Positions 1 through 64,000 of a DNA stretch of 64,000 nucleotides are shown here, one piece after another. The notes under the pieces were generated by a model, which saw only the letters and a program-made list of their open reading frames with translations, was not told the DNA's origin and did not search any database. How positions within the stretch are numbered: position 1 is the first letter of the stretch; each line of letters begins with the position of its first letter. The position numbers were made by a program, and so were the translations under genes. This DNA is from Candidatus Hadarchaeota archaeon (GTDB lineage: Archaea; CAYQAE01; CAYVLA01): contig CAZUNO010000002.1 in NCBI GenBank assembly GCA_964621445.1, forward strand, positions 128,001 to 192,000, read 5' to 3'.

Positions 1-89
1 AGAACCGGATTGTTAATAAGGGCGGTAGATCTGCTGCCAAAGCTCAGGCTTCGGCGGGTTAAAAGGGGAAATACGGCAACAAATTGTTC

Positions 90-173
90 CTAATAGACAA
101 CGTATTGTACGATATAGCCCACCATGGCAAAAACAATAGCCCAATAGGCGATGCTGAAATATAGAAATCTCAA
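90..173 (-). CDS. possible 27-aa single-TM microprotein (MRFLYFSIAYWAIVFAMVGYIVQYVVY)
   Basis: Manual translation: TTG start at 173, TAG at 90-92, almost entirely hydrophobic. G-rich SD-like sequence (GGGGTGAGGTAAGGTG) upstream. Below the ORF-track cutoff. Confidence 0.3.
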   Translation of the reverse strand: MRFLYFSIAYWAIVFAMVGYIVQYVVY

Positions 174-223
174 GGACTTTGCACCTTACCTCACCCCCCC
201 TCCATTTAGCTTAAAAATATTTT

Positions 224-826
224 CTAATCATCCGAAGTATCGCAGACTTCTCTACCTTCAATTCCCCCTTTGAGGGCACTATAGCCCTTAACTTCCTTCC
301 CCTCTTCGCGTGCTCCCAGGATAATATCACATAGGTAGTAAAGAGCGGGGTGGATCATGAACTCCAACCTCTGTGGTTTTCGGGAATCGCTAAGGATAAG
401 CACCGGACATGACCTTGATAACTCCTCTAGGTATCCATGTGCTCCTAGCCAAAGCTCCCTCTTCTCCTCGAATTTGGTGGTTGGATCCGTGGTCATGATG
501 AGGGAATTCGGTCTGTTAACGATCACCGTTCCCTTGTCCTCCACCTCCACGGCACCTTTTAGATCTGATATTAATTCTCCCGCGTTTTCCGGGTGGCTGA
601 TTAACAGCATTGCCGCCGGCCAGTTTGAACCGTGCTCGAAGTCATTTAGGGTGATAGTATGATCGCAATCTAGAATCAGGGCTCTTTTTTCTTCATCCAA
701 GGCCATCTTATAGGCCTGGCTAGCCAGGTTTAGATTGGCACGTGGATGATATCCCAGAACAAGGGATATACCTTCATTCCAAAGTAATCCAGAAACGTCC
801 TGCTCCGAAAGGACGGAATCAGTCAT
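224..826 (-). CDS. RecA/RadB-fold protein with degenerate Walker A (probably inactive ATPase)
   Basis: Layout 'EGISLVLGYHPRANLNLASQ...KRALILDCD' parallels RadB/KaiC 'GxITxIxGxPGxGKTxL...KKVIYIDTE' but lacks GKT. Confidence 0.4.
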   Translation of the reverse strand: MTDSVLSEQDVSGLLWNEGISLVLGYHPRANLNLASQAYKMALDEEKRALILDCDHTITLNDFEHGSNWPAAMLLISHPENAGELISDLKGAVEVEDKGTVIVNRPNSLIMTTDPTTKFEEKRELWLGAHGYLEELSRSCPVLILSDSRKPQRLEFMIHPALYYLCDIILGAREEGKEVKGYSALKGGIEGREVCDTSDD

Positions 827-849
827 TTGCTTGCCCCGGGGAGAAGAGA

Positions 850-958
850 TAGCCCGGTACGGATTTTCGGCCTAAGAGGCATTCGAACCGCAGTCCACGG
901 ATATCTCCGAAACAGGATCGCCAGAGTCCGCGATGCTTGACCGCTACACTACCGGGCT
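850..958 (-). tRNA. tRNA-Gln(CUG) with two introns (37/38: 903-920; 59/60: 864-881)
   Basis: Reverse complement folds into a cloverleaf: acceptor AGCCCGG/CCGGGCT with A1-U72 (archaeal Gln), D-arm GTGT/GCAT, anticodon stem GCGGA/TCCGT with loop CT-CTG-GA, T-arm TGCGG-TTCGAAT-CCGTA. Both 18-nt inserts form bulge-helix-bulge motifs. Mature length 73 nt, CCA not encoded. Confidence 0.95.
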
Positions 959-987
959 ATTCCAAGTTCATTTGGGATTCCGATTTA

Positions 988-2268
988 TTAACTATTTCTT
1001 GCCCAATCTGAAACAAAGACCCGGGGACGTTCAAGGGTGAAAATTCCCGGCATGATCCCATTAATTTCCCTCTCGGGTCTCGTTCGTCTGTAAACCTCTC
1101 TTAGAATTTTCTCCTCTCGATCGTTAGGAACCAAATTTCTCCTAGACATCACCCTGCGCTGGGTGGTGAGCGCCGATTTGAGCTTTAACTCCTTGGATTC
1201 TCCATTATTTCCGTCCGCCCACATGGAAAATGATGGAATGCAACCTAGCCCTTCTCCATAGATCTGGCTGGCAACGCCGAGGCTTGTACCAGGATTTATC
1301 TTCACCCCTGCCGACAATTTTACGTGATCCGCTATTGCACAACCGAGCTTCATCAGCCCGGTGTCGATTTCTCCATCCTCTCTCCTTACCCTTACCGGTC
1401 CATATGAATTTTTAAGCTCGCTGGTTATGGTACCCGCACCTACATTGACCCACTGGGATATGTAGGATCGTGCTATAAGTGACGCATGGCTGATGTTTGA
1501 ATGGGCCATCATTATCGACTCGGAACATTCACCATGAACTTTGCACCCCTCCATTATTACCGATTCCGGACCTACCTCTCCTCCCATGACCACCGTTTCC
1601 TTCCCTATGTAGATCGGCCCCCGGATCATGCTGTGTGAACGAACCTCCACTCCATTATCGAGATATATGGGGCCATCACGGGTATCAAGAAGGCAAAAGG
1701 GTTCGATGTAGGTATTTTTATGGCAAAAGAGATCGCGGCCCAGAACACTCGAACTTGGCAAACTGGTTATCCTTTTCCCGTGTTTCGAGAGTGAAAAAAG
1801 GTCCTTTGATAGGGCACTCCCATTGTTGATTATCAAGTCCCAGAAATATTCGATCATGTGAGCAGATTCATCGAGATCTATCTCCTCAACCTCCCTAGGA
1901 AGGGAATCCTCATTAAAACCGGATCTCTTGAACTTTATCCCCTCCTCTTGTCCAAGAAAAGCGGCGGCCAGTTCCCCATCAACGAAGAAAGCTATCTTCC
2001 CCGTCTCTGACCCCGATACCAGATCCCTTAACTGATATCCAAGATCAAGCACCCTTCCGTTAACGAAAAGGGTCCTCCCCCTTATCTTAGGATCGGGGCG
2101 GTAGCTGAGATAATCCCTGCATATGTACCTGAAATCGAATTCAGGAAGTGCCTCCTCTATTCTATCGCCCAGTGTCTGCGCACCACAGACCAGGTCGTAA
2201 ACAGGCCTCGTCCATGTCAGTGGCAGTAGCCGCTTGAATCCTTCGTCCTCGTAAATTATCCCATTCAT
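988..2268 (-). CDS. GlmU-related sugar-nucleotidyl/acyltransferase (NTP_transf_4 N-terminus plus hexapeptide repeats)
   Basis: 'LLPLTWTRPVYDLVCG' N-terminus, hexapeptide repeats, 'WVNVGAGTITSELKNSYG'. Directly downstream of glmS. Confidence 0.8.
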   Translation of the reverse strand: MNGIIYEDEGFKRLLPLTWTRPVYDLVCGAQTLGDRIEEALPEFDFRYICRDYLSYRPDPKIRGRTLFVNGRVLDLGYQLRDLVSGSETGKIAFFVDGELAAAFLGQEEGIKFKRSGFNEDSLPREVEEIDLDESAHMIEYFWDLIINNGSALSKDLFSLSKHGKRITSLPSSSVLGRDLFCHKNTYIEPFCLLDTRDGPIYLDNGVEVRSHSMIRGPIYIGKETVVMGGEVGPESVIMEGCKVHGECSESIMMAHSNISHASLIARSYISQWVNVGAGTITSELKNSYGPVRVRREDGEIDTGLMKLGCAIADHVKLSAGVKINPGTSLGVASQIYGEGLGCIPSFSMWADGNNGESKELKLKSALTTQRRVMSRRNLVPNDREEKILREVYRRTRPEREINGIMPGIFTLERPRVFVSDWARNS

Positions 2269-2272
2269 TCAA

Positions 2273-4033
2273 TCACCTAACCGTAACACATTTGGCAAGA
2301 TTCCTAGGTCTATCCGGATTGTTACCCCTCAAAATGGCCATATGATAGGCCAGAAGCTGCGCCGGTACAATGCCCATTACGGAAAAAAGATCCCCCGAAC
2401 CGGGAACGACGAATTGTTCATCAAATTCCAGCTCATCTCCATTTGTTATCCCAATTAACCTTGCTCCCCGTGTTTTTGCCTCTCGGGCGCTATTCACGAT
2501 CCCCAGGCTGTCCTGAGCAGCAAAAACTAGGCAGGGCACGCCCTCAGATATCAGAGCCAGGCTGCCATGACGGAGCTCGCTCCCCTCCAGGCCCAGGGAG
2601 GGAAGATAGCATATCTCCCGGATCTTCAACGCGGTCTCAAGGGCGGAAGGATAGGTCAGGTCCCGTCCGATAACGGCAATTACCGATGAGTCCTTCATGG
2701 ATTTTGCCAACCTGCCGGCCTCTTCATCCCATCTTGGTATCCATGTGGCCATGGACCCAGCTGCTTCAATAAGCTTCGACCTTCCCCGGTCCATGGTACC
2801 CCTCATTGCCTGGGCCATTAGGTAAAATGCAGCTACCTCCGCGATATAGGTCTTGGTCGCGGCCACGCTCACTTCGACCCCGGCACCCAAACATATGGAG
2901 AAATCGCTTGCCCTTTCCAGGGTCGACTGGGCATTATTCATCATCCCCACAACCCGGGTTCCCTGTCCTCGGGCGCATTCAACGGCGTCCAGAATATCGC
3001 TGGTCTCTCCCGACTGACTCACCGCCAATACCAGGTCATTCTCCCCCAAAATTTTGCTAAAAGAGGAAAAGCGGGATGAGAGCATGGGGTAGGTGCACAA
3101 GCCCCCTAGTTCGTTAATTAGGTAGGAACCGGTCAGACAAGCGTGATAGCTTGTCCCCGAACCAATCAGGAACGCTCTCTCACACCTGGAAATAGCACCC
3201 GCCATTTCCTCCAGGCCCTGAATTGAGCTCTTCCCGGACCTGTACAAGACATTCGGCTGCTGGTATATCTCCTTCTTCATGAAATGGGCGTAGCCGGATC
3301 TTCCAAGGTCCCTCGACCAATCCATTCTTGTATGAGACCGTCTTGTGACTGATCTCCCCTGCGAGCTCTCGATTAGTTCGGATCTTCCCTGCGAGATTAA
3401 GGCGATCTCGCCATCCTCGAGGGCTGTGAAGTTGCAGACGAATTTGGGCAGGCAGAAGGGGTCGGAGGAGGCCACACGGCCATCGGGTCCCTCCCCTATG
3501 ACCAGCGGAAGACCTTTTTTGCAGGCCACTATGTGATCCCGGTCCCAGGACGTCAGGACCAGAAAAGAGTACTTTCCCTCCAGCCTCCGAGAGCTATTTG
3601 AAATTGCAATGGACAACTCACTTCCTTCCCGAACCTCTTCCTCGACCAGGTGACTTATCACCTCGGTGTCGGTATCGCTGGTGAATCTGTGTCCCCGATT
3701 CGTGAGTTCCTCCCTGAGAATGTCCGCATTCTCAACGATTCCGTTGTGAACTATTGCGATATTACCGGAGCAATCAACCTGTGGATGGGCATTGGAAATG
3801 GTGACCTCCCCATGCGTGGCCCACCGGGTATGCCCTATCCCGATATTGCCCCCGAGCTCCCCCCCAGCGCTGGACAGGCCCTCGACTGGACCCATGCATT
3901 TCTTCCACTGCAACTCCCTATCAATGGTGGCAATACCGGCCGAGTCATATCCCCGATATTCCAGTTTAGCCAGGCATTCCATTAGAATCGGTGCCGCCCT
4001 TCCTTTGCCAATATACCCGATAATACCACACAT
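2273..4033 (-). CDS. glmS: glutamine--fructose-6-phosphate aminotransferase (isomerizing)
   Basis: MCGIIG start, LEYRGYDSAG, GHTRWATHG, SQSGET, AATKT, PRNLAK motifs. Confidence 0.95.
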   Translation of the reverse strand: MCGIIGYIGKGRAAPILMECLAKLEYRGYDSAGIATIDRELQWKKCMGPVEGLSSAGGELGGNIGIGHTRWATHGEVTISNAHPQVDCSGNIAIVHNGIVENADILREELTNRGHRFTSDTDTEVISHLVEEEVREGSELSIAISNSSRRLEGKYSFLVLTSWDRDHIVACKKGLPLVIGEGPDGRVASSDPFCLPKFVCNFTALEDGEIALISQGRSELIESSQGRSVTRRSHTRMDWSRDLGRSGYAHFMKKEIYQQPNVLYRSGKSSIQGLEEMAGAISRCERAFLIGSGTSYHACLTGSYLINELGGLCTYPMLSSRFSSFSKILGENDLVLAVSQSGETSDILDAVECARGQGTRVVGMMNNAQSTLERASDFSICLGAGVEVSVAATKTYIAEVAAFYLMAQAMRGTMDRGRSKLIEAAGSMATWIPRWDEEAGRLAKSMKDSSVIAVIGRDLTYPSALETALKIREICYLPSLGLEGSELRHGSLALISEGVPCLVFAAQDSLGIVNSAREAKTRGARLIGITNGDELEFDEQFVVPGSGDLFSVMGIVPAQLLAYHMAILRGNNPDRPRNLAKCVTVR

Positions 4034-4201
4034 CTACAAAATCTGTTCTAGTAGTTAGTTTTCTTTATGGAAAACTATTTCTCAAAATGTATTTTTTCCG
4101 GTATGATTCAATTTGTAGTGATGGTTAGGTATTGTGAGGTCTATGGCCTCCAAAAGAAGCACCACCAAAAACTTTTTTACCACTGGTTGAAAAGCGGTCC
4201 T

Positions 4202-5152
4202 GTGATAATTCTCAACCGTAAGGAAGGCAGATACTACTCCAGAGAAGCCAAAGTTGTCGAGAACCCCGAGGATCTAAAGGCCATTCTCAGCAGGATCAGG
4301 TGGAAGATCCTGGAGCTCCTTTCCGAAGAGCCGATGTACCCGGCAGAAATCGCTAGAAATCTGCATATGCAGGAACAGAAGGTCCATTATCACGTCAAGT
4401 ATTTGAGAAATGCAGGTGCCATCGAGCCCTGCCGCCGGGAACGCATCAGAGGGGGACTGGCAACCTACTACAAGCCTTCTTCTCCGGCCTTCGCCGTTGT
4501 TCTGCCGTTTGGGGAAAGCGAGTTCTCGAACATCAAACCCGGTCTTGAGGAAAATGCTCTGACATCCTTCCTTTCCTCCTTTACCAGGGATGGAACACTC
4601 AATGCGCGCATGATTGTGGGATCACCGATACCTCACGGCCCATTCAAGGCCACAGCAAGAGACGGCCATTACGTCGCCCATCTCGGTCTCTTCCTGGGTC
4701 ACTTCGTGAAGGTTCCGGACCATTTCTGTGTCAAGTTGGATACGGATCTCAAGGCAGAGAAGGAGGAGGACCAGGACCTGATCCTAATCGGCGGGCCGGG
4801 AACCAATCTCATAACCAGCGAGGTAAACCCCGAGCTGCCAATACGTTTTAGCGAGGACAACTTCTGGCGGGGAATAGAATCGAGTCAAAGCGGGGATCAC
4901 TATACCCAGGACTCCGTGGGTATCGTCGCCAAGATACCAAATCCAAAGAATGATGATGCTTCCATTCTGGTGCTGGCCGGTCTGAGGGCGATTGGAACCA
5001 AGTCCACCGTTCTTGGTCTCTGCGACCAGTGGGAGGAACTCCTGAAGGGGTATCACGGCCAGGACACCTGGGCCTGTGCGGTTAGGGGATACGATTTCGA
5101 TGGAGACGGGAAGGTGGATGGGGTGGAGGTACTCGAGAGGGTTACCTCCTAG
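4202..5152 (+). CDS. ArsR-type wHTH transcriptional regulator with C-terminal putative ligand-binding domain
   Basis: 'RWKILELLSEEPMYPAEIARNL...VHYHVKYLRNAG' HTH and 'LILIGGPGTN' domain. Divergent from glmS. ORF is open from 4067, but GTG 4202 (or TTG 4187) after a T-rich TATA-like box is the more likely start. Confidence 0.8.
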   Translation: MIILNRKEGRYYSREAKVVENPEDLKAILSRIRWKILELLSEEPMYPAEIARNLHMQEQKVHYHVKYLRNAGAIEPCRRERIRGGLATYYKPSSPAFAVVLPFGESEFSNIKPGLEENALTSFLSSFTRDGTLNARMIVGSPIPHGPFKATARDGHYVAHLGLFLGHFVKVPDHFCVKLDTDLKAEKEEDQDLILIGGPGTNLITSEVNPELPIRFSEDNFWRGIESSQSGDHYTQDSVGIVAKIPNPKNDDASILVLAGLRAIGTKSTVLGLCDQWEELLKGYHGQDTWACAVRGYDFDGDGKVDGVEVLERVTS

Positions 5153-5306
5153 CCAGTTGGGAGGCCACGGGGAAACATAATTGCACGAATAATATCACTA
5201 GGTGACACTTTTAAGAAACCTGGAGAAGATAGAAACCCACGAACTGGCACCAAAGCCCTATTACCATTAATTGGAAAACGGGCTGGTCCGGACGGGAGGA
5301 ATAAAC

Positions 5307-6332
5307 ATGGCCAAAATGAAACAGGCTAACCTGATAGGTGAAACCAAGCTAGAGCTTGAGGAGGCAGAAATCCCTGAGCCCAAACGACGGGAAATCCAGA
5401 TCAAGATCGAGGTATGCGGTATCTGTGGGTCGGATGTACATGCATATTACGGAAAACATCCTTTCGTAAGCCCGCCCATCGTGCCTGGACACGAGTTCTC
5501 GGGAACCATATCCAAACTTGGAGAAGGAGTCGGTGGGTTCAAAGCGGGGGATCGGGTCACCGTTGAGCCCTCACTTACCTGTGGTGAATGTTATAACTGC
5601 AGACATGGACTCTACAACATCTGTGCAAACCTTGAGGTACTTGGTTGCCAAGCTCCGGGGGCCTTTGCTCAATACATAAGCGTACCCGCAGAGAAGGTAT
5701 ATTCCCTCCCCGACGAGCTCGATTTCGATGCCGGTGCACTGGTGGAACCCTCCGCAGTGGGGGTACACGCGGTCAGGAAAAGCGAGCTCGGTCTCGGGGA
5801 TCGAGTCGTCGTTTTGGGTGCGGGAGTGATCGGACAGACGATAGTTCAGGCTGCTAGAGTGGCCGGGGCCGGTGAAATCATCGTCACCGGGCATCACGAG
5901 GGAAGGCTTGAGGTGGCCGAGGAGTTGGGTGCCGATGTAACATTCCTCGCCGGGGACACCGTGAAATTCATCGAGGACAACTACGGCCCCGACGGGATTG
6001 ATATCGTCTATGAGGCCGTGGGAGTTGGCACCACCATAAATCAGGCCATCGATATAGTACGAAAGGGAGCAAAGGTCATAGTAGTGGGGGTATTTGGCAA
6101 ACACCCGGAGACCAAGGTCGGTCTCATACAGGATAAGGAGATCGACATGCGAGGGGCCCTGATGTATGTACAGGAGGACTACCCCAGGACCATTGATCTT
6201 ATTGCCAAGGGTGAAATAAAGACTGAGCCCCTCATAACCTCCCGTTATCCGCTCGAACGGGTCTCAGAAGCCTTCGATCTAATTATGAACCAAAGGGACG
6301 ACACCCTGAAGGTCCTTCTGGACATTCCTTAG
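5307..6332 (+). CDS. zinc-binding dehydrogenase (sorbitol/threonine dehydrogenase family)
   Basis: CGICGSD, GHE, CxxCxxC...C structural Zn site, GAGVIG. GGAGG SD before ATG 5307. Confidence 0.9.
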   Translation: MAKMKQANLIGETKLELEEAEIPEPKRREIQIKIEVCGICGSDVHAYYGKHPFVSPPIVPGHEFSGTISKLGEGVGGFKAGDRVTVEPSLTCGECYNCRHGLYNICANLEVLGCQAPGAFAQYISVPAEKVYSLPDELDFDAGALVEPSAVGVHAVRKSELGLGDRVVVLGAGVIGQTIVQAARVAGAGEIIVTGHHEGRLEVAEELGADVTFLAGDTVKFIEDNYGPDGIDIVYEAVGVGTTINQAIDIVRKGAKVIVVGVFGKHPETKVGLIQDKEIDMRGALMYVQEDYPRTIDLIAKGEIKTEPLITSRYPLERVSEAFDLIMNQRDDTLKVLLDIP

Positions 6333-9300
6333 ATCCCATTCCTGGCGCCAAACGTCTTCAGGCCGAATACTAGGACCATGCAGCCTATCAATAGGCTCAA
6401 AACGGCAAGCGGGAACGTGTTCCCGGTGGATGTCCTGAATCCAACATCCCCGGAAGGCTCTTCCATATTTTCATCTCCAAAGCGCGATGCGACCTCGCCG
6501 CTTACCTGGAAGTCCACCCCCCTCGCCTCCGTTCTGACCTCGGGCTTGTAGTAGGAATATGCCGTGCTTGTCCCTCCCTTGGCCTTTACCGGTAGCAATG
6601 CCCTTATGTCAAACCCTATCTCGAGTTCCTCGCCTCTCTGAAGATCGTCGACATAGAAGATCACCTTCCTTCCACCTATCTCGTATCGGGTGGCCAGTCC
6701 ATCGGAAATTACCTGTTCGAGGCTGGAGTGCACGGGGGAGAATCCCGTGGGAACCGAAATGTCCAGGATCATCATGCCCGTCGAGTTGTAGGCCCCGGTG
6801 TATCTTGCCCTGGCAAGAACGTGAACTATGTCGTCCACCTCCACGCTTGTGGTATTGTATTCGATATCGAGCTCGAATTCGGGATTCGGATTCAAATCGC
6901 CAGGAAGGTTGAATCTCTTGGCCAGCTGAATTGTTACCTCACCCTCCCCCTTCATCTCGACAACCAGCTCCTCTCCTGCCAACGGGATGTCAATCACGTT
7001 TAGGACATCGAAGTTCTCCGCGGTTAGTTCCAGCGTGGTTAGCTTCTCGCCATCGACCTTTACCTCTATGGAGGAGTCAATGGTTCGAGTCTGCAGGCGT
7101 GCCGCCTTCATCAAGGCCTTCAAAGCCCACACCGTGTCCTGGGTGCTGCAGAAGCCACCCAAGGAGTTCCTCTGAGATGACAGCCAACGTACGGCTTGTT
7201 CGGCCTCTGACCTGCCCTCCAACATGAGTGCAAGAGCGGCGTAGGAAGTCGTCTCCACCGCATTTGATCTCTCTGACCCAGCGGCCCAGAATATCCCATG
7301 CTCATCCGTTCGGGCCATTTCCAGAAGGCGGCTTATCGCCTGCTCTGCATGGGGAGAACCAACCTTCTCCAGAAGAAGGGCCGCCAGGGCAAGAGTGTAG
7401 GGGTCCTCGGCCTGGATGGCGTTCTCCTCGATATACTGCACGGCCGCCTGAAGGCTGTCCTCGGCATTTCCATAATCTGATAGTGCTATGCCCACAAATG
7501 CAGTTAGAGCACTTCTGGACGATGGATCAAGACCACCAAGCATCTCCTGGTGACAAACGAAGCCAACGGGACTGAAGGAGCCGTTTCCATTTTGATGATC
7601 CCCAATCCAGGAGGCAGCATCCGAGAGCACGGTACTATCTATGCTCATTACCTCCCTGCATTCGCTGAAGATATCCAGGACAAATGAGGTCAGGAAGAGA
7701 CTGCCCTGGTCATCGTTTTCACCGAATGCCGAGAAGGATCCATCGCTCCTTCGGAAGGTCAGCTCTCGCTGGTAGCCGGTGGTCAAGAAATGCTCGGCCT
7801 TGGCCCTTATCTCCGGCTTGATTTGCCCGGTTGCATCCAGGTACCGGAGAATCTCCAGATCAGGGGCCATGAACATCATGTTCTGTTCCCCACACCCGTA
7901 GGGCATACCCAAAAGATCGTCCACCCCGTTGATGGTCTGTGCAACCATGCTTGGAGTAACTGCAAGCTGGATAGTTCCAGAGTCATCTACCATGGCCGGA
8001 GGCATGCTTAGATTGAATTTAAGGGGGCTATCCTCGGTGATTATGTCGTTTACCACCGTTTCACAGGGAGTTCCCTCGGGCTCCACCCGTATGTTCCTCT
8101 TAACCGCGTCCGCCCTCTCATGAGTACGGGCCGTTATCTCTATCTTGAACTGGCCAACCTTCTCCGGCCTGATGGTGAAACCTATTGAGGCCACGGAGTT
8201 ACCGGGAACGGTTACGATCTTTACCCTTTCATCAACTAGTTGGAACCACGAGTCCTCCTTTAGCTCCACCTGCACCTTCTGACTGTTCTCCACGTAATTG
8301 TAGATCTGTACCAATACCGGGAACTCCTCGCCCCGGGTAACTGCATAGGGCAGGTCAGGCTCCACGAAGAAATCCTGGAAAACCTTTAGCGAGCCTTCCG
8401 TCATCCCTATGCCCTGGGGGGAGGAGCTGACGGCGTGCAGCTTCCAGGTGGTTATGGTGTCGGGGGCAGTTAGCTTGACGCTGGCCCGGCCGGTCTCGTC
8501 GGTCATCAGGGTCGGGTTCCAGTACCAGGTTTCAGGGAAAAACTGCCTAACCCGCTTTACCTCGGCCAATTCGCTGTCCTGACCGGCGGATTGGGATTTT
8601 GGCGCGGCAAAATTATCTCCACCGGCCGCCTCCAGAACCTGTAATCCATCCCTACGTAACCAATCGGGCTGGCCCTGGGGCACATCCAAGGAGCTCGAGG
8701 TCATGACCTGAATACCCGCATCCTCGAAAACCTCCATTGATCCTCGTCTCTCCGTTAAAGGCCACAGGCGGTGGCCATCGGGATGAGCCTCGGCCTGAGG
8801 ACGCATGAAGATCTTCTCCAGCTCGTTGAAAACCTGTTTTAGGTTGAGCCTCCCCTCGTTCAGGGCATATACCGATTCATCCACTATGGACAGGCCTATC
8901 ATGGTGGCAACGCCTGAGCTCGATTCGATGTCCAATGTGACCTCTTCTCCCGGTTCGCATTTATCCTTGGAAAACTCCGCCGACAGATTCACGGGGTTTA
9001 CCAGGTCAACGTCGAAGGGAATCGAGTCCGCGGCCACCTCCAGGTTGGGATTTATCACGTAGGCAACCAGCTTGGCCTTGGGCATCATATCGGGAGTTAC
9101 CTTGAAGGAGATATACCTCCCATCAGCATAACCCGAGTGTATGGTCCTGCCACCTGATACCACATCATAATAGGCATTTCTATCTGCGGTGGTCAAGACC
9201 TCGAATGTGACCTCTTCCCCCACACTCACCTCGGCAGGCGAGATCTGCACTATGTGAACGAAGTAGCCACCCGGGGAGTACTGTGCATTTAAGGTGATCT

Positions 9301-10588
9301 GATTCTCGGATTCCGATCCCGGAAGGCTGGCCTTTAGATCGGCACTCGTACATTTGTCCGGCACATCGATCTCGACCGTGGTCATGCCCCTGAAGGTATT
9401 CACGCTTCGGGTTGTCCTGGTTGTCTTTCCGTTCTCCAGGCGATATACGACCTCGAATTCAACGCTTTTATCCAGGGGTTCTCCGTCCGGGGTCTCTGTT
9501 ACTATCATTACATCCATGGGTAGACCAGGCTTTACGGTCTGGCTGGCGGGGATTACCTGAATCACGGTCGGGGAGTCGGCTACCTTGAGAAGCTTTGTGT
9601 CCTTCTCCTCATGTCCCGCTCCATCGGTTACCGTGACATTTAGAATGACGCTGCCCAGGCCACCGGAACCGACGGTACCGGCAAGATACCCGGCCGCGGG
9701 GATTTCGAACTCGGCGACGCCGTTGGAAAGCCTTGAGTTGAATGTCGCGAACTTCTCCCAGTGAGCAACGTACTTGTAGGCCTCCACGAAAACGGTTCCC
9801 TCAACCGGTTTTCCGAAAAAGTACTCGGCATTTACCTGACCAGTTATCTCTTCATCGACCAGGAACCATCCCTTGGGCGTCTCCACACCTACATCGAATT
9901 TTGGAAGAACGTATTTCTCCACCCTGAAATCCACAGTGGCCGTTCCCGATTCGCTGTTTGCAGTTATCTTCCATGTTCCGGTGTTTACCTCTTTAGCCAG
10001 CGAAAGCTCGAAACTGGCCACACCAAATTCGTTGGCCGAGAGCTCCTTTCGGAATACCTTTATGCCTTTTGCATCGGATATGGATACGTTGATTTTCGTT
10101 TCAGTCGGTTTCAGGTCGGCGCTTAAGGCCAGCACGCGGCCGTAGAGGGTCTGACCTGGCTTGTAGATAGGCTTGTCGGTTTCTATTAACAGGGCTACCG
10201 AATCCGCCAATATTACCTCTCCCGATACGTGCTCTCTATCGTCCCTCCCGGCGAGGACCAGGTCGTAGGTCCCCTTCTCGATACCGGGAACATCGAAGCG
10301 TGCTATTAGATGTCCATCAGGTCCAGTTCTCCCCCTAAAAAGCTCCACCTCTTTCTCCTGATTTCTGATGAAAAGCGATACCCTGCGGTCAACCGGCCTA
10401 CCGGTATCGGGAGAGAAGGAAGAAATGCTAACCGAGGACTCAGTGCCTACATAAAACCTGTTTGGGGCCAGCACAATAAACTCGGCCGATGCGGCCTTTC
10501 CAACCATGAGGGTGGGAGATATAATCTGTAAAAAAAGAAACAGGCAGACGACCAGAGAGCCATATCGATTTTCCGTCAAAGCAATCAC
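6329..10588 (-). CDS. alpha-2-macroglobulin/thioester-containing protein, secreted and C-terminally membrane anchored
   Basis: Signal peptide, ETDKPIYKPGQ, EKYVLPKF, FFPETWYW, PDTITTW, thioester GCGEQ (7883-7897), FCSTQDT, C-terminal TM helix. Confidence 0.95.
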   Translation of the reverse strand: MIALTENRYGSLVVCLFLFLQIISPTLMVGKAASAEFIVLAPNRFYVGTESSVSISSFSPDTGRPVDRRVSLFIRNQEKEVELFRGRTGPDGHLIARFDVPGIEKGTYDLVLAGRDDREHVSGEVILADSVALLIETDKPIYKPGQTLYGRVLALSADLKPTETKINVSISDAKGIKVFRKELSANEFGVASFELSLAKEVNTGTWKITANSESGTATVDFRVEKYVLPKFDVGVETPKGWFLVDEEITGQVNAEYFFGKPVEGTVFVEAYKYVAHWEKFATFNSRLSNGVAEFEIPAAGYLAGTVGSGGLGSVILNVTVTDGAGHEEKDTKLLKVADSPTVIQVIPASQTVKPGLPMDVMIVTETPDGEPLDKSVEFEVVYRLENGKTTRTTRSVNTFRGMTTVEIDVPDKCTSADLKASLPGSESENQITLNAQYSPGGYFVHIVQISPAEVSVGEEVTFEVLTTADRNAYYDVVSGGRTIHSGYADGRYISFKVTPDMMPKAKLVAYVINPNLEVAADSIPFDVDLVNPVNLSAEFSKDKCEPGEEVTLDIESSSGVATMIGLSIVDESVYALNEGRLNLKQVFNELEKIFMRPQAEAHPDGHRLWPLTERRGSMEVFEDAGIQVMTSSSLDVPQGQPDWLRRDGLQVLEAAGGDNFAAPKSQSAGQDSELAEVKRVRQFFPETWYWNPTLMTDETGRASVKLTAPDTITTWKLHAVSSSPQGIGMTEGSLKVFQDFFVEPDLPYAVTRGEEFPVLVQIYNYVENSQKVQVELKEDSWFQLVDERVKIVTVPGNSVASIGFTIRPEKVGQFKIEITARTHERADAVKRNIRVEPEGTPCETVVNDIITEDSPLKFNLSMPPAMVDDSGTIQLAVTPSMVAQTINGVDDLLGMPYGCGEQNMMFMAPDLEILRYLDATGQIKPEIRAKAEHFLTTGYQRELTFRRSDGSFSAFGENDDQGSLFLTSFVLDIFSECREVMSIDSTVLSDAASWIGDHQNGNGSFSPVGFVCHQEMLGGLDPSSRSALTAFVGIALSDYGNAEDSLQAAVQYIEENAIQAEDPYTLALAALLLEKVGSPHAEQAISRLLEMARTDEHGIFWAAGSERSNAVETTSYAALALMLEGRSEAEQAVRWLSSQRNSLGGFCSTQDTVWALKALMKAARLQTRTIDSSIEVKVDGEKLTTLELTAENFDVLNVIDIPLAGEELVVEMKGEGEVTIQLAKRFNLPGDLNPNPEFELDIEYNTTSVEVDDIVHVLARARYTGAYNSTGMMILDISVPTGFSPVHSSLEQVISDGLATRYEIGGRKVIFYVDDLQRGEELEIGFDIRALLPVKAKGGTSTAYSYYKPEVRTEARGVDFQVSGEVASRFGDENMEEPSGDVGFRTSTGNTFPLAVLSLLIGCMVLVFGLKTFGARNGI

Positions 10589-10766
10589 CAGTTGAGTTCC
10601 ATATTGAAGTCAAGAGCTGGCAAAAAAGGGGGCCTAAGCTCCTAACACGGTAATTTCATTGCCTGAAACAATACATAATGGTTGCATGAAACGGTGTGAA
10701 CCAACGGGGGGAATGGTCCACATAGTGATTCAGGTTAGCCCTAACATACTAGATATCTAGCTGAAG

Positions 10767-11534
10767 CTAGTCCTCAAAGAAACGCATTAGCTCAATGGGT
10801 ACGGGGATAACCACGGTTGTGGGTTTGTCGGTGGTCGCATCGGTGATGGCCCCCATTAGTCTTAGCTGCAGCGCTCCGGGACTCTCGGTCATTATCTTGG
10901 TAGCCTTTGCCAGCTTCTCCGACGCCTGTTTCTCTCCCTGGGCAGTGATGACCCTAGACCGTCTTCCTCGTTCCGCCTCGGCCTGCCTGGCCATGGCCCT
11001 CTTCATGTCCTGAGGCACCTCGACGTTCTTGATTTCCACACCTGAAACCTTGATCCCCCATGGGTCAGTGGCTTCATCAACTGATGATTGGAGTTCCCGG
11101 TTTAGATCCTCCCTCTCGGTCAACAGCTGATCAAGAAAGGCCGTTCCGATTACGTTCCTCAAGCTGGTCTGTGAATACAGGGACGTCGCGGCAATGTAAT
11201 TCTCAACCTGGGTAACGGCGTTTTCGGGGTCCATTACCCTCATATATATCACTGCGTCCACTTTCACGGGAACGTTATCCCGGGTTATGACCTCCTGGGT
11301 GGGTACATCGAGTACCATGGTCCTGAGGTCGATCTTGACCATCTTCTCGAAAAATGGTATTACGAAGAACAGGCCAGGGCCACGAGCTCCGACCAGCCTA
11401 CCTAGCCTAAATATCACGCCTCTCTCGTACTCACGTACTATCTTGATCGCCCAAGCGATGAAGATGAGAAAGAGGAAAACAAGCGCTGCTGCGGGAAGGA
11501 GCCAGTCAGCCATGGAATCAACCAATCCGTTCAA
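10767..11534 (-). CDS. SPFH/band 7 stomatin-like (slipin) protein
   Basis: EYERGVIFRLGR, ITRDNVPVKVDAV, TDPWGIKV, AMARQAEAER. Confidence 0.93.
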   Translation of the reverse strand: MNGLVDSMADWLLPAAALVFLFLIFIAWAIKIVREYERGVIFRLGRLVGARGPGLFFVIPFFEKMVKIDLRTMVLDVPTQEVITRDNVPVKVDAVIYMRVMDPENAVTQVENYIAATSLYSQTSLRNVIGTAFLDQLLTEREDLNRELQSSVDEATDPWGIKVSGVEIKNVEVPQDMKRAMARQAEAERGRRSRVITAQGEKQASEKLAKATKIMTESPGALQLRLMGAITDATTDKPTTVVIPVPIELMRFFED

Positions 11535-11580
11535 CTAAATTTCGCGCTTTCCTCATAAATATATTTGTCATAAGCCAGAA

Positions 11581-12804
11581 CTAGTGGCCGCCGACTCGCC
11601 CCAGGGCAACCTCCACCGCTTCCACCAGGTCATCCAACTCGCGGTCGGTATAGTTGGTGCTATTGGGCAGGACGATGTTCCTCTTCAGGGAATCCTCAAG
11701 TACCGGGCAGGGCTGGGTGTCATTGAAATCGTTTAGGGGTGAGGTGAAGGGCCAACCAGACCGATTTATGGTTTCCCTCTTCTTGAAAAGATCCAGATCG
11801 TATGCCGGTCTACCACCGTAAATGAGACCAGCCGGGACTCCCTCCTCCTTTATGAGCTCTATCAGACCCGGGGCATCTATATTCATGTCATCCGGTATCC
11901 GATAAATCATCCCGTAGTAAACTGGCTTTGATCCGGGAATGACCTTTCTGGGTATGAGCCCCAATTTTTCAACCATCTTGTTGACATAATTAGCATTTTT
12001 GTTCACGATCTCAACGATCCTATCGAGCTTTCGGACCTGGGCCAGAGCCACAGCGCCCTGTAGCTCCGACATTCGATAATTGGTTCCCAGAGGCGCTCCT
12101 TCTTCCCGCGTGAGGCGATTATTCCCGTGATCATGGTAACGAATGGCGTTATCGTAGAGGGTGGGGTCATCGGTGGTCACTATGCCTCCCTCTCCGGAGG
12201 TCGCCATCTTGTTGAGCTGGAAACTAAAGCAACCGATATCCCCCAGGGACCCAACTTTTCCTCCCTTAAACTCGGACCCGTGGGCATGGGAAGCGTCCTC
12301 TACCAGGTAAAGGTCGTTCTCCTCAGCCACATCGCGGAGTCCATCCATGTCCGCCGGGAAGCCCAGCAGGTGAACCGGGACTATGGCCTTGGTCCTTGGG
12401 GTTACCGCCTGACGGACTGCATCGGGGTCAAGATTGAGGGTCTCGCCCTCCACATCCGCAAATACCGGCACTCCCCCGCACAGGAGGACGGGGCTGATAT
12501 TGGCAATGAAGGTCACCGGGGGCACTATTACCTCCTCCCCGGGCCCTATTCCGCAGGACTTGACCCCTAGGTGAACCGCTGCCGTTCCGCTGGAGACCCC
12601 AAGCGCGTACTCTGTTCCCACATATTCCGAAAATTCGCTCTCGAAATCCAAAACCTTATTCTGCGGGTCGGGACCATAGAAGCGAAATAGGGATTTGGAC
12701 TCCATTACCTCCCTAACTTCCTTCATCTCCTCCTCCCCTATCAGATTCACGCCAAATCCAGTATACGGCCAAGGTTCAGTTCGAACGGGATCGTCCTCTG
12801 GCAC
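11581..12804 (-). CDS. DegT/DnrJ/EryC1/StrS PLP aminotransferase
   Basis: SSGTAA, EDASHAHG, FSFQLNKMATSGEGG, NYRMSE. Confidence 0.9.
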   Translation of the reverse strand: MPEDDPVRTEPWPYTGFGVNLIGEEEMKEVREVMESKSLFRFYGPDPQNKVLDFESEFSEYVGTEYALGVSSGTAAVHLGVKSCGIGPGEEVIVPPVTFIANISPVLLCGGVPVFADVEGETLNLDPDAVRQAVTPRTKAIVPVHLLGFPADMDGLRDVAEENDLYLVEDASHAHGSEFKGGKVGSLGDIGCFSFQLNKMATSGEGGIVTTDDPTLYDNAIRYHDHGNNRLTREEGAPLGTNYRMSELQGAVALAQVRKLDRIVEIVNKNANYVNKMVEKLGLIPRKVIPGSKPVYYGMIYRIPDDMNIDAPGLIELIKEEGVPAGLIYGGRPAYDLDLFKKRETINRSGWPFTSPLNDFNDTQPCPVLEDSLKRNIVLPNSTNYTDRELDDLVEAVEVALGRVGGH

Positions 12805-12862
12805 TTTACCACCTGCTAAGACATGGATGAATGGTTTAATATAAGTGGCCTGCGATTCTGCC

Positions 12863-13840
12863 TTATTGATTCCAGCGTTTTAGGCCCCAGAAAACCAACG
12901 AGAACAATATGAATGGCGGAGTAAACTCCGGAATTTCAATGTTATCCACCAGAGACTCGAACTCATTTAGATGCAGTTGGTAGCCCTTGCCCTTACTTGT
13001 ATATATAAGGCTCAAAACCTTTTCTCCACAATCAAGCATCTCATATCTGGCCTTCACCTGGGAATGATTGGGCAAGGAATACGTGTACTCCATTATCCTG
13101 TTACCCAGATCGTGAATGATTTCCTGGCTCTCAAAAAGGATTTCAACATTGGACATGGTCTCCCGCATCCCTTCCTTCTGGACCTCCAGGTATTCATCCA
13201 AGCTACCAGACCAGGTTTCGGATAGGAGCACAATATTTGTCTGAAAGCGGTCCTCCAGTGGCCCATAGAAGATAACCCCATTATTTAGGGTCTGCTCATC
13301 CACTGCCCAGCCAACCGGATAGGTTAAATTCAGGTCCGGGTTCAGGTAACTATATTTGGGATCGAAGAAGCTAAGGGTGGATAACGATTCCTGGAACAAT
13401 GGAAGGTAATGCTCGTATTGCCCTTTTGATGCTACATATGCCAGGTCATAGTACCTCCGTCCATATCGGATTATGATCTCCTTCATCTTGACCTCTGTGG
13501 ACCCTTGCTGCCAGGAGCATATCAAAACCTGAGCCGGTAAATCCTTAAAGGTCGTATTACGATCAGACAAAACCACGAAATCGGAGAATATCTCCCGACA
13601 GTTTTCCCGGATGCCCCTGACTGTATCCTGAAGCGTTGATCTTGGGTTATCGAAGACATCGATGCTTAGTCTTGGGGAGAATCCATCACTCTGGCTCATG
13701 AACAGGGCCAGGACATATGGGTTTTGTGACTCTCTCCAGCCCGGTGGCTGCTGTATGGAGAAACCCCATGATTCGCTTTGGTACGCCCAACAATGGGGTA
13801 TCAACACGATTGAAGCCAACAATATCCAGGTGATCTTCAT
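12863..13840 (-). CDS. secreted tandem PsbP/DcrB-like domain protein with PEF-CTERM-like sorting signal
   Basis: Signal peptide from ATG 13840, two repeats starting 'FSIQQPPGW' and 'LNLTYPVGW', C-terminus IPEF-TM-KR. Confidence 0.7.
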   Translation of the reverse strand: MKITWILLASIVLIPHCWAYQSESWGFSIQQPPGWRESQNPYVLALFMSQSDGFSPRLSIDVFDNPRSTLQDTVRGIRENCREIFSDFVVLSDRNTTFKDLPAQVLICSWQQGSTEVKMKEIIIRYGRRYYDLAYVASKGQYEHYLPLFQESLSTLSFFDPKYSYLNPDLNLTYPVGWAVDEQTLNNGVIFYGPLEDRFQTNIVLLSETWSGSLDEYLEVQKEGMRETMSNVEILFESQEIIHDLGNRIMEYTYSLPNHSQVKARYEMLDCGEKVLSLIYTSKGKGYQLHLNEFESLVDNIEIPEFTPPFILFSLVFWGLKRWNQ

Positions 13841-13970
13841 TATCCCCAGCTTAGGGAAAAGATTCTGAAAAATAGGGCACCATCGGGCGACAAATTTTCG
13901 GGACACTCACAAAAAAAACCCCTCGCCGGGACTCTCGGGAACATTTTCGAAGGTCCCCACCCCAGGTCCC

Positions 13971-14885
13971 ATGATGGCCATTCACGAGGTAGTGATCCAG
14001 ATACTTCTACCCATCTCTCTTGGTTTCGTACTCCGCCAAACAGGTATGTTTGGGGATGAGCAATCTGCGGTTTTACGAAAACTGGTGGTCTATGTCAGCA
14101 TACCGCTCCTGGTCTTCCACTCCATGTACACCTCGGCCCTGCCCTCCTTGAGCCAGGCCATCTCCATTGTAGCCGCCCTTCCAATATTGACCCTGCTTTT
14201 CCACCTGGCAGGAAGCATCATTAGCCGGCTCTTGCCCCTTAAGCATGCGAAGCGGATGGCCCTTCTCGCTGCCATTACCTTTGGCAACTACGGCTGGTTG
14301 GGTTGGAGCGCTGCCTTCACCGTCTTTGGCGAGAAGGGCCTTAACCAGGCATTCTTCTTCACTCTCCTCTGGTGGCCGGTTTTCTACGGGTTTGGAGCGT
14401 TAACCGGAATCCGATCCCGAACCAAGAAATCCATCAGCCCGCGATCAGTGGCCATTGTCACCGCTTTGCCCGTCAGCTGCATATCAGCGGGAATCGTGCT
14501 CAATCTCGCTTCCATCGCAATCCCCGAGTTTCTCCTGACCTCGGTTTCCAGCATAGGGGACACCACCATACCCCTCATACTCATATCGGTGGGTATGGGG
14601 CTGAATATGGATAACATAAGAAGACTGCTACCGGCAGCACTCCTAGTTTCCGCAATACGCCTGGGACTGGGCCCCCTAATGGGAATTCTGACCTCGGAGG
14701 TGCTTCCCGTAGGGGATTTGGGCACTGATGTTGTAATTCTTCTGAGTGCAATGCCGGTAGCCACGGTCACCCCAATTCTCTGCGACTACTTCGAGATGGA
14801 CAGGGACCTGATATCGGTATCCATTGTAGTTTCCACGGTGCTTTCCCTGGGAACTCTCCCCCTAGTACTCATGATCATCGGTTGA
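13971..14885 (+). CDS. AEC (auxin efflux carrier) family transporter
   Basis: About 10 TM helices, 'VVYVSIPLLVF', 'FGNYGWLG', 'SAMPVAT'. Confidence 0.88.
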   Translation: MMAIHEVVIQILLPISLGFVLRQTGMFGDEQSAVLRKLVVYVSIPLLVFHSMYTSALPSLSQAISIVAALPILTLLFHLAGSIISRLLPLKHAKRMALLAAITFGNYGWLGWSAAFTVFGEKGLNQAFFFTLLWWPVFYGFGALTGIRSRTKKSISPRSVAIVTALPVSCISAGIVLNLASIAIPEFLLTSVSSIGDTTIPLILISVGMGLNMDNIRRLLPAALLVSAIRLGLGPLMGILTSEVLPVGDLGTDVVILLSAMPVATVTPILCDYFEMDRDLISVSIVVSTVLSLGTLPLVLMIIG

Positions 14886-14887
14886 AC

Positions 14888-15850
14888 CTAGCTCCATTTC
14901 CAGTCCATCTTCTTCTCTACGTTCTTGATTTCCTCAATGGAGGGCGAGCCCTCCATGGGCCCCATCTTGGTTATGGCAAAGGAGCCCACGGTATTTCCCA
15001 TCCTACCACATTCAACCAAGGATTTCCCGGAAACAAAGCTAGTGGTAAAACCGGCATCGAAGCAGTCACCGGCCCCAGTGGGGTCAACCCTTTCTCTTAG
15101 CCGTTCGATCGGGAAAGGCGGTACGAATACCTCCTCTTCCCGGCCAAATACGCGGCAGCCGTCCGAACCCAGCTTCAGGGCTACAACATTGGCTCTATCC
15201 AAAAGGGACCTGCAGGCCTCATCGCTATCCTCTATGCCCGTGAGCATGCTGGCCTCCTCCCCGCTAGGCAGGACCACATCACAAATCTCCAGGACTGGCT
15301 CGCATATCTCCCTTACCCGTTCAATACCCAAGAGCTCAGGTCTCAGGTTGGGGTCCAGGCTTATCTTTCCACCCTGGTCCTTAACCATTTCCATGGCCCG
15401 GTAGCAGGCATCCCTGCTTGAGTCGCTGGTGGAAAGGGCCGAGCCCATGAGATGAAGTAGTTTGGTGCCTGATAGGTAATCAGCGTTCACATTCTTAGGC
15501 GAAAGCGTACCCGCGGCGGAGTATCTCAGGTGAAAGATGAATTTCCGGGAGCCATCCTGGTTGTAGGAAACGAAGGCACAGCCGGTGGTATGCCCCTCCC
15601 TCCTGGTCACGCCCGAGACATCGACCCCGTTCTCCTCCAGCCTGTTCTCCACTACATCACCAAAATCGTCGGGTCCTAGAACCCCGATGAATCCGGTATC
15701 GGCCCCAAGCTTGGCCGCCGCGTCAATGTAAATGGCTGGAGCACCGCTCGGATAGGGACCCATGAACTCAGCCGGCTCATTTAGAGGAACCCCGACCTTT
15801 TTACGCATTATCTCTACCAGCATCTCACCCATACATACTATCTCAGGCAT
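14888..15850 (-). CDS. PfkB-family sugar kinase
   Basis: MGEMLVE, SGAPA, DPNLR, DPTGAGDCF. Start refined to ATG 15850, just after the upstream stop. Confidence 0.92.
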   Translation of the reverse strand: MPEIVCMGEMLVEIMRKKVGVPLNEPAEFMGPYPSGAPAIYIDAAAKLGADTGFIGVLGPDDFGDVVENRLEENGVDVSGVTRREGHTTGCAFVSYNQDGSRKFIFHLRYSAAGTLSPKNVNADYLSGTKLLHLMGSALSTSDSSRDACYRAMEMVKDQGGKISLDPNLRPELLGIERVREICEPVLEICDVVLPSGEEASMLTGIEDSDEACRSLLDRANVVALKLGSDGCRVFGREEEVFVPPFPIERLRERVDPTGAGDCFDAGFTTSFVSGKSLVECGRMGNTVGSFAITKMGPMEGSPSIEEIKNVEKKMDWKWS

Positions 15851-15851
15851 T

Positions 15852-16283
15852 TCACTCACCCAAAACCTGTACGCAGTACTTCCTATGCAGGGGGCCATCG
15901 GTCTCAACGAAATATATGGTCTGCCTACCTCCCCTTACGATCTCTCCGTTCTCGATTGGGAACATGGTGTTAATCCCGGTAAGCATTCCTCTTAGATGGC
16001 AGTGGGCATTTACTCCTAAACGGCCGTCAAAATCTAGATACCTCGCATGGTGGTAGTCCAGATCCTCGGGTATCAGCCTCTCAAGGGTATCGACGGTATC
16101 TTCCTCCAGGCAGGGTATCCCCTCGTTAACGGTGATACCGCTGGTGGTATGCATGGTGATCACGTTGACCACCCCGTTCTGGACCTCGGACCTCTCCACC
16201 ACCTTAACCACTTCTTCCGTTATATCTATGAGCTGCATCTCCTTGGTGCTTTGCACGTCCAGTTTCTCAAGATGTATCTTCAT
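15852..16283 (-). CDS. YjbQ/UPF0047 family protein
   Basis: HTTSGITVNE, NAHCHLR, QTIYFVETDGP motifs. Confidence 0.9.
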   Translation of the reverse strand: MKIHLEKLDVQSTKEMQLIDITEEVVKVVERSEVQNGVVNVITMHTTSGITVNEGIPCLEEDTVDTLERLIPEDLDYHHARYLDFDGRLGVNAHCHLRGMLTGINTMFPIENGEIVRGGRQTIYFVETDGPLHRKYCVQVLGE

Positions 16284-16292
16284 TTTAGACCC

Positions 16293-17138
16293 TCACTCCA
16301 TCCCCATGAACCTCTTGGCATTCCTCTCAAATATCAGCTCGATGGCCCCCTCCGTGAATCCCAGGGACTTGACTGCCTCCACCATCTTTGCCATCTCTAT
16401 ACGTGGGAAGTTTGACCCAAACATAACCTGGTTCCTGAGGCTCCTCTCCAGCCAGGTTGTTGGTATCTGTTTATTGAAGGTGAACTGGATGAATTCCTTG
16501 GGGGTATCAAAGTAAAGACATGAGGTGTCGGCAAACAGATTTTCGTACTTCAATAGGAGGGCTGCGGTATCCTGAATCCAGGGCCACCCAAAATGGGCAA
16601 TGCAAATCTTCAGCTCAGGGTAACGGATCGCCGCCTCCTCAAGGAGCATGGGATGGCACTGCTTTAGACGGGTTCCAGGCTCGAAACTCATGCCGCTGTG
16701 CATCATTATCGGGATGCCTAGATCCTGAGCCTTCTCATATAATGGGAAAACCTCCTGGTCATCGGGGCTAAACTCCTGACTGCTGGGAGCCAGCTTTAGC
16801 CCTGCTAGGCCCAGGTCCTCTATGGCCATCTCCAGATCCTCGATAGCTGTGGGGGAATGGGGATCGACGCTGGCAAACCCTATGAAGCTACCATCGCCCA
16901 TCTCCACCAGCTCTGCAATCTGCTCATTAGTATGGATCTTTTCCCCTCGCGTGGTGGTGCAGTCTATGGGATGAATGACCGAGGTATCTATATCCGCCTC
17001 CTCCATGTGGAGGAGGAATGTCCTCAGGGGCTGTAGCCTATTGCCCAGGCCAAAAATTTCCCTGACCACCCTTTTCATCTCTTCGTCCTTTTCCATGATC
17101 TCCTTCACGAGAACCGGATGTGTGTGTACGTCAATCAA
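16293..17138 (-). CDS. amidohydrolase_2 family metal-dependent hydrolase
   Basis: IDVHTH, GLKL, MHSG, AHFGWP, FGSNFP. Confidence 0.88.
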   Translation of the reverse strand: MIDVHTHPVLVKEIMEKDEEMKRVVREIFGLGNRLQPLRTFLLHMEEADIDTSVIHPIDCTTTRGEKIHTNEQIAELVEMGDGSFIGFASVDPHSPTAIEDLEMAIEDLGLAGLKLAPSSQEFSPDDQEVFPLYEKAQDLGIPIMMHSGMSFEPGTRLKQCHPMLLEEAAIRYPELKICIAHFGWPWIQDTAALLLKYENLFADTSCLYFDTPKEFIQFTFNKQIPTTWLERSLRNQVMFGSNFPRIEMAKMVEAVKSLGFTEGAIELIFERNAKRFMGME

Positions 17139-17147
17139 GCTATCATC

Positions 17148-18431
17148 TCATTCTCCAATTCTAGGCACGACCTCGGCTGCCCCTTTTAGAGCCATCGCTT
17201 CCGCCGATTTCCCCGCATCCTCAAGGGCCCTGTCCACGGCCTCCTGGGGGCTAGGGGCATACTCGAAACCCAGATTCTCAACGTCCTTTCTGGGTATACC
17301 CACGGCGTAGACTATAACTCGCATCTTCTCTAGTATTTTTCCCACGTGAACCATGGCGGCAACCGAGCACAGATCCGTCAGCTCACCGGAATCCATTAAG
17401 GACAGCGCCTTAGAGGGGTAAAGGTACCCATGTTTTTCCAGTTCGGGATGTTCCTCCGAGATTCCCTCCCAACAAGGAGTGAGCATGACTATGGTTCCCC
17501 CTGGTTTAACCGCCAGTTCAGCGGCCTCCAATGCCTTTACCGCCTGCCACATGTCGATGTCAGCGGGGTGGGAATCAACGATGGCCACATCAACCTTGTG
17601 ATCTATTGGAACGTCGTATATCCTGTTACTGGTTTCCACTCCTTCCCGGTGGGCGGAAATGGGATGACCCGAAAAGAAGCCAAATGTCCTTGATTTACCG
17701 TCAAGTACCGTGTTTATTATCATGTCCAAGCCGGCCTTCTCGGATATCTCCTCTATTTCCCTTCTAACTGGATTCTCGGCAACTCCTAGTATTTCCTCAC
17801 TCTCAAATTTTCCGGCCATCAAATGGGTCAAACCCGTGGTCTGAGGCCCTCCCAGCCCTGGTTGAACGATCTTTCCTCCCCCGGTATAGCCTGCAACCCG
17901 ATGAGGAACTATGTTCCCCACCCCGATGCTCCAATCGGCCTCAAGTATCTTCTCGTTAACGGTAATAGGTATCCCAGAATCAGTGGTGCCCAGGTCCCGG
18001 AGTTTGGATTGATCCCTCCAGTAGTGGTTTGAAGTACTTATCTCCCTTACTGCCCTGGCACCAGCCTTAATCTCCATCTCCTCCCTGGTCATATATCTGT
18101 GTGTTCCCAGGGCAAAAAGAATCTCGATGTCCCCTTCCTTGATACCAGCCGTATCCAGTTCCCTTCTCAAACTGGGTATGACCCGCCGGGTAGGCGTTTG
18201 CCTGGTGATGTCATCTAGGATGATCAGCACCTTGTCCCCGCTACCAACCTGGGAAGGTATAGGCTCGGCCTGTATTGGCCCTGCAAGCGATTTCCGTAGC
18301 AGCTCTCCCTCCGAGCCAGGGGGATCTAAGTCCGGGGGAGAGTGGATTTCGACCAAATTGGAATCCGGAATTTGAACTCGAGTTATGCCCTTTCCGAGAT
18401 GGAAGTCTACGTCAGCCATGGGCAGGACCAA
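17148..18431 (-). CDS. LarA-family nickel-pincer-dependent racemase/epimerase
   Basis: DDITRQTP, ALGTHR, PHRVAGYTGGGK, WQAVKA motifs. Confidence 0.88.
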   Translation of the reverse strand: MVLPMADVDFHLGKGITRVQIPDSNLVEIHSPPDLDPPGSEGELLRKSLAGPIQAEPIPSQVGSGDKVLIILDDITRQTPTRRVIPSLRRELDTAGIKEGDIEILFALGTHRYMTREEMEIKAGARAVREISTSNHYWRDQSKLRDLGTTDSGIPITVNEKILEADWSIGVGNIVPHRVAGYTGGGKIVQPGLGGPQTTGLTHLMAGKFESEEILGVAENPVRREIEEISEKAGLDMIINTVLDGKSRTFGFFSGHPISAHREGVETSNRIYDVPIDHKVDVAIVDSHPADIDMWQAVKALEAAELAVKPGGTIVMLTPCWEGISEEHPELEKHGYLYPSKALSLMDSGELTDLCSVAAMVHVGKILEKMRVIVYAVGIPRKDVENLGFEYAPSPQEAVDRALEDAGKSAEAMALKGAAEVVPRIGE

Positions 18432-19547
18432 CTACATGGTTAGTATATCGGGTCGCTCCAGCTCTAGGCCCTCTATCTCATGGGTGACAGTTGGCCACTG
18501 GCCTGTTGAGGTCAGCACCACGGGCCCATCATCGGTTGCTATTATGGTGTCCTCGGTCTTGGTCCCTGTAATTGAGGGATTCCATGCGAAGGCCTGGTTT
18601 GCCCTCACCTTCTCAAGCGAGGAGAAAGTGGCAAGGAAATCCCTGGTTTGATATCCCGTGGGGCCTCCCTGGTGGTGAAGCCTCCATTCATCCTTATACC
18701 CCGACATTGTATATTCCTGAACCGCGGTATTCAGCAGCTGGGAGAGCTGGACGCCTTCCTTGGTGCCCGCGATCAGCGCCGCATCCACCTTGGTACATGC
18801 ATCGTGCTTCTTCCGTAGCTTTTCCGGGATCTGCCCAAAGTGAACTATTCTCGTCGCTGAGGCTATAAGACCCCATTTTCTGCCGCAGGTTACCAGCATG
18901 GCACAGTTCTGAAGCCTCTTGTCCGTGGGTATGGGATGGCGATACTTCTCGATCCGGTCATCGACAGCTATCAGTATCACTGCGGGAACTATTCCCTCTG
19001 AAAGTAAGTTTTTGGCCATCAGTGATCCTATCTCGTTTTCCGTCATCCCCGGCTCCAGTTCCCGGCATGATTTCTCGAGCATCGCCCCGGTTAGTTTACC
19101 GACCTGCCTGTATCTATCGATCTCCTCGGGGGTAAGGCTATAACGCAGGGGAGCGAAATCGTCATCCATCATCCGGGCTCCCTCGAAAGGCACATCAGTC
19201 CCAATATCCCCCGAACCCACAAGATCCCTAACCACTTCAAAGGTCCTATTATCGTGCCAAGGGACCTCCTTGATCTCAAATCCCTGGCCCTCGACCTCCT
19301 CATCTACCATGCGCACGGCCTCGATGCCGCGTGATACGATGAATTTCTCGGTCGGGGTCACCACCGCGGTGCCTACCCCTTTTCGGTTAGTTAACTCCAC
19401 GTGGTTATCGCCGCCGCAGGTGAGCCAAGCGAAGTTCTTGGAGGTCGTAAAACACATTGCCGCCAGATTCTCTTCATTCAAGAAACTGCGAACTTTTTTC
19501 TCCTTCTCCTGGACCTCTTTCATGGAAATTTCCAATCTAACACCCAT
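18432..19547 (-). CDS. M24/creatinase-fold hydrolase, non-canonical (HHQGG type)
   Basis: Pita-bread-fold motifs 'RHPIPT', 'GLIASATR', 'HHQGGPTGY', 'AWNPS', 'KTEDT'. Confidence 0.8.
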   Translation of the reverse strand: MGVRLEISMKEVQEKEKKVRSFLNEENLAAMCFTTSKNFAWLTCGGDNHVELTNRKGVGTAVVTPTEKFIVSRGIEAVRMVDEEVEGQGFEIKEVPWHDNRTFEVVRDLVGSGDIGTDVPFEGARMMDDDFAPLRYSLTPEEIDRYRQVGKLTGAMLEKSCRELEPGMTENEIGSLMAKNLLSEGIVPAVILIAVDDRIEKYRHPIPTDKRLQNCAMLVTCGRKWGLIASATRIVHFGQIPEKLRKKHDACTKVDAALIAGTKEGVQLSQLLNTAVQEYTMSGYKDEWRLHHQGGPTGYQTRDFLATFSSLEKVRANQAFAWNPSITGTKTEDTIIATDDGPVVLTSTGQWPTVTHEIEGLELERPDILTM

Positions 19548-19622
19548 TGTATTCGATCAGATGATTCAACGCTTTGAAGCATGGAGGCCTGGAAATTGAT
19601 ATTAATGTTGCCCAATCAGCTC

Positions 19623-20357
19623 TCACTCTACAGGCTGGCCCGGGATACTATCATCGCCTTCCACTGCCTCATCGACCATCCTTGCTAGAAGGTAAAAGCA
19701 GAGTCCGGTAACCCCTATGGCCAATATCACCAGGAAAGTACCCATCACCGGTATGAATATGGCCACCGCTGCCGCCATGAGCAACGCTCCACCGCCGCGG
19801 AAAAGGTCGTGGTCGAACTCCTTACCTATTCTATAGAGCTCGTATCCCCCGGCTACGCTTCCCCCTAGCTGCATAATCACGTTTAGAACGCCGGCCAGGC
19901 CCAGGACCATCAGCGATCCAGGGATCGAGGTCATGGCTTCCTGGCTCTCCGCGTTCTGGAGGAACTCGATCAATTCCTCCATTGCGCCTGGCAGAACCAG
20001 GTAGCTAACTAGTGTGACTATTCCCAGGATGAGGAAGCAGATGAAGGCTATCAGACCCAGGCTTCTGTCCGTCATCCGCCACAATCCAACGAATCCTAGC
20101 GAAAAGAAAGCATATCCCGCCATCTGGACCCCCGCATAGGGCATTCCCACATCCACGTTCCTTCGGATATCGGGAAGGGCATCCGAAAGCTCGTCGGCCA
20201 TCTGGCTCAGGTTCTGTCCGCTTGTGAAGGCGGTCGAGAGATTTGCCGAACCCATTCCAACATTGGCCGCCGTACTCTGGAGACCCAAACTGCCGAGGAG
20301 TGCTAAAAGGGAGCCAATTGCCCCAATATATAGAAAGGTCGTCTTCTTCATTGCCAT
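19623..20357 (-). CDS. multi-pass membrane protein (DUF973/DUF996-like)
   Basis: About 5-6 hydrophobic segments, 'LYRIGKEFDHDLFRGGG'. Last gene of the ABC operon. Confidence 0.5.
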   Translation of the reverse strand: MAMKKTTFLYIGAIGSLLALLGSLGLQSTAANVGMGSANLSTAFTSGQNLSQMADELSDALPDIRRNVDVGMPYAGVQMAGYAFFSLGFVGLWRMTDRSLGLIAFICFLILGIVTLVSYLVLPGAMEELIEFLQNAESQEAMTSIPGSLMVLGLAGVLNVIMQLGGSVAGGYELYRIGKEFDHDLFRGGGALLMAAAVAIFIPVMGTFLVILAIGVTGLCFYLLARMVDEAVEGDDSIPGQPVE

Positions 20358-20360
20358 CAG

Positions 20361-21008
20361 CTAATTTTCCTTTGATTTCTCATCACTCTTAAGCTTCTTC
20401 ATCCACGCAGGCTCTCCACGACGTCTCTTCCTGGTCTCATTGCGGCGGAACCACCTAACCGCGATACCAATTGCTAGAGGGATGAAGGGCATGCCCACCA
20501 GAGTGGCGTAAGCCTTATCGCTTAAACCAGGTATGACCCGTATCCTCGGGCCTGATATGATGTCTCCTCCTTCAGCGAAAGCTGACCTGTCGCCCATGGT
20601 GTAGTTTCCCCTCACCTTCAACATGTAATAACCTCTCTCGGGTATCCTTATCCTGAATAGGCCCCCTCTCAAGGTTGGACCACGCAAAAGATCCCAGGTC
20701 GTGTTTTCCGCGTCAACTATCCAATCCGGGTTAAAAGCCACGTATGTGTCGTTTGCATCGTCGAACATGAGAACACGAACTCTGATGTTCTCCACCGTTA
20801 GATTCGTGATCTGTAATTTGAAGCCTAGAACAAATTCCTGGTTAAGTTCAAATTTTGGTCCAAGCCCCGCCCCGGTCTCAGGAGAGGTTATGGATATGGA
20901 TACAGGACCCGTTGCCCCGCCAAATTCGCCAGTCTCAGGTCCAACCCTGACCTGCGCCGCTACTCCGGTAAAGGCAATGATCAGTATAAGTAGGCCAAGC
21001 TTCCTCAA
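20361..21008 (-). CDS. hypothetical secreted protein with C-terminal TM anchor
   Basis: Signal peptide, beta-rich domain with several NxT sequons, TM followed by a basic tail. Confidence 0.65.
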   Translation of the reverse strand: MRKLGLLILIIAFTGVAAQVRVGPETGEFGGATGPVSISITSPETGAGLGPKFELNQEFVLGFKLQITNLTVENIRVRVLMFDDANDTYVAFNPDWIVDAENTTWDLLRGPTLRGGLFRIRIPERGYYMLKVRGNYTMGDRSAFAEGGDIISGPRIRVIPGLSDKAYATLVGMPFIPLAIGIAVRWFRRNETRKRRRGEPAWMKKLKSDEKSKEN

Positions 21009-21009
21009 T

Positions 21010-21810
21010 TTATTCTCCCTCCCGCAGGCCCAACACGCAGATGGCGCCCATGATGAAAATTAGGACGTACAATAGAAGTCCAAGAACTCCCAACCAGAGG
21101 TCCGTTCCCTGTTCGAAAACCTGATCCGTTATCATTATGCCGTATCGTATGACCGACAGGTTCCTAAAGGCGTCAAGTATGTCCATGACGGCCTCAAATT
21201 CGGAGAATATACCCCTGGCAACGGATAGGGCCATGAACCCGAAGACCACGGCCAGGCTACCCAAAGCCGACGACTTAACCGTGGAACTAAGGCTGGATAT
21301 GAAGATCGATAAGGCGCTCACAGCTCCAACCACCAGGAAGGTAGAGCCAAACCCCAGCAAAAGGTCGCCCCATTTTACGCTCCCTACCAAGTCCTTGCCG
21401 CCCAGGATGAAGTAGAGGCCGCTGGCTGCAAGTATTCCGAGCCATAAAACCAGTATGGAGAGGTACTTGCCGACGACTATGGAGGAAGCCGACACCGGAG
21501 AGGACCTGATAAGCGGCAGCGTCCTCATTGATCTCTCGGTGACGATCGAGTCCATCGAGAATGCCACGGCGAAGAACAGCCCCAAAAGTGACAACAGGCT
21601 AACCACCATCTGGACTATGGGGCCGGTTCCCATGGGGATTTCGGTTTGGATCCACATGAAAAAGCTAATTCCAACGAAGGATATGGTGGCCATCAAGTAG
21701 GCTCTGAGACTTAGTAATTGGTCTCTGAGTTCCTTCTCCATGATTATGAAAATCGAGGTGATGTCGCTGAACCCGTTGACGATTCTCCTCCTCGACATGG
21801 ACCAAGACAT
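21010..21810 (-). CDS. ABC-2 type transporter permease
   Basis: KELRDQL, 'SIVTERSMRTLPLIRSSPVS...IVVGK', about 6 TM. Confidence 0.88.
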   Translation of the reverse strand: MSWSMSRRRIVNGFSDITSIFIIMEKELRDQLLSLRAYLMATISFVGISFFMWIQTEIPMGTGPIVQMVVSLLSLLGLFFAVAFSMDSIVTERSMRTLPLIRSSPVSASSIVVGKYLSILVLWLGILAASGLYFILGGKDLVGSVKWGDLLLGFGSTFLVVGAVSALSIFISSLSSTVKSSALGSLAVVFGFMALSVARGIFSEFEAVMDILDAFRNLSVIRYGIMITDQVFEQGTDLWLGVLGLLLYVLIFIMGAICVLGLREGE

Positions 21811-21816
21811 GTACCT

Positions 21817-22749
21817 TCACCTTGTGTAACTCATGAATACGTCCTCCAGGGTTGGCTCCCTGAGATCCATTGACAGGAGGCCTCCACCAGCCTCTACCAA
21901 TACCCTGGCCAACTCGGGCCTCTTCTCCAGCGAGGTGTTGGCCTTCACCTTCATCCTCCCCACCTCCGACATGGTGACTTCCTGGACCCAGGATAAGGAA
22001 TTAACCTCGTCTCGAATGACATCCATCGGGGTATCCAATGACAACCTCACGTCTATCACATTAGTCACCCTAACTCCCTCACGAAGATTATCAGGGGTAT
22101 CCAGGGCCACCAGATTGCCTTCATTGATTATGCCGACCTGGTCGCATACCATCTCCACTTCAGGTAGGATATGCGTGCATAGGAATATCGTCCTACCGCT
22201 CTCGCCCAGATCCAATATCAGGTTTCTTACCTCCCTGGTGCCTCTGGGATCGAGCCCTGAGGTCGGCTCGTCTAGTATGAGCAAATTGGGGTCATGTAGA
22301 AGGGTCCGGGCGATATTCAGACGCTGCCTCATTCCCAGGGAGAATGATCTCAATATGAGATCCTTCTCCTCATACAGACTCACTCTCTTAAGGGCCTCCT
22401 TTATCCGTTCCTCGGCATTTCCAATCCTGAAAAGCTTTGAAAAGTAGGTTAGGAATTCCTTGGGGGTCATCTCAGGATAGAATCCAGGTGACTCGGGAAG
22501 ATAACCAACCGTCCTCTTCACCGCCATGTAATCGGAAATAATGTCATGCCCCCAAACGAAAGCTGTACCTGAGGTGGGGCGAATTAAACAGGTCAGCATC
22601 CTTATGGTGGTCGTCTTGCCTGCCCCGTTCGGACCCAGGAGCCCGAAAACCTTACCCTTCTCGACCTCTATATTCATGTCATTTACGGCCCTAAAACCGT
22701 CGAACTCCCTGCTTAACCCCCTGCATTTTACTGCGAGATCGTTATTCAA
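21817..22749 (-). CDS. ABC transporter ATP-binding protein (DrrA/CcmA-like)
   Basis: GPNGAGKT, FSLGMRQR, LDEPTSGLD. Confidence 0.95.
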   Translation of the reverse strand: MNNDLAVKCRGLSREFDGFRAVNDMNIEVEKGKVFGLLGPNGAGKTTTIRMLTCLIRPTSGTAFVWGHDIISDYMAVKRTVGYLPESPGFYPEMTPKEFLTYFSKLFRIGNAEERIKEALKRVSLYEEKDLILRSFSLGMRQRLNIARTLLHDPNLLILDEPTSGLDPRGTREVRNLILDLGESGRTIFLCTHILPEVEMVCDQVGIINEGNLVALDTPDNLREGVRVTNVIDVRLSLDTPMDVIRDEVNSLSWVQEVTMSEVGRMKVKANTSLEKRPELARVLVEAGGGLLSMDLREPTLEDVFMSYTR

Positions 22750-22810
22750 CCCTTATCTCTCCCCCAGGTGAACTTCTTATGTGATTGAATAGGCGTTAAC
22801 CGGGCCCAGA

Positions 22811-22868
22811 CATATAAATAGGCCATAGCTTTATCACATAGAGAGCTATAGCCCAAAAAAGTTTAATA
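22811..22868. promoter_or_regulatory. divergent TATA boxes flanking an inverted repeat (putative operator)
   Basis: Minus-strand TATTTATATG (22811-22820), plus-strand AAAAAAGTTTAATA (22855-22868), and between them the IR GGCCATAGCT...AGCTATAGCC (22821-22853). Confidence 0.45.
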
Positions 22869-22894
22869 CATTTTCGGCAGAGGCATAGCAGGAA

Positions 22895-23323
22895 GTGTTA
22901 AACTTGTCACAGCAAAAAACGGGATCAATGCCTAAGAAATGGATAATAATAGCCACCGTGGCCATCGTTGCGGTTCTGGTCGTCGTTCTTGTCCTTACCT
23001 ATGAACCGCCTGATATCTCGATGAGCATAGATGATGTTGAGAGGGCCAGCGATGGAACGGTCAATCTCACCTTAACCTACACTACAAAGGATGTCAACAT
23101 CACCGGGCAGGACTATCGGGTAAGGATTGTAGGTAGGAGAACCCTGGAGACCACGGAGGAGAAGAAGCAGCTAGTTGAACGTCCTCTCCCTGATATTGGG
23201 CCAGAATCCTCCCAGTCCCAGTCCTTTTCCCTGGAGGCCAAGGGATTCACCGACGTTACCGTCGAGATATGGAAGGGGAATAACAGGGTCCTGCTTAAAA
23301 CCCAAAGGCTGCCAATGACCTAA
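22895..23323 (+). CDS. hypothetical N-terminally anchored extracellular protein
   Basis: KK plus TM helix, then a beta-rich Ig-like segment. Confidence 0.65.
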   Translation: MLNLSQQKTGSMPKKWIIIATVAIVAVLVVVLVLTYEPPDISMSIDDVERASDGTVNLTLTYTTKDVNITGQDYRVRIVGRRTLETTEEKKQLVERPLPDIGPESSQSQSFSLEAKGFTDVTVEIWKGNNRVLLKTQRLPMT

Positions 23324-23564
23324 GCAGCTAATTCTAGGTTCGCCCGGAGAGAGCGATGAGGACGTACTAGCCACCATAGAACCCACAGACGATCTCTCAG
23401 ATATACCGATCCGGGGCCTTTCCCCTTTTCTTCGTTGCCATGGGAAACCTGATAGACGAAATGAGCTTCAATAAGGGAGATCTAAACGGTATCTACAGGG
23501 AACTGGTCATCCGGTCATGGGAACATAACCTAAAGTCTTTCCCTATCTGATTGAGTACGGTAGC

Positions 23565-23833
23565 ATGGTAAATCCCTTATGGAAAAAAGGAGTTCGAAAA
23601 ACATACAAAATCCCTCAAGTGGAACTGATGATATCCACCCGCGTGGATAGGACCTACTACGCAATGCAGCTGGGTTCTCTCATAATTCTGCCCCTGCTGG
23701 TATTCGCAATAGGAGGGGTATCGGGCATCCTGATCATGGGGCCCCTGCTCCTTCTCGGTCTGTAGATCGGAATATCACTTCTCGACTATATCCTTATCCA
23801 GGTAGGGTCCGACTGGCTATCTAAGGGGCTTTA
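23565..23833 (+). pseudogene. possible decayed membrane-protein gene
   Basis: The 66-aa hydrophobic ORF continues hydrophobically past its TAG (IGISLLDYILIQVGSDWLSKGL). No recognisable family. Confidence 0.25.
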
Positions 23834-24976
23834 GAGCTCTCTATGGAAAGTGGATATGCTCTCCCCGCCCATTTCACCATCGAGCACGATGTCCTCAATA
23901 CGCATTCCACCGATGCTTTTCTTTGATATACCCGGTTCCACGCTGTGAAGGTAGTTCTCGTGAAGAATGTCATGAGAGCCCGGTTTGATGAAAGGGGGCT
24001 CGTGGCAAGCTACCCCGATACCATGACCAAGGAATGCCGGGAAGTAATCACCGTAACCGCCCTCCCCTATGACCTCGCGTGCTCTTCCGTCAAGCTCTAT
24101 TGAATCGATCCCATCCCGTATGGCCTCGATTGCCGCCTGTTCAGCTTCAAGTAAGAGGTCCCAGACCTCCTCCTGCTCCTGGCTTGGACTGCCGGCCACC
24201 CAGGTCCTCGTAAGGTCGCACCAGTAACCGTCCACGCAGGTATTCAGCTCGATGAGAACGGCATCGCCGTCCTTCATCCTTCTGGACGAGCAGATATTAT
24301 AGGGCCTGGGGGCCTTGTAGGACTGTGGGCCTGACATGACAAAGGCAAAACCACGGGCGTGTTGGGCCTTTCCCTTGAAACCAAAGCCCTCCTCGTATAT
24401 CTTCGCCTCGCAGGCTGCGGCGACCTCCGTCTCCTTGGTCCCCGGCTCAACCCTCTCGTAGGCCTCCTCGAGACCCTGTGAACAGAGACCAGCGGCCAAT
24501 CTCATGGCCTCTATCTCGCTCTCGGTTTTCTCCTTTCTCATCTCCAGGATCAGATCGGTGGCATCCACCAGCTTGGAGTTCCCGAGAGAGGACTTCAGGA
24601 AATCGAGATGTTGAAAGCCGACATGGGAGTTCTCCACCCCAATCACGTTTCCTGCGATGGTCTCGAATGAACCCTCATACCCCACGGTTCCCCCAACATC
24701 CAGTGATTTAAGAAGGGACCCGGCCTCTTCGTAGGGCTCACCCTCATATATCCTGATATCCGGAGCCCATGCTCTTTCCGTGAACTCCACCTCGTACTCG
24801 GGAGCTAACAATACGATATCCCCTTCGGCGGGGACTATGGAAAAGGACCAGCCTCTTATCGGCCAGTATCCTGAAAAGAAAGTCACGTTCTCCGAGTTCC
24901 TACAGACAAGAAAGTCAATTTCATCTTCCCGTAACATGGACTGTATCCTTTTTACCTTCTCGGTTTCTAGTTGCAT
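23831..24976 (-). CDS. Xaa-Pro aminopeptidase family (M24) peptidase
   Basis: GYWCDLTRT, GHGIG..HEPP, SVEPG, RIED. Confidence 0.9.
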   Translation of the reverse strand: MQLETEKVKRIQSMLREDEIDFLVCRNSENVTFFSGYWPIRGWSFSIVPAEGDIVLLAPEYEVEFTERAWAPDIRIYEGEPYEEAGSLLKSLDVGGTVGYEGSFETIAGNVIGVENSHVGFQHLDFLKSSLGNSKLVDATDLILEMRKEKTESEIEAMRLAAGLCSQGLEEAYERVEPGTKETEVAAACEAKIYEEGFGFKGKAQHARGFAFVMSGPQSYKAPRPYNICSSRRMKDGDAVLIELNTCVDGYWCDLTRTWVAGSPSQEQEEVWDLLLEAEQAAIEAIRDGIDSIELDGRAREVIGEGGYGDYFPAFLGHGIGVACHEPPFIKPGSHDILHENYLHSVEPGISKKSIGGMRIEDIVLDGEMGGESISTFHREL

Positions 24977-25030
24977 GGCTATCCCAAATCCGGGCCTTCA
25001 TACTCAGTTATAAATGGGTCCGCATTCGTT

Positions 25031-25231
25031 CTATGCTATATAATCGGGGCTGGGGCCATCCAGGTCGTATTTCTCAAGACATTTCCTGCACACGCCCATG
25101 TCCATGTCAAAACATTTCATGCAAACCACCTTCCGGCAGCTTTCACATCTTCGGACCTGTCCTTCCTTTAGCCTTGATCCACATATCGGGCAGTTGGAAC
25201 CCCTTTTCCTCTTTCTTACAGCGGGTGACAT
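25031..25231 (-). CDS. small 8-Cys zinc-finger protein
   Basis: Four CxxC pairs (CPIC, CESC, CMKC, CRKC) in 66 aa. Confidence 0.65.
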   Translation of the reverse strand: MSPAVRKRKRGSNCPICGSRLKEGQVRRCESCRKVVCMKCFDMDMGVCRKCLEKYDLDGPSPDYIA

Positions 25232-25270
25232 CTAACCGTGATTATACCCCGTAACCAAAAAGCGTTACTA

Positions 25271-26341
25271 CTATCTGGGGAACTTGCCGTATTTTTTCAG
25301 GGCATTGAACATGGATTGAACGTTCCTTATGGGAACTATTTCCTCTATCTCGCTGCTGGACCCCAGCACATATCCGCCTCCAGGCCCGGCATCGCTTATC
25401 CTGTCTGCTACCTCCTGGGCCACATCGGACACAGTGCCAAGGGGAAGGGTATCGGAACAGTCAATATTACCGAATAGGACAACCCGGTCGCCAATCTTCT
25501 CCTTGACCTTGATCATCTCCATTCCGCAGAAGGGCTCAAGGGGATGTATGCCGGAAATGCCGCAATCCAGGAGATCATCCAATATTGGCCAGAGGTCACC
25601 GTCAGAGTGAAATACGTACTTTATATCATGCTTCCGGAAGGCCCTTACGATCCTCTTCAGGTAGGGAAAGAACATCTTCCTTAGAAGTTCCGGGCGGAGG
25701 AAGGTCCCGTGGTCCGTGCACACGTCCTCCCCGCCAAATACCACCGGTGCTATTTCCTTTTCAGCACATATCTTGGCAAACTTGACATGGGCCTCCCCCA
25801 GGTTCTCTATGTCCCTCTCGACCCGGCGTCTCTCTGAATAGAGAACCTTTGAGAAAAGCATTAGACCCAGACGGTTCTGGGCATAGGCACCTATCCCCGG
25901 AACCCAGTTGCCGTTGTGGTACAGGTAATAGACGGGGTCGATAAGTTCCTGAGTTTCCCGGTAATGTCGACAGGCGTGTTCAGCCATGCGAGCAATCTGG
26001 TCCTCATCCACCTTCTCAATTGGATTCTGGAGAAAATCCTCAACGCTTCTTATCTCTCTTTGAACTATCCATGTGGTGTAGGAATATCTCTTCCGCACTT
26101 TTCCCCCTTCTTCCTCCTCCACCACCCCATCTGGTGAGGCACCCTCTGTACTCATTACAAAGCGCAGGGCATCTATGCCCAGCTCCAAACATACCTTGCG
26201 CCCCGCGAGCATGAGGTCCTTATCACTTAACTCTCCCGCGTAATGCCTTAGCAAGGAGCTGGAGGAGATATTATCATGGGTTGCTACCCGGTCCGTCTCC
26301 TCATGGTTCATTGCTTTCAGGAATCTATCCTTGGGTTTCAT
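25271..26341 (-). CDS. uroporphyrinogen decarboxylase/MtaA-like family protein
   Basis: 'MKPKDRFLKAMNHEETDRV' start, FHSDG, IHPLEP, FGNID, GYVLGSS. Start refined to 26341. Confidence 0.85.
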   Translation of the reverse strand: MKPKDRFLKAMNHEETDRVATHDNISSSSLLRHYAGELSDKDLMLAGRKVCLELGIDALRFVMSTEGASPDGVVEEEEGGKVRKRYSYTTWIVQREIRSVEDFLQNPIEKVDEDQIARMAEHACRHYRETQELIDPVYYLYHNGNWVPGIGAYAQNRLGLMLFSKVLYSERRRVERDIENLGEAHVKFAKICAEKEIAPVVFGGEDVCTDHGTFLRPELLRKMFFPYLKRIVRAFRKHDIKYVFHSDGDLWPILDDLLDCGISGIHPLEPFCGMEMIKVKEKIGDRVVLFGNIDCSDTLPLGTVSDVAQEVADRISDAGPGGGYVLGSSSEIEEIVPIRNVQSMFNALKKYGKFPR

Positions 26342-27323
26342 TGCCCATTTCCCCAATTGAAACCGGTTCTCCATCCAGAGCCGACCTTCGGGTGGCCAGG
26401 GCCATTTCCACCGCCTTGCGACCGTCCTCACCGGTTATCGATGGGTTCCTGTTATTACGTATGCTTTCCACGAAATCCTTCAGCTCCTCCAGGACCCCAT
26501 CCTTTGAAGGTATTTGTTCTCCTTCCAATATCTTCTCCTCTCCACCCTCTTTCTTGTATATGATTCTCTTTTGGCTATTATCATAGAAAAGGGTACCTTC
26601 CCGGCAGAAAACTTCTCCTCTGTATCTACCCATTGTCGAGGATACCGCGGCATTTAAGGTCCCTATGGACCCGTTTTCAAACCTATATGAGGCGAAAATT
26701 GTATCCATAAAATCTACCCCATCGAGAACATACCTTCCACCCCTTGCAAATACCTCTTCAGGCTCGCCGAGGATGTGTCTCATGTAATCAAGTTCATGAA
26801 CGTTTACCTCTAGTAGGATGCCGCCGCAAAGGTCGCGCTTGCACCTCCACCCGCTGGTGAACTTCCAGCTTCCCACCCGCATGACGGCCATGGACATGGG
26901 ACTACCGATTTCATCCTTTACTATCCTTGCCGACTCCTTGAAAATGGGCAGAAGCCTTAGAACCTGACCGGTCATCAGGTTGACGCCGTTTGAATCGCAG
27001 GCATCTATCATTAGGTCGCAGTCCTCAAGGGTTAGTGCCAGGGGCTTCTCACAGAACACGTGAATCCCGGCATCAGCCGCTTTTACGACGTATTCACGAT
27101 GAAGATATCCGGGGGTGGATACGATAACCCCGTCGAGCCCGGGTGTTTGAAGGAGTTCCTTATAATTGGGACATGACTTTCCACCAAACTCCTCGGCAAT
27201 ACGGGTCGAAGAATCTGGATCGACGTCATAAGTTGCCACTAACTCTGCCCCATCAATTTTCACGAGTCTGCGCAGGAGACTATGACCATGCCCTCCGCAT
27301 CCCACTATACCTATTCCTATCAT
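26325..27323 (-). CDS. Gfo/Idh/MocA family oxidoreductase
   Basis: GIVGCG, HVFCEKP, GGILLEVNVHELD. Confidence 0.92.
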   Translation of the reverse strand: MIGIGIVGCGGHGHSLLRRLVKIDGAELVATYDVDPDSSTRIAEEFGGKSCPNYKELLQTPGLDGVIVSTPGYLHREYVVKAADAGIHVFCEKPLALTLEDCDLMIDACDSNGVNLMTGQVLRLLPIFKESARIVKDEIGSPMSMAVMRVGSWKFTSGWRCKRDLCGGILLEVNVHELDYMRHILGEPEEVFARGGRYVLDGVDFMDTIFASYRFENGSIGTLNAAVSSTMGRYRGEVFCREGTLFYDNSQKRIIYKKEGGEEKILEGEQIPSKDGVLEELKDFVESIRNNRNPSITGEDGRKAVEMALATRRSALDGEPVSIGEMGNETQG

Positions 27324-27422
27324 CCTTACACCTTGTCGCCAACCGTTTCCGGCTAGATGCCAAGCGCTGCGGACGGCCCTTCTTTAGTATGTTGCTTTCA
27401 TCACTTGGCCAAACCCGATTAA

Positions 27423-28748
27423 TTACCCCTCCTTACTGGTTAACTCTGCTTCCCGATAGAACCTACGGCCTATCATTAGCGAGTAGACCACAAACCCCGT
27501 TACCAGTCCTACCCCGGTAACTGTAATCCATTCGATGATATAAACCCACATCAGGGCCCCTTGTCTGAGCTTGATACCCTCTTGTGAGAGCTGGTGGAGT
27601 TCTTCGATGAATTCCTCCATCATCTCTCTCGCCTCTTGATAATTCTGAGCAATATATGCATTCCGGGCCTCCTCGGTACGGGAATTTAGCTCCTCGATAT
27701 CATCCATGAGTGGACCGACATTGGCACCGAATTTCTGAATGAAGTCCGCCAGGCTTAGCAAATTTTGGGAATGCTGCCTAAAGGAGGCAAATGATTGCCT
27801 AGCCGAGTGTACCAGCATAACATCTGTGACTATTTCTCTACCCGTACCCAGGTACATCATATTGAACCACATATCCTTCCCGAACTCATTGTCGCTCCAC
27901 CCCCTCTCATATGAACTCCAAAAAGGGTACCTTGGTGCATCCGCTACTGACCAGGTCATTGCGTTTCCGTATTCCCAGGACAACACCCAAGGGCGGGTTT
28001 TCTCGGACATCTGCCTACTGAAGTGCATCCAGCCCCATGTATTCACCCCATTCTTTGGTAGCATAATCCTTCCCCCATGTCCTCGCCACTTCTCGAGGCC
28101 AAATTCGAGGAAAGGAGTGAAAACTGGAGGTAATTCACGATTCAGCTCCACGTGGAAAAGATCGATATTGGGAGCCTCCCGATTTTTGAAGTAGCTGGCA
28201 GTGGCATCCGAATCGCAGGGGAAAACCTCGGACACGGGACTGTCAGCCCAGGGCCCGTACATTAAGTAGTTCTTGCCCATTACCCCTCCGGTATCAGCTA
28301 TGGCACAGGCCCCGCCATCGCGTATGGACCGTACCAAAAGGTCTAGCTGGTTTTGGGTGTACATATTTACCAATATCGACGAGAAATGAATCGCGTCATA
28401 GCTCCTCAGCTTGGAATATGAACGGGGAAAGTATATCCTTAGATATCTTCTTATCTCGTCCTTAAACGCGGTTCCGTGGGTCTCGGTCCAGCTTCCCTTG
28501 AACAACCTTGAGGGAACCATGGAAAATGAAATTCCCGGTTCGGACGAGAGCCAGTCCCTTAGGGGATTCAAGCGGTTATCCACAAGCCCCATGTACAATA
28601 CCTTTAATCGACCGTCGCTTTCCTGGGCCAAGGAGGCAGGAAAAACAACCATTACCAGGATGGTTAGGAAAAATAACGGGAGCAAGTACTTGAATTCACC
28701 TCTTTTTGAAGGATCTACTTCCCTGAAAATTCCGGATAACATTGACAT
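27423..28748 (-). CDS. uncharacterised surface-protein family, paralog 1 (DUF1355/GATase-like plus WxYxxEW anchor)
   Basis: RYLRIYFPRSY, FIQKFGAN, ALMWVYIIEWITVTG...MIGRRFY. Confidence 0.8.
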   Translation of the reverse strand: MSMLSGIFREVDPSKRGEFKYLLPLFFLTILVMVVFPASLAQESDGRLKVLYMGLVDNRLNPLRDWLSSEPGISFSMVPSRLFKGSWTETHGTAFKDEIRRYLRIYFPRSYSKLRSYDAIHFSSILVNMYTQNQLDLLVRSIRDGGACAIADTGGVMGKNYLMYGPWADSPVSEVFPCDSDATASYFKNREAPNIDLFHVELNRELPPVFTPFLEFGLEKWRGHGGRIMLPKNGVNTWGWMHFSRQMSEKTRPWVLSWEYGNAMTWSVADAPRYPFWSSYERGWSDNEFGKDMWFNMMYLGTGREIVTDVMLVHSARQSFASFRQHSQNLLSLADFIQKFGANVGPLMDDIEELNSRTEEARNAYIAQNYQEAREMMEEFIEELHQLSQEGIKLRQGALMWVYIIEWITVTGVGLVTGFVVYSLMIGRRFYREAELTSKEG

Positions 28749-28823
28749 GAATGGCGGTATATCATCTTGGATAAATTACTTAAATTTGTATGAGAGGTAT
28801 GGCTGGGTGACTGGAGGTCTGGA

Positions 28824-29156
28824 TTGGTTAAATTTGAAAATATCGACGCCGCTGATGACGGGATACTCGACCATTATGTGGTCGAGCTTGAGAACGACGT
28901 AGGTACCGGCTCCGCGGCAATTCAGGAACTAAAGATGGATGGCGAGATCATCCCTCCAGAAAAAATTAGGCTGAAGATAGGGAACCAGTCCTGCAAGCCA
29001 TTCAAACCTGGGTGCGTTCTGGCCTCTCGTTATGGGGACAAGATCTCCATCGAGGTCGAGATGGAGGGAGGACTCGAACCAGGAGAGCACTCACTGGGAG
29101 CCAAGGTCAAACTAGGGTGGATATGCCGGACCGTGGAATTTAAGGGGTGTATATAG
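28824..29156 (+). CDS. hypothetical small beta-sandwich protein (weak DUF6379-like)
   Basis: GGAGG SD, 'LKMDGEIIPPEKI...GGLEPGEH'. Upstream of the DegT gene. Confidence 0.55.
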   Translation: MVKFENIDAADDGILDHYVVELENDVGTGSAAIQELKMDGEIIPPEKIRLKIGNQSCKPFKPGCVLASRYGDKISIEVEMEGGLEPGEHSLGAKVKLGWICRTVEFKGCI

Positions 29157-29217
29157 CCTTCCTGGCGAGGAAATCTTATTCAAGCCCAAATTTGAGAAGT
29201 GACCGGAGAATGATAGG

Positions 29218-30468
29218 TTGGAGAAGCTGGCCATAAATGGAGGGACACCCGTTCGGACGGAGAGACTTGATAACTCGCCAGCCATGGCCCCCAAGGAGAA
29301 GGAACTGGTTTTGAATGTCATCGAATCCAGAGAGCTTTGTGCCATTGATGGGTCCAAGGCGGATGAATTTGAACACAAGTTCGCCGACTTCGTGGGCAGC
29401 AAACATGCCATAGCCGTGAACACTGGTACCGCAGCGCTCCACATAGCCCTGGCCGCCGCCGGAGTAGGACCCGGGGATGAGGTTATCGTGCCGGCATACA
29501 CGTTCATTGCCAGCGCAACCTCCGTCCTACACTGCAACGCTGTTCCGGTCTTCTGTGATATTCTTCCCGATACCTATTGCATGGACCCGGAGGACGTGGA
29601 AAAGAGGATCACTGATAGCACAAAGGCTCTTATGCCGGTCCACCTCTTCGGTCATCCTGCGCAAATGGACGAGATACTTGACATTGCGGACCAATATGAC
29701 CTATCAGTTATCGAGGACAGCGCACAGGCCCACGCCGCCGAATACAAGGGGCGAAGCGTGGGTACACTAGGGGACCTGGGCTGTTTCTCCTTCCAGCAAA
29801 GCAAGAATATGACTGCCGGGGAGGGTGGACTCGTGGTCACCGATAACGATGAAATGGCCGATGTCTGCAGAAAGATTAGACATCACGGCGAGGATTATGG
29901 GCCGTCAGCATCACGGACCTATGAGAGTTTCATTCCCGGCTACAACTACAGGATTACCGAACTCTCCGCTGCCGTGCTACTGGCCCAGCTGGAGATGCTT
30001 GAAGCCTTCACGGAGAGGAGGATAGGTAACGCCAGTAGACTCGTCGATGAACTCAGTCAGTTTGATTGGATACAGGAACCCAGGAAAAGGAAATACGTAA
30101 AGCATGTCTATCATGTTTTCGTTCTCCGGATAAAGGAGTCCGAACTGGGGATGAGTCGTGACCAGGTGTTCCGAGCATATACTGCCGAGGGGCCCTATGC
30201 GGGCCTCGGATATTCCCGGCCTCTATACATGAACCCTCTATTTAAGGAAAAGGTTGGTTTCGGCGGCACAGATTGTCCCTACGGGTGCAAGCACTACCAG
30301 GGCTCCGTGTCCTATGAGGAAGGCCTTTGCCCGGTCACGGAACAGGTTATTCGGGACGCCCTCTGGATCGGTGGCGGTTGGACCATACACAATCTCACGC
30401 ACCAGGATATAGAGGACATCGTCCATTCCTTCTTAAAAATCAATGAGTATGCAATGTCCAAAACCTAA
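29218..30468 (+). CDS. DegT/DnrJ/EryC1/StrS PLP aminotransferase
   Basis: KLAINGGTPVR, NTGTAALH, EDSAQAH, SFQQSKNMTAGEGG. Confidence 0.92.
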   Translation: MEKLAINGGTPVRTERLDNSPAMAPKEKELVLNVIESRELCAIDGSKADEFEHKFADFVGSKHAIAVNTGTAALHIALAAAGVGPGDEVIVPAYTFIASATSVLHCNAVPVFCDILPDTYCMDPEDVEKRITDSTKALMPVHLFGHPAQMDEILDIADQYDLSVIEDSAQAHAAEYKGRSVGTLGDLGCFSFQQSKNMTAGEGGLVVTDNDEMADVCRKIRHHGEDYGPSASRTYESFIPGYNYRITELSAAVLLAQLEMLEAFTERRIGNASRLVDELSQFDWIQEPRKRKYVKHVYHVFVLRIKESELGMSRDQVFRAYTAEGPYAGLGYSRPLYMNPLFKEKVGFGGTDCPYGCKHYQGSVSYEEGLCPVTEQVIRDALWIGGGWTIHNLTHQDIEDIVHSFLKINEYAMSKT

Positions 30469-30672
30469 TTTGACCAGGGAATGTAATATCTGCTCTAACT
30501 TGGGTTTATGCACTATAATCCTCAACATTGCTCCGTCTTCAACAGGCTTGAAAAGTATCCGCTTACAACAGCGGTGGTAAAAGTTGCTCATTTGGTTTAG
30601 TGAGGTAGGCTAATATTCTCCCCAAACGAAATACTCAATAGACTGCATCTAATCTAGTAACAGGGTGAACCC

Positions 30673-31227
30673 TTGAAGAAAAAAATCAAGCCAGGAACCC
30701 TCCTTTATCCCGTTCCCGTGGCCCTAGTCAGCTGCGCTGGGAAAAAGAGCGGAGCGAATATCATAACCATAGCCTGGACCGGAATCATTTGCTCGGACCC
30801 ACCGATGGTCAGCATATCCATAAGGCCACACCGACACTCCTCTAATATCGTGAAGGACAGTAGACAATTTGTGATCAACGTGCCTACGGAGGACCTGCTG
30901 CAGAAGGTGGACAAGTGTGGAACAACCTCGGGTAGGTACCACGACAAGTTCCAGGACATCGGGCTGACGCCCCTGGATTCAAGCGAGGTGAATGCTCCAA
31001 TGATCAAGGAATGCCCTGTAAACCTGGAGTGCGAGGTCCAGGACATGATTGAGCTGGGTTCCCACGAGATGTTCATTGCCAAGGTCGTTGCCGCGCATGC
31101 CGATGAGGATGTACTTGAAAATGACCAGGTACAGGTATCGAGGGCAAAACCACTGGTATTCTGTCCCGTGAGCTCAGAGTATTGGAATCTCGATAAGAAG
31201 TTGGGTAACTACGCCTTTACCTCCTAG
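30673..31227 (+). CDS. flavin reductase-like (flavoredoxin) protein
   Basis: LYPVPVALVS, NIITIAW, IKECPVNLEC, LGSH. Confidence 0.9.
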   Translation: MKKKIKPGTLLYPVPVALVSCAGKKSGANIITIAWTGIICSDPPMVSISIRPHRHSSNIVKDSRQFVINVPTEDLLQKVDKCGTTSGRYHDKFQDIGLTPLDSSEVNAPMIKECPVNLECEVQDMIELGSHEMFIAKVVAAHADEDVLENDQVQVSRAKPLVFCPVSSEYWNLDKKLGNYAFTS

Positions 31228-31278
31228 GGATCTGGGAAACAGATAAACGCACGCTATCCAGTTCTTGGGTGATATGCC

Positions 31279-32787
31279 ATGGGACGGGACGCGGAAAGGC
31301 TAGTGATTGGATTCTCCTATTCCATGGTAGGGGGAGTAATTTCCCAAGCCCTTGTCTATCTTGCCGGGGTGCTGGTAATGAGGTTACTGGGCCCAGAGAG
31401 CTACGGCCTTTACCAGCTGGTATTTCTGGTCCCCCTTCTCTTCACCCCTATACTTAATCTTGGAATCGAATCCACTCTGGTTAGGTTCGTATCCAGATAT
31501 ATAGTCGACGACCGCAATAGGGGCATCAGGACGGCCAGATTTCTGTTCATGGCCAGGTTAGCAATCGCTCTGGCGGCAAGCCTACTCATTCTCGCCCTTT
31601 CTCCATGGATATCCAACTTGTTAGGAGAGGAGGTTACCTTGGGAGTCCAGATTACGGGAATTTTCCTATTGGGGAACATGCTCTACCTTTTCATGAACTC
31701 TTTCTTCCAGTCCTTCTTCCTCATGCGGGAACGGACGATAGTCATGACCACGCATGGAGCCTCCTATCTGGCACTCGTCCCTCTCCTCGTGTACCTAGAT
31801 TTCGGTTATCTTGCTCCCATAGTAGGATTCAGCATCGCAAAGTATCTTGCGGTGGCAATCGGCCTGATCCTGGCCTGGAGAAAGGACCTTAACCTGTTGG
31901 CCAGGCCCTCCCGGGAGGGCGTTCATCTTTTGGAGCAGGTCAAATTCGCAGCTCCCACTTATATCACCGTTTTACTGTGGGCCGTCTTCACCCAGGTGGG
32001 AGTCATAATTATCCGGGGTATGGGACTTCCGGTGGTTGAAATCGGGTATTTCCGTGGCGTATTTAACATCGTCATGTTGGGAGGTTTCCTGGCCATGATA
32101 CTCCATGTGGTGGTGTATCCCTATGTATCGGAACTTGAATCCCGCCAGGACCAGGAAGCTCTGCAATCATTTTGCAGTCTAATAACCCGCTTCCTGATAC
32201 TACTGGCAATCCCTGCATCAGCCGGATTCCTACTTGTTTCCAGGCCCACCCTGGAAGCACTGCTCCCCGATTACCTGCCGGCATTAACCCTTCTGAGAAT
32301 ACTATCTTTGATGCTCGTCTTCCTCCCCCTGTTCCAGATCAGCAAGACCATGCTCCTAGGCCTGGGCAAACCCAGAATAGTTGCCTACTCTAGTCTAATC
32401 GCCACGGCCACCGTATGCTCAATGGGTTCCCTTCTTTCCTTTTTCGCCGGGACCGAGGGACTTTCCTTCTCCTACACCATCGGCATCCTTCTGGCCACGT
32501 GCTACACGTTATACCAGCTTCGTAAGGCCATAGGCTTGGAGGTAGAGATCCTCACCATCGGAAAGATAGGACTATCCACCTTGATTATGGGAATAATCAC
32601 CCATCTCACTATGCAAACACTTCAAAAACCGATTTTCCAGATAGCAATAGGAATACCAGTTGGCCTGGCAACATACTTGGGGCTCATATACCTCCTTAAA
32701 GCTCTAAAACCACGAGACATGAAAATAATCAAGACCGCCGTCGGTATAGCCAAGGAACAGACCCTAGTTAAGAATCGCGGGGAATAA
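31279..32787 (+). CDS. Wzx/MurJ-like oligosaccharide flippase
   Basis: About 14 TM, 'RLLGPESYGLY', 'LGLGKP'. Confidence 0.85.
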   Translation: MGRDAERLVIGFSYSMVGGVISQALVYLAGVLVMRLLGPESYGLYQLVFLVPLLFTPILNLGIESTLVRFVSRYIVDDRNRGIRTARFLFMARLAIALAASLLILALSPWISNLLGEEVTLGVQITGIFLLGNMLYLFMNSFFQSFFLMRERTIVMTTHGASYLALVPLLVYLDFGYLAPIVGFSIAKYLAVAIGLILAWRKDLNLLARPSREGVHLLEQVKFAAPTYITVLLWAVFTQVGVIIIRGMGLPVVEIGYFRGVFNIVMLGGFLAMILHVVVYPYVSELESRQDQEALQSFCSLITRFLILLAIPASAGFLLVSRPTLEALLPDYLPALTLLRILSLMLVFLPLFQISKTMLLGLGKPRIVAYSSLIATATVCSMGSLLSFFAGTEGLSFSYTIGILLATCYTLYQLRKAIGLEVEILTIGKIGLSTLIMGIITHLTMQTLQKPIFQIAIGIPVGLATYLGLIYLLKALKPRDMKIIKTAVGIAKEQTLVKNRGE

Positions 32788-32809
32788 TGGACACCTTGTG
32801 TCCCTCCCG

Positions 32810-32884
32810 TTCGTATATGAGATCTTAACTATAGCTAATTTTGTTTAAGGCTTGGCTCGAGGGGATTAACCTCTCGTATACGAA
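32810..32884. repeat. imperfect 19-bp inverted repeat (16/19) with 37-bp spacer
   Basis: TTCGTATATGAGATCTTAA (32810-32828) versus TTAACCTCTCGTATACGAA (32866-32884). Confidence 0.55.
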
Positions 32885-33042
32885 GTTTGAATTGGACCCG
32901 GTTCATGGACCATATTTCCTGCCGTGAGTCTCGCAGATTCCGAAAAAACATGCGCCGGGTCATCTATAAGCCATGGCCCAGCAAAATGACTAGAAGTGTT
33001 TTCCATGGCCCGTTATCTCATTTAGGGGGGAAATAGGATAGA

Positions 33043-35346
33043 ATGGCATGGGGACAAATAATCTATTTCACACCTCTTATTTCATCTTCAGCAATCTCTG
33101 TTGGGCTGGCCCTTTATGCTTGGAGACGGCATTCCTCGATTGGGAAAAAGGAGTTCTCCTTGCTGATGTTGTCCGTGGCCTGGTGGGCCTTTTTCTACGC
33201 CTTGGAGATGCAATCTAGCTCGCTGGGAAACAAGCTGTTACTGGCCAAGATCCAGTACCTGGGAATCGCTTCCGTACCTTTGATGTGGTCACTCTTTTCC
33301 CTCAGGTATACCGGTCGCGGAACATACCTCACAAAACCCAAGATCGGCCTTTTAGCCATTATTCCATTAACCACCGTTTCACTGGCTTTAACCAACGACT
33401 ATCACGGGCTTCTATGGTCAAATGTCTACCTAGCACAGACAGGAAATCTTGCCTACCTGGCAAAGACCTATGGTTTCTGGTTCTGGATAAATGCAGGATA
33501 TTCCTATATTTTGATGATAATTGGGTCATTCCTCCTGCTTTACCATTCGAATAAGCTACCTGTGCTTTACCATGAGCAGGTCACCTGCCTTCTTATAGCC
33601 GCCTTTATGCCCATGATTGGTAATTTTCTTTACATTACTCGAATATCTCCAATGCCAAATATTGACTCCACCCCTTTCAGTTTCACCTTGGCAGGCCTGG
33701 CCCTGGCATGGGGCATATTCAGATATAGAATACTGGATATCGTTCCAGTTGCCAGGGACAAGGTCTTTGAAAAAACCAATGATTTGATCTATTTGCTCGA
33801 CCGTCAGCTACGGGTCGTAGACCTTAATCCGGCGGCAGAATCATTGCTGAATGAATCTAGAGGCGGGTTCATCGGGAAGAGGTTGAATCAGGTTATGGAT
33901 TTTCCAATTGATATGTCCGATCATATTGATGGAGAACACGGCTTCAAGGATCCTCTATGTATACAGATAGATGATCAGATGCGATTTTTTGATCTAACTG
34001 TATCCCGCTTAAAGGATAATCAGGGGCGATTCGTGGGTCTTATACTATTCCTGAAGGATATTACCGAACGCAAGATGGTCGAGAATAACCTCAGAAGAAC
34101 CACAAAAAAACTGGATGAAAACGTGCGCCAGAGGACCCTGGAACTGGTGCACACCAACAGGGCCATGAGACAGGAAAATGAAGAAAGGAAGAAGGCCCAG
34201 AGAAAGCTTAAGCTTTCGCAGGAAAAATTGAGAACCACCCTGGATGCCTCTCCCGACTCGATCATCGTTATCGACATAGATGGGAGGATAATTGACTGCA
34301 ATCCAGCAACAGCAGATATCTTTGAATATTCCTCCATTGAGGACGTGATAGGCAAGGAGGCTTTTTCCTTCGTATCAAAAGAGGACCTTGACAGGGTTCA
34401 ATTCGATCGTCGTACCTGCCTGAACTCCGGGTTTATTCGTAATCATCAATACAAACTGATCACTAGCCACGGAAGAGAATTCCCCGCGGAGGTCTCCGCA
34501 AGCGTGGTCAAGGATTCAACGGGGTCACCATCACTATACGTGGTAATGAGCAGGGACATATCGGAAAGGAAAAGGAATGAAAAGGAACTACGCCGATACT
34601 CGGAAAGACTTGAAGATCTGGTTCAGGAAAAGAGCGAGGAGCTTCGAGATGCTGAAAGGATGGCCGCCATAGGCCAAACCGCTAGCATGGTTGGTCACGA
34701 CCTAAGGAATCCCCTGCAGGCAATTTTAAATAACGTATATCTGGCCAGAAAACAATTGACGGGCGAAACGAATGGCGAATCCCTCAAGGGTCGACTAGAA
34801 ATTATACGAGACGAGATACTATACATGAACAAGATCGTATCCGACCTCCAGGACTTCGCCAAGCCACTGAAACCAGAACTCAGCCCAATAAATGTCAAAT
34901 CCTTAATTCAAAACATCTTGACTGGATTAAACCTGCCCAAAAAGGTAGATGTGTCTATAGACCTGAAGGATACACTTACCTTAGAGATGGATTCGATGAT
35001 GATGAAGAGGGTGTTAACAAATCTGGTAAATAATGCAATTCAGGCCATGCCTGACGGTGGGAAACTAAAGATTTCGGCCGATGGGGGAAATGGCATAGCC
35101 CATATCTCTGTCAGTGACACCGGCACTGGAATCTCCCCCGATGACAAGGAGAAGGTATTCAAGCCCCTTTTCACCACCAAGGCCAAGGGACAGGGATTTG
35201 GCCTTGCTGTCTGTGAACGATTTGTGACCGCTCACCAGGGGAGAATAACGATCGACACCGAACTAAGGGTTGGTACAACTTTCACAATTCATATACCAGC
35301 CCATCCGAATCATAAAACCCAGGAAGAATCACCAGTTGCGACCTAG
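33043..35346 (+). CDS. sensor histidine kinase: HisKA_7TM plus two PAS plus HisKA plus HATPase
   Basis: 7TM N-terminus, PAS ends DITERK/DISERK, HDLRNPL, NAIQAM, DTGTGI, FTTK..G.G.GL. Confidence 0.93.
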   Translation: MAWGQIIYFTPLISSSAISVGLALYAWRRHSSIGKKEFSLLMLSVAWWAFFYALEMQSSSLGNKLLLAKIQYLGIASVPLMWSLFSLRYTGRGTYLTKPKIGLLAIIPLTTVSLALTNDYHGLLWSNVYLAQTGNLAYLAKTYGFWFWINAGYSYILMIIGSFLLLYHSNKLPVLYHEQVTCLLIAAFMPMIGNFLYITRISPMPNIDSTPFSFTLAGLALAWGIFRYRILDIVPVARDKVFEKTNDLIYLLDRQLRVVDLNPAAESLLNESRGGFIGKRLNQVMDFPIDMSDHIDGEHGFKDPLCIQIDDQMRFFDLTVSRLKDNQGRFVGLILFLKDITERKMVENNLRRTTKKLDENVRQRTLELVHTNRAMRQENEERKKAQRKLKLSQEKLRTTLDASPDSIIVIDIDGRIIDCNPATADIFEYSSIEDVIGKEAFSFVSKEDLDRVQFDRRTCLNSGFIRNHQYKLITSHGREFPAEVSASVVKDSTGSPSLYVVMSRDISERKRNEKELRRYSERLEDLVQEKSEELRDAERMAAIGQTASMVGHDLRNPLQAILNNVYLARKQLTGETNGESLKGRLEIIRDEILYMNKIVSDLQDFAKPLKPELSPINVKSLIQNILTGLNLPKKVDVSIDLKDTLTLEMDSMMMKRVLTNLVNNAIQAMPDGGKLKISADGGNGIAHISVSDTGTGISPDDKEKVFKPLFTTKAKGQGFGLAVCERFVTAHQGRITIDTELRVGTTFTIHIPAHPNHKTQEESPVAT

Positions 35347-35358
35347 ATAAAGGTGAAT

Positions 35359-36519
35359 TTAACCTTTTTGTTTCAATTCTATATTCCTCTCAAGCAGAGA
35401 CCTCTGCCGTTTATCAAAGCACTCAAGGGAGAGGACTAACAGGAGGGTTGCTCCTTTAGATGAGGCCTTATCCGAGAGATCATATAGACACTTCATTGTA
35501 GGTTCAAACCCGTTATTTATGACCAAGTATTCCAAACCATCTAGGAGGATGGCCGCGCCCTCGGTTTTATCCAGGAAGGAAGAGATGACGCCTCCAACCA
35601 TCCCCACGTTCGCCGACCCTAGTGCTTCCTCGTTCAATTTTTCACGGGTGAGCCAGATAATCGGGGTCTGAGTTAGGGCGAAATTTCTTTTAACTGAATC
35701 CGGGGATCTGCGGGTTACGCACAGACCCGGGATATCAATGGACACCATATGTGATAAGGCTCTAAAGGCCTCTTTCTCCGATCTAAAGAGATAGGCCTCT
35801 CCTTTCTCCAGGAGACGTTCTCGATTCACAGAATTATCCCTTGCTCTTTCTTCTTTCCTAGGTTTAAGACTGAATAGCCTGTACTTTTCAGTAGTAATCG
35901 AGAACCCTATAACGAAAGCCATTGTTGCAAGGGCTGAGAACCCGTCAACCATTTCCGCGACTAGTGGTAAGAGTCTAGTTTCCAATAAGAAATTGTGGAC
36001 GATCTTTGAGCCAACTAAAATTAGCGAACAATAACCCATAATCAAAACGGGTACCTTAAGAACGGGGGTTGAATTTCGTATCTGGAGCCATATTATATAT
36101 CCCAATACGATGCCCGAGGCGATAAACCCCACTGCCATGATCCTTGGAACTAGCTTATTTCCTGCTGGTAATGCCAGAACTACGAAACTAAGAATGGCCA
36201 ATGGACTGAATACCGCAGCTGTTCCCTTTCTACATGAAAGGAAATCCACCTCTCTTGGATATTTACCCAGAACAAATGCCATAAGGGTAACAATGGCCAT
36301 TATGGCAAGATTATTGATAATAAGGGCTAGAGATCCCGAGCGAAATATCAAGAAAGAATCCAACACAATGAGCAGAGAAGATGCAAGAAGTAGAGTTGGG
36401 ATAATGACTACAATCCATTTCATATGGCTACTTAATTCCCTTCTAGAGATGGATACTCCAACTACTATTGATAGGATTGCCGTACTAATCCACAATGCAT
36501 CCACGGAGCTCAGCAACAA
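35359..36519 (-). CDS. multi-TM protein with C-terminal DUF835 (inactive KaiC-like) domain
   Basis: GLCVTRRSP, IIWLT, ILLDGLEYLVINNGF. Confidence 0.88.
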   Translation of the reverse strand: MLLSSVDALWISTAILSIVVGVSISRRELSSHMKWIVVIIPTLLLASSLLIVLDSFLIFRSGSLALIINNLAIMAIVTLMAFVLGKYPREVDFLSCRKGTAAVFSPLAILSFVVLALPAGNKLVPRIMAVGFIASGIVLGYIIWLQIRNSTPVLKVPVLIMGYCSLILVGSKIVHNFLLETRLLPLVAEMVDGFSALATMAFVIGFSITTEKYRLFSLKPRKEERARDNSVNRERLLEKGEAYLFRSEKEAFRALSHMVSIDIPGLCVTRRSPDSVKRNFALTQTPIIWLTREKLNEEALGSANVGMVGGVISSFLDKTEGAAILLDGLEYLVINNGFEPTMKCLYDLSDKASSKGATLLLVLSLECFDKRQRSLLERNIELKQKG

Positions 36520-36532
36520 ACCCGTTCCTACC

Positions 36533-37210
36533 TTACTCGTAAAGTACGCCTTTTACCTGCAATCCCTCATCCGTTATCTCCAGCAGCCGTTTTCTGAGAT
36601 CGTGTTTAGAGCCCCTTAGCTTCTTGATTTGGATATAGCGGTTAACGTCATTAACCGTCTCCTTGAAACCAAGTTCTACCACGCCATCCACAAGATACTC
36701 CAAAGATGTTGGATTTGAAGTCTCTGTGACTAGCACTAGTCGAGAACTAGTTTCAATTGCCAGGTCTAGAATCATCTCTATTGAACACGGTTCCCTCTCC
36801 CCCACGGTCTGAGCCACTGCATCCCAACTGTCTATCGAGATTATGGGCTCATCAATGTCCGTTATTATTGTGTCCAGAGCCTGAACGAAACCAGGCATGT
36901 TACCATAACGTAAATTCTTGAGAAGTCCACCATCCTTGGCTGGTCGACTGTTCACAGCATCTATGACCCCGCTTGGTGGCACCGACTTTTTGGCCCAGGG
37001 AAACATCTCATATAACCTGTCAGGGTCAACTCTGGTTGATACGTACAGACCATTGCCGTTTTCACAGATTTCTTTCAAAAATGTAAGAGTAAATACCGTC
37101 TTTCCCGACCCAGGCGCTCCCTTCACGCATAAGGAGTAACCGGGAAACCTGTTCACCGTGTCGGTTATCTCTTTTGGTAAAGACAAATCTTGACCTCCCT
37201 TGTACATCAA
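36533..37210 (-). CDS. single-domain KaiC/RAD55-family ATPase (GvpD P-loop-like)
   Basis: KGAPGSGKT, YVSTRV, IDSWD, LEYLVDGVV, KKLRG arginine finger. Confidence 0.85.
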   Translation of the reverse strand: MMYKGGQDLSLPKEITDTVNRFPGYSLCVKGAPGSGKTVFTLTFLKEICENGNGLYVSTRVDPDRLYEMFPWAKKSVPPSGVIDAVNSRPAKDGGLLKNLRYGNMPGFVQALDTIITDIDEPIISIDSWDAVAQTVGEREPCSIEMILDLAIETSSRLVLVTETSNPTSLEYLVDGVVELGFKETVNDVNRYIQIKKLRGSKHDLRKRLLEITDEGLQVKGVLYE

Positions 37211-37220
37211 CCAGCCACTC

Positions 37221-37261
37221 TATTTAAAAACAAATGCATTTGACTATTTGACTATTTGACC
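37221..37261 (-). promoter_or_regulatory. TATA box plus three tandem ATTTGAC(T/C) repeats upstream of the KaiC-like gene
   Basis: Minus-strand TTTTTAAATA at 37221-37230. ATTTGACT-ATTTGACT-ATTTGACC at 37238-37261. Confidence 0.45.
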
Positions 37262-37339
37262 TAAGTATCCTTAAAATGGAGCCCCTTTCCTTTGTCCCAT
37301 TATGGGAATTTCCCAATATAGTTGATTATTTTCTAAATT

Positions 37340-38046
37340 ATTTGGAAGTATCCAAGATCCTTCTCTCAAACACTGTGAACAGGCTCTGGGAACAGGTCTC
37401 ATGCAGTATCGGCGAACTGGACCTGCCCAGGGAGAAATGTGTCATGGTGGATGACACTGGGCCGGCTATCCGTGCCTGTTTAAAGGACAGCGCATCTGCC
37501 CATCAGCTCTACATCCTCCACATAGTCAGGGTTTTTCAAGCTCTGGAACAGGGAAATACCGGTCGAGACCAGGCTCTCGCTAGTCAAGGATCTGTCATCC
37601 ACCCTCTTCTCCTTGGTGGGGTCGGTGAAGAAACACCTCCTCTCACCCAACCTGGCAAGGATGAGGCGGAGGATCACCAGACCTTGGAGGCCCTGGGCAG
37701 CTATGTGGCAAGACTCAAGAAAGAGGGATCCGTCTCTGCAGCCAGCTTTGTTTCCAGGTCTGTCTAGGAAATGGTTGTCTTCACCAGGCTGGCCCTGGAA
37801 CACGTCAAGATCCTTTAAACCGTCAACCTGATGGAGAGGCTGATGGGCGAGGTGCCAAGAGAGTCAAGAACATGTTGGCACACTGGTCCCAGAGAGGACT
37901 AAAAAATCTGCTAACCCTACTCCTGGTCAGATACACCAACAAAAACCTGTATAAATCCGCATGTAAACACATCTACCACCAAACCGAAACCACAACCAAC
38001 ACGCTCAGATGCAAGACACAAAGATAGCCACTAACAGAACAGCACC
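37340..38046 (+). mobile_element. degraded ISH6-like (IS256/Mutator-related) transposase remnant
   Basis: Reconstructed 'CVMVDDTG..HQLYILHIVR..AASFVSRSV*EMVVFTRLAL..*TVNLMERLMGEV/AKRVKNMLAHWSQRGLKNLLTLLLVRYTN'. Stops at 37765 and 37816, frameshift near 37853. 5' part missing. Confidence 0.75.
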
Positions 38047-38281
38047 AATTATTTTCATATAATATGATGCCTAACTATGGGTATAGGTTCAATAACTCGA
38101 GTTTGAATAAGAATTCCTACCTTTATCCCCTTTCAATCACCCGACATCTTCATTCCACATAATAGGCCCCCCCAATTTATGGTATTGGTCAAGCCCTTTT
38201 CACTTATGGTCCAAATCCTGGTTATACGTGATCTTTTGATCCCACCGGGTTGTAATCCTTTACTTGATGACCTTACATACT

Positions 38282-38563
38282 CTATTCAACTTCGCCGAAG
38301 CGCCCTCTAGATATGTTCTTAAGCTCCCTGGACCTAAGCTCCGACACCATATAGTCCAATACTTTATCGGCGGAGGTACCTAATACTTCCTTCAGCTCCC
38401 GTTTGAAGACCTGTGGATTTTGTGGAATCTCTCCACCCATATATTCCAACGCTCGAGAGGCCAGCGAATCGCCCAGGATTTCCACTAGGCTATATTTAGC
38501 AAGACGACGGAATTCACGAGGAGAGACCAACTTCTTAGATACATCTGCAAATTCATCCTCCAT
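38282..38563 (-). CDS. small helical signalling-associated protein (DUF3227/NitrOD5-like)
   Basis: 'LVEILGDS...NPQVFKRELKEVLGTSADKV'. Downstream of the receiver gene. Confidence 0.55.
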   Translation of the reverse strand: MEDEFADVSKKLVSPREFRRLAKYSLVEILGDSLASRALEYMGGEIPQNPQVFKRELKEVLGTSADKVLDYMVSELRSRELKNISRGRFGEVE

Positions 38564-38629
38564 CTATCCACCCCCCCCCCGTAATTAGGGCATAGACGAT
38601 CGGAAATTGATAGGATCATCTTGTTATAT

Positions 38630-39082
38630 TCAAACCTCCTTTTCCTGTTCCAACTTCCTTATCCTTGCCTCAACCCATTGCGTAACCTTCTCCTCACTCA
38701 TGGATTCGGCTTCTTCCTGTTCAGCAAGCTTTTCCTTAACCGTCTCCAACAATACATCCGGTTTAACCGGTTTGGTCAAATATCCATCCGCTCCCTGGTT
38801 AACGGAATCGACAGCGTTCTCCAAACTGGCGTGACCAGTCACCATAACCTTCATCATCATGGGCCTTGACTCATGGAGCTTTCTAAGTAGTGTAGTCCCA
38901 TTCATTCCTGGGAGCTTTATATCTAGAAAAGCTAGATCATAGTAGTTCTGTTTTGATAAATCACACGCATTCTCCGCCGATTCAGCAAAATCGACCTGGT
39001 ATCCTTCCGACTTCAAGATACTCTCAAAGCTCTCTAGTATCGCCTTGTCGTCATCCACGATCAGAATTTTCTTCTCAACCAT
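38630..39082 (-). CDS. stand-alone response regulator (receiver plus short helical tail)
   Basis: ILIVDDD, LDIKLPGMNG, VTGH, YLTKP. Confidence 0.93.
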   Translation of the reverse strand: MVEKKILIVDDDKAILESFESILKSEGYQVDFAESAENACDLSKQNYYDLAFLDIKLPGMNGTTLLRKLHESRPMMMKVMVTGHASLENAVDSVNQGADGYLTKPVKPDVLLETVKEKLAEQEEAESMSEEKVTQWVEARIRKLEQEKEV

Positions 39083-39278
39083 TTTGAAATCCCCTTTCAC
39101 TTACGGCAAGTACCAAAAACCCTCTGCTCTGTGACCACATAACATCATTAAGTTTTGATGATCTAGGTTCATATAGTTACTACATTTCTAAAAAGGGCCC
39201 AATATCGTTAAAAATACTTCCCAATCTATCGTGAATATATTGAGACTTTTCCAATAATATGATAAAAAGTATTGCTTT

Positions 39279-40631
39279 TCAGAGATCCTTTGGTAATTCT
39301 CGAGTTTCTCGCTCCAGAAAGGCCAACTGCCTTTCTTTGAAACAGTTTCGCGGAACTACCAGCAGAAGCCTGGACTCGTTCTGAACCACATTATCTCTGA
39401 TGTCATAAAGAGAGTTCATTGTCCTCTCGAAGCCATTGTTCAGTACCAGGTATTCGAGGCCATCAAGAAATACAATTCCCCTGGAAGTCTCATCGAGAAA
39501 TGATTTAGTTAAATCACTAACTATACCCACATTAGAAGACCCTAAGGCCTCATCCATTCCATCTTCGTTTGATAACCACACGTAACGAACGTTATCAGCA
39601 TCTAATTCATTTCTTATACCATCCGGGTTTCTTCTGGTGATGCATAGACCAGGAACTCCACTCTTGACCAGTTCTCCGAATATTTTCAGCATCCTTTCGT
39701 CTTCATTGAATGAATATATACCTTCTTCCTTTAACCCCATGTACTTGCCATCAACCCTACGGCTTCCTATTTCGATCTCTTTGAAGGATTTCAGGATACC
39801 GCTCTTGAGAACATACAAACCTAGACTAATGGTAACAAGAAGAGCGGCCAAGCCTGAAAGAAAGTAAATCAAATCTCCGTATCTACTGCTACCAAACTGA
39901 TTCAATGAGTAATTTAGTGGATGTAACCCGATCAGTAGTGATGCAGAAGCGCCTATCAATACCAAAGAAATTCTCCGCTCTCCGGAAAGTTCTTTTACCC
40001 GACGATTTACCAAAATAGGGACGACCACCACGAATATCCCAGAACCAATTATGAACAGAGCCCCTGGTCGCTGCAGGAGAGATCCCGCCTGAAACCTCCC
40101 CAATCCCTCCAAGATAATTCCAATAGCTCCAATAATTAATGGTAGGTAAACAATTAGATGGCTTTCCACGCCAAGGGGTCTTGCCACTCCTCTGCCAATA
40201 ATCATCAGAAACCAGCTCAGTAACCCGGCCATGGCAAGAATAACTAAATCAGTAAACACTGGACTAAAATAGATAGCAAATTCAGGTACTAGATTCAGAA
40301 AAGAATAGATGAAGAGAAGCAGGAGCACACCCAAACAGGGCACGAATGGTTTTTTGCGCAGTATCTTCCTAGCAATAGTGGATCCCGCAACAGCACCCAG
40401 CACACCATTTAGTTCCTCCTTGATCCCTTCCGGGTCATCGAATAGTCCCTTCCTCTCCAAATGGCCCGCTAATGCTCCTCCCGGTCCTGGACCCAGAAAA
40501 TTTCTCAGTCTTTCAATTAATTCACTCCGTCTTGAATTACGATACTGGTACCACTTGACAAATAGCCATGCTGAAAATCCGAATGATGATAAGGAAACCA
40601 TAACCCAAATTATTTCAGATATTACATTCAA
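39279..40631 (-). CDS. multi-TM DUF835 protein with inserted small helical domain
   Basis: GLCITRRNP, VWLS, VFLDGLEYLVLNNGF. Soluble insert after TM1. Confidence 0.85.
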   Translation of the reverse strand: MNVISEIIWVMVSLSSFGFSAWLFVKWYQYRNSRRSELIERLRNFLGPGPGGALAGHLERKGLFDDPEGIKEELNGVLGAVAGSTIARKILRKKPFVPCLGVLLLLFIYSFLNLVPEFAIYFSPVFTDLVILAMAGLLSWFLMIIGRGVARPLGVESHLIVYLPLIIGAIGIILEGLGRFQAGSLLQRPGALFIIGSGIFVVVVPILVNRRVKELSGERRISLVLIGASASLLIGLHPLNYSLNQFGSSRYGDLIYFLSGLAALLVTISLGLYVLKSGILKSFKEIEIGSRRVDGKYMGLKEEGIYSFNEDERMLKIFGELVKSGVPGLCITRRNPDGIRNELDADNVRYVWLSNEDGMDEALGSSNVGIVSDLTKSFLDETSRGIVFLDGLEYLVLNNGFERTMNSLYDIRDNVVQNESRLLLVVPRNCFKERQLAFLERETRELPKDL

Positions 40632-41064
40632 AATTCAAGCACCAAGGATCGACCCTGGGTCGGTTGATATAAGGCCGCTTCTGGAATATTGAATATGTTG
40701 AGCGATAAAAGTTTTGAGTTTCAAGGGATGCTCCCATTGCGATTTTCAATCCGAATGCTCTAAATCGCAAGGCTTTTTCATAGTTTATGAAATTATCATG
40801 CTTTTTGGAGAATATCCCCCTGCACTTTTCTGGACAAAAAGTCCGAAGTAAAAGATGAGTGACTATAAAATAACCCACGATTTCCCGGAAAATCTCTGCC
40901 AGGGGAAATGGCTGGATGTGAGATCGAATACCGAATCGGCGCTTTCCAAGATCATTTTTCAGCGTAAAATTCCTAGTATAGTAATTCCACCAAGTCAGGC
41001 TGAGCCCCAATCGGGAAGACCTTTATTCGTGTCCTCCCAACCCAATTGAGAGGATACATTTCCC

Positions 41065-42315
41065 TTGATTAACTCAATTAATATCACCGGTAAATTGAAT
41101 CAGTACCTGGATATCCTAGCCAGGATTTGCTTATTTCTCGTATGGATAGCACTGATGTCACCCGCTGTGAACTGTTTTGATGATTCTAACAGAGCAAAGG
41201 TCCTTTACATTGGTGACACCGGCTTTGAAACCTGGCGGGATATCGCCGGAGACCCCCTCTTGATCACCACAGCGGTCCCAGCAAGTGTGGGTCATTTTCC
41301 AAGTGATCAAATTGAAAGGTACATGAGGCAATACATTCCCAGGACTTACACAAGGTACTCATCTGATGTGGACCTGCTCATACTGAGTGATACAGACCGC
41401 CAGCTTTTCACCACGAAGCAACAAACCTGGTTCAAGAAGGGCGTTTTTGAGGAAGGCCAAGGATTAATCATGGCTGGAGGGCTTGAGGCCTTCGGAGGAG
41501 CCGGGTGGGGGAGTTCCTGGGAGGGTTCCTCAGTTGCTGATGTACTCCCCGTGAATCTTTTGACCGGTGAGGTATGGAATCTGCATCCATTCCATGCCAG
41601 ACCAACCGAGGAATCGTCAAATCATCCCCTAATCACCTCCCTCCCCTGGAACACTATGCCCACTTTTGGCGGTATGAATAGGGTAACCACCAAGACATGG
41701 GCGGAGGTGCTTCTGAAGGCAGCTGGACCTGGAATTAGCTCCTCCGAGAATCTACCGGTTCTAGTCCATGGGGAAGTGGGGGAGGGTTCATCTCTGGCCC
41801 ATACACCTGACTGGAACCCTGGTTGGGGAGGCAGGGTTATGAGGGAATGGGAGTATTACCCAGATTATCTGATTAATATGGCATATCTGATGGTCGGTGT
41901 TTCCATACCGCAGAATCTGCAGTTATCACACCTGGTGAGAACCGAGTTGGCAAACCATATTCAGCGGATGAGCGTCACCCTGTCCTTTCTCGAGTTCGCC
42001 GAGGATTTTGGCGCCAACATACACCCCCTGGAAATGCGTCTATCAAAGGCAGCCCAAATGAAGGATGAGGCCGATGCTTTGTATATCGATCAGGATCTTG
42101 AGGCTGTTCTGGAAAAGATGAGGCAGGTCCGGGATCTGATGGATGATATAAACCAGCAGGCCATAGAACTCAAGGACAGGGCCCTTGTCTGGGTCTACGC
42201 CGTGGAGTGGCTGGCGGTCACCGGAACCTTCCTTGTGTGTGGGTTCATTCTGTGGACTTTGATGGTCCGTAAGAGATTCTATAAAAGAGTGGAGATGACC
42301 AAATTACAGGGTTAA
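41065..42315 (+). CDS. uncharacterised surface-protein family, paralog 2
   Basis: RYMRQYIPRTY, GLIMAGGLEAFGG..W..SSVADVLPV (DUF1355-like), FAEDFGAN, ALVWVYAVEW. Confidence 0.85.
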   Translation: MINSINITGKLNQYLDILARICLFLVWIALMSPAVNCFDDSNRAKVLYIGDTGFETWRDIAGDPLLITTAVPASVGHFPSDQIERYMRQYIPRTYTRYSSDVDLLILSDTDRQLFTTKQQTWFKKGVFEEGQGLIMAGGLEAFGGAGWGSSWEGSSVADVLPVNLLTGEVWNLHPFHARPTEESSNHPLITSLPWNTMPTFGGMNRVTTKTWAEVLLKAAGPGISSSENLPVLVHGEVGEGSSLAHTPDWNPGWGGRVMREWEYYPDYLINMAYLMVGVSIPQNLQLSHLVRTELANHIQRMSVTLSFLEFAEDFGANIHPLEMRLSKAAQMKDEADALYIDQDLEAVLEKMRQVRDLMDDINQQAIELKDRALVWVYAVEWLAVTGTFLVCGFILWTLMVRKRFYKRVEMTKLQG

Positions 42316-42371
42316 ACTAGCTTGTGTGAAAAGGTTTCCAATATAATATCCAATGACACGAAACAAGGACC

Positions 42372-43703
42372 TTAATCATCCCCAATCATGTGAGTGGTTT
42401 TGACAGCATGGTATAATTTGCGGCGGATCATAACCGACCACAGAAAAACCCCCGCGATCATGGCCGTCCCGCTTATCACCAGCCACTCAATGAGATACAC
42501 CCAAAAGAGGGCGCGTTGTTTGACTTCCATAGCTTTTACCTCTAGCTCGTCAAGCTTTTGGTGAACCTGGTCATATATCTCCAGTGCCTGTTCAAAATTC
42601 AATTCAATATATGCGGGCATTGCACTCTGGGATAAATCCTCGACCTCATCCAGATCCTTGACCAGGTGAAGTGTATTTGCGCCGAAGGAATCACAGAATT
42701 CGATTAGGCTCACGATTAACGACTTCCTATTCATTACATCGAACATGCTCTCCCTCAGGCGATGCGCGAGTTCGACATCCTGGGGTACCGGTCGACGATC
42801 CATGTAGATCATGAGATTTGCTCCAAAATCCAGGGCATATTCCCAGGGATCAGCTCTCGTGCACATGCTGTGGGACTGACCGGGCTCTGAGCTGGGGCCT
42901 ATTATCTCCCCGCTCACGGCAAAGGTACGAGCGCCGCCGTCTAGTTCCCAGGTAACCATTGCCGGATGCTGGGAAAAGGAAACGCTCTCAATATAGGCCA
43001 GCATTTGAGCCCCCGCCCTGAGCTTGACCAAGTTGTGGTGAAAATTACTCATGAAAGGCTGTTTTCGGTCCCAGGGAAGGCTACTCATGAAATCATTCTC
43101 TGGCTCATTGATCTTCATGAAGAGGCGGTACTTCGGTTTCATGATGTAGGTATTCTCTACACACTCCACCGGGAGTATGTCCCCCACGGCTGTACCGCCC
43201 CATGAAGGACGGCCAAATGCACCCCCAAAACTTTCCCAACCCCCGAACATCACCAAACCCAACCCACCCCTTCTGGGCCCCCGCGCCAGCATCTCTATGT
43301 ACTTATCACCCAAAGCCAAAGTATTGGCATTGGCCAGCACGATAACGTCAAAACGGGTATTAAGATCCTGGTAGGTGCGAGGCATATATAGACGGATGAA
43401 TCGGTAGACATCGGTCTCGGCGTCCGCCCTCATTGCCGGTGCCGGACCAAATCCAGCCCAGTCCCTGAGCGTAGCCTGCACGAAGCTCATACGGAACAAG
43501 GGATCTGATCTCATCCACCAAAAGGGGGCAGAACGAGCCAGACACCCGATGTATATTACCCCAATCCTTTCATCATTGGATGGGGCTGCCATGGCCATAG
43601 GTCCCAAGGCAAGGAGGGCTACCAAGATAATGAACCCAACATACATTCCCCGGATTGGATGGACCAGGCGGCTTTCCGACCCTTTTCCCCTATCTTGAAT
43701 CAA
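42372..43703 (-). CDS. uncharacterised surface-protein family, paralog 3
   Basis: RFIRLYMPRTY, GLVMFGGWESFGG, FCDSFGAN, ALFWVYLIEW. Confidence 0.85.
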   Translation of the reverse strand: MIQDRGKGSESRLVHPIRGMYVGFIILVALLALGPMAMAAPSNDERIGVIYIGCLARSAPFWWMRSDPLFRMSFVQATLRDWAGFGPAPAMRADAETDVYRFIRLYMPRTYQDLNTRFDVIVLANANTLALGDKYIEMLARGPRRGGLGLVMFGGWESFGGAFGRPSWGGTAVGDILPVECVENTYIMKPKYRLFMKINEPENDFMSSLPWDRKQPFMSNFHHNLVKLRAGAQMLAYIESVSFSQHPAMVTWELDGGARTFAVSGEIIGPSSEPGQSHSMCTRADPWEYALDFGANLMIYMDRRPVPQDVELAHRLRESMFDVMNRKSLIVSLIEFCDSFGANTLHLVKDLDEVEDLSQSAMPAYIELNFEQALEIYDQVHQKLDELEVKAMEVKQRALFWVYLIEWLVISGTAMIAGVFLWSVMIRRKLYHAVKTTHMIGDD

Positions 43704-43834
43704 ATCTGATCCCCATTTACATTAACGGAATATTTCTCTAATGGAAAACTCGGGGATAGCGTATATATTTTGCGCGTAACATCTATCAAAGCGTCGGGTT
43801 ATCGGAAAGCAGCAACTCACGAAAAATGGCCAGT

Positions 43835-45106
43835 CTATGATTTGAAGCTTGTAGTTTTCACTTCTTTATAGGCCGACCTTCTCACCATCAGCGTCCAGAG
43901 TACCGCGCCGCTTAACATGCTGGTCCCAGAAACGGTAAACCACTCAATTACGTAAACCCAGAAAAGTGCCTCATCCTTGGCCTCCATGGCCTGGGTCGAT
44001 GCCTTGTCAAGGCTTTCCAGCCCGTTCTCCACGGCGGCCAGTGCTTCCTCGTACTCTCCGTTAACGTAAAATCGGATTACCTTTTTCCTACTTTCTTCAG
44101 ACTCCATCAGGGTATTCGATGCCTTCTGGGTGTTTGCACCGAACTTCTCTGCGAAATCGATAACTGAAATCGCATACCTCCTCACGGAGAAAAACCTTGT
44201 CAGACTGGTTCGAAGTTCCATTACCAGGGACATGTCCTGGGGTATTTCAACTCTGGCTATCCAGTAAATCATATTGCTAACTATAATGGGAGCGAAATCG
44301 GATCTATGGAAATCCTCTGGACCGTTCCCTCCCCAGTCATGTACAAAGGCCTCGCTCATACCCTCACCCATTTCGCTATAAACCAGCACCGGACTGTTTG
44401 CAGGATACCTGTCGGTTTTCCCGACCACCACAGAGCCCTGCCTCGCGGTCACCCTGTTTCGGCAGAACAGTGGGATGGTGTTCCAGGGAATGTTCTTCAC
44501 CAGCGGATGGTCCTTATGCTCCTCGGGAACCACAAGATGGTACTTCTTGTCCAGAGTCCAGAAATCCCTGTGACAATCAACCGGGAGTATCTCTCCAATG
44601 GTGGTGCCCTGCCAGCTGGGATGATTTAGAGAACCTCCAAAGGACTGGGGACCACCTGCCATCAGGAAGCCAAGGCCGTATTCCAGAACACCCTTATTTA
44701 CCCACCGCTGGATTTTCTCCGGGAAAAACGGTTCTCTGGCATCCGTTATTATCACCACATCGTATCCTTCGGTAACTTGCCTTTCCACCCGGGGGAAGTA
44801 AACCCTTAGTGTCCTGGCCGCCACGCTTATGGTCTGATATTCCCCGGTAAGAAACTCCACCGGGACCGGATTCAAATCTATCATGGGGTCTTCGGCCATT
44901 AATGGGGTGACAAAGCCGGCCTCCATAAGTGCATCGCCCATGAACAGGACACGGATCATGCCCGTCTCCGGGTCGACCTTTGGCTCGACGCTCAAAGCTA
45001 TGTTGAGAGCCAGAAGCATGACGAGGTAGGCCAACATGATCTTCATGATAGAGGTCAGGTAAGATGCTTCCCAAAATCTGGGTAGATTGATCCTATCATC
45101 GTTCAA
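43835..45106 (-). CDS. uncharacterised surface-protein family, paralog 4
   Basis: RTLRVYFPR, GFLMAGGPQSFGG, FAEKFGAN, ALFWVYVIEW. Confidence 0.85.
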   Translation of the reverse strand: MNDDRINLPRFWEASYLTSIMKIMLAYLVMLLALNIALSVEPKVDPETGMIRVLFMGDALMEAGFVTPLMAEDPMIDLNPVPVEFLTGEYQTISVAARTLRVYFPRVERQVTEGYDVVIITDAREPFFPEKIQRWVNKGVLEYGLGFLMAGGPQSFGGSLNHPSWQGTTIGEILPVDCHRDFWTLDKKYHLVVPEEHKDHPLVKNIPWNTIPLFCRNRVTARQGSVVVGKTDRYPANSPVLVYSEMGEGMSEAFVHDWGGNGPEDFHRSDFAPIIVSNMIYWIARVEIPQDMSLVMELRTSLTRFFSVRRYAISVIDFAEKFGANTQKASNTLMESEESRKKVIRFYVNGEYEEALAAVENGLESLDKASTQAMEAKDEALFWVYVIEWFTVSGTSMLSGAVLWTLMVRRSAYKEVKTTSFKS

Positions 45107-45213
45107 CTTAATCGCTCCTAGCCTGTAGGATTTCCCTGGTCATGGGTATTGATCAAGGTTTGTTAATTCTTCCTTTGATCCCTTACAATTTCCGGTTGGT
45201 TGAATTCCCAATA

Positions 45214-45750
45214 TCAGATATATGATAGATCCTTTAGTTTCCCCATTATTGCCCTTGCACTATCCTCCGGGGTCTGCTTCTCCGTATCCACTACGATCTC
45301 TGGGTTTTCCGGTTCCTGGTACGGATCTTGAATTCCGGTCATGTCCTTGATCTCCCCCTTAAGTGCCTTTTCGTACAACCCCTTGGGGTCTCTCTGAATG
45401 CAGGTGTCAATTGTAGCCTTGGCAAAAACCTCTACGAAATTGCCGAGCTCCTCCCGGGCATAGCGCCTTATCTCCCGGTAAGGAGATATGAGACAAACTA
45501 TGACCGCGGCGCCGTGCTTTACCAAGAGTTTACTCATGTGTATGACTCTCTTGTTATGTAGAGAACGGTCCTCCTTGGAGAAACCTAGATCCGGGGAAAG
45601 CTTTTCCCTCACCCAATCCCCGTCAAAGACCTCAACTGCCAAATCCTCTCCCTCCAGCATCGGCGCCAGTTCATTGGCTATTGTCGTCTTTCCGGACCCC
45701 GGGAGCCCGGTGATCCAGATCACGAATCCTCTTCCATTACTCTCCTTCAT
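45214..45750 (-). CDS. cysC: adenylylsulfate (APS) kinase
   Basis: WITGLPGSGKTT, DGDWVR, LGFSKEDR, RDPKGLY, TGIQDPYQEP. Confidence 0.95.
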   Translation of the reverse strand: MKESNGRGFVIWITGLPGSGKTTIANELAPMLEGEDLAVEVFDGDWVREKLSPDLGFSKEDRSLHNKRVIHMSKLLVKHGAAVIVCLISPYREIRRYAREELGNFVEVFAKATIDTCIQRDPKGLYEKALKGEIKDMTGIQDPYQEPENPEIVVDTEKQTPEDSARAIMGKLKDLSYI

Positions 45751-47111
45751 AGAATCTTACCTCTAATATCTGCAGGCACTGGAAGTCCAAGGCATTCTAG
45801 AACAGTTGGGGCCACATCAAGGATGTTGGCTGGTCGCCATTCGGGTTGGTGATGATCGTCTGATAGTATGTATACTCCTTCCTTGGCGTGAACCGCATCG
45901 TCCGGCCCGGTGTCATTTCTGCTCAGGTAAAAATCCGGATGGCCGACCGTTCCCGCCGATCGCCAGGCCAGTTCGTCGAGGTATACCATCATGTCTGGCG
46001 GATCCCCCCTACATGGATTGAAATAACGTTCGGGGTAGATTACCTCGGTGTTCCAGCTCTCCCCATTTGGACCGTTTATGTCCCTGATCTCCCCGGCCAA
46101 TTGATCCCTGACTTCCTGGTACTTGTCCGGGTGTACCGTGCCTATTTCCTCCCTTCCTTTCACATTCAGGAATATCCTGGCGTAGTACCCTCCCCAACCC
46201 CAGGCCCTAGTCTTGCTCCAGTCTATCTCGGCTTTAGAGAAACGTCTAACCTCCTTCGGCTGCTTCATCGACAGGTATCCACTGGAGGCCAACCACTGGT
46301 TAATGCAAAAGGCCCCCTTCATGGCCTGGGCACCATGATCCGATACTATCAATATGGATGTGTCATCTGGCAGTAATCTCTTGAGTCTACCAACCCAGTC
46401 ATCGAGTAACGAGTAATACTCGGGGATCGCTTCCTGAAAGGGATTTCCCTCCTCGTACAGGTGGTGGGCGGGATCGAAAAATTTCCAAAATGCGTGATGA
46501 ATTCGGTCAAGTCCTATCTCCACAAAGGTGAAGAGATCCCAGTCCTTTTCCTTCATGAGATGCTCTATCAGCCTGAACCTCTTCTCAGTCATGTCATGGA
46601 GGCCCTTCAACAGGGTCTTCCGATCATCCACCCTAAATTCCACATCGGTGACGTAATCCCCCACCAGATTTCTGATCTCCCGGGCCAGTTCCGGGGGATA
46701 GGTGTAACGTTTGGAGGTATCGGGGGTTATGAACCCGGAGACCAGCCAACCTTCCATGGGTCTAGGTGGATAGGTCGGTGGAACACCGACCACGCAGCTC
46801 TTGCCACCCGCTCTCCCAATACGATCCCAAAGTGTAGGTTGCTTGATGGATGCGGACGAAGCGATCCACATGTTTTGATAGGAGTTATTCTTCCGGTGCC
46901 TAAAACCGTAAAGACCGAGCTGTCCAGGGTCCTTTCCGGTCATCATGGACATCCAGGCCGGTATGGTTATGGGAGGATCAGAACTCCTAAGGGGCCCCCT
47001 TACTCCATCCTCCGCCATTTCTGTGATATTGGGAATTCGTTCCTTCAGCTCGTCGAAAACCAGGTCGGGAGCTGCACAATCCAAGCCCATAATTACGAAC
47101 TTGTCCTTCAC
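45747..47111 (-). CDS. AlkP-superfamily type I phosphodiesterase/nucleotide pyrophosphatase-like protein (COG3379-like)
   Basis: GLDCA, PPITIPAWMSMMTGKDPG, DRIHHAFW, VSDHG, DVAPT. Confidence 0.85.
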   Translation of the reverse strand: MKDKFVIMGLDCAAPDLVFDELKERIPNITEMAEDGVRGPLRSSDPPITIPAWMSMMTGKDPGQLGLYGFRHRKNNSYQNMWIASSASIKQPTLWDRIGRAGGKSCVVGVPPTYPPRPMEGWLVSGFITPDTSKRYTYPPELAREIRNLVGDYVTDVEFRVDDRKTLLKGLHDMTEKRFRLIEHLMKEKDWDLFTFVEIGLDRIHHAFWKFFDPAHHLYEEGNPFQEAIPEYYSLLDDWVGRLKRLLPDDTSILIVSDHGAQAMKGAFCINQWLASSGYLSMKQPKEVRRFSKAEIDWSKTRAWGWGGYYARIFLNVKGREEIGTVHPDKYQEVRDQLAGEIRDINGPNGESWNTEVIYPERYFNPCRGDPPDMMVYLDELAWRSAGTVGHPDFYLSRNDTGPDDAVHAKEGVYILSDDHHQPEWRPANILDVAPTVLECLGLPVPADIRGKIL

Positions 47112-48130
47112 TGCGACCTCTCCTCCACGTATTGAATAGCAACATCCGTCATTTTTTCGACTTCTCCCTTGGGAAGTACCATGCCTACAACCTCGGGCTT
47201 GCCACCTGCCGAATATCCTTTAAGACGAGCGGTTTTGATCAGGGGTATGAGATTAGGCGTATTTCCCGTCCTCCGCACATAGAGTCTTGCATTTTCATGG
47301 CCCATGTTCCGGACAATGACCGCTATTTTTCGCCCCTTTTCCTGCAGGGCCTTTTTTCTGGCAATGATTGATGTTAGATGCATCTCGGTATCTATCGTCT
47401 TGACCACGACTTGATTTCTATTCTCAACATCGGAACCGAGAATTCTATCTATTTCCGCACCCACTGCCTTCTTGTTTTCAACCCAGGAGTCTATGCGTAA
47501 GAGTTCTCTGGGATGTGAGAGGTTCTCGAGCAGTATTGATGGAGCCAACTCAACCGTTCTTTTTTCGTTCGCCATGTAGTTGGAATCGATCAGGTTAGTA
47601 ACTTTGAATAGTTCCTGTATATCCAGGTCGTTCGAAAGCGTAATCTTCTCGACCCTTTTTTTCAATGGGTGGTTCAACAAGCGTTTCCCAAGATCTCCGC
47701 ACATACCAATGGCCGCTAATAGGTCAACTCGATCCACAAGCCAGGAGAGAAAAAGGGCATTTGACTCCGGAGGAGAACCCGGGAAATTATCGGGGTGTAG
47801 AAACTTCACACCGCCAATCCCGCTTGGTGGATTGGAGTGGTGATCAATCCACACTAGCTGTGAGTCCAGTTGGTTATTCATCTCCCTCAGCTTTTCCCCC
47901 GATACTGCAAGATCCAGGCCTAAAACCAAGTCGGGATTTTTATCATCTATTCTCTTGAGCTCGTCTTCAAAATCGGTATAGTTCCCGATGGGAGGCGTTT
48001 GGTTGACGCAAACAGAACCCTCCATGGACATGATCATCGTCGCCGAAGCAATGCCATCCGCGTCCCAGTGGTGAAGGATTCCAATGGAATAGGAGCTTTC
48101 AAGTATATGGAAGAGATCTTCACTGGACAA
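47108..48130 (-). CDS. DHH-family phosphoesterase (candidate PAP phosphatase)
   Basis: HHWDADG, WIDHH, AGGK. Located within the sat-cysC operon. Confidence 0.8.
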   Translation of the reverse strand: MSSEDLFHILESSYSIGILHHWDADGIASATMIMSMEGSVCVNQTPPIGNYTDFEDELKRIDDKNPDLVLGLDLAVSGEKLREMNNQLDSQLVWIDHHSNPPSGIGGVKFLHPDNFPGSPPESNALFLSWLVDRVDLLAAIGMCGDLGKRLLNHPLKKRVEKITLSNDLDIQELFKVTNLIDSNYMANEKRTVELAPSILLENLSHPRELLRIDSWVENKKAVGAEIDRILGSDVENRNQVVVKTIDTEMHLTSIIARKKALQEKGRKIAVIVRNMGHENARLYVRRTGNTPNLIPLIKTARLKGYSAGGKPEVVGMVLPKGEVEKMTDVAIQYVEERSQ

Positions 48131-49265
48131 AGGGATTCTCCCATTTCAATACTATATCCGCTATCTCGGGTCGCATTATCTCCGGAGGGGGCCTTTCATT
48201 TCGATCCAGCATTTCCCGGATCCTGGTACCGCTGAAGTTGATGTGATCCTCCGGAGGGTGGGGGCAGGTCTTTTCATTTGCCACCCCTCTGCATCTCCTG
48301 CAGTGGAAAAATGACTTGAAGAATAATGGAGAAATTCCCAAGTCCGGGAACTCCTCAAAGATCTCCTGAGCTGCAAAGGGGGGGTAATAATTTCCAACCC
48401 CAGCGTGGTCCCTGCCCACGATAAAATGTGTGCATCCGTGGTTCTTCCTCATAATTGCGTGCAGTATGGCCTCCCGGGGACCGGCATACCTCATCTCAAA
48501 CTGGAGTATGACCAGGACAGCTCTTTCCTTCAGATAATAATTCTCCATGAGGGCCTGGTAGGCCTCGATTATCAAGTCATCCTTGAAATCCCCTGACTTC
48601 TTCCTCCCTATTACGGGGTTTATCATCACCCCATCAGTAAAGCTTAGTGCCGTTTTTTGTAGGTACTCATGTCCCAGATGGGGCACGTTTCTGGTCTGGA
48701 AACCGACAACGGTGCGCCAACCCTTTTCCCTGAATAGTATCCTGGTTTCAAGAGGCATCAGGTGCAGATTAGGGTATGAGCTGGGAGGTGGGTCCACTAG
48801 GGATATGTCCCCTCCAATTAGAAAATCTCCGCGGGAAAAGGTCTTGGCAACTCCCGGATGTCTCGAGTCCTTGGTTCCAAATACCGCCTGAGCATGACGC
48901 TTCTTATCCAGGGGGAAAATCTCCTCAACATCCATTACCGCTATCAAATCTCCCTGGTTAGTCAAAGCCACGCGGTCCTGTTCATCAAGTTCTCTGGCCC
49001 TGCTTTCTTCCACATCGAGAATTATGGGGATGGTCCACGGAACATCATTTGAGAGCCTCATATGATCGAGGATATTCTCGTAATCCCGGGAACCCACAAA
49101 GCCGGTAAGAGGTGAAAATACACCCCTGGCGATATTCTGGCAATCCATGGCCAGCTCGTCATTGATGACTATGCTGGGAAGCTCCCGGGATTCCTCCTCC
49201 AGACGATCTCTTTCTCTCCCCCTAGCTACCCTGTTGGTTAGAGACCCTCCATGGGGACGGATCAT
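48120..49265 (-). CDS. sat: sulfate adenylyltransferase
   Basis: PHGG, FSPLTGF, FQTRNVPHLGHE, MRYAGPREA, HFIVGRDHAG, SGTRIR. Confidence 0.96.
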   Translation of the reverse strand: MIRPHGGSLTNRVARGRERDRLEEESRELPSIVINDELAMDCQNIARGVFSPLTGFVGSRDYENILDHMRLSNDVPWTIPIILDVEESRARELDEQDRVALTNQGDLIAVMDVEEIFPLDKKRHAQAVFGTKDSRHPGVAKTFSRGDFLIGGDISLVDPPPSSYPNLHLMPLETRILFREKGWRTVVGFQTRNVPHLGHEYLQKTALSFTDGVMINPVIGRKKSGDFKDDLIIEAYQALMENYYLKERAVLVILQFEMRYAGPREAILHAIMRKNHGCTHFIVGRDHAGVGNYYPPFAAQEIFEEFPDLGISPLFFKSFFHCRRCRGVANEKTCPHPPEDHINFSGTRIREMLDRNERPPPEIMRPEIADIVLKWENPFVQ

Positions 49266-49274
49266 TTATCTTCC

Positions 49275-49502
49275 TCAGTCAATATATCCAAGCGCCCTTA
49301 GCCTTTCCTTTACCCTTTCCTCATCCTCTTCCGTGAAGGGGTCTTCTTCCTCCTGGACATCTTCGGCTATTACTTCGCGCAAGACGTAGGCCACATAGCT
49401 TGATACAGAGGTGAAACCCGTGTCCTCAATTCGGTCCCTTATCTTTTCGAAAAGGGGCGTCGGAATGGACACAGTAGTGAACTTCTTTTTTTCCTCAGAC
49501 AT
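49275..49502 (-). CDS. CopG/ribbon-helix-helix protein with acidic linker and ERLRALGYID tail
   Basis: TTVSIPTPLFEKI...GFTSVSSYVAYVLRE. First gene of the sat operon. Confidence 0.85.
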   Translation of the reverse strand: MSEEKKKFTTVSIPTPLFEKIRDRIEDTGFTSVSSYVAYVLREVIAEDVQEEEDPFTEEDEERVKERLRALGYID

Positions 49503-49563
49503 GAACAATCTCAATGAGATATAATTAGCCCATTTAAAAATCTTTATCGGGCCAAAAAATAAA

Positions 49564-49779
49564 TCATGTGCCCTGCACGGTATCTAATGGGGTTTTCTCC
49601 AAAGGCGCGGGGTGAATAAATAGAAGATTAAGCAAACCTGCACCGAGGATCACCAAGGCCCCCGTTAAACCGGTTCCCAGATGCCCGATATAGACCCCGG
49701 CTACCATCAATAGCAATCCTGCTATCATGGGGGTCTCTATAGCATCAAGCCAATGATAATCCCTTTCTTCGTTCTCCAT
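49564..49779 (-). CDS. small two-TM hypothetical protein
   Basis: From ATG 49779 (MENEERD...), two hydrophobic helices. Confidence 0.5.
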   Translation of the reverse strand: MENEERDYHWLDAIETPMIAGLLLMVAGVYIGHLGTGLTGALVILGAGLLNLLFIHPAPLEKTPLDTVQGT

Positions 49780-50027
49780 AGAAATCAATGAAATTTGACT
49801 AATTCTAGTATGACGCAATGAAATATAAATATTGCGGATCTTTAAAAGAAAAGGAACTTTCCATGAATAGACCTCTCGGCTGCCGGCCAAACACCCTATT
49901 CCATATTCAATTATCCTCAATTTAGGTGTTTTAAAGGGATCGCGGATACCCTAATTCAGGACAACTGAATATTGAACGGCTAGAAACCCTTTCTTCTACG
50001 AATACTGGTCCTTTACTTCCCATTTTT

Positions 50028-51035
50028 TCAAGAGGAATTCTCCCCGGGAACCTCAGGATCATGTTCATCAGAGATCTCCCCAAAGACCTCTTCCATGACA
50101 TCCTCTATGCTAACCAAGCCCAATGTCTTTCCTGAGCTATTATGCAGCAAGGCGAGATGCGTCTTACTTCTCTGCATTTGCCTCAAGATATCATCCGCCT
50201 TTATCCTAGGAGGTATTCTCAGAATCCCTCTCATGATTTTCTTCACGGAGCTAGAACCGTCTTCCACGCCAAACGTGTCCTTAACATGAGCCATTCCCAC
50301 GATGTCATCCACATTCTCTCCATAGACCGGGAATCGGGAATAGCCGGTCTCCATCGATCTGTCGATAAGATCATCGATGGTATCACTCTGGCTCAGGAAC
50401 TCCACCTCTTCCTTAGGTGTATAGAACTCCCGGGCCTGGGTCTCATCAAACTCGAATACACCATTAACCATCTCTCTCTCGTCCTCCTCGATGGTTCCCT
50501 GTTCCTCCCCTAGTCTCATCATTGCCATTATCTGATCTTCCGTAACCGTTGTTCCTTCATCTTCACCTTCCCGAACCATCGAGATCATGGCATTGGATAA
50601 TCTGTTCAGGAGGAAGACCACTGGCGCGAAAAGTTTGGTTATCAGGGACAAAGCACTGGATACCCTCAAGGCGTAGCTCTTATTTCTCATTCCAAAGGCC
50701 TTTGGAGTTATCTCACTAAACACAAGTACGAGAGCGGTCATGACAAAAGTGGCGATCCCTATTCCTAAATTCCCAAAAATAGCCGTGGAAATTGCCCCTG
50801 CAATAACTGAGGCAGATACATTGACTATATTATTGCCTACTACAACGGCGGTAATTACATTACTCGGATTCTCCATTAGCCGCTCCAGCCTGATGGCCTG
50901 CTCATTTCCTTTTCTGGCCTCATCGGCAATAACTGCCCTATTCACAGAAACGAATGCAATCTCGGAACTAGAAAAGAAGGCAGAAAGAATTAGAAGAACT
51001 GCAACTGCCAGCATACCTACGATTAACCAAATCAT
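50028..51035 (-). CDS. CNNM (DUF21) plus CBS domain protein (CorB/hemolysin-like Mg2+ transporter)
   Basis: FFSSSEIA, VGNNIVN, FSEITPK, YSRFPV, SIEDVMEE..GEISDE. Confidence 0.92.
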   Translation of the reverse strand: MIWLIVGMLAVAVLLILSAFFSSSEIAFVSVNRAVIADEARKGNEQAIRLERLMENPSNVITAVVVGNNIVNVSASVIAGAISTAIFGNLGIGIATFVMTALVLVFSEITPKAFGMRNKSYALRVSSALSLITKLFAPVVFLLNRLSNAMISMVREGEDEGTTVTEDQIMAMMRLGEEQGTIEEDEREMVNGVFEFDETQAREFYTPKEEVEFLSQSDTIDDLIDRSMETGYSRFPVYGENVDDIVGMAHVKDTFGVEDGSSSVKKIMRGILRIPPRIKADDILRQMQRSKTHLALLHNSSGKTLGLVSIEDVMEEVFGEISDEHDPEVPGENSS

Positions 51036-51192
51036 GCCGCGTATCCGCTAAACTTAACGAGTGGAGGCCCTGTTTTTATAAGTATTCCAATGTGCTTAAA
51101 AGTAGCTGCTATTAACGCCGTATTTCGAGTATTTTTAGTTCTGGTGAATCTCTCAGGACAAGACTTACCAGGTGCCATATGCATTTGAAAAT

Positions 51193-51936
51193 ATGTCCAA
51201 TAACAAGGACCCAGAGAAGGACCAAATTAGGAACAAGATATGGAGCCTTCTTGAGGATCAAGATGTTGCCCGGTTCCCTCGACCGGTCAAGGGCAGAATT
51301 CCCAACTTCGTCGGGGCGGATCGGGCCGCCGATCGGCTGTTTCAAACGGACCAATTTGGAGGGGCGGAGGTAATCAAATGTAACCCGGACTCACCCCAGC
51401 TCCCTGTGCGCCGAAGGGCTTTGGAGCTGGGCAAGGTCCTGATGATGCCTTCTCCCAGATTGAAATCAGGATTCCTAGTTCTCAATCCGGGGTCCATTCC
51501 GGCAAGACTTTACGAAAAAGCGGCGGCCATAAGGGGGTCCTTCAAGTATGGTGAAAAGTTAGGGATAAAAGACCTGCCCAATGTGGATGCCATAGTATGC
51601 GGATCCGTTGCGGTAACCAGAGAGGGCAGGAGATTGGGAAAGGGGGGCGGCTACAGCGAAATAGAGTATGGTATATTGCGGGAGATGGAATTAGTAGAGG
51701 AAGGAGTTCCAATTCTGACCACCGTCCACGAGCTTCAGGTAATTAGCAGCATACCTACTGAAGAACATGATTTTACGGTCGACATCGTGGCCACCCCAAC
51801 TGAACTCATTGAAAGCACAGGACCCGTTTCGCGGCCACGGGGGATTATATGGGAGTTAATCTCTCAGGATCAATTGGACGAAATGCCAATTCTGGCCGAA
51901 CTCAAGAAGAGAAGGGAATGGAAGAGAAATGGATGA
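51193..51936 (+). CDS. 5-formyltetrahydrofolate cyclo-ligase-like protein (COG0212/MTHFSD type)
   Basis: GRIPNFVGA, NPDSPQ, RLGKGGGYSEIE, HDFTVDIVATP. Confidence 0.88.
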   Translation: MSNNKDPEKDQIRNKIWSLLEDQDVARFPRPVKGRIPNFVGADRAADRLFQTDQFGGAEVIKCNPDSPQLPVRRRALELGKVLMMPSPRLKSGFLVLNPGSIPARLYEKAAAIRGSFKYGEKLGIKDLPNVDAIVCGSVAVTREGRRLGKGGGYSEIEYGILREMELVEEGVPILTTVHELQVISSIPTEEHDFTVDIVATPTELIESTGPVSRPRGIIWELISQDQLDEMPILAELKKRREWKRNG

Positions 51937-52006
51937 AACATGACCCTGGGTTATTGGGAGCAGGCCGGGAATACATAAGAAGCCCTCTTGAAAGAATGAC
52001 TGGCAT

Positions 52007-54097
52007 ATGAAAACATCCTGGACAAGACATCTCCTAACTATAGCCGACCTCGGTATCTATAGCCGAGAACAGGTTCTGAACCTCGACCCTGCGATGGTGG
52101 CTGAGAGGAAGAGGAAGTTGGGCTTCAATATGGAGCACCTGAACTGTAGCGATGTATATGGAGGAGAGAGGGGGGTCTTCTTCTTTCAAACTGGAATCGC
52201 CGAAGAGATTCCCCGGGATTTCATTGGAGAGTACCTTCCCGAAGCCCACTCCAGGGGCATCAGGGTGCTGATCTACTATAACGTACACTGGCTGGATAGG
52301 GACTTCGGGATGAGAAACCCGGACTGGCTACAGGTTTCCAGGGATGGCAGGACCAAGGAGGACCTTTACGGGTCGGGTTGTGCACCCTGTGTCAATTCAG
52401 GCTGGCGAGAATGGTCTTTCAGAGGGATTCGAGACCTAGCAGACTATGATATCGATGGTATTTTCCTCGATGGGCCCATCTTCATCTCCGATGGCTGTTA
52501 CTGTGAAAGCTGTCGGGAGTCCTTCCGGAACGAATACGGAACCACGCTTCCCAGGGAGCAAAAAAGAGACGACCCGACCTGGAGACAATTTCTTGATTTC
52601 CGGTACGAGAGCATAGCCAGGTATATGGAAGATGCTTCCAGAAATCTAAAGGAAATTCGGCCCGATGCGGTTATCTATATGAATTCATCAGGGGTCTCCC
52701 CTTCCTGGCCAGCTGCCAGGGATAACAGAAGGCTTCTGACACATCAGGATATTCTCGGGGCTGAAGGCGGCTTCCTCTACCATGACCTGCGAACCTCTCC
52801 CCTCTGGAAACCGGGAATGTGTGCTAAACTTCTGGAAACCCAAGCGGGAGGAAAACCAACAGTGGTTTTTCTCGCTGGAGCTAACAAAGGGTGGGACGAT
52901 TACCTATTAACCCCCGCAGAGACCAGGCTCCTATTTGCGGACACCGTTGCCAACGGAGCCAATCCCTGGTACGGTATTCCATTCAATCGGTCGGATAGAC
53001 TAAGCGCCCAGGCAGCGGGGGAGATGAATCGGTTTCTCCAGGAATTCTCTGAATATTTTGAAGGAACTCGACCTTTAAGTAAGATAGCACTGTTATGGTC
53101 GACACGTACCGCCGATTTCTACAAGGCAACGGTGCCCTTCACCGACTTCACGCCGGACGGGGATAAAATGGAGAGAGAAGGTGCCGGTGATTTTTCCTCG
53201 AGCTTCAGGGGATGCTATGAGTCCCTGGTCCGAAGCCATCTTCCATTTGAGGTCCTGGACGAAATCGCGCTGAGGAATGGGTCCCTTGACAGATATGACC
53301 TTCTCATAACCCCCAACTGTGCTTGCCTTTCAGGAGAGTCATGCGACTGTATAGAGAGGTATGTTTATCGCGGAGGCAATCTCCTGGCCAGCTTTGAGAC
53401 CTCGCTATATAATCAAAACGGTTCCCGCCTTGAAAATTTCGGGCTTTCAAGGGTTTTGGGCGTTGACACCGGTAGAGGGAAATTCGGACCCATGAAGATA
53501 GATTACATGGCCCTAACCGAGAACCACCCGCTTTTTGAGGGGCTGACCGATGATAACCTACCCTGTCCCATTTACGGCATGGAGGTTATGCCAAACACAA
53601 GCAAGCCCCTGGCCAAGTTCAGGGAAAAAATGAAATCGAGATACTCCAAACTTCCTCCGATCTCCGATCTGTCTGCAATTACCCTCAACAGCTATGGAAA
53701 GGGGAAAGCCCTTTACCTATCGGGTAATTTCTTTGAACACTACGAGAACTACCACAATCCCGATTATCGCCTTTTTATGTCTAATGCTGCTAGAAGCCTC
53801 TCCTCTCCTCTGGTTCACCTGCAGAACTGCCCGACATCGGTTGAGATTACCATGAGAACGAGGGAGCCGGATACCCTTCTCATTCACCTGGTCAATTTTA
53901 CCGGCGAAATGACCAGACCAATTGAGTCGGTAACTCCGGTACATGATGTGGAGGTTAAACTAAATGGCTTCCATAATTTGAAATCTGCCCGATCGATTTC
54001 TCCATCCCGGCCTTCTAGAGATCTAGAGCCCTTGGGGAATAACCAGCTGAAACTTGATCTGGAAAGCGAGTACAAGATGGTTATAATGGAGAAGTGA
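52007..54097 (+). CDS. putative glycoside hydrolase (GHL6/GH42-like TIM barrel plus beta-galactosidase trimerisation domain)
   Basis: YDIDGIFLDG, CYCESCR, 'DLLITPN..CLS', 'GGNLLASFETSLY', 'IHLVN'. Confidence 0.75.
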   Translation: MKTSWTRHLLTIADLGIYSREQVLNLDPAMVAERKRKLGFNMEHLNCSDVYGGERGVFFFQTGIAEEIPRDFIGEYLPEAHSRGIRVLIYYNVHWLDRDFGMRNPDWLQVSRDGRTKEDLYGSGCAPCVNSGWREWSFRGIRDLADYDIDGIFLDGPIFISDGCYCESCRESFRNEYGTTLPREQKRDDPTWRQFLDFRYESIARYMEDASRNLKEIRPDAVIYMNSSGVSPSWPAARDNRRLLTHQDILGAEGGFLYHDLRTSPLWKPGMCAKLLETQAGGKPTVVFLAGANKGWDDYLLTPAETRLLFADTVANGANPWYGIPFNRSDRLSAQAAGEMNRFLQEFSEYFEGTRPLSKIALLWSTRTADFYKATVPFTDFTPDGDKMEREGAGDFSSSFRGCYESLVRSHLPFEVLDEIALRNGSLDRYDLLITPNCACLSGESCDCIERYVYRGGNLLASFETSLYNQNGSRLENFGLSRVLGVDTGRGKFGPMKIDYMALTENHPLFEGLTDDNLPCPIYGMEVMPNTSKPLAKFREKMKSRYSKLPPISDLSAITLNSYGKGKALYLSGNFFEHYENYHNPDYRLFMSNAARSLSSPLVHLQNCPTSVEITMRTREPDTLLIHLVNFTGEMTRPIESVTPVHDVEVKLNGFHNLKSARSISPSRPSRDLEPLGNNQLKLDLESEYKMVIMEK

Positions 54098-54109
54098 TAA
54101 GTACCTGAG

Positions 54110-54679
54110 CTACACCTTTATCTCGTCCCCCAGTTGAAGCAGTTTACAGGGGATGGATTCCTCATGAAGCCACTTAACCAGGTTATCCGCATCCTCTTGG
54201 TCCTCGCTGGGATCGTAGTGGAAAGGGACGACGATTTCGGGATCTATACGCTTGAATGAAGAGAGGTATTCATTGTAGTAATCCGGAAAACAGGCGGAAA
54301 ATGCGGCTTTGACACCTTGCTCAACATCCGGGAATCTAGCAGAATCACCTGCGTGTAACAGGCCCCGATAGAAATAGCTGACGCTTTCCTCTGAACCCCA
54401 ACACCAGCTCTCAAGTACCTTAATTCCATCGACCTCGTCCCCCGGCTGAACGATCCCCCCATCCATTCCAATCTTGTCTAGGGTGGTCTTTGGTGCAAAC
54501 AGATCTGCCGTTGACCCGCATTCCTCGTAATCCTGAGCTGAGAAGTGGTCATCATGTTCATGGGTGACCAGTACTATATCGGCTTTACCTTTGGGCTCGA
54601 TCTCGTAATTGGGATCAATAACGATGTGCCGGTCCCCAATTATTTCGAGACAGGCATTTCCCAGCCATTTAACCCTCAC
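54110..54679 (-). CDS. MBL-fold metallo-hydrolase
   Basis: WLGNA, VTHEHDDH, HAGD, VPFHY. Confidence 0.88.
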   Translation of the reverse strand: MRVKWLGNACLEIIGDRHIVIDPNYEIEPKGKADIVLVTHEHDDHFSAQDYEECGSTADLFAPKTTLDKIGMDGGIVQPGDEVDGIKVLESWCWGSEESVSYFYRGLLHAGDSARFPDVEQGVKAAFSACFPDYYNEYLSSFKRIDPEIVVPFHYDPSEDQEDADNLVKWLHEESIPCKLLQLGDEIKV

Positions 54680-54701
54680 GAAATTACCTCCTTGATGGTA
54701 T

Positions 54702-55247
54702 CTATAATGGCTTGGCCAGTACCCGCTTTACCTTGCTGTCGAATAGCTCCCTTGATATGGCTGGCCTTAGTACCAGCGCCGTATCTGCTCCTCTCCCGGT
54801 GCCCGAAACAGTCAAGAGATCCTTATCCGTCCTCACCAGGCCTGCATCGGCGGCCATGGCCGCAATCTCCACCCCTACCTTTACCCCCTCACAGAACATT
54901 CTCAATGTCTGCCTGACGACCATTCCTATCGACCCCTCATCGGCAAGGCGGTTTACACCGTCAAAGGCATGGGAAGTAGTGAGTACTTTGATGCCTTCAC
55001 TTTCCAATTTTTCTCTCAGGTCCGCCGGGAATTCCTGTTGGTTTTGTCCCTTGTGACCGGTTACGTGGGTCACCACGATCAAGTTCAGGTCACCTAGCAT
55101 CTCAGCGGCCATTCGGGCCGTGTATCCGGTGGTGGAAGCAACGACCACGGTATCCATGTTCTCCTGATCGGCATAACCCCTCACCAAATCCAGTGTCTCG
55201 TCAGTATTGTCCTTGCCGGCCTTCTCGAAATAGGTTATTTCGGACAT
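54702..55247 (-). CDS. pyruvate kinase alpha/beta-domain protein (COG1751)
   Basis: YFEKAGKDNT, VVASTTGYTA, GVKVGVEIAAMAADAG, GTGRGADTA. Confidence 0.88.
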   Translation of the reverse strand: MSEITYFEKAGKDNTDETLDLVRGYADQENMDTVVVASTTGYTARMAAEMLGDLNLIVVTHVTGHKGQNQQEFPADLREKLESEGIKVLTTSHAFDGVNRLADEGSIGMVVRQTLRMFCEGVKVGVEIAAMAADAGLVRTDKDLLTVSGTGRGADTALVLRPAISRELFDSKVKRVLAKPL

Positions 55248-55335
55248 CCCGATCTCCAGTAATGTATTTATCAGGGGTGCCTAAAATAATCTTGGAGAAC
55301 TACGTGTTTTTGAGTTTTTGACGTTCCCTCTACTT

Positions 55336-56340
55336 TCAGAGATTAGGCGAGCCCATTAAGGCACGGACCACGGATCTCACTGCCTGCTCGGAATTCTTTC
55401 TCGGTTTCCAGCCCAGGTCGCATATCTCCCGGATGCTCAAAACGGTAACTGGGATATCCCCCTTCCATCCGCCCTTTCCCCCCGTGTGCTGGTGCTTTAT
55501 ATCCACCAGACCCATCTCCTCCTCGACTACACGGGCCAGACGCTCCACCGATATAGTATCGCCGGTTCCCAGATTGAGGATGCTGTCCTTCGTTTTTGAA
55601 ACGGAGTATAGGATGGCCTCAACGCAATCTTTTACGTGGAGGTAACTCTTCCGCTGCCTCCCGTCCCCAAGTATCTTGAGATTCTCTGGGTCCCTCTTCA
55701 GGCGGGAAACGAAGTCAGGGATCACGCCGTGGGAGGACCTTTTCCCGACCACGTTCGCAAAACGGAATATCAAATAATTGAGATCAAATCCCTCTGAGTA
55801 AGCGGTTATTAGACCTTCGCAACCCAGCTTGGTTGCCCCGTAAATGGATATGGGCTTTAATGGACCGTAGTCCTCGGGTGTGGGTATCTCATCTGCTTCG
55901 CCGTAAACAACCGAACTAGAGGCGAACACGAGATTTTCCACACCCTGATCGACCATTTCCTCCAACAGGTTACGAGTGGCAACCAGGTTATTCCTAAACG
56001 GCGATAGCCTCCTCTGCCCGTCGGTGAACCCACCTCGAATTACGGGGTCCGCCGCCATGTGAAAAACATGAGTCCGGCCCTCGAGCACACCGGTAAGCGA
56101 ATTCCTATTGCAGAGATCTGCTTCCACGAAATTAAATTCATTATTACCCGAATGGTTCTCAATAAAGGCCAAATTGCCGCTCTTCAGGTTATCCAATACA
56201 ACGACATTCCATCCCTTCAGGAGGAGTTCATCCACCAGGTAACTACCGATGAATCCTGCACCTCCGGTGACCAGAGCATTTCCAACCGACAAACTTGGAC
56301 CATGTCCTGGCCGGAGCCATTCCTCATAAATTGATTCCAA
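55336..56340 (-). CDS. NAD-dependent epimerase/dehydratase (UDP-glucose 4-epimerase-like)
   Basis: VTGGAGFIGS, ASSSVVYG, YGATK. Confidence 0.9.
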   Translation of the reverse strand: MESIYEEWLRPGHGPSLSVGNALVTGGAGFIGSYLVDELLLKGWNVVVLDNLKSGNLAFIENHSGNNEFNFVEADLCNRNSLTGVLEGRTHVFHMAADPVIRGGFTDGQRRLSPFRNNLVATRNLLEEMVDQGVENLVFASSSVVYGEADEIPTPEDYGPLKPISIYGATKLGCEGLITAYSEGFDLNYLIFRFANVVGKRSSHGVIPDFVSRLKRDPENLKILGDGRQRKSYLHVKDCVEAILYSVSKTKDSILNLGTGDTISVERLARVVEEEMGLVDIKHQHTGGKGGWKGDIPVTVLSIREICDLGWKPRKNSEQAVRSVVRALMGSPNL

Positions 56341-56348
56341 TCCCGGTT

Positions 56349-57152
56349 CTATTTAGGCCTAAGGGCCCCGTTATCAACCACATAATTCTCCTTGAGTTCC
56401 TCGACTCTTGACTCCAACTTCTTCTCCTGCTCCGGTGTCAGCGGGCGTAGCTCTTCCCCCACCTCTGCGTCTTCCTCCACCTCTTCCAGGTTTGATATGC
56501 CCACAATGGCACTTGGAACCCCTCTACTCCAGATGTAATTGAGAGACTGAGAAACATCTGTCAACACCCCCTTGCCCAGGGGCTTCATGGCCACTATGCC
56601 CACATCCTTTTCGAGAGCTCTGGGAATCAGCTTATCCTCCGCCCTGTTAAATACATAATTAAAGGGGACAACCAGGTTTGAGAAAAGATCTCGTTCGATT
56701 GCCCGGGCTAGGAAATCGGGGTAGTGATCGGTAATCCCAATGTGGTCAACGGTCCCTTCCTCCTTAGCATCACGCAGGACCTGGAATCCCCCCTTCTTTC
56801 CCAGGCCCTGTTCGAAGCTATTTTCCCTTATCCTGAATTGGGCAATATCCAGGTGATCGGTCCCCAGCATCTCGAAGGCCTGGTTAAGCTGTTTCTCGGT
56901 CTGAAGCCTTTTGGACCCGAATAGCTTTACATTTAGAATGCATTCCTCACGGCGGCCCTCTATTGCCTTCCCTACCTTCAGCGCGCTGTCTCCATAGGTG
57001 GGTGATGTGTGTATATGGTTTATTCCCAGATCCAGGGCTCGTTCAACGATCCTTACTGCCCTCTTTTTCTCCACGTCCTTGATGGGTATGCCTCCAAAGC
57101 CCACTACCGACACCTTGAGTCCGGTTCTGCCTAACTCCCTGTACTCCATCAT
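56349..57152 (-). CDS. aldo/keto reductase
   Basis: YRELGRTGLKVS..GFGG, AMKPLG. Confidence 0.88.
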   Translation of the reverse strand: MMEYRELGRTGLKVSVVGFGGIPIKDVEKKRAVRIVERALDLGINHIHTSPTYGDSALKVGKAIEGRREECILNVKLFGSKRLQTEKQLNQAFEMLGTDHLDIAQFRIRENSFEQGLGKKGGFQVLRDAKEEGTVDHIGITDHYPDFLARAIERDLFSNLVVPFNYVFNRAEDKLIPRALEKDVGIVAMKPLGKGVLTDVSQSLNYIWSRGVPSAIVGISNLEEVEEDAEVGEELRPLTPEQEKKLESRVEELKENYVVDNGALRPK

Positions 57153-57237
57153 CTTTCGCCTACCCGGGCTGGTATAGTCCTCTCTATTAGATATTCGCCA
57201 AAAGAGCCAATGGCGCCTCTGGAGGGAAAGGCCTTCC

Positions 57238-58479
57238 TCAATTTAGGAATCGGGTCTGCCCGGCCCTCTTGTAAAGACGCCTCCTGATCATCAGAGTGTA
57301 GAGCAAGTAGCCGCAGATCATTAGCGTACCGGTCACCGAGCTCCATTCGATTGCATAGATCCACAGCAGAGCTCGGTCCTTGACCTCCATTGCCCGGTCG
57401 ACCATTTCCTGGAGATCTCGGTTTAGGTTCTCGACCCCCTCGAGAGCACCTTGCAGTTCTAGATCTATGTAAAGATCGTCGACTTTCTCCCGTTCCGAAT
57501 CTATTTCGCCCAGATCTCGAAGAAGAGGATTGGTATTGGCATTGAATTTGTCGGCGAAATCTATTATCGATAGGACGAGAAGTCTTCTTGAATCGTAGGT
57601 GGAGAACTCCTCTCGCACGGTCTTGTCCATGGTGGGGTCCGGTATTCCCGTCTGGGCCGAATAGTAAATGAAGGATGAAAAGACGTGCGGAGCCCATTCC
57701 CAAGCACCTCCCCTAGTCGAGAATGCATATGCTGCCCGGCCTCCCCAGTCGTGGACCACGGCCAGCCCCCTTCCCGACCCCACATCAATATATGCAAGCG
57801 CCGGGCGGCCCGGGGGATGGGAATCGGTCTCCGCTACCACCACGGCGCCTTGTTTGTCGAATACCCGGTTATGGGCGACCCAGATTGCCCTCTCCCAGGG
57901 CACTCCAGATACCAGCGGATGTCCAGGCTTCACGATATTGACCTTGAAAAGAAAACGGGACCAGCCCTTGCCATCATCTGCGCATTCAACGGGTAGGATT
58001 TCTCCTATAACCGTCTTACACCAGTTATTATTGACTCCTCGCCAATCAGTTCCCCCGAAGGACGCCGGGTCGTCAGCCATTACAAATCCCATGCCCCCTC
58101 CAACTACCCCATCACGGGTCCAGAAAAGGAATTTTCCCAGGTGATACTGAAAAGCGCCCGTTATGCAAACAACGTCCATATCCCTTACCAGGTCCTCCTC
58201 CCTCCTGGGCAAATAGAGGCGATAGTACCTCATGGTCTCACGGGTACCTATGATCGCCACCTCACTGGGGACCGGATACATCTCGATCCTCGGGTCATCG
58301 AAGAAGAAGGTGGCAGCAAATCCCCCGCGGTTAAAGGCGTCTCCAATATGGAGCAGTCGGATCCTCCCGTCTTCGGGATCCGTTTTTCCCTCTCCCGTCA
58401 AAAGTAGCCCGTTGAGGAGGAGATAGAATAAGATGGCCCTTAGGTAACTAGACCGGGAAAACTCCCCCTTAAATTTCAT
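57238..58479 (-). CDS. uncharacterised surface-protein family, paralog 5
   Basis: RYYRLYLPR, FVMADDPASFGG, FADKFNAN, ALLWIYAIEW..TG...MIRRRLY. Confidence 0.85.
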   Translation of the reverse strand: MKFKGEFSRSSYLRAILFYLLLNGLLLTGEGKTDPEDGRIRLLHIGDAFNRGGFAATFFFDDPRIEMYPVPSEVAIIGTRETMRYYRLYLPRREEDLVRDMDVVCITGAFQYHLGKFLFWTRDGVVGGGMGFVMADDPASFGGTDWRGVNNNWCKTVIGEILPVECADDGKGWSRFLFKVNIVKPGHPLVSGVPWERAIWVAHNRVFDKQGAVVVAETDSHPPGRPALAYIDVGSGRGLAVVHDWGGRAAYAFSTRGGAWEWAPHVFSSFIYYSAQTGIPDPTMDKTVREEFSTYDSRRLLVLSIIDFADKFNANTNPLLRDLGEIDSEREKVDDLYIDLELQGALEGVENLNRDLQEMVDRAMEVKDRALLWIYAIEWSSVTGTLMICGYLLYTLMIRRRLYKRAGQTRFLN

Positions 58480-58532
58480 ACAACCTGCATTTTCTCATCA
58501 TATATTTGAATCTCACCCCCGTCATTCTTCTC

Positions 58533-59168
58533 ATGCCCGACCTTCAGGTAGCACTGGACATCGTCGATCTCGACATTGCACTGGATATTGCCAGCAAAAG
58601 CCTCCAGGGCGGAGCTACAATTCTCGAAGTGGGCACTCCTCTGATAAAGGCACACGGAATGGAGGCCGTTAGCAAGATATGCAGACTTGCCGGGGAGGAG
58701 ATAAGGGTGGTCGCTGACATGAAGACCTCGGATGCCGGATATCTGGAGACGGAACTCGCGGCCAAGGCCGGGGCCGATGTTACAACCGTTCTGGCCTGTT
58801 CATCTCCATCAACAGTGGAGGAGACGGTCAGGGCTGGGAATGATCTTGGCATAGCGGTGTTGGCGGACCTTATGGAAGTCGGTTCAGTTTCTGATGCCGC
58901 CCGGGAGATGGAGGATTTTGGAGTCGGCTTCATCTGCGTCCATTCAGGAATTGACACCGGCCAGGGATTGGAGCAATCATTTGATAAGCTGGGCTCGGTT
59001 GCCGAGGCCGTCAATATAGAAGTGGCAGCTGCAGGCGGCCTGGACCATAGAACCGCATCCCAGGCCATTGAAAGGGGAGCTTCAATAGTGATCGTGGGCA
59101 GAGCCATTACTCGATCTTCAAACCCCGAGCTGAGCACCAAACGCATTCGAGAGGCTATAGGCGGCTGA
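58533..59168 (+). CDS. hxlA: 3-hexulose-6-phosphate synthase (HPS/KGPDC family)
   Basis: LQVALD, EVGTPLIK, ADMKTSDAG, AAGGL, IVGRAIT. Confidence 0.8.
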   Translation: MPDLQVALDIVDLDIALDIASKSLQGGATILEVGTPLIKAHGMEAVSKICRLAGEEIRVVADMKTSDAGYLETELAAKAGADVTTVLACSSPSTVEETVRAGNDLGIAVLADLMEVGSVSDAAREMEDFGVGFICVHSGIDTGQGLEQSFDKLGSVAEAVNIEVAAAGGLDHRTASQAIERGASIVIVGRAITRSSNPELSTKRIREAIGG

Positions 59169-59500
59169 TGCTCTGGGGTTCCTTTCCCGCGCTCCTTGCC
59201 TCACGAGCGATTTCCCGGCTCACCGAGAGTAATAGCCTTATGTAGCAGAGCCAGCAGCAATCTGAAGACCGTTGATACCAGCAGCCTTTACTTCGATGGG
59301 GGAAGTGAATCATGACTGTTGACCCACGTTGTTGCTTAAATCATGGGCGCGACAATTGGATCGATACCAATGAAATCCATTCCATAACAGCTGCCTAACC
59401 TGGAGAAAATTGCATGAAGACCCTAATACCGCTGCTGGAACCCGAAGGAATGGAAGAGGACGAGGTCTTAATAAGCTAGGCATATAATGTGGAATACAGC

Positions 59501-60376
59501 ATGTCAGAAATCACGAAGGCGGTAATACCGGCCGCTGGCCTGGGCACCAGGCTACTTCCTGCCACTAAGTCCCAGCCCAAGGAAATGCTTCCCGTGGGAA
59601 GGAAACCCTGCATACAGTACGTCCTAGAGGAGCTTCAGGAATCGGGGATCGAGGACGCATTGGTGATAACCGGTTCCACCAAGAGGGCTATAGAGGACCA
59701 CTTCGATGAGAATCTATTGCTGAGAACGGAATTGATCGCCGGAAACAAGACCGCACTTCTGAAGCACCTATCGGATATAGACTCCATAAACCTCAGAATC
59801 TGCTACATAAGACAGCCTCTGCCCACCGGCATGGCCGATGCCGTTTCCCTCTCGAAAGGCTTCGTGGATGGAGAGTCATTTGTGCTGGCCCTCGGGGACA
59901 CCATAATCGACTCGTCGAAGGAGCCGAGAATGTTGAAAAGACTAATTGATAAGCACCTGGATGTCGAACCCAGGGCTACCATTGCGGCCAAGAGAGTTTC
60001 CGGTAGCGATGTAGAGAGATATGGCGTTCTCGACGTTGAGAAGCTCACCGATTCCCTTTACGCCATAAAGGACATCGTTGAGAAACCCAAACAATCCGAA
60101 GCCCCCAGCAATCTAACCATATCCGCCCGCTATATCCTGGAGCCCGAGGTCTTCGATGCCATAGAGGATACCCAGAATACGGAAGGCGAGAAGCTTTTCA
60201 CCGATTCACTCATGGCATTATCAGAGCGAGGTTCCGTGGTCGCCCTGGAGAACCGTCCCACCGATGTGGTGTATGATATAGGGTCTCCCTCGCTTTATGC
60301 CAAGGCCTTCATATCCTTTGCCCTCAAGGATCCGGATATGTCATCTGCGGTTCAGGAGTTCCTTTCCCAGGCTTGA
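59501..60376 (+). CDS. galU: UTP--glucose-1-phosphate uridylyltransferase
   Basis: KAVIPAAGLGTRLLPATKSQPKEMLP, KRAIEDHFD, VEKP. Confidence 0.88.
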   Translation: MSEITKAVIPAAGLGTRLLPATKSQPKEMLPVGRKPCIQYVLEELQESGIEDALVITGSTKRAIEDHFDENLLLRTELIAGNKTALLKHLSDIDSINLRICYIRQPLPTGMADAVSLSKGFVDGESFVLALGDTIIDSSKEPRMLKRLIDKHLDVEPRATIAAKRVSGSDVERYGVLDVEKLTDSLYAIKDIVEKPKQSEAPSNLTISARYILEPEVFDAIEDTQNTEGEKLFTDSLMALSERGSVVALENRPTDVVYDIGSPSLYAKAFISFALKDPDMSSAVQEFLSQA

Positions 60377-60382
60377 TAGGCT

Positions 60383-60871
60383 CTATCTCAGGTTTCTCAG
60401 ACGGTCCCTGAAAACGTAGTGGACTATGGCCAGGGTCAAAACCGCCGTCATCAGCGCTATAACGACATCGAGCGAGAAACCCCGGGAGGCTATGCTAAGA
60501 GCGGTCCCCGAGGCCGGTGGATGTTCTAGGTCGGTTATCACCATGAGGAACATGGAAAGGCCTACGGCTATGGAGTATATTGCTACTGATATGTCCCCTG
60601 GAAGGAATGTGGCCACAAATCCAGATAATATTCCTATGACGTGACCCCCAACCACGTTTCCGGTGTTTGCGGTGTCGTCCTTGGGCAGGGCGAATACTAT
60701 GAAGGCGGTAGCTCCAACCGAGGCAATTATGATGGGTCTTTCCTGAATATTTAGAAGTATCAAGGCTGCAGTGACGGTGAGAACGGCGAAAAGACTCTGG
60801 AAAACGTAATTCTTCCAGTGTTTCCCGAACTTCATCCCCAGATCGACCACATGTCTCCACATGGAGACCAA
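60383..60871 (-). CDS. HPP family membrane protein
   Basis: ASVGATA, VGGH, EHPPASG. Confidence 0.9.
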   Translation of the reverse strand: MVSMWRHVVDLGMKFGKHWKNYVFQSLFAVLTVTAALILLNIQERPIIIASVGATAFIVFALPKDDTANTGNVVGGHVIGILSGFVATFLPGDISVAIYSIAVGLSMFLMVITDLEHPPASGTALSIASRGFSLDVVIALMTAVLTLAIVHYVFRDRLRNLR

Positions 60872-61015
60872 CTGGTTTTCTTTTCAATAAAAGTTTGGCC
60901 ACCATGGATTCGCCGCATATGGATATTTACACCCAAGATTCATGGAACGGAGCGTTCAGAGCAACACAGATGAAGCGTTCCACCATAAATTCAATGAATA
61001 AAAGGAGGGAAAGTC

Positions 61016-61696
61016 TTGACCGAGGAGTCAGTGGTACAACTGATAGGGGTTACCAAGACCTACCATCTGGGGGATGTCCCCCTGAAGGCAGTCGATGGAA
61101 TTGATATGGAGATAGCCAAGGGGGAAACACTGGCCGTGGTCGGGCCTTCCGGTTCGGGTAAGAGCACTCTGCTAAATCTCATCGGTTGCATGGATAAGCC
61201 TTCTCAGGGGAAGGTCCTAATCGAGGGGTTGGATACCTCCACCATGGGTCCGGATGAGCTAGCCGATTTGAGGGCAACCAAGGTGGGAATGGTGTTCCAG
61301 TTCTTCAACCTAATCCCAGTACTCACCGCCCTCGAGAACATCCAGATGCCCATGGTGTATGCGGGCATCGGCACCGGTGGGGAAAGAAGGGAGAGGGCCA
61401 TGGAGGCCCTGCAGGCCATGGGTCTCGAGGACAAGGCCGACAGGCTACCTTCCCAGCTCTCCGGAGGAGAACGCCAACGGGTCGCCATCGCCAGAGCGGT
61501 CATCAACAGGCCGGCCATCCTGCTGGCCGATGAGCCAACCGGTAACCTTGATTCCCAGACCGGCAGGATGGTACTTGAATCCCTGCAAGGCCTCTCCAAT
61601 CTAGGCCAGACCACCCTAATCGCCACCCACGACCAGAAGGTTTTGGAATTCGCCGGAAGATCCCTGACCATGAGGGACGGGAAGGTGATATCATGA
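61016..61696 (+). CDS. ABC ATP-binding protein (LolD/MacB type)
   Basis: GPSGSGKS, LSGGERQRVAIARA, LADEPTGNLD. Confidence 0.95.
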   Translation: MTEESVVQLIGVTKTYHLGDVPLKAVDGIDMEIAKGETLAVVGPSGSGKSTLLNLIGCMDKPSQGKVLIEGLDTSTMGPDELADLRATKVGMVFQFFNLIPVLTALENIQMPMVYAGIGTGGERRERAMEALQAMGLEDKADRLPSQLSGGERQRVAIARAVINRPAILLADEPTGNLDSQTGRMVLESLQGLSNLGQTTLIATHDQKVLEFAGRSLTMRDGKVIS

Positions 61697-62940
61697 GGGA
61701 GATAGCCACCCTTGCCTGGAGGCATACCAGCAGAAGGACGGGAAGAACGCTTCTCACGGTTCTCGGAATCGCCATAGGTTTTGGTGCCATAATAGCAATA
61801 CTATCTCTGACCTTCGGGGTGAAGAGATCGATAGAGGAAAGCTTCCAGCCCGTCGCCACGGAGGCGATAATCATCCCCGTGCCCGAGGAGATGTATGAAT
61901 CCGCCTCCCAACAGCCAACCAGGCCCTCGGGCGGAAGACAGAACCCGTTGAGAAGAACCAGAATAGAGGCCGGAGAGATGGATCAACAGACGTTCAGCGA
62001 ACTCATCGAAATTCCGAACGTTGAAAGCTATGTGGCCCGCTCCAGCCCTATAACCGTCAAGACCCAGTTTAGAGGTCGCCAAATCAGCCTCCGAACAATG
62101 GCCATTGATCCGGAAGCCGAGCAGAGACTGGGCCAAATCGTACTGGAAGCCGGTTCCTGGCCGAACTACAAGGAGGCACTGGCAGGAAACATCCTGGTCA
62201 GGATAGCGGCGGCATCTCCTGGTGACACCATTAACCTCACAGATTCCGGTGGAAACGAGCATGAACTGACCATTAGCGGTACTATAGGGACTAGCGGAGA
62301 GGCCAGATTCGGAGCCCCTCCCAACATGCCGCTGTTAATCAGTCACGAAACGGCCGAGCTTTTCACCGATGAGAACTCCTACTCCACTCTGATCCTTTCA
62401 ATGCCGGATATCCAGACGGCTCAAGAGGTCGCCGACATCGTGGAGGTCGGATATCCAAACCTCACCGTGCTCACCTTTGACGACTTCACGGAGACAATCG
62501 AGAATACCCTAAACCAGTACAGCCTTTTTCTACTAAGCATCGGGATACTCGCCGTCGCCGTGGCTGCTTTGGGTTCGGCGAATACCATGGTGGTGTCAAC
62601 AATGGAAAGAACCCGAGAGATAGGGATAATGAAGGCAACCGGGGCTAAGAGAAAATTCATACTCCGGGGATTTCTCCTCGAATCCGCCATGCTGGGCCTG
62701 GTCGGAGGCATTATTGGCGTGGTCTTCGGGTATCTCGGGTCCAATATACTGGAGTTCATGGTTTTCAGGCTAAACATCGCCCGCCTAGCGGGCCAGGCTA
62801 CCGGGTTTTCGCCCTATATTCCGCTTTGGTTGATCCCCTTCTCCATAATTCTTTCCGTGGCGGTCACCGTGATTTCGGGATCATATCCAGCCTACAGGGC
62901 CTCCAGACTTGACCCCGTGGAGGCAATCCGCTATGAATGA
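61693..62940 (+). CDS. MacB/FtsX-type ABC permease
   Basis: RTLLTVLGIAIG, ERTREIGIMKATGA, YPAYRASRLDPVEAIR. Confidence 0.93.
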   Translation: MREIATLAWRHTSRRTGRTLLTVLGIAIGFGAIIAILSLTFGVKRSIEESFQPVATEAIIIPVPEEMYESASQQPTRPSGGRQNPLRRTRIEAGEMDQQTFSELIEIPNVESYVARSSPITVKTQFRGRQISLRTMAIDPEAEQRLGQIVLEAGSWPNYKEALAGNILVRIAAASPGDTINLTDSGGNEHELTISGTIGTSGEARFGAPPNMPLLISHETAELFTDENSYSTLILSMPDIQTAQEVADIVEVGYPNLTVLTFDDFTETIENTLNQYSLFLLSIGILAVAVAALGSANTMVVSTMERTREIGIMKATGAKRKFILRGFLLESAMLGLVGGIIGVVFGYLGSNILEFMVFRLNIARLAGQATGFSPYIPLWLIPFSIILSVAVTVISGSYPAYRASRLDPVEAIRYE

Positions 62941-63647
62941 TTACTGAACCTGGCCCCGAGCATGTATTTCAAGTGACGCCAGCCGTCCCTAAGGGCATTG
63001 AGCTTGGTGGGCGATCCCTCCCTGGCGTGGTAGCTAATTGGAATCTCGACTATCCTCAGATCCAATCTCTTGGCCTCCACCAGCATCTCGGAAGCGAACT
63101 CCATTCCCGTCGTCCTCAGCTCCATGCTGGAAAATGCTTCCTGGGTAAGGGCCCGCATACCGCAATGAGCGTCCGAGATCCCCACGCCAAAAAGAAAATT
63201 GAGAACCCAGGTCAGGAAAGGATTTCCCACCTTTTTCTTGAGCAGGCTCATAGCCCCGGGGTCCATATTTCCCGAGAACCGGTTACCCATTACGAAGTCG
63301 GCATCTCCCTTTTCCAGAGGTGAAACCAGGCTCGGAAGTTCTGCTAGGTCATAGGTACCATCGGGGTCCGCCATGGCAATTATGGAGCCACCGCAGTGAT
63401 TGAAACCCTCCCTGTAGGCGCAACCGTACCCAAGGGACACCGGCTTGACAATCTTGGCGCCCATTTCCCGGGCGATTTCAGGCGTATTATCGTCCGAGCT
63501 ATCGGGAACTATTATCTCGGTTCTTCTACCTTCAAACGCCTGCCTCACCTTGGATATTGCCTCTCCTATGGTGGGTTCCTCGTTCTTGCAGGGAAGGACT
63601 ATAGATATCTCTGGATCACCGTTGGCGGACATTGGCACTTGGACCAT
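62931..63647 (-). CDS. GT2 glycosyltransferase (DPM synthase-like)
   Basis: SIVLPCKNEE, DSSDDNT, GYG, ADPDGTY, DAHCGMRA. Confidence 0.9.
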   Translation of the reverse strand: MVQVPMSANGDPEISIVLPCKNEEPTIGEAISKVRQAFEGRRTEIIVPDSSDDNTPEIAREMGAKIVKPVSLGYGCAYREGFNHCGGSIIAMADPDGTYDLAELPSLVSPLEKGDADFVMGNRFSGNMDPGAMSLLKKKVGNPFLTWVLNFLFGVGISDAHCGMRALTQEAFSSMELRTTGMEFASEMLVEAKRLDLRIVEIPISYHAREGSPTKLNALRDGWRHLKYMLGARFSNHS

Positions 63648-63675
63648 CAGCTGACCATGGTATTAATGTGGTGCC

Positions 63676-64000
63676 TTATCTTCCAGTGGTGAGCCTGTCC
63701 CCCAGCATCTTGGGAAGACCGCGATCTATAATGGCCTCCCTCGCCGCTTCAACATCATACTCAACCCGAAACTGGCCTATCTTCTCGTTATCGGTATCGA
63801 TCATGGCATAGGCAGCACGAGGATCGCCGTCCCGTGGTTGACCGACGGCTCCTGGATTGTAGATCAGCCTTCGCCTTGCATAGGAGATCCAATCGCCATT
63901 GGAGGGTTTTATCCTCTCCACGCCGCTCTCCCGATCCAGAAAGGTCAGAGGCACATGCGTGTGGCCCACCAGTATAACCTTGTCGGGTGATAGCTCGAAA
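63676..64000 (-). CDS. metallophosphoesterase (YfcE-like), 5' part outside the window
   Basis: VGHTHVP, NPGAVGQPRDGDPRAAY, RVEYD. Confidence 0.88.
   Translation of the reverse strand, partial: FELSPDKVILVGHTHVPLTFLDRESGVERIKPSNGDWISYARRRLIYNPGAVGQPRDGDPRAAYAMIDTDNEKIGQFRVEYDVEAAREAIIDRGLPKMLGDRLTTGR

Follow-up and report, generated by a model that had tools for sequence, protein, structure and literature searches.

The archaeal gene described here encodes a 1419-aa protein of the alpha-2-macroglobulin (A2M)/TEP family, and what is new is that this protein lies in a prokaryotic clade which groups with the animal TEPs and contains their closest microbial kin. The evidence supports its place in the A2M/TEP superfamily as a genuine and intact thioester protein on an archaeal chromosome; the branch to which it belongs, characterised by the motif GCGEQ, is prokaryotic, widespread and unstudied, and the protein is an ordinary member of it. 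That archaea have A2M homologues is already known from passages of PMC8416519, probably including a Methanolobus member of this same clade.

The gene, its domains and its anchoring

The features of the gene and of its neighbours are collected in Table 1 by their positions in the window, the whole stretch of 64,000 nucleotides that was analysed. The open reading frame starts with GTG and the gene is present as a single copy in its own genome. Pfam identifies TED_complement, A2M and A2M_recep (E-values in Table 1) together with A2M_BRD (3e-24), MG2 (7.7e-19), MG3 (3.7e-14) and MG4 (1.1e-5); MG2, MG3, MG4, A2M_BRD, A2M and A2M_recep each exceed their own Pfam cut-off, and this set of domains and motifs is far beyond anything that chance would explain. 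The nine Pfam families found in the protein (E <= 0.01) include no complement-type ANATO or C345C/NTR domain, nor were adhesin domains found in the same search, the C-terminal end being made up of MG8 and a membrane helix. When the whole 1419-aa protein was searched against NCBIfam no family was matched.

Table 1. Positions in the window of the A2M-family gene, its parts and its two neighbours
Feature	Position	Strand	Basis or remark
Zinc alcohol dehydrogenase gene, convergent	5271..6332	+	Pfam; conserved syntenic neighbour
Whole gene, 1419-aa A2M/TEP-family protein	6329..10588	-	ORF list, translation, Pfam
Stop codon	6329-6331	-	
C-terminal membrane helix (F1392-L1410) and short basic tail KTFGARNGI	6332..6415	-	translation
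A2M receptor-binding/MG8-type domain, residues 1269-1353	6530..6784	-	Pfam PF07677, 1.5e-15
Thioester domain (TED), residues 880-1160	7109..7951	-	Pfam PF07678, 2e-72; PDB phmmer CD109, 7e-57; modelled helical toroid
HQEMLGG, His1013 at the C3/C4-B catalytic-His position, then Glu1015	7532..7552	-	ungapped phmmer alignments
GCGEQ thioester motif (residues 898-902; Cys899, Gln902), within PYGCGEQNM	7883..7897	-	translation
A2M (MG7) domain, residues 687-776	8261..8530	-	Pfam PF00207, 4.6e-29
FFPETWYW, where the MG domain after the bait begins (conserved)	8519..8542	-	translation
Bait-like segment, residues 601-680, variable, gappy, predicted disordered	8549..8788	-	entropy, pLDDT
N-terminal macroglobulin array: MG2 residues 135-223, MG3 225-279, MG4 349-421, bait-region domain 448-576	8861..10186	-	Pfam
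Signal peptide, residues 1-35: n-region with R8, hydrophobic core S11-G30, ASA/E site	10484..10588	-	translation, by reading
SPFH/Band 7 gene, upstream, same strand as the A2M gene	10767..11534	-	Pfam; syntenic neighbour within the lineage only

The bait-like segment has the highest column entropy of the protein (1.6-2.5 bits, compared with 0.46-0.74 in the blocks that flank it) and a gap fraction of up to 0.39, the predicted structure has a pLDDT below 50 at residues 590-612 and 641-671, and in a related strain the segment is shortened in frame by a 3-nt deletion at 8604. The F, P, E and W of FFPETWYW are invariant in an alignment of 48 rows, as are the G, C, E and Q of the thioester motif.

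The N-terminus as read from the translation has no lipobox and has the ASA/E site instead, and its closest relatives, P0003-P0009, have the motif A[AS]SAE[YF] at the corresponding position. At the other end of the protein the hydrophobic segment is followed by a basic tail, as is typical for a retained helix. Among the 120 closest homologues 65 have a lipobox-like N-terminus, 46 have neither anchor (these are the ANME-2-like and Planctomycetota-like forms) and nine have a C-terminal helix, these nine being exactly the subclade of the archaeal protein; within this set the C-terminal anchor is specific to its lineage, which is also new, and judging by their sequences the mode of tethering varies across the prokaryotic GCGEQ clade. 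Archaeosortase sorting of the C-terminus was considered and provisionally set aside, as there was no match of NCBIfam sorting-signal/CTERM models to the C-terminal 63 residues and, among 2871 ORFs, the 43 whose C-terminal tail is similar had no motif in common by eye; the genome has two exosortase-family genes, one of which is weakly ArtC-like (60.5 bits, cut-off 100). To our knowledge GPI anchoring of the CD109 kind is not expected in archaea.

An earlier note, which was made from the sequence alone, had described a secreted 1419-aa protein with a low-complexity, bait-like stretch before FFPETWYW, the strings PYGCGEQNM and FVCHQEMLGG...ALTAFV and a C-terminal TM segment. This description stands: the ORF length is right, a signal peptide and the hydrophobic helix can be read in the translation, the entropy maximum, the gaps and the low pLDDT fall on the bait, and both strings are present, with GCGEQ and HQEMLGG at exactly the positions given in Table 1.

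Kinship with animal and bacterial proteins

A structure prediction covering residues 590-1325 gives the TED a pLDDT that is mostly above 90, and its fold matches to A2ML1, CD109, C3 and A2M have a probability of 1.00. The native forms are matched well, A2ML1 (TMq 0.68) being the best, followed by CD109 (0.67) and C3 (0.63-0.64), and the activated forms poorly (C3b 0.35, active CD109 0.39, induced A2M 0.45); the predicted fold is thus native-like, a pose that may just mirror native structures learned by the predictor. A sequence search of the PDB gave CD109 at 5.8e-125 (residues 129-1318), A2M at 1.3e-111, A2ML1 at 1.3e-110 and C3 at 1.9e-95, with no bacterial chain in the 60 best of the 82 matches. 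With the TED alone CD109 scores 196 bits (7e-57) and E. coli YfhM 23 bits (E 4.9e-4). Sequence and predicted fold together support the view that the protein is much closer to animal CD109, A2ML1, A2M, TEP1 and C3 than to characterised bacterial A2M.

The best sequence match among solved structures, CD109 (PDB 8s3o, 9fx2/9fx3), has an identical PYGCGEQNM, a His in the same column, a similar length (about 1420-1450 aa) and a C-terminal end that attaches it to the cell surface, although that attachment is by a GPI anchor according to the abstract of PMC7960916 whereas the archaeal protein has a plain helix and basic tail. CD109, itself membrane-anchored, is described as a protease inhibitor in the abstract of PMC12927315. 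The two proteins differ in that they are only about 31-34% identical, that the archaeal one is poor in cysteines and therefore without the animal-type disulfide set, and that it falls outside the animal clade in trees. A2ML1 (PDB 7q1y) and A2M (6tav, 7von) have the same domain order, with the bait before FPETW, and A2ML1 also has a His at the position for thioester chemistry; they are however soluble, while the archaeal protein is tethered, they are 28-29% identical to it, and A2M is a tetramer with Asn in place of the His. Complement C3 is nearly identical over HQEM[IL]GG...ALTAFV, and in C3 and C4-B it is the catalytic His with which His1013 aligns, but the archaeal protein has no anaphylatoxin or C345C/NTR domain, has no convertase-type partners nearby and scores more weakly with C3 than with CD109.

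In the phmmer alignments the column of His1013 is reached without gaps and holds His in C3d, C4-B, CD109 and A2ML1 and Asn in A2M (gsllNnaikgg); human C3d reads ..dapviHQEMIGGL..ALTAFV.. where the archaeal protein reads ..vgfvcHQEMLGGL..ALTAFV.., and E. coli YfhM/ECAM has Tyr. As Law and Dodds reportedly set out in 1997, and in keeping with passages of PMC9156758, the His at this position is catalytic in C3 and C4-B. The earlier note had likened the archaeal His to that of C3 HQEMIGG and set it against the Asn of A2M, and the alignments to C3d, C4-B and A2M agree with it on both points. Its further claim that GCGEQ is a metazoan signature does not hold, as the motif is found in all of the best 120 homologues, of which those that are named are all prokaryotic, and again as VSGCGEQS in a Thermoplasmata/Methanomassiliicoccales clade, whose members apparently have an N-terminal hydrophobic stretch at the start. 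With His in 45 of the 46 sampled prokaryotic clade rows, the combination of GCGEQ and His is ancestral within a prokaryotic clade of considerable size and no animal oddity in one archaeon.

Representatives for the phylogeny were sought with residues 130-1325 as the query. The trees use 44 rows of 80 (36 omitted), aligned with MAFFT at faster settings after the first 500 residues of a fused fish protein (P0147) had been removed, and those reported are a careful LG+G4 tree and a quick version of a site-mixture (PMSF) tree. There is one vertebrate only among the rows and they are without C3/C4/C5, human CD109 and human A2M, so that relations to those proteins are read from the PDB scores only; a profile of five animal TEPs, searched for vertebrate A2M, CD109 and C3, matched nearly nothing but mosquito TEP isoforms. 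The clade of the archaeal protein, whose members are Hadarchaeota-like, Methanosarcinales, Altiarchaeota, Planctomycetota and Chloroflexota and comprise both uncultured archaea and bacteria and isolates, Methanolobus and Methanococcoides for example, groups with the animal TEPs at 99/100 support; outside this group lie E. coli ECAM and a further two families of prokaryotes. The animal rows form a group of their own (100/100) to which the archaeal protein does not belong; it is in a prokaryotic subclade (100/99) and, within its own lineage, in a monophyletic one (100/100). The animals are nested beside a Chloroflexota-type subclade (100/100), and a topology with the prokaryotes in a single group narrowly escapes rejection (p-AU 0.054). 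ECAM has the longest branch and is outside the clade in all trees.

Like the archaeal protein, E. coli YfhM/ECAM (a type I A2M, PDB 4ziu and others) is a thioester-bearing, membrane-tethered prokaryotic macroglobulin, presumed to guard the envelope against proteases. It differs in its PYGCLEQTA motif, lipobox N-terminus, length of 1653 aa, pbpC neighbour and the Tyr in the His column, and the similarity of its TED is marginal. The general picture of bacterial A2Ms in the earlier note, that of CxEQ-bearing N-terminal lipoproteins encoded near pbpC, fits YfhM, which has CLEQ and a lipobox and whose gene is abutted by pbpC in K-12; next to the archaeal gene, where the neighbours are the alcohol dehydrogenase and SPFH genes, pbpC was not found.

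In passages of PMC8416519 (Makarova et al. 2021) archaeal A2M homologues with CxEQ are reported, an example being WP_015053894.1 of Methanolobus psychrophilus, acquired from bacteria, and the proteins of Methanomicrobia are called close to ECAM-type bacterial A2Ms; those passages make no mention of the His, of kinship with animal TEPs, of Hadarchaeota or of a C-terminal anchor. The clade does contain a protein of Methanolobus psychrophilus R15 (P0072), linked to that accession by species name, which is 46% identical to the archaeal protein. This is the sole published description of the clade that was found, and its supplementary tables may list further members.

Since the animals group with the clade (99/100) and each of the three families used as outgroups comes from prokaryotes, it is conceivable, though we advance it tentatively, that the prokaryotic GCGEQNM/His clade was the stock from which early animals acquired their thioester proteins (CD109, TEPs, A2M and ultimately C3/C4). 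This reading depends on where the tree is rooted: placed on the animal stem, the root would bring back the view of transfer from animals to bacteria. Passages of PMC9156758 treat bacterial A2Ms as imports from animals; a transfer from prokaryotes to animals, if true, would be the reverse of this usual view, and His-assisted "complement-type" thioester chemistry would already have been present in microbes.

Proposed function at the cell surface

The most likely function, which we predict with moderate confidence, is that of a cell-surface, membrane-tethered and probably monomeric covalent thioester trap for foreign proteases. Following Sec export the C-terminal helix would hold the protein on the outer face of the membrane, the Cys899-Gln902 thioester in the resting state being hidden where the TED meets the MG8/CUB domains. 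A foreign endopeptidase would cleave the bait loop, which is variable and exposed (roughly residues 601-680), and a rearrangement of the cleaved protein would then expose the thioester to attack by His1013; the resulting acyl-imidazole would react with a hydroxyl or an amine on the protease that made the cut (or on the nearest molecule) and fix it covalently to the trap, so that archaeal S-layer and membrane proteins would be shielded. We infer the formation of the thioester, the role of a protease as both trigger and target, and the oligomeric state.

A protease trap is favoured because the A2M architecture is complete (MG2-4, BRD, A2M, TED, RBD) and without complement-specific domains, because the nearest solved relatives (CD109, A2M and A2ML1) are protease inhibitors, and because the thioester motif and the His are kept through the clade. 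Furthermore the bait is the most variable part of the protein, with predicted disorder and an indel that is in frame between strains, the model superposes on native forms and poorly on activated ones, and tethering varies across the clade, all of which argue in the same direction. A2ML1, described in passages of PMC9156758 as monomeric and dependent on covalent capture, is an inhibitor with a His at the same site, where the His gives reactivity towards both hydroxyl and amine groups. It tells against the trap that no protease or partner gene is conserved nearby to indicate the target, and that His-type chemistry fits the tagging of non-protease surfaces equally well.

It is unlikely, whilst deserving some weight, that the His-assisted thioester, activated by proteolysis or otherwise, acts like an opsonin, marking or immobilising viruses or competitor cells close to the archaeal surface through their glycans or proteins instead of inhibiting a protease. 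His1013 and Glu1015 match C3 (HQE), His1013 matches the catalytic position of C4-B, the acyl-imidazole route via a catalytic His permits hydroxyl attachment (passages of PMC9156758), and the insect and mollusc TEPs that group with the clade are described as opsonin-like in part of the literature. However, ANATO and C345C domains are absent by Pfam, the neighbourhood has no conserved convertase, receptor or effector gene, and the protease inhibitors CD109 and A2ML1 carry the same His, which for this reason does not imply complement-like opsonisation and would predict hydroxyl and amine reactivity instead of a complement-like tagging role. The protein is moreover tethered to its own cell, and a short-lived thioester would therefore label mostly its cutter. 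Of the complement/TEP-like covalent trap of the earlier note, the evidence supports the surface-tethered thioester protein with a His at the C3/C4-B position and not the complement-like role, and the action on glycans or viruses suggested there is speculative.

It would seem very unlikely that the function is adhesive, with the thioester anchoring the cell covalently to partner cells, to organics bound to minerals or to extracellular polymers of mats and consortia. Members of the family are common among archaea of mats and sediments, ANME-2 and Methanosarcinales included, and in Planctomycetota, where they have dockerin-type C-termini, the sequencing runs that contain the archaeal gene are microbial-mat and hypersaline-lake metagenomes, and the gene itself stands among genes for the biosynthesis of surface glycans. 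Against this, a protease-labile, hypervariable bait has no obvious adhesive role, A2M-family thioesters stay buried until triggered, and Pfam finds no adhesin domains; the thioester adhesins of which we know also differ in fold from the A2M family.

Genomic setting and wider meaning

Copies of the alcohol dehydrogenase gene, 72-79% identical, are found beside the A2M gene in six relatives (L002, L004, L005, L011, L014 and L018), and copies of the SPFH gene, 71-83% identical, in three of them (L011, L014 and L018); the SPFH gene is absent beside homologues of other lineages. Among the neighbourhoods compared no conserved partner, receptor, effector, convertase-like or protease gene lies next to the A2M gene, and a conserved functional partner was dropped as an idea, there being only this lineage-specific synteny. 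PolD DP2_N was not found in the bin (96% complete), nor were tRNA genes or Rfam families found in the window. Among the sequencing runs listed with the gene there was no RNA run.

The archaeal context of the gene, as the earlier note had it, is confirmed on two counts: six relatives share its flanks, and contigs obtained in two separate studies bridge both of its junctions. A bacterial or eukaryotic contaminant misplaced in the bin is scarcely credible, for whilst the bin consists of 89 contigs with 4.22% contamination and close homologues occur in Planctomycetota and Chloroflexota, the named genomes or contigs among those sharing the flank are labelled Hadarchaeota or Thermococci, the junctions recur in both studies, the subclade of the protein is monophyletic, the window carries the archaeal-type genes HVO_A0114/S_layer_C and DUF835, and the bin includes ribosomal protein L19e.

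Innate immunity in animals relies heavily on thioester proteins, and the bacterial versions that have been characterised (ECAM and Salmonella A2M) are structurally distant. The branch described here is a different prokaryotic one, in which motif, length and fold are of the animal type and the catalytic His is retained. His-type thioester chemistry could be studied here in a simple model that is poor in disulfides and probably monomeric, and the origin of the animal family could be put to a concrete test. For archaea, about whose extracellular defences little is known, the branch also supplies a candidate protein for defence of the envelope.

A macroglobulin gene in an archaeal setting

Every sequence feature that the earlier note had named in the query, a 1419-aa protein of the alpha-2-macroglobulin (A2M)/TEP family, was found in its translation. 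Pfam gives it a complete alpha-2-macroglobulin domain set, with TED_complement (E 2e-72), A2M (4.6e-29), A2M_BRD (3e-24), MG2 (7.7e-19), A2M_recep (1.5e-15), MG3 (3.7e-14) and MG4 (1.1e-5); neither an anaphylatoxin nor an NTR domain is among the Pfam families matched, and no NCBIfam model matches the protein. The gene is single-copy in its own genome bin (3.21 Mb, 89 contigs, 96.2% complete, 4.2% contamination).

Features of the A2M gene and its product (window coordinates or residues)
Feature	Position	Strand	Basis
A2M gene, 1419 codons, GTG start	6329..10588	-	ORF
Signal peptide	ends ASA, then E, after residue 35	-	translation
PYGCGEQNM thioester, Cys899 and Gln902	GCGEQ 7883-7897	-	translation
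Low-complexity stretch, then FFPETWYW		-	translation
FVCHQEMLGG...ALTAFV, His1013	HQEMLGG 7532-7552	-	translation
Hydrophobic helix F1392-L1410, short basic tail	C-terminus	-	translation

The closest named relatives, at 59-64% identity, lie in L011 and L014 (loci of Candidatus Hadarchaeota archaeon) and L018 (uncultured Thermococci archaeon), where the A2M gene is flanked by the same convergent zinc alcohol dehydrogenase (ADH, 72-78% identical) and the same upstream SPFH/Band 7 gene (71-83% identical, that of L018 being an end piece of 75 residues only). An ADH copy, 72-79% identical, is also found beside the A2M gene in three same-family genomes (L002, L004 and L005), whose short loci cover the ADH side only. 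The family of the thioester domain (TED) occurs in 3/3 same-family genomes, 0/1 of the same class and, with the window's own genome counted, 8/41 overall. Both gene junctions are bridged by public contigs; two of them, X2 record 10 and X1 record 8, match the window exactly, and those from a second study (X4 records 19 and 23, X5 record 26) represent a roughly 95% identical strain, the sources of the matching contigs being labelled microbial-mat and hypersaline-lake metagenomes. The window also encodes an HVO_A0114/S_layer_C protein and a DUF835 protein, and ribosomal protein L19e is present in the bin. Given the synteny in relatives, the bridging contigs from two studies and the archaeal-type genes, it is very unlikely that the A2M gene is a contaminant, and the archaeal context, a point the earlier note had marked for checking, is borne out by that synteny and those contigs.

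In loci of other clade members no neighbour gene is kept outside the query's lineage, and their A2M genes adjoin PolD, FeoB, CorA, URO-D, acyl-CoA dehydrogenase and similar genes. Whereas the E. coli A2M (YfhM) has pbpC as a neighbour, the query and the examined clade loci are without it.

Surface-glycan genes lie around the A2M gene (window 988-4033, 11581-12804 and 29218-32787) and encode a sugar nucleotidyltransferase, a GlmS-like amidotransferase, two DegT-type aminotransferases and a polysaccharide flippase-type protein. Two ORFs 15 kb apart, of 416 aa (41065-42315, plus strand) and 413 aa (57238-58479, minus strand), are possible paralogues since their matches to GATase1_like (PF07090) cover one and the same region. 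The PolD large-subunit N-terminal family (PF03833), positive in three archaeal control genomes, has no match in the 96% complete bin; in Candidatus Methanogaster a PolD large subunit upstream of the macroglobulin (L016:441-5402, plus strand) is split by an intein that carries a LAGLIDADG domain.

Histidine position and fold

In phmmer alignments to PDB sequences the His segment of the query (..vgfvcHQEMLGGL..ALTAFVGIAL..) runs ungapped against both C3d (..dapviHQEMIGGL..ALTAFVLISL..) and C4-B (..lspviHRSMQGGL..ALTAFVTIAL.., LSPVIH being the isotypic motif). Numbered from the start of each alignment, the residues paired with the query's His are His133 in the C3d chain and His1125 in that of C4-B, which we take to be the catalytic histidines; the catalytic His of C3/C4 is reportedly treated by Law and Dodds in 1997. 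When the TED (residues 880-1160) serves as the sole query, CD109 (grviHselqgg) and A2ML1 (gnllHtamkgg) show His in the same column, and A2M (gsllNnaikgg) shows Asn. Passages of one article describe how, in A2ML1, C3 and C4B, attack by a neighbouring His turns the nascent thioester into an acyl-imidazole, which reacts with hydroxyl and amine groups alike (PMC9156758). Because the alignments are ungapped and this chemistry is documented, the claim that the His occupies the C3 catalytic position holds at sequence level; as judged from these alignments it is no complement hallmark, since it is common to two protease inhibitors, CD109 and A2ML1.

In a fast alignment, less reliable in its columns for distant families, His fills this column in 45 of the 46 GCGEQNM prokaryotes (Tyr in one), that is in 7/7 rows of the query's own subgroup, 2/2 Altiarchaeota, 10/10 Methanosarcinales-like, 5/5 Chloroflexota, 8/8 Planctomycetota-like and 13/14 other representatives, as well as in 7/10 animals (Asn 2, Ser 1), 11/14 GCFEQTS proteins (Asp 2, Gly 1), 3/9 VSGCGEQS proteins (Tyr 6) and 0/1 ECAM (E. 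coli YfhM, Tyr). Complement-like chemistry, as first proposed, is a fair prediction from the sequence, but of a clade-wide trait that protease inhibitors share. In the query a Cys immediately precedes the His (VCH; Cys1012, window 7553-7555); this alignment shows it again in the rows labelled Hadarchaeota-like or Chloroflexota, and in some of those labelled Altiarchaeota, Methanosarcinales-like or Planctomycetota-like.

Against the PDB the whole protein matches CD109 (E 5.8e-125), A2M (1.3e-111), A2ML1 (1.3e-110), C3 (1.9e-95) and TEP1 (4.2e-89), with no bacterial chain among the best 60 of 82 matches; the TED alone scores 196 bits against CD109, 161 against A2ML1, 144 against A2M, 140 against TEP1, 120 against C4, 116 against C3 and 23 (E 4.9e-4) against E. 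coli YfhM. An AlphaFold2 model of residues 590-1325 (48-row alignment, pLDDT 82.4, pTM 0.69) has a predicted fold that fits native forms well, with fold-match scores (TMq) of 0.68 for A2ML1, 0.67 for CD109, 0.66 for A2M, 0.66-0.67 for C5 and 0.63-0.64 for C3, and activated forms poorly (induced A2M 0.45, active CD109 0.39, C3b 0.35); no bacterial A2M is among the fold matches listed.

Relatives and phylogeny

Of 7999 candidates scored in a search of 5.8 billion clustered proteins, 2741 match at E <= 0.001. The best 120 (45-100% identity), already labelled 'alpha-2-macroglobulin family protein' or 'CD109 antigen' in the databases, include MAG proteins at 59-69%, ANME-2, Methanosarcinales and Methanogaster along with Methanolobus, Methanococcoides and Methanomethylovorans isolates (about 46-50%), and Planctomycetota such as Anaerobaca lacustris (about 48%). 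P[YF]GCGEQNM is present in 120/121 records (query counted twice), the odd one, P0044, being a record where the pattern matched an N-terminal site first. GTDB species genomes add Altiarchaeota and Sedimentisphaerales at 47-48%, Chloroflexota at 40-43%, and a remoter archaeal VSGCGEQS group at 28-33% (Thermoplasmata, Methanomassiliicoccales, Hydrothermarchaeota). The latter (L030-L039, e.g. L030:5782-10284 and L037:935-5476) forms an archaeal macroglobulin clade of its own, whose proteins seem, to judge from their N-termini, to start with a hydrophobic stretch as membrane anchor and mostly have Tyr where the query has His. In a Chloroflexota locus the macroglobulin gene is followed by one for an 858-aa VIT and von Willebrand A protein (L020:10564-13140, plus strand), the two domains that animal inter-alpha-trypsin-inhibitor heavy chains combine.

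An exhaustive HMMER scan of 1.84 billion representatives with residues 130-1325 returned 18,887 proteins at E <= 1e-3, ranked with the GCGEQNM group first (38-53% identity), followed at 460-560 bits by an interleaving of the very large prokaryotic P.GCFEQTS family, the VSGCGEQS group and animal proteins, the last named by exact look-up as CD109-like/TEP proteins of brachiopod, chiton, mussel, millipede and mosquito and a fish A2ML1-like protein.

Three trees, rooted on E. coli YfhM with the root itself not inferred, and built without C3/C4/C5 or human sequences, agree on the groupings: FastTree (80 rows), quick IQ-TREE (LG+C20 PMSF, 44 rows) and careful IQ-TREE (LG+G4, 44 rows x 1337 columns), the last being the source of the support values; the ECAM branch is very long (3.8) and many rows are deviant in composition. 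The GCGEQNM prokaryotes and animals group together to the exclusion of GCFEQTS, VSGCGEQS and ECAM (99/100), and within this group are found the query's Hadarchaeota-like subclade (100/100), its union with Methanosarcinales/Altiarchaeota and Planctomycetota-like rows (100/99), monophyletic animals (100/100), and animals joined with the Chloroflexota-type subclade (100/100). The earlier note had set the protein apart from ordinary bacterial A2Ms; it does fall outside the ECAM-type clade, but in a prokaryotic clade and not among animals. Constraining all 26 prokaryotic GCGEQNM rows together cost 41.8 log-likelihood units (p-AU 0.054), that group having been chosen after the tree was seen. The nesting of animals within the GCGEQNM prokaryotes is therefore favoured by these sequences but not established.

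Bait, anchor and probable function

Over 120 homologues the alignment columns reach their highest entropy along residues 601-680 of the query (1.6-2.5 bits, with gap fractions as high as 0.39), and the stretches on either side, 561-600 (about 0.5) and 681-760 (0.6-1.0), are among the best-conserved blocks. Disorder is predicted at residues 590-612 and 641-671 of the AlphaFold2 model, and 3 nt are deleted in frame within the bait-like segment of the second-study strain (window 8604, about residue 662). Alignment and model place the predicted bait of the query, residues 601-680, at the canonical position.

Among the 120 closest homologues a C-terminal helix is found in nine, exactly the query's subclade (P0001 and P0003-P0010), and because it is found only there the putative C-terminal anchor is a lineage-specific variant. 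A lipobox-like N-terminus is present in 65, mostly Methanosarcinales, and neither anchor in 46, the ANME-2-like and Planctomycetota-like forms, some of the latter having dockerin-type C-termini. The genome has two exosortase-family genes, one weakly ArtC-like; no sorting-signal model matches the query's tail, and no common motif was seen by eye among the 43 of 2871 genome ORFs with similar tails. A 4798-aa ORF (G000:C7, minus strand, its end near 51527 on the reversed contig) closes with a strongly hydrophobic helix and a basic tail, as do several other giant ORFs of this genome (1966, 1655 and 1182 aa), and these presumably encode surface proteins.

A tethered trap of the CD109/A2ML1 kind, capturing proteases covalently, is the reading of the query that agrees best with the evidence as a whole; we infer its thioester formation, trigger and targets alike. 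Bait cleavage would release the buried thioester, His1013 would convert it to an acyl-imidazole, and this would capture the protease via hydroxyl or amine groups. The earlier note had left open a trap or a tag, and opsonin-like tagging is a possible minority reading, as is covalent adhesion.

A preprint introduction states that A2M-family proteins occur in archaea and bacteria, and passages of Makarova et al. 2021 report TEDs with intact CxEQ in 27 proteins encoded by 24 genomes of archaea, naming a Methanolobus psychrophilus protein as a bacterial acquisition related to ECAM-type A2Ms (PMC8416519). Bacterial A2MF inhibitors are, in sections of another article, thought animal-derived and structurally quite distinct (PMC9156758). 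In the literature searched we found no description of the GCGEQNM/His prokaryotic clade, of its kinship with animal TEPs, of its occurrence among Hadarchaeota, Planctomycetota or Chloroflexota, or of the C-terminal anchor. The query genuinely belongs to a known superfamily, is well preserved and has a confirmed archaeal context; the gene is ordinary within its own clade, and it is in the clade that the interest lies.

Follow-up and report, generated by a model that had tools for sequence, protein, structure and literature searches.

Five Paralogous Genes in the Window

Analysis of a 64,000-nucleotide stretch of a Candidatus Hadarchaeota contig (the window, to which all positions refer) by ORF calling and translation located five related genes, P0001 to P0005, exactly where an earlier sequence-only reading had placed them. 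That reading attributed one architecture to all five, and indeed the proteins align over their full length, with 23–28% identity to P0001 and 34 invariant columns. The shared design runs from a signal-like N-terminus through a PF07090 head and a bundle of three antiparallel helices to a C-terminal transmembrane (TM) helix and a basic tail of 16 residues.

The reference copy P0002 (paralog 2; 41065..42315, forward strand) has 416 residues counted from the first TTG, although its true start is uncertain, the database record beginning at M31. Its hydrophobic N-terminal region (41065..41181, residues 1–39) is a predicted signal peptide or signal anchor, with a hydropathy segment at residues 17–35 and a helix at residues 10–35 in the model. 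The GATase1-like alpha/beta head follows (41182..41916, residues 40–284) and includes the RxxRxYxPR motif (residues 85–93), the elbow loop (138–155) and a Trp-rich loop (247–264). The three-helix bundle (41917..42180, residues 285–372) contains the FGAN sequence at 315–318 and leads into the juxtamembrane segment and TM helix (42181..42264, residues 373–400), in which W376, E381, W382, G393, W397 and M400 are near-invariant. The cytoplasmic tail (42265..42312, residues 401–416) has the family consensus RRRLYREVxxTRL.

The other four genes lie on the reverse strand, carry no N-glycosylation sequon, and had their domain limits mapped through the alignment (A1). P0001 (paralog 1; 27423..28748, 441 residues) is the most divergent copy, with its nearest paralog at 32.8% identity; its N-terminus spans residues 1–43, head 44–309, bundle 310–397, TM helix 398–425 and tail 426–441. 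P0003 (paralog 3; 42372..43703, 443 residues; N-terminus 1–42, head 43–309, bundle 310–397, TM helix 398–425, tail 426–443) has its nearest paralog, 76.7% identical, on a different contig. P0004 (paralog 4; 43835..45106, 423 residues; N-terminus 1–46, head 47–291, bundle 292–379, TM helix 380–407, tail 408–423) is immediately downstream of sulfate-activation genes on the same strand and has 45 ortholog-like proteins with 50–69% identity. P0004 and P0005 (paralog 5; 57238..58479, 413 residues; N-terminus 1–35, head 36–281, bundle 282–369, TM helix 370–397, tail 398–413) are mutual nearest paralogs at 39.7% identity, in agreement with the subfamily that had been proposed for them.

Size and Distribution of the Family

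The original count of five copies greatly understated the family. A family profile gave 152 matches in the genome, with 116 full-length copies (ORFs of at least 380 residues) and 44 fragments; the full-length copies occupy 146,652 bp, or 4.6% of 3.21 Mb. This is the largest paralog cluster of the genome, with 142 genes compared to 44 in the next largest. Identity to the nearest paralog has a median of 52% and a maximum of 77%, the all-pairs median is 27%, and 50 of the 116 copies have an external homolog closer than any paralog within the genome. Judged from these sequence comparisons, the repertoire numbers over 100 paralogs that split long ago and have each been conserved since.

Three sister genomes contain 113–152 family matches each, together with 17–36 sulfatases. 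The one remaining genome of the phylum, the fifth, has just two weak head matches, without the C-terminal module and without a sulfatase, and no family match was found in 36 other archaeal genomes. The co-occurrence of family and sulfatases across genomes is a single evolutionary contrast, four genomes against one. The C-terminal module is carried by just 453 of 1.84 billion cluster representatives and was never seen fused to any other head.

Architecture and Topology

Motif frequencies were taken over the 116 full-length copies of the genome. The RxxRxYxPR motif proposed for the window proteins extends to the whole family (R85 in 79/116, R88 in 111/116, Y90 in 114/116, P92 in 100% and R93 in 114/116), as does FxxxFGAN (F311 89%, F315 90%, G316 96%). 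The suggested core motif MxGGxxSFGG is not family-wide, since G138, G139 and S142 are found in 46, 45 and 71 copies, respectively. In the P0002 model the helical stalk described earlier (residues 284–372) is a compact antiparallel three-helix bundle and not a long coiled coil, and FGAN is located in the turn that joins bundle helices 1 and 2.

Hydropathy analysis detected a hydrophobic N-terminal segment in 105 of 116 copies and a C-terminal TM segment in 109. A positively charged n-region, an uncharged run with a median of 17 residues, and an Arg cluster past the C-terminal TM segment bear out the surface location proposed from the window, with type-I topology. Strong divergence of the heads above a conserved anchor was likewise borne out: at an average position the commonest residue has a frequency of 0.63 in the TM segment and 0.66 in the tail compared to 0.18–0.37 in head regions, the bundle being intermediate at 0.41. 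Polar or small residues are conserved within the TM segment (E381, T386, G387, T388 and G393). Measured from the basic cluster, the tail has 13–29 residues (median 16), and among the 102 parseable tails the Tyr is present in 93 and the Thr in 96, with Ser in the other six. Processing by an archaeosortase or exosortase, as for PGF-CTERM-like substrates, was rejected because the PGF, PEF and PEP signatures are absent and the tail has its own conserved motif. Elsewhere in the genome, 19 other proteins end in an [IVL][PS]E-TM-basic C-terminus, and two PF09721 genes are present.

Fold of the Head and a Candidate Ligand Site

PF07090 (GATase1_like, formerly DUF1355; gathering cut-off 27 bits) is the sole Pfam domain in the window proteins. 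Four of the five exceed the cut-off, namely P0002 (61.6 bits), P0004 (45.3 bits, E 1.1e-11), P0005 (30.1 bits, E 4.5e-7) and P0003 (29.8 bits, E 5.8e-7), and a precomputed PF07090 match exists for most database relatives of the family. P0001 has no Pfam match at E ≤ 1. Its AlphaFold2 model (pLDDT 79.9) has the architecture of the other window paralogs, and its best Foldseek matches are the solved PF07090 structures 2gk3 (E 8.7e-9), 3rht and 3soz, so the description of its GATase-like core as degenerate was correct. The head is a single flavodoxin-like domain that shares the fold of these three solved members. Because this differs from the Venus-flytrap fold and Pfam matches nothing but PF07090, the idea of a solute-binding protein in the ABC-transporter sense was not supported.

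The expectation of a non-catalytic head agrees with the residue counts over 116 paralogs: at no head column is Cys or His the commonest residue in at least 60% of copies, and Cys is not among the three commonest residues at any of positions 131–150. A class I glutamine amidotransferase with a Cys-His-Glu triad, whose Cys occupies the nucleophile elbow behind strand 4, was rejected on this lack of a nucleophile Cys and on the low frequency of both elbow glycines. An amidotransferase fused to or partnered by an ammonia-using synthase domain was also rejected, given that there is no second Pfam domain and that the head is predicted to be extracellular.

Tryptophan makes up 3.27% of head residues against a genome background of 1.45%, rising to 7.7% in the elbow loop and 9.0% in loop 247–264. 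Within the P0002 ortholog group (n = 18) the candidate loops have conservation values of 0.85, 0.82 and 0.79 compared to 0.74 for the strands, and within the P0004 group (n = 45) 0.80, 0.85 and 0.86 compared to 0.72. Across the 116 paralogs the same loops score 0.32, 0.25 and 0.29 and are among the most variable parts of the protein. Being best conserved inside two ortholog groups and highly variable between paralogs, they probably constitute a paralog-specific functional site, in keeping with the diversified heads of the sequence-only reading. That the loops come together in one site is suggested by secondary-structure order, as distinct from 3D distances. The candidate loops are of acidic composition (elbow loop D+E 9.3%, R+K 4.0%) and the net charge of the head averages -7.5, which does not favor direct binding of polyanionic sulfated glycans.

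Depletion of N-Glycosylation Sequons

The 116 copies contain 20 sequons where 151.8 are expected (z = -11), and 96 of them have none; the reversed-motif control yielded 135 against the same expectation. Among the other proteins of the genome, those lacking a TM segment have an observed/expected ratio of 0.89, those whose sole hydrophobic segment is N-terminal reach 1.76, and 80 that combine a signal peptide with a C-terminal TM segment reach 2.42. The purge is repeated in 136 external homologs (20 sequons, 137.7 expected). Two STT3/AglB genes are encoded in the genome, and other surface proteins are probably glycosylated because they are rich in sequons. Neither this purge nor the true family size had been part of the first observation.

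Gene Neighborhood

The genome has 47 sulfatase matches, and nearly all of these enzymes are cytoplasmic, a signal peptide being present in 1 of 41. Sulfatases lie within three genes of a family member in 14 of 41 cases compared to 6.9 expected (p = 0.005, approximately 2-fold) and URO-D-like genes in 9 of 19 compared to 3.2 (p = 0.002), values that derive from a crude ORF-based gene set and are marginal once corrected for the 11 families tested. The enrichment is modest, the majority of copies have no adjoining carbohydrate gene, and at about 150 copies per genome closeness to anything is common. The genome encodes hardly any canonical binding proteins of the sugar-ABC type (SBP_bac_8, no match; SBP_bac_1, one weak match). 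The 489 neighbor genes include a mixed cluster of five ABC-type proteins, outside the enrichment calculation, of which two representatives were scanned; both matched ABC_tran and one also ABC_membrane. Among family neighbors, no recurrent transporter, AglB, kinase or adaptor gene was seen, and neither a shared upstream motif indicating a regulon nor a common partner for the TM segment and tail was found. Two-component and KaiC/DUF835 genes are present in the window.

Proposed Function and Alternatives

The best explanation, which we hold tentatively, is that the family is a repertoire of receptors without catalytic activity, which probably bind glycans and connect to a common partner by way of their invariant anchor. 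Each gene would encode a Sec-type exported, type-I membrane protein in which a GATase1-like head of approximately 245 residues, devoid of catalytic residues, sits atop the short three-helix bundle; helix 3 of the bundle would continue as the single TM helix, leaving the 16-residue basic tail in the cytoplasm. The more than 100 anciently diverged paralogs would act as surface receptors. Their putative ligand site would be formed by the Trp-rich loops along the C-terminal edge of the beta-sheet, where true amidotransferases have their active site; it would be constant inside each ortholog group and different between paralogs. Carbohydrates, in the form of exopolysaccharide fragments, are the most likely ligands, and captured fragments may be taken up and processed in the cytoplasm, which is well supplied with sulfatases and enzymes that modify sugars. 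The purge of sequons would keep the ectodomain clear of the cell's own glycans. The near-invariant TM segment and tail suggest that every paralog couples to one membrane or cytoplasmic partner, much as the sequence-only reading had imagined variable heads on a common membrane component. In a bolder and improbable version, more than 100 glycan-free, ligand-specific receptors would pass exopolysaccharide fragments via the invariant TM segment and Tyr/Thr tail to one shared apparatus for uptake or sorting, replacing canonical binding-protein-dependent sugar importers, a kind of system undescribed in archaea.

It is unlikely that the proteins are instead surface-tethered enzymes of an unrecognised class, for example exopolysaccharide depolymerases or esterases, with a substrate that differs by paralog and a role in extracellular breakdown for the sulfatases. 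Such enzymes would answer a need, because with cytoplasmic sulfatases polymers must be cut extracellularly. Within ortholog groups conservation peaks in the loops that line the canonical active-site edge, as it would in an active site, a number of polar residues are moderately well kept (S142 as above, E196 80/116, D267 97/116, D284 97/116 and H289 87/116), and many carbohydrate-active enzymes contain GATase1-like domains. However, the pocket edge has no family-wide conserved residue, and in P0002 position 142 is Ala; the GH42, fucosidase and phosphorylase matches use the fold as a non-catalytic accessory domain, and the close solved relatives have no assigned activity.

A structural or adhesive role, either as a protein coat or as lectin-like anchors that tie heavily glycosylated envelope proteins or neighboring cells to the membrane in the manner of SlaB, is similarly doubtful. 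The share of the genome devoted to the family would fit it, and the succession of signal peptide, globular head, helical stalk and C-terminal TM segment presumably resembles that of S-layer anchor proteins. Among sequon-rich, probably glycosylated surface proteins, a lectin that recognises glycans of the cell itself would also have to remain glycan-free. This explanation does not account for over 100 paralogs of ancient divergence, each conserved and each with loops of its own, and S-layer proteins are themselves usually glycosylated.

There is little likelihood that the family supplies exchangeable accessory subunits to a single machine, GldG-like for an ABC-2 transporter or OST48/Wbp1-like for AglB, with heads that select cargo or substrate and a docking TM segment and tail. 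The TM segment, with its polar and small residues, and the tail are the most conserved parts, and working beside AglB would be a special pressure to lose sequons. Nonetheless, OST48/Wbp1 is absent from a PDB sequence search at E ≤ 1, ABC_transp_aux (PF09822) is unmatched in Pfam at E ≤ 1 for all five proteins, the fold scores are the same as those of many unrelated GATase1-like domains, and neither a transporter nor AglB was seen as a recurrent neighbor; to our knowledge, 116 alternative subunits for one machine have no precedent. Just as improbable are signaling receptors that relay the binding of an outside ligand across the membrane, by way of their one TM helix, to a factor in the cytoplasm that reads the Tyr/Thr tail, for example by phosphorylation or an adaptor. 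The near-invariant tail Tyr and Thr and the two-component and KaiC/DUF835 genes of the window would suit them, but an output domain is missing from the 16-residue tail, neither a kinase nor an adaptor was seen as a recurrent neighbor, and no upstream motif of a regulon was found.

Comparison with Known Systems

The closest structures are the PF07090 proteins 3rht from Planctomyces limnophilus and 2gk3 (STM3548) and 3soz (STM1381) from Salmonella. These have approximately 250 residues, the Salmonella pair is listed as cytoplasmic in its depositions, and none reaches the part of the family profile that covers the bundle, TM segment and tail. They also lack RxxRxYxPR, 2gk3 having VQIAFPES at this position. 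Their function is not known either, according to PMC13432705. A full-text name search for functional studies of PF07090/DUF1355 gave the Pfam database paper alone. Here the PF07090 domain has become a membrane-anchored module, multiplied into the largest gene family of a genome from a little-known lineage of archaea; at 4.6% of that genome, it must be central to how the cells meet their environment. Experimental handles are offered by the ortholog-fixed, paralog-variable loops, the near-invariant anchor and tail, and the almost complete sequon purge.

GldG (ABC_transp_aux), OST48/Wbp1 and IFT52 have GIFT/GATase1-like outer domains with no detected sequence relation to the family. Each of them serves a defined machine as a single-copy subunit, in contrast to a family of more than 100 copies with no known machine. 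Another fold relative is CBM87, the exopolysaccharide-binding N-terminal domain of Aspergillus fumigatus Agd3 (PDB 6nwz), which like the family head has a GATase1-like alpha/beta/alpha fold without the triad. Its hallmarks are measured glycan binding and the conserved cleft residues D242, W292 and W344 of Agd3, to which the Trp enrichment of the family loops offers only a suggestive counterpart. CBM87 shares 8% identity with the family and is a module of a fungal deacetylase, not a free-standing anchored protein.

The working analogy is with the surface glycan-binding proteins (SGBPs) of polysaccharide-utilisation loci. In Bacteroidota, SusD/E/F-like SGBPs form large repertoires of non-catalytic, surface-tethered proteins encoded near enzymes for the same substrate, and here sulfatases are approximately 2-fold enriched near family members. 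The family differs from SGBPs in its unrelated fold, its tether by a TM helix instead of a lipid, the lack of a TonB-dependent partner in an archaeon, and weak linkage to enzyme genes. If the heads bind no glycans, the sequon purge would be an unexplained selective signature worth following; if they do, the family would represent an archaeal counterpart to the bacterial polysaccharide-capture systems and provide a first function for PF07090.

Architecture of the surface proteins

A sequence-only reading had proposed that five open reading frames, here called P0001 to P0005 (27423-28748, 41065-42315, 42372-43703, 43835-45106 and 57238-58479; all on the minus strand save P0002, which is on the plus strand), share one architecture, and all five are present as claimed, aligning end to end with 23-28% identity to P0001 and 34 invariant columns. 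Four of them pass the Pfam cut-off for PF07090 GATase1_like (former DUF1355), P0001 falling below it, and none has an NCBIfam match at E<=0.01. The AF2 model of P0001 (pLDDT 79.9, pTM 0.76) nevertheless has the same order of elements as the rest, and its best Foldseek matches are 2gk3, 3rht and 3soz. In the model of P0002, built from 65 sequences (pLDDT 92.4, pTM 0.84), an N-terminal hydrophobic helix is followed by an alpha/beta head (residues ~40-284) and a bundle of three helices (285-314, 320-341 and 345-401), the last of which runs on into the membrane. A homodimer prediction of residues 40-372 scored 0.00, which bears on oligomerisation neither way.

The same anatomy was traced through 116 full-length copies from the genome. 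At the N-terminus, 108 of them have a charged n-region; the uncharged stretch that follows has a median length of 17 aa and frequently closes with small residues. The tail after the transmembrane (TM) helix has a median of 16 aa and the consensus RRRLYREVxxTRL; in the 102 parsed tails, a count that leaves out 14 of the 116 not matching the parsing pattern, Tyr is found in 93 and Thr in 96, the other six having Ser. With conservation scored region by region as the average frequency of the commonest residue, the TM helix (0.63) and tail (0.66) are the most conserved parts, as against 0.18-0.37 in the head. As for the motifs put forward earlier, RxxRxYxPR and FxxxFGAN hold family-wide, whereas 'MxGGxxSFGG' occurs in only ~40-60% of copies (G138 in 46/116, G139 in 45/116 and S142 in 71/116; P0002 numbering).

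The C-termini carry no PGF, PEF or PEP signature, and a reading of these proteins as archaeosortase substrates was rejected. Elsewhere in the genome, 19 proteins have a C-terminus made up of an [IVL][PS]E motif, a TM helix and basic residues, in that order, compared with three for a scrambled control motif; one lies in the window at 12863-13906 (-). These C-termini are possibly an IPE/VPE-type sorting signal. The genome has two genes of the exosortase/archaeosortase family.

Copy number and age

The five copies initially counted turned out to be a small sample, since a profile of the five proteins has 152 matches in the 3.21-Mb genome to which the window belongs, a draft with an estimated contamination of 4.2%. 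A six-frame scan yielded 160 family ORFs at E<=1e-5, among which the 116 of at least 380 aa occupy 146,652 bp, or 4.6% of the genome, on 42 contigs; the 44 shorter ones, most of which consist of a head or an anchor alone and lie next to one another or at the end of a contig, may be pseudogenes or assembly breaks. By single-linkage clustering of a crude gene set this is the largest family of the genome, with 142 genes versus 44 for the next, the sulfatases. Identity to the nearest paralog has a median of 52% and a maximum of 77%, the median over all pairs being 27%, and for 50 of the 116 copies the closest homologue is one of just 136 external proteins rather than another copy in the genome. 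The copies are old. Thirty of the 116 have another copy within 500 bp, and the remainder are dispersed.

Fold and relatives of the head

Sequence comparison makes three structural-genomics proteins homologues of the head (E 5e-25 to 1e-21). Across the 116 copies the head has no conserved Cys or His, and its elbow region is variable; it is therefore not a glutamine amidotransferase. That the family comprises unrecognised enzymes of some other kind is unlikely. The close relatives have no assigned function; the gene for one of them, STM3548 (2gk3), which is among the best structural matches of P0001, adjoins genes for a PfkB kinase, a DMT transporter and a phosphotriesterase (PMC13432705). A literature search on PF07090/DUF1355/GATase1_like returned nothing beyond the Pfam database paper. 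A further GATase1-like accessory domain occurs in the window in the product of 52007-54097 (+), a 696-aa putative glycosidase with GHL6 and Glyco_hydro_42M domains.

A candidate paralog-specific site

Tryptophan makes up 3.27% of the head versus a background of 1.45%, rising to 7.7% in the elbow loop (residues 138-155) and 9.0% in the loop at 247-264. Conservation was compared between orthologue groups of P0002 (n=18, at least 49% identity) and P0004 (n=45, 50-69% identity) and all 116 paralogs. For the elbow loop the values are 0.85 and 0.80 in the two groups, respectively, versus 0.32 across paralogs; for loop 247-264, 0.82 and 0.85 versus 0.25; and for the loop after strand 3, 0.79 and 0.86 versus 0.29. 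The corresponding figures are 0.74, 0.72 and 0.37 for the strands and 0.65, 0.65 and 0.41 for the bundle. Within each orthologue group these three loops are conserved better than any other part, yet across paralogs they rank among the most variable, as is expected of a specificity-determining site; the pattern argues against simple drift of the heads. A structural or adhesive coat is unlikely, on a par with unrecognised enzymes.

Depletion of N-glycosylation sequons

The mature parts of the 116 copies contain 20 N-x-S/T sequons versus 151.8 expected from composition (500 shuffles, SD 12.0, minimum 122; z = -11). Ninety-six copies have none, and a single turn position holds 13 of the 20. The deficit extends over the head (18 versus 116.3 expected) and the bundle (1 versus 36.9), while the control motifs [ST]xN (135 versus 151.8) and QxS/T (129 versus 144.5) stay near expectation. 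Among 136 external homologues, 20 sequons were found versus 137.7 expected, and 117 of these proteins lack them altogether.

For comparison within this genome, 1287 proteins lacking a TM segment give an observed/expected ratio of 0.89, 103 proteins whose only hydrophobic segment is N-terminal give 1.76, and 80 other proteins combining a signal peptide with a C-terminal TM helix give 2.42. The richness of these other predicted surface proteins in sequons suggests a heavily N-glycosylated envelope, and two STT3/AglB genes are present. A neutral, unexposed protein would show a ratio near 0.9; the family's ratio of 0.13 therefore indicates exposure to the glycosylation machinery together with selection against modification almost anywhere on the ectodomain. 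One possible reason for such a purge is that it would keep a binding surface free of the cell's own glycans.

Three small surface-protein families adjoin the large one, typified by G000:C50:233-2053, G000:C6:31228-32262 and G000:C25:20296-21222 (contigs C50, C6 and C25 of this genome; 7, 5 and 7 members with paralogs), none with a Pfam or NCBIfam match. In two of them most members combine a hydrophobic N-terminus with a C-terminal TM helix, and the third has an N-terminal segment only. One sequence inspected from each of two of these families has many sequons, unlike the large family.

Distribution of the family and its anchor

This genome belongs to a GTDB phylum with five species genomes. 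Its three relatives within the same GTDB family have at least 113, at least 147 and at least 152 matches, scoring being limited to 150 candidates where up to 242 existed; the fifth, from a different family, has two weak head-type matches and lacks both the C-terminal module and sulfatases, and 36 other archaeal genomes gave no family match at E<=1e-5. The C-terminal module of 130 aa has 453 matches at E<=0.001 among 1.84 billion cluster representatives. The best 150 of these are nearly all shorter fragments or proteins of ~380-470 aa in which the module stops at most a few residues short of the C-terminus, and none exceeds 468 aa. Records of relatives are named 'uncharacterized membrane protein' or 'hypothetical protein', some from Theionarchaea archaeon, and Atlas neighbours are archaeal without exception.

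HMMs of bundle plus TM helix and of TM helix plus tail retrieved only family members or fragments in the genome, with no other heads, and hhalign of the anchor with the C-termini of two other signal-peptide/C-terminal-TM families gave probabilities of 15% and 10%. Family ORFs of at least 455 aa in this genome reflect upstream read-through, without extra domains. A shared anchor would also suit accessory subunits that, like GldG or OST48, serve one machine, a reading we consider improbable for a family of this size; signalling receptors, given so short a tail, are equally so.

The interval 41065-45106 was found in three DNA runs of one study labelled microbial mat metagenome, which lend no independent support because they are possibly the source sample; no RNA run is listed as containing it, and two runs labelled hypersaline lake share only 0.09 and 0.06 of it, which is uninformative.

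Genomic neighbourhood

Genes for sugar and sulfur functions surround the paralogs of the window. Directly upstream of P0004 and P0003, and on one strand with each other, genes for ATP-sulfurylase, a DHH/DHHA1 phosphoesterase, an alkaline-phosphatase-superfamily (Phosphodiest) protein and APS kinase (45214-49265, minus strand) form a PAPS-making or sulfate-activation cluster. P0001 neighbours a GFO/IDH/MocA oxidoreductase, a URO-D-like protein and a DegT aminotransferase, and P0005 an aldo-keto reductase and an epimerase. Sulfatases (PF00884) have 47 matches genome-wide, for example G000:C10:35037-36533 on contig C10, and 17-36 in the three sister genomes. Nearly all begin directly at the catalytic domain, with a Cys-type CxPxR signature at about residue 50-60; only one of 41 has a signal peptide, which places them in the cytoplasm. 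A literature search for 'Theionarchaea' with sulfatase found nothing, its coverage of Theionarchaea genomics being incomplete.

Sulfatases lie within three genes of a full-length family member in 14 of 41 cases versus 6.9 expected (p=0.005), as do nine of the 19 URO-D-like genes (window example 25271-26431, minus strand) versus 3.2 expected (p=0.002), an enrichment of modest size that becomes marginal once the 11 tests are corrected for; GFO/IDH/MocA genes are not enriched (5 of 30 versus 5.1). Canonical sugar importers are scarce, with six BPD_transp_1 matches, one weak SBP_bac_1 match and no SBP_bac_8. No shared upstream motif in 114 family promoters compared with 2830 others survives correction, the best 6-mer having p = 4.7e-5 among 4096 and no 7- or 8-mer passing.

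The window also encodes a 1419-aa alpha-2-macroglobulin (6329-10588, minus strand), probably an unusual protein for an archaeon, which has a hydrophobic segment at its N-terminus and a TM helix at its C-terminus as well as MG, bait-region, TED and receptor-binding domains. A sensory cluster at 33043-40631 comprises a HisKA_7TM-PAS histidine kinase, two DUF835 proteins, a KaiC/GvpD-like ATPase and a response regulator.

Interpretation and comparison with known systems

The best-supported, though still tentative, reading of the family is a large surface-tethered repertoire of non-catalytic binding proteins, most plausibly for carbohydrates, in which the common anchor and tail would couple all of them to one putative partner. 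Against this reading stand the acidic character of the loops and the weak gene linkage. The PF07090 domain family is already known; new are the anchored architecture, the more than 100-fold expansion confined to one small archaeal lineage, the loop conservation pattern and the sequon purge, no description of which was found in the literature searched, as far as its accessible portions extend. The one experimentally characterised non-catalytic relative found is the N-terminal domain of Agd3, whose likeness to the head is at the level of the fold only, which likewise tells against the binding reading.
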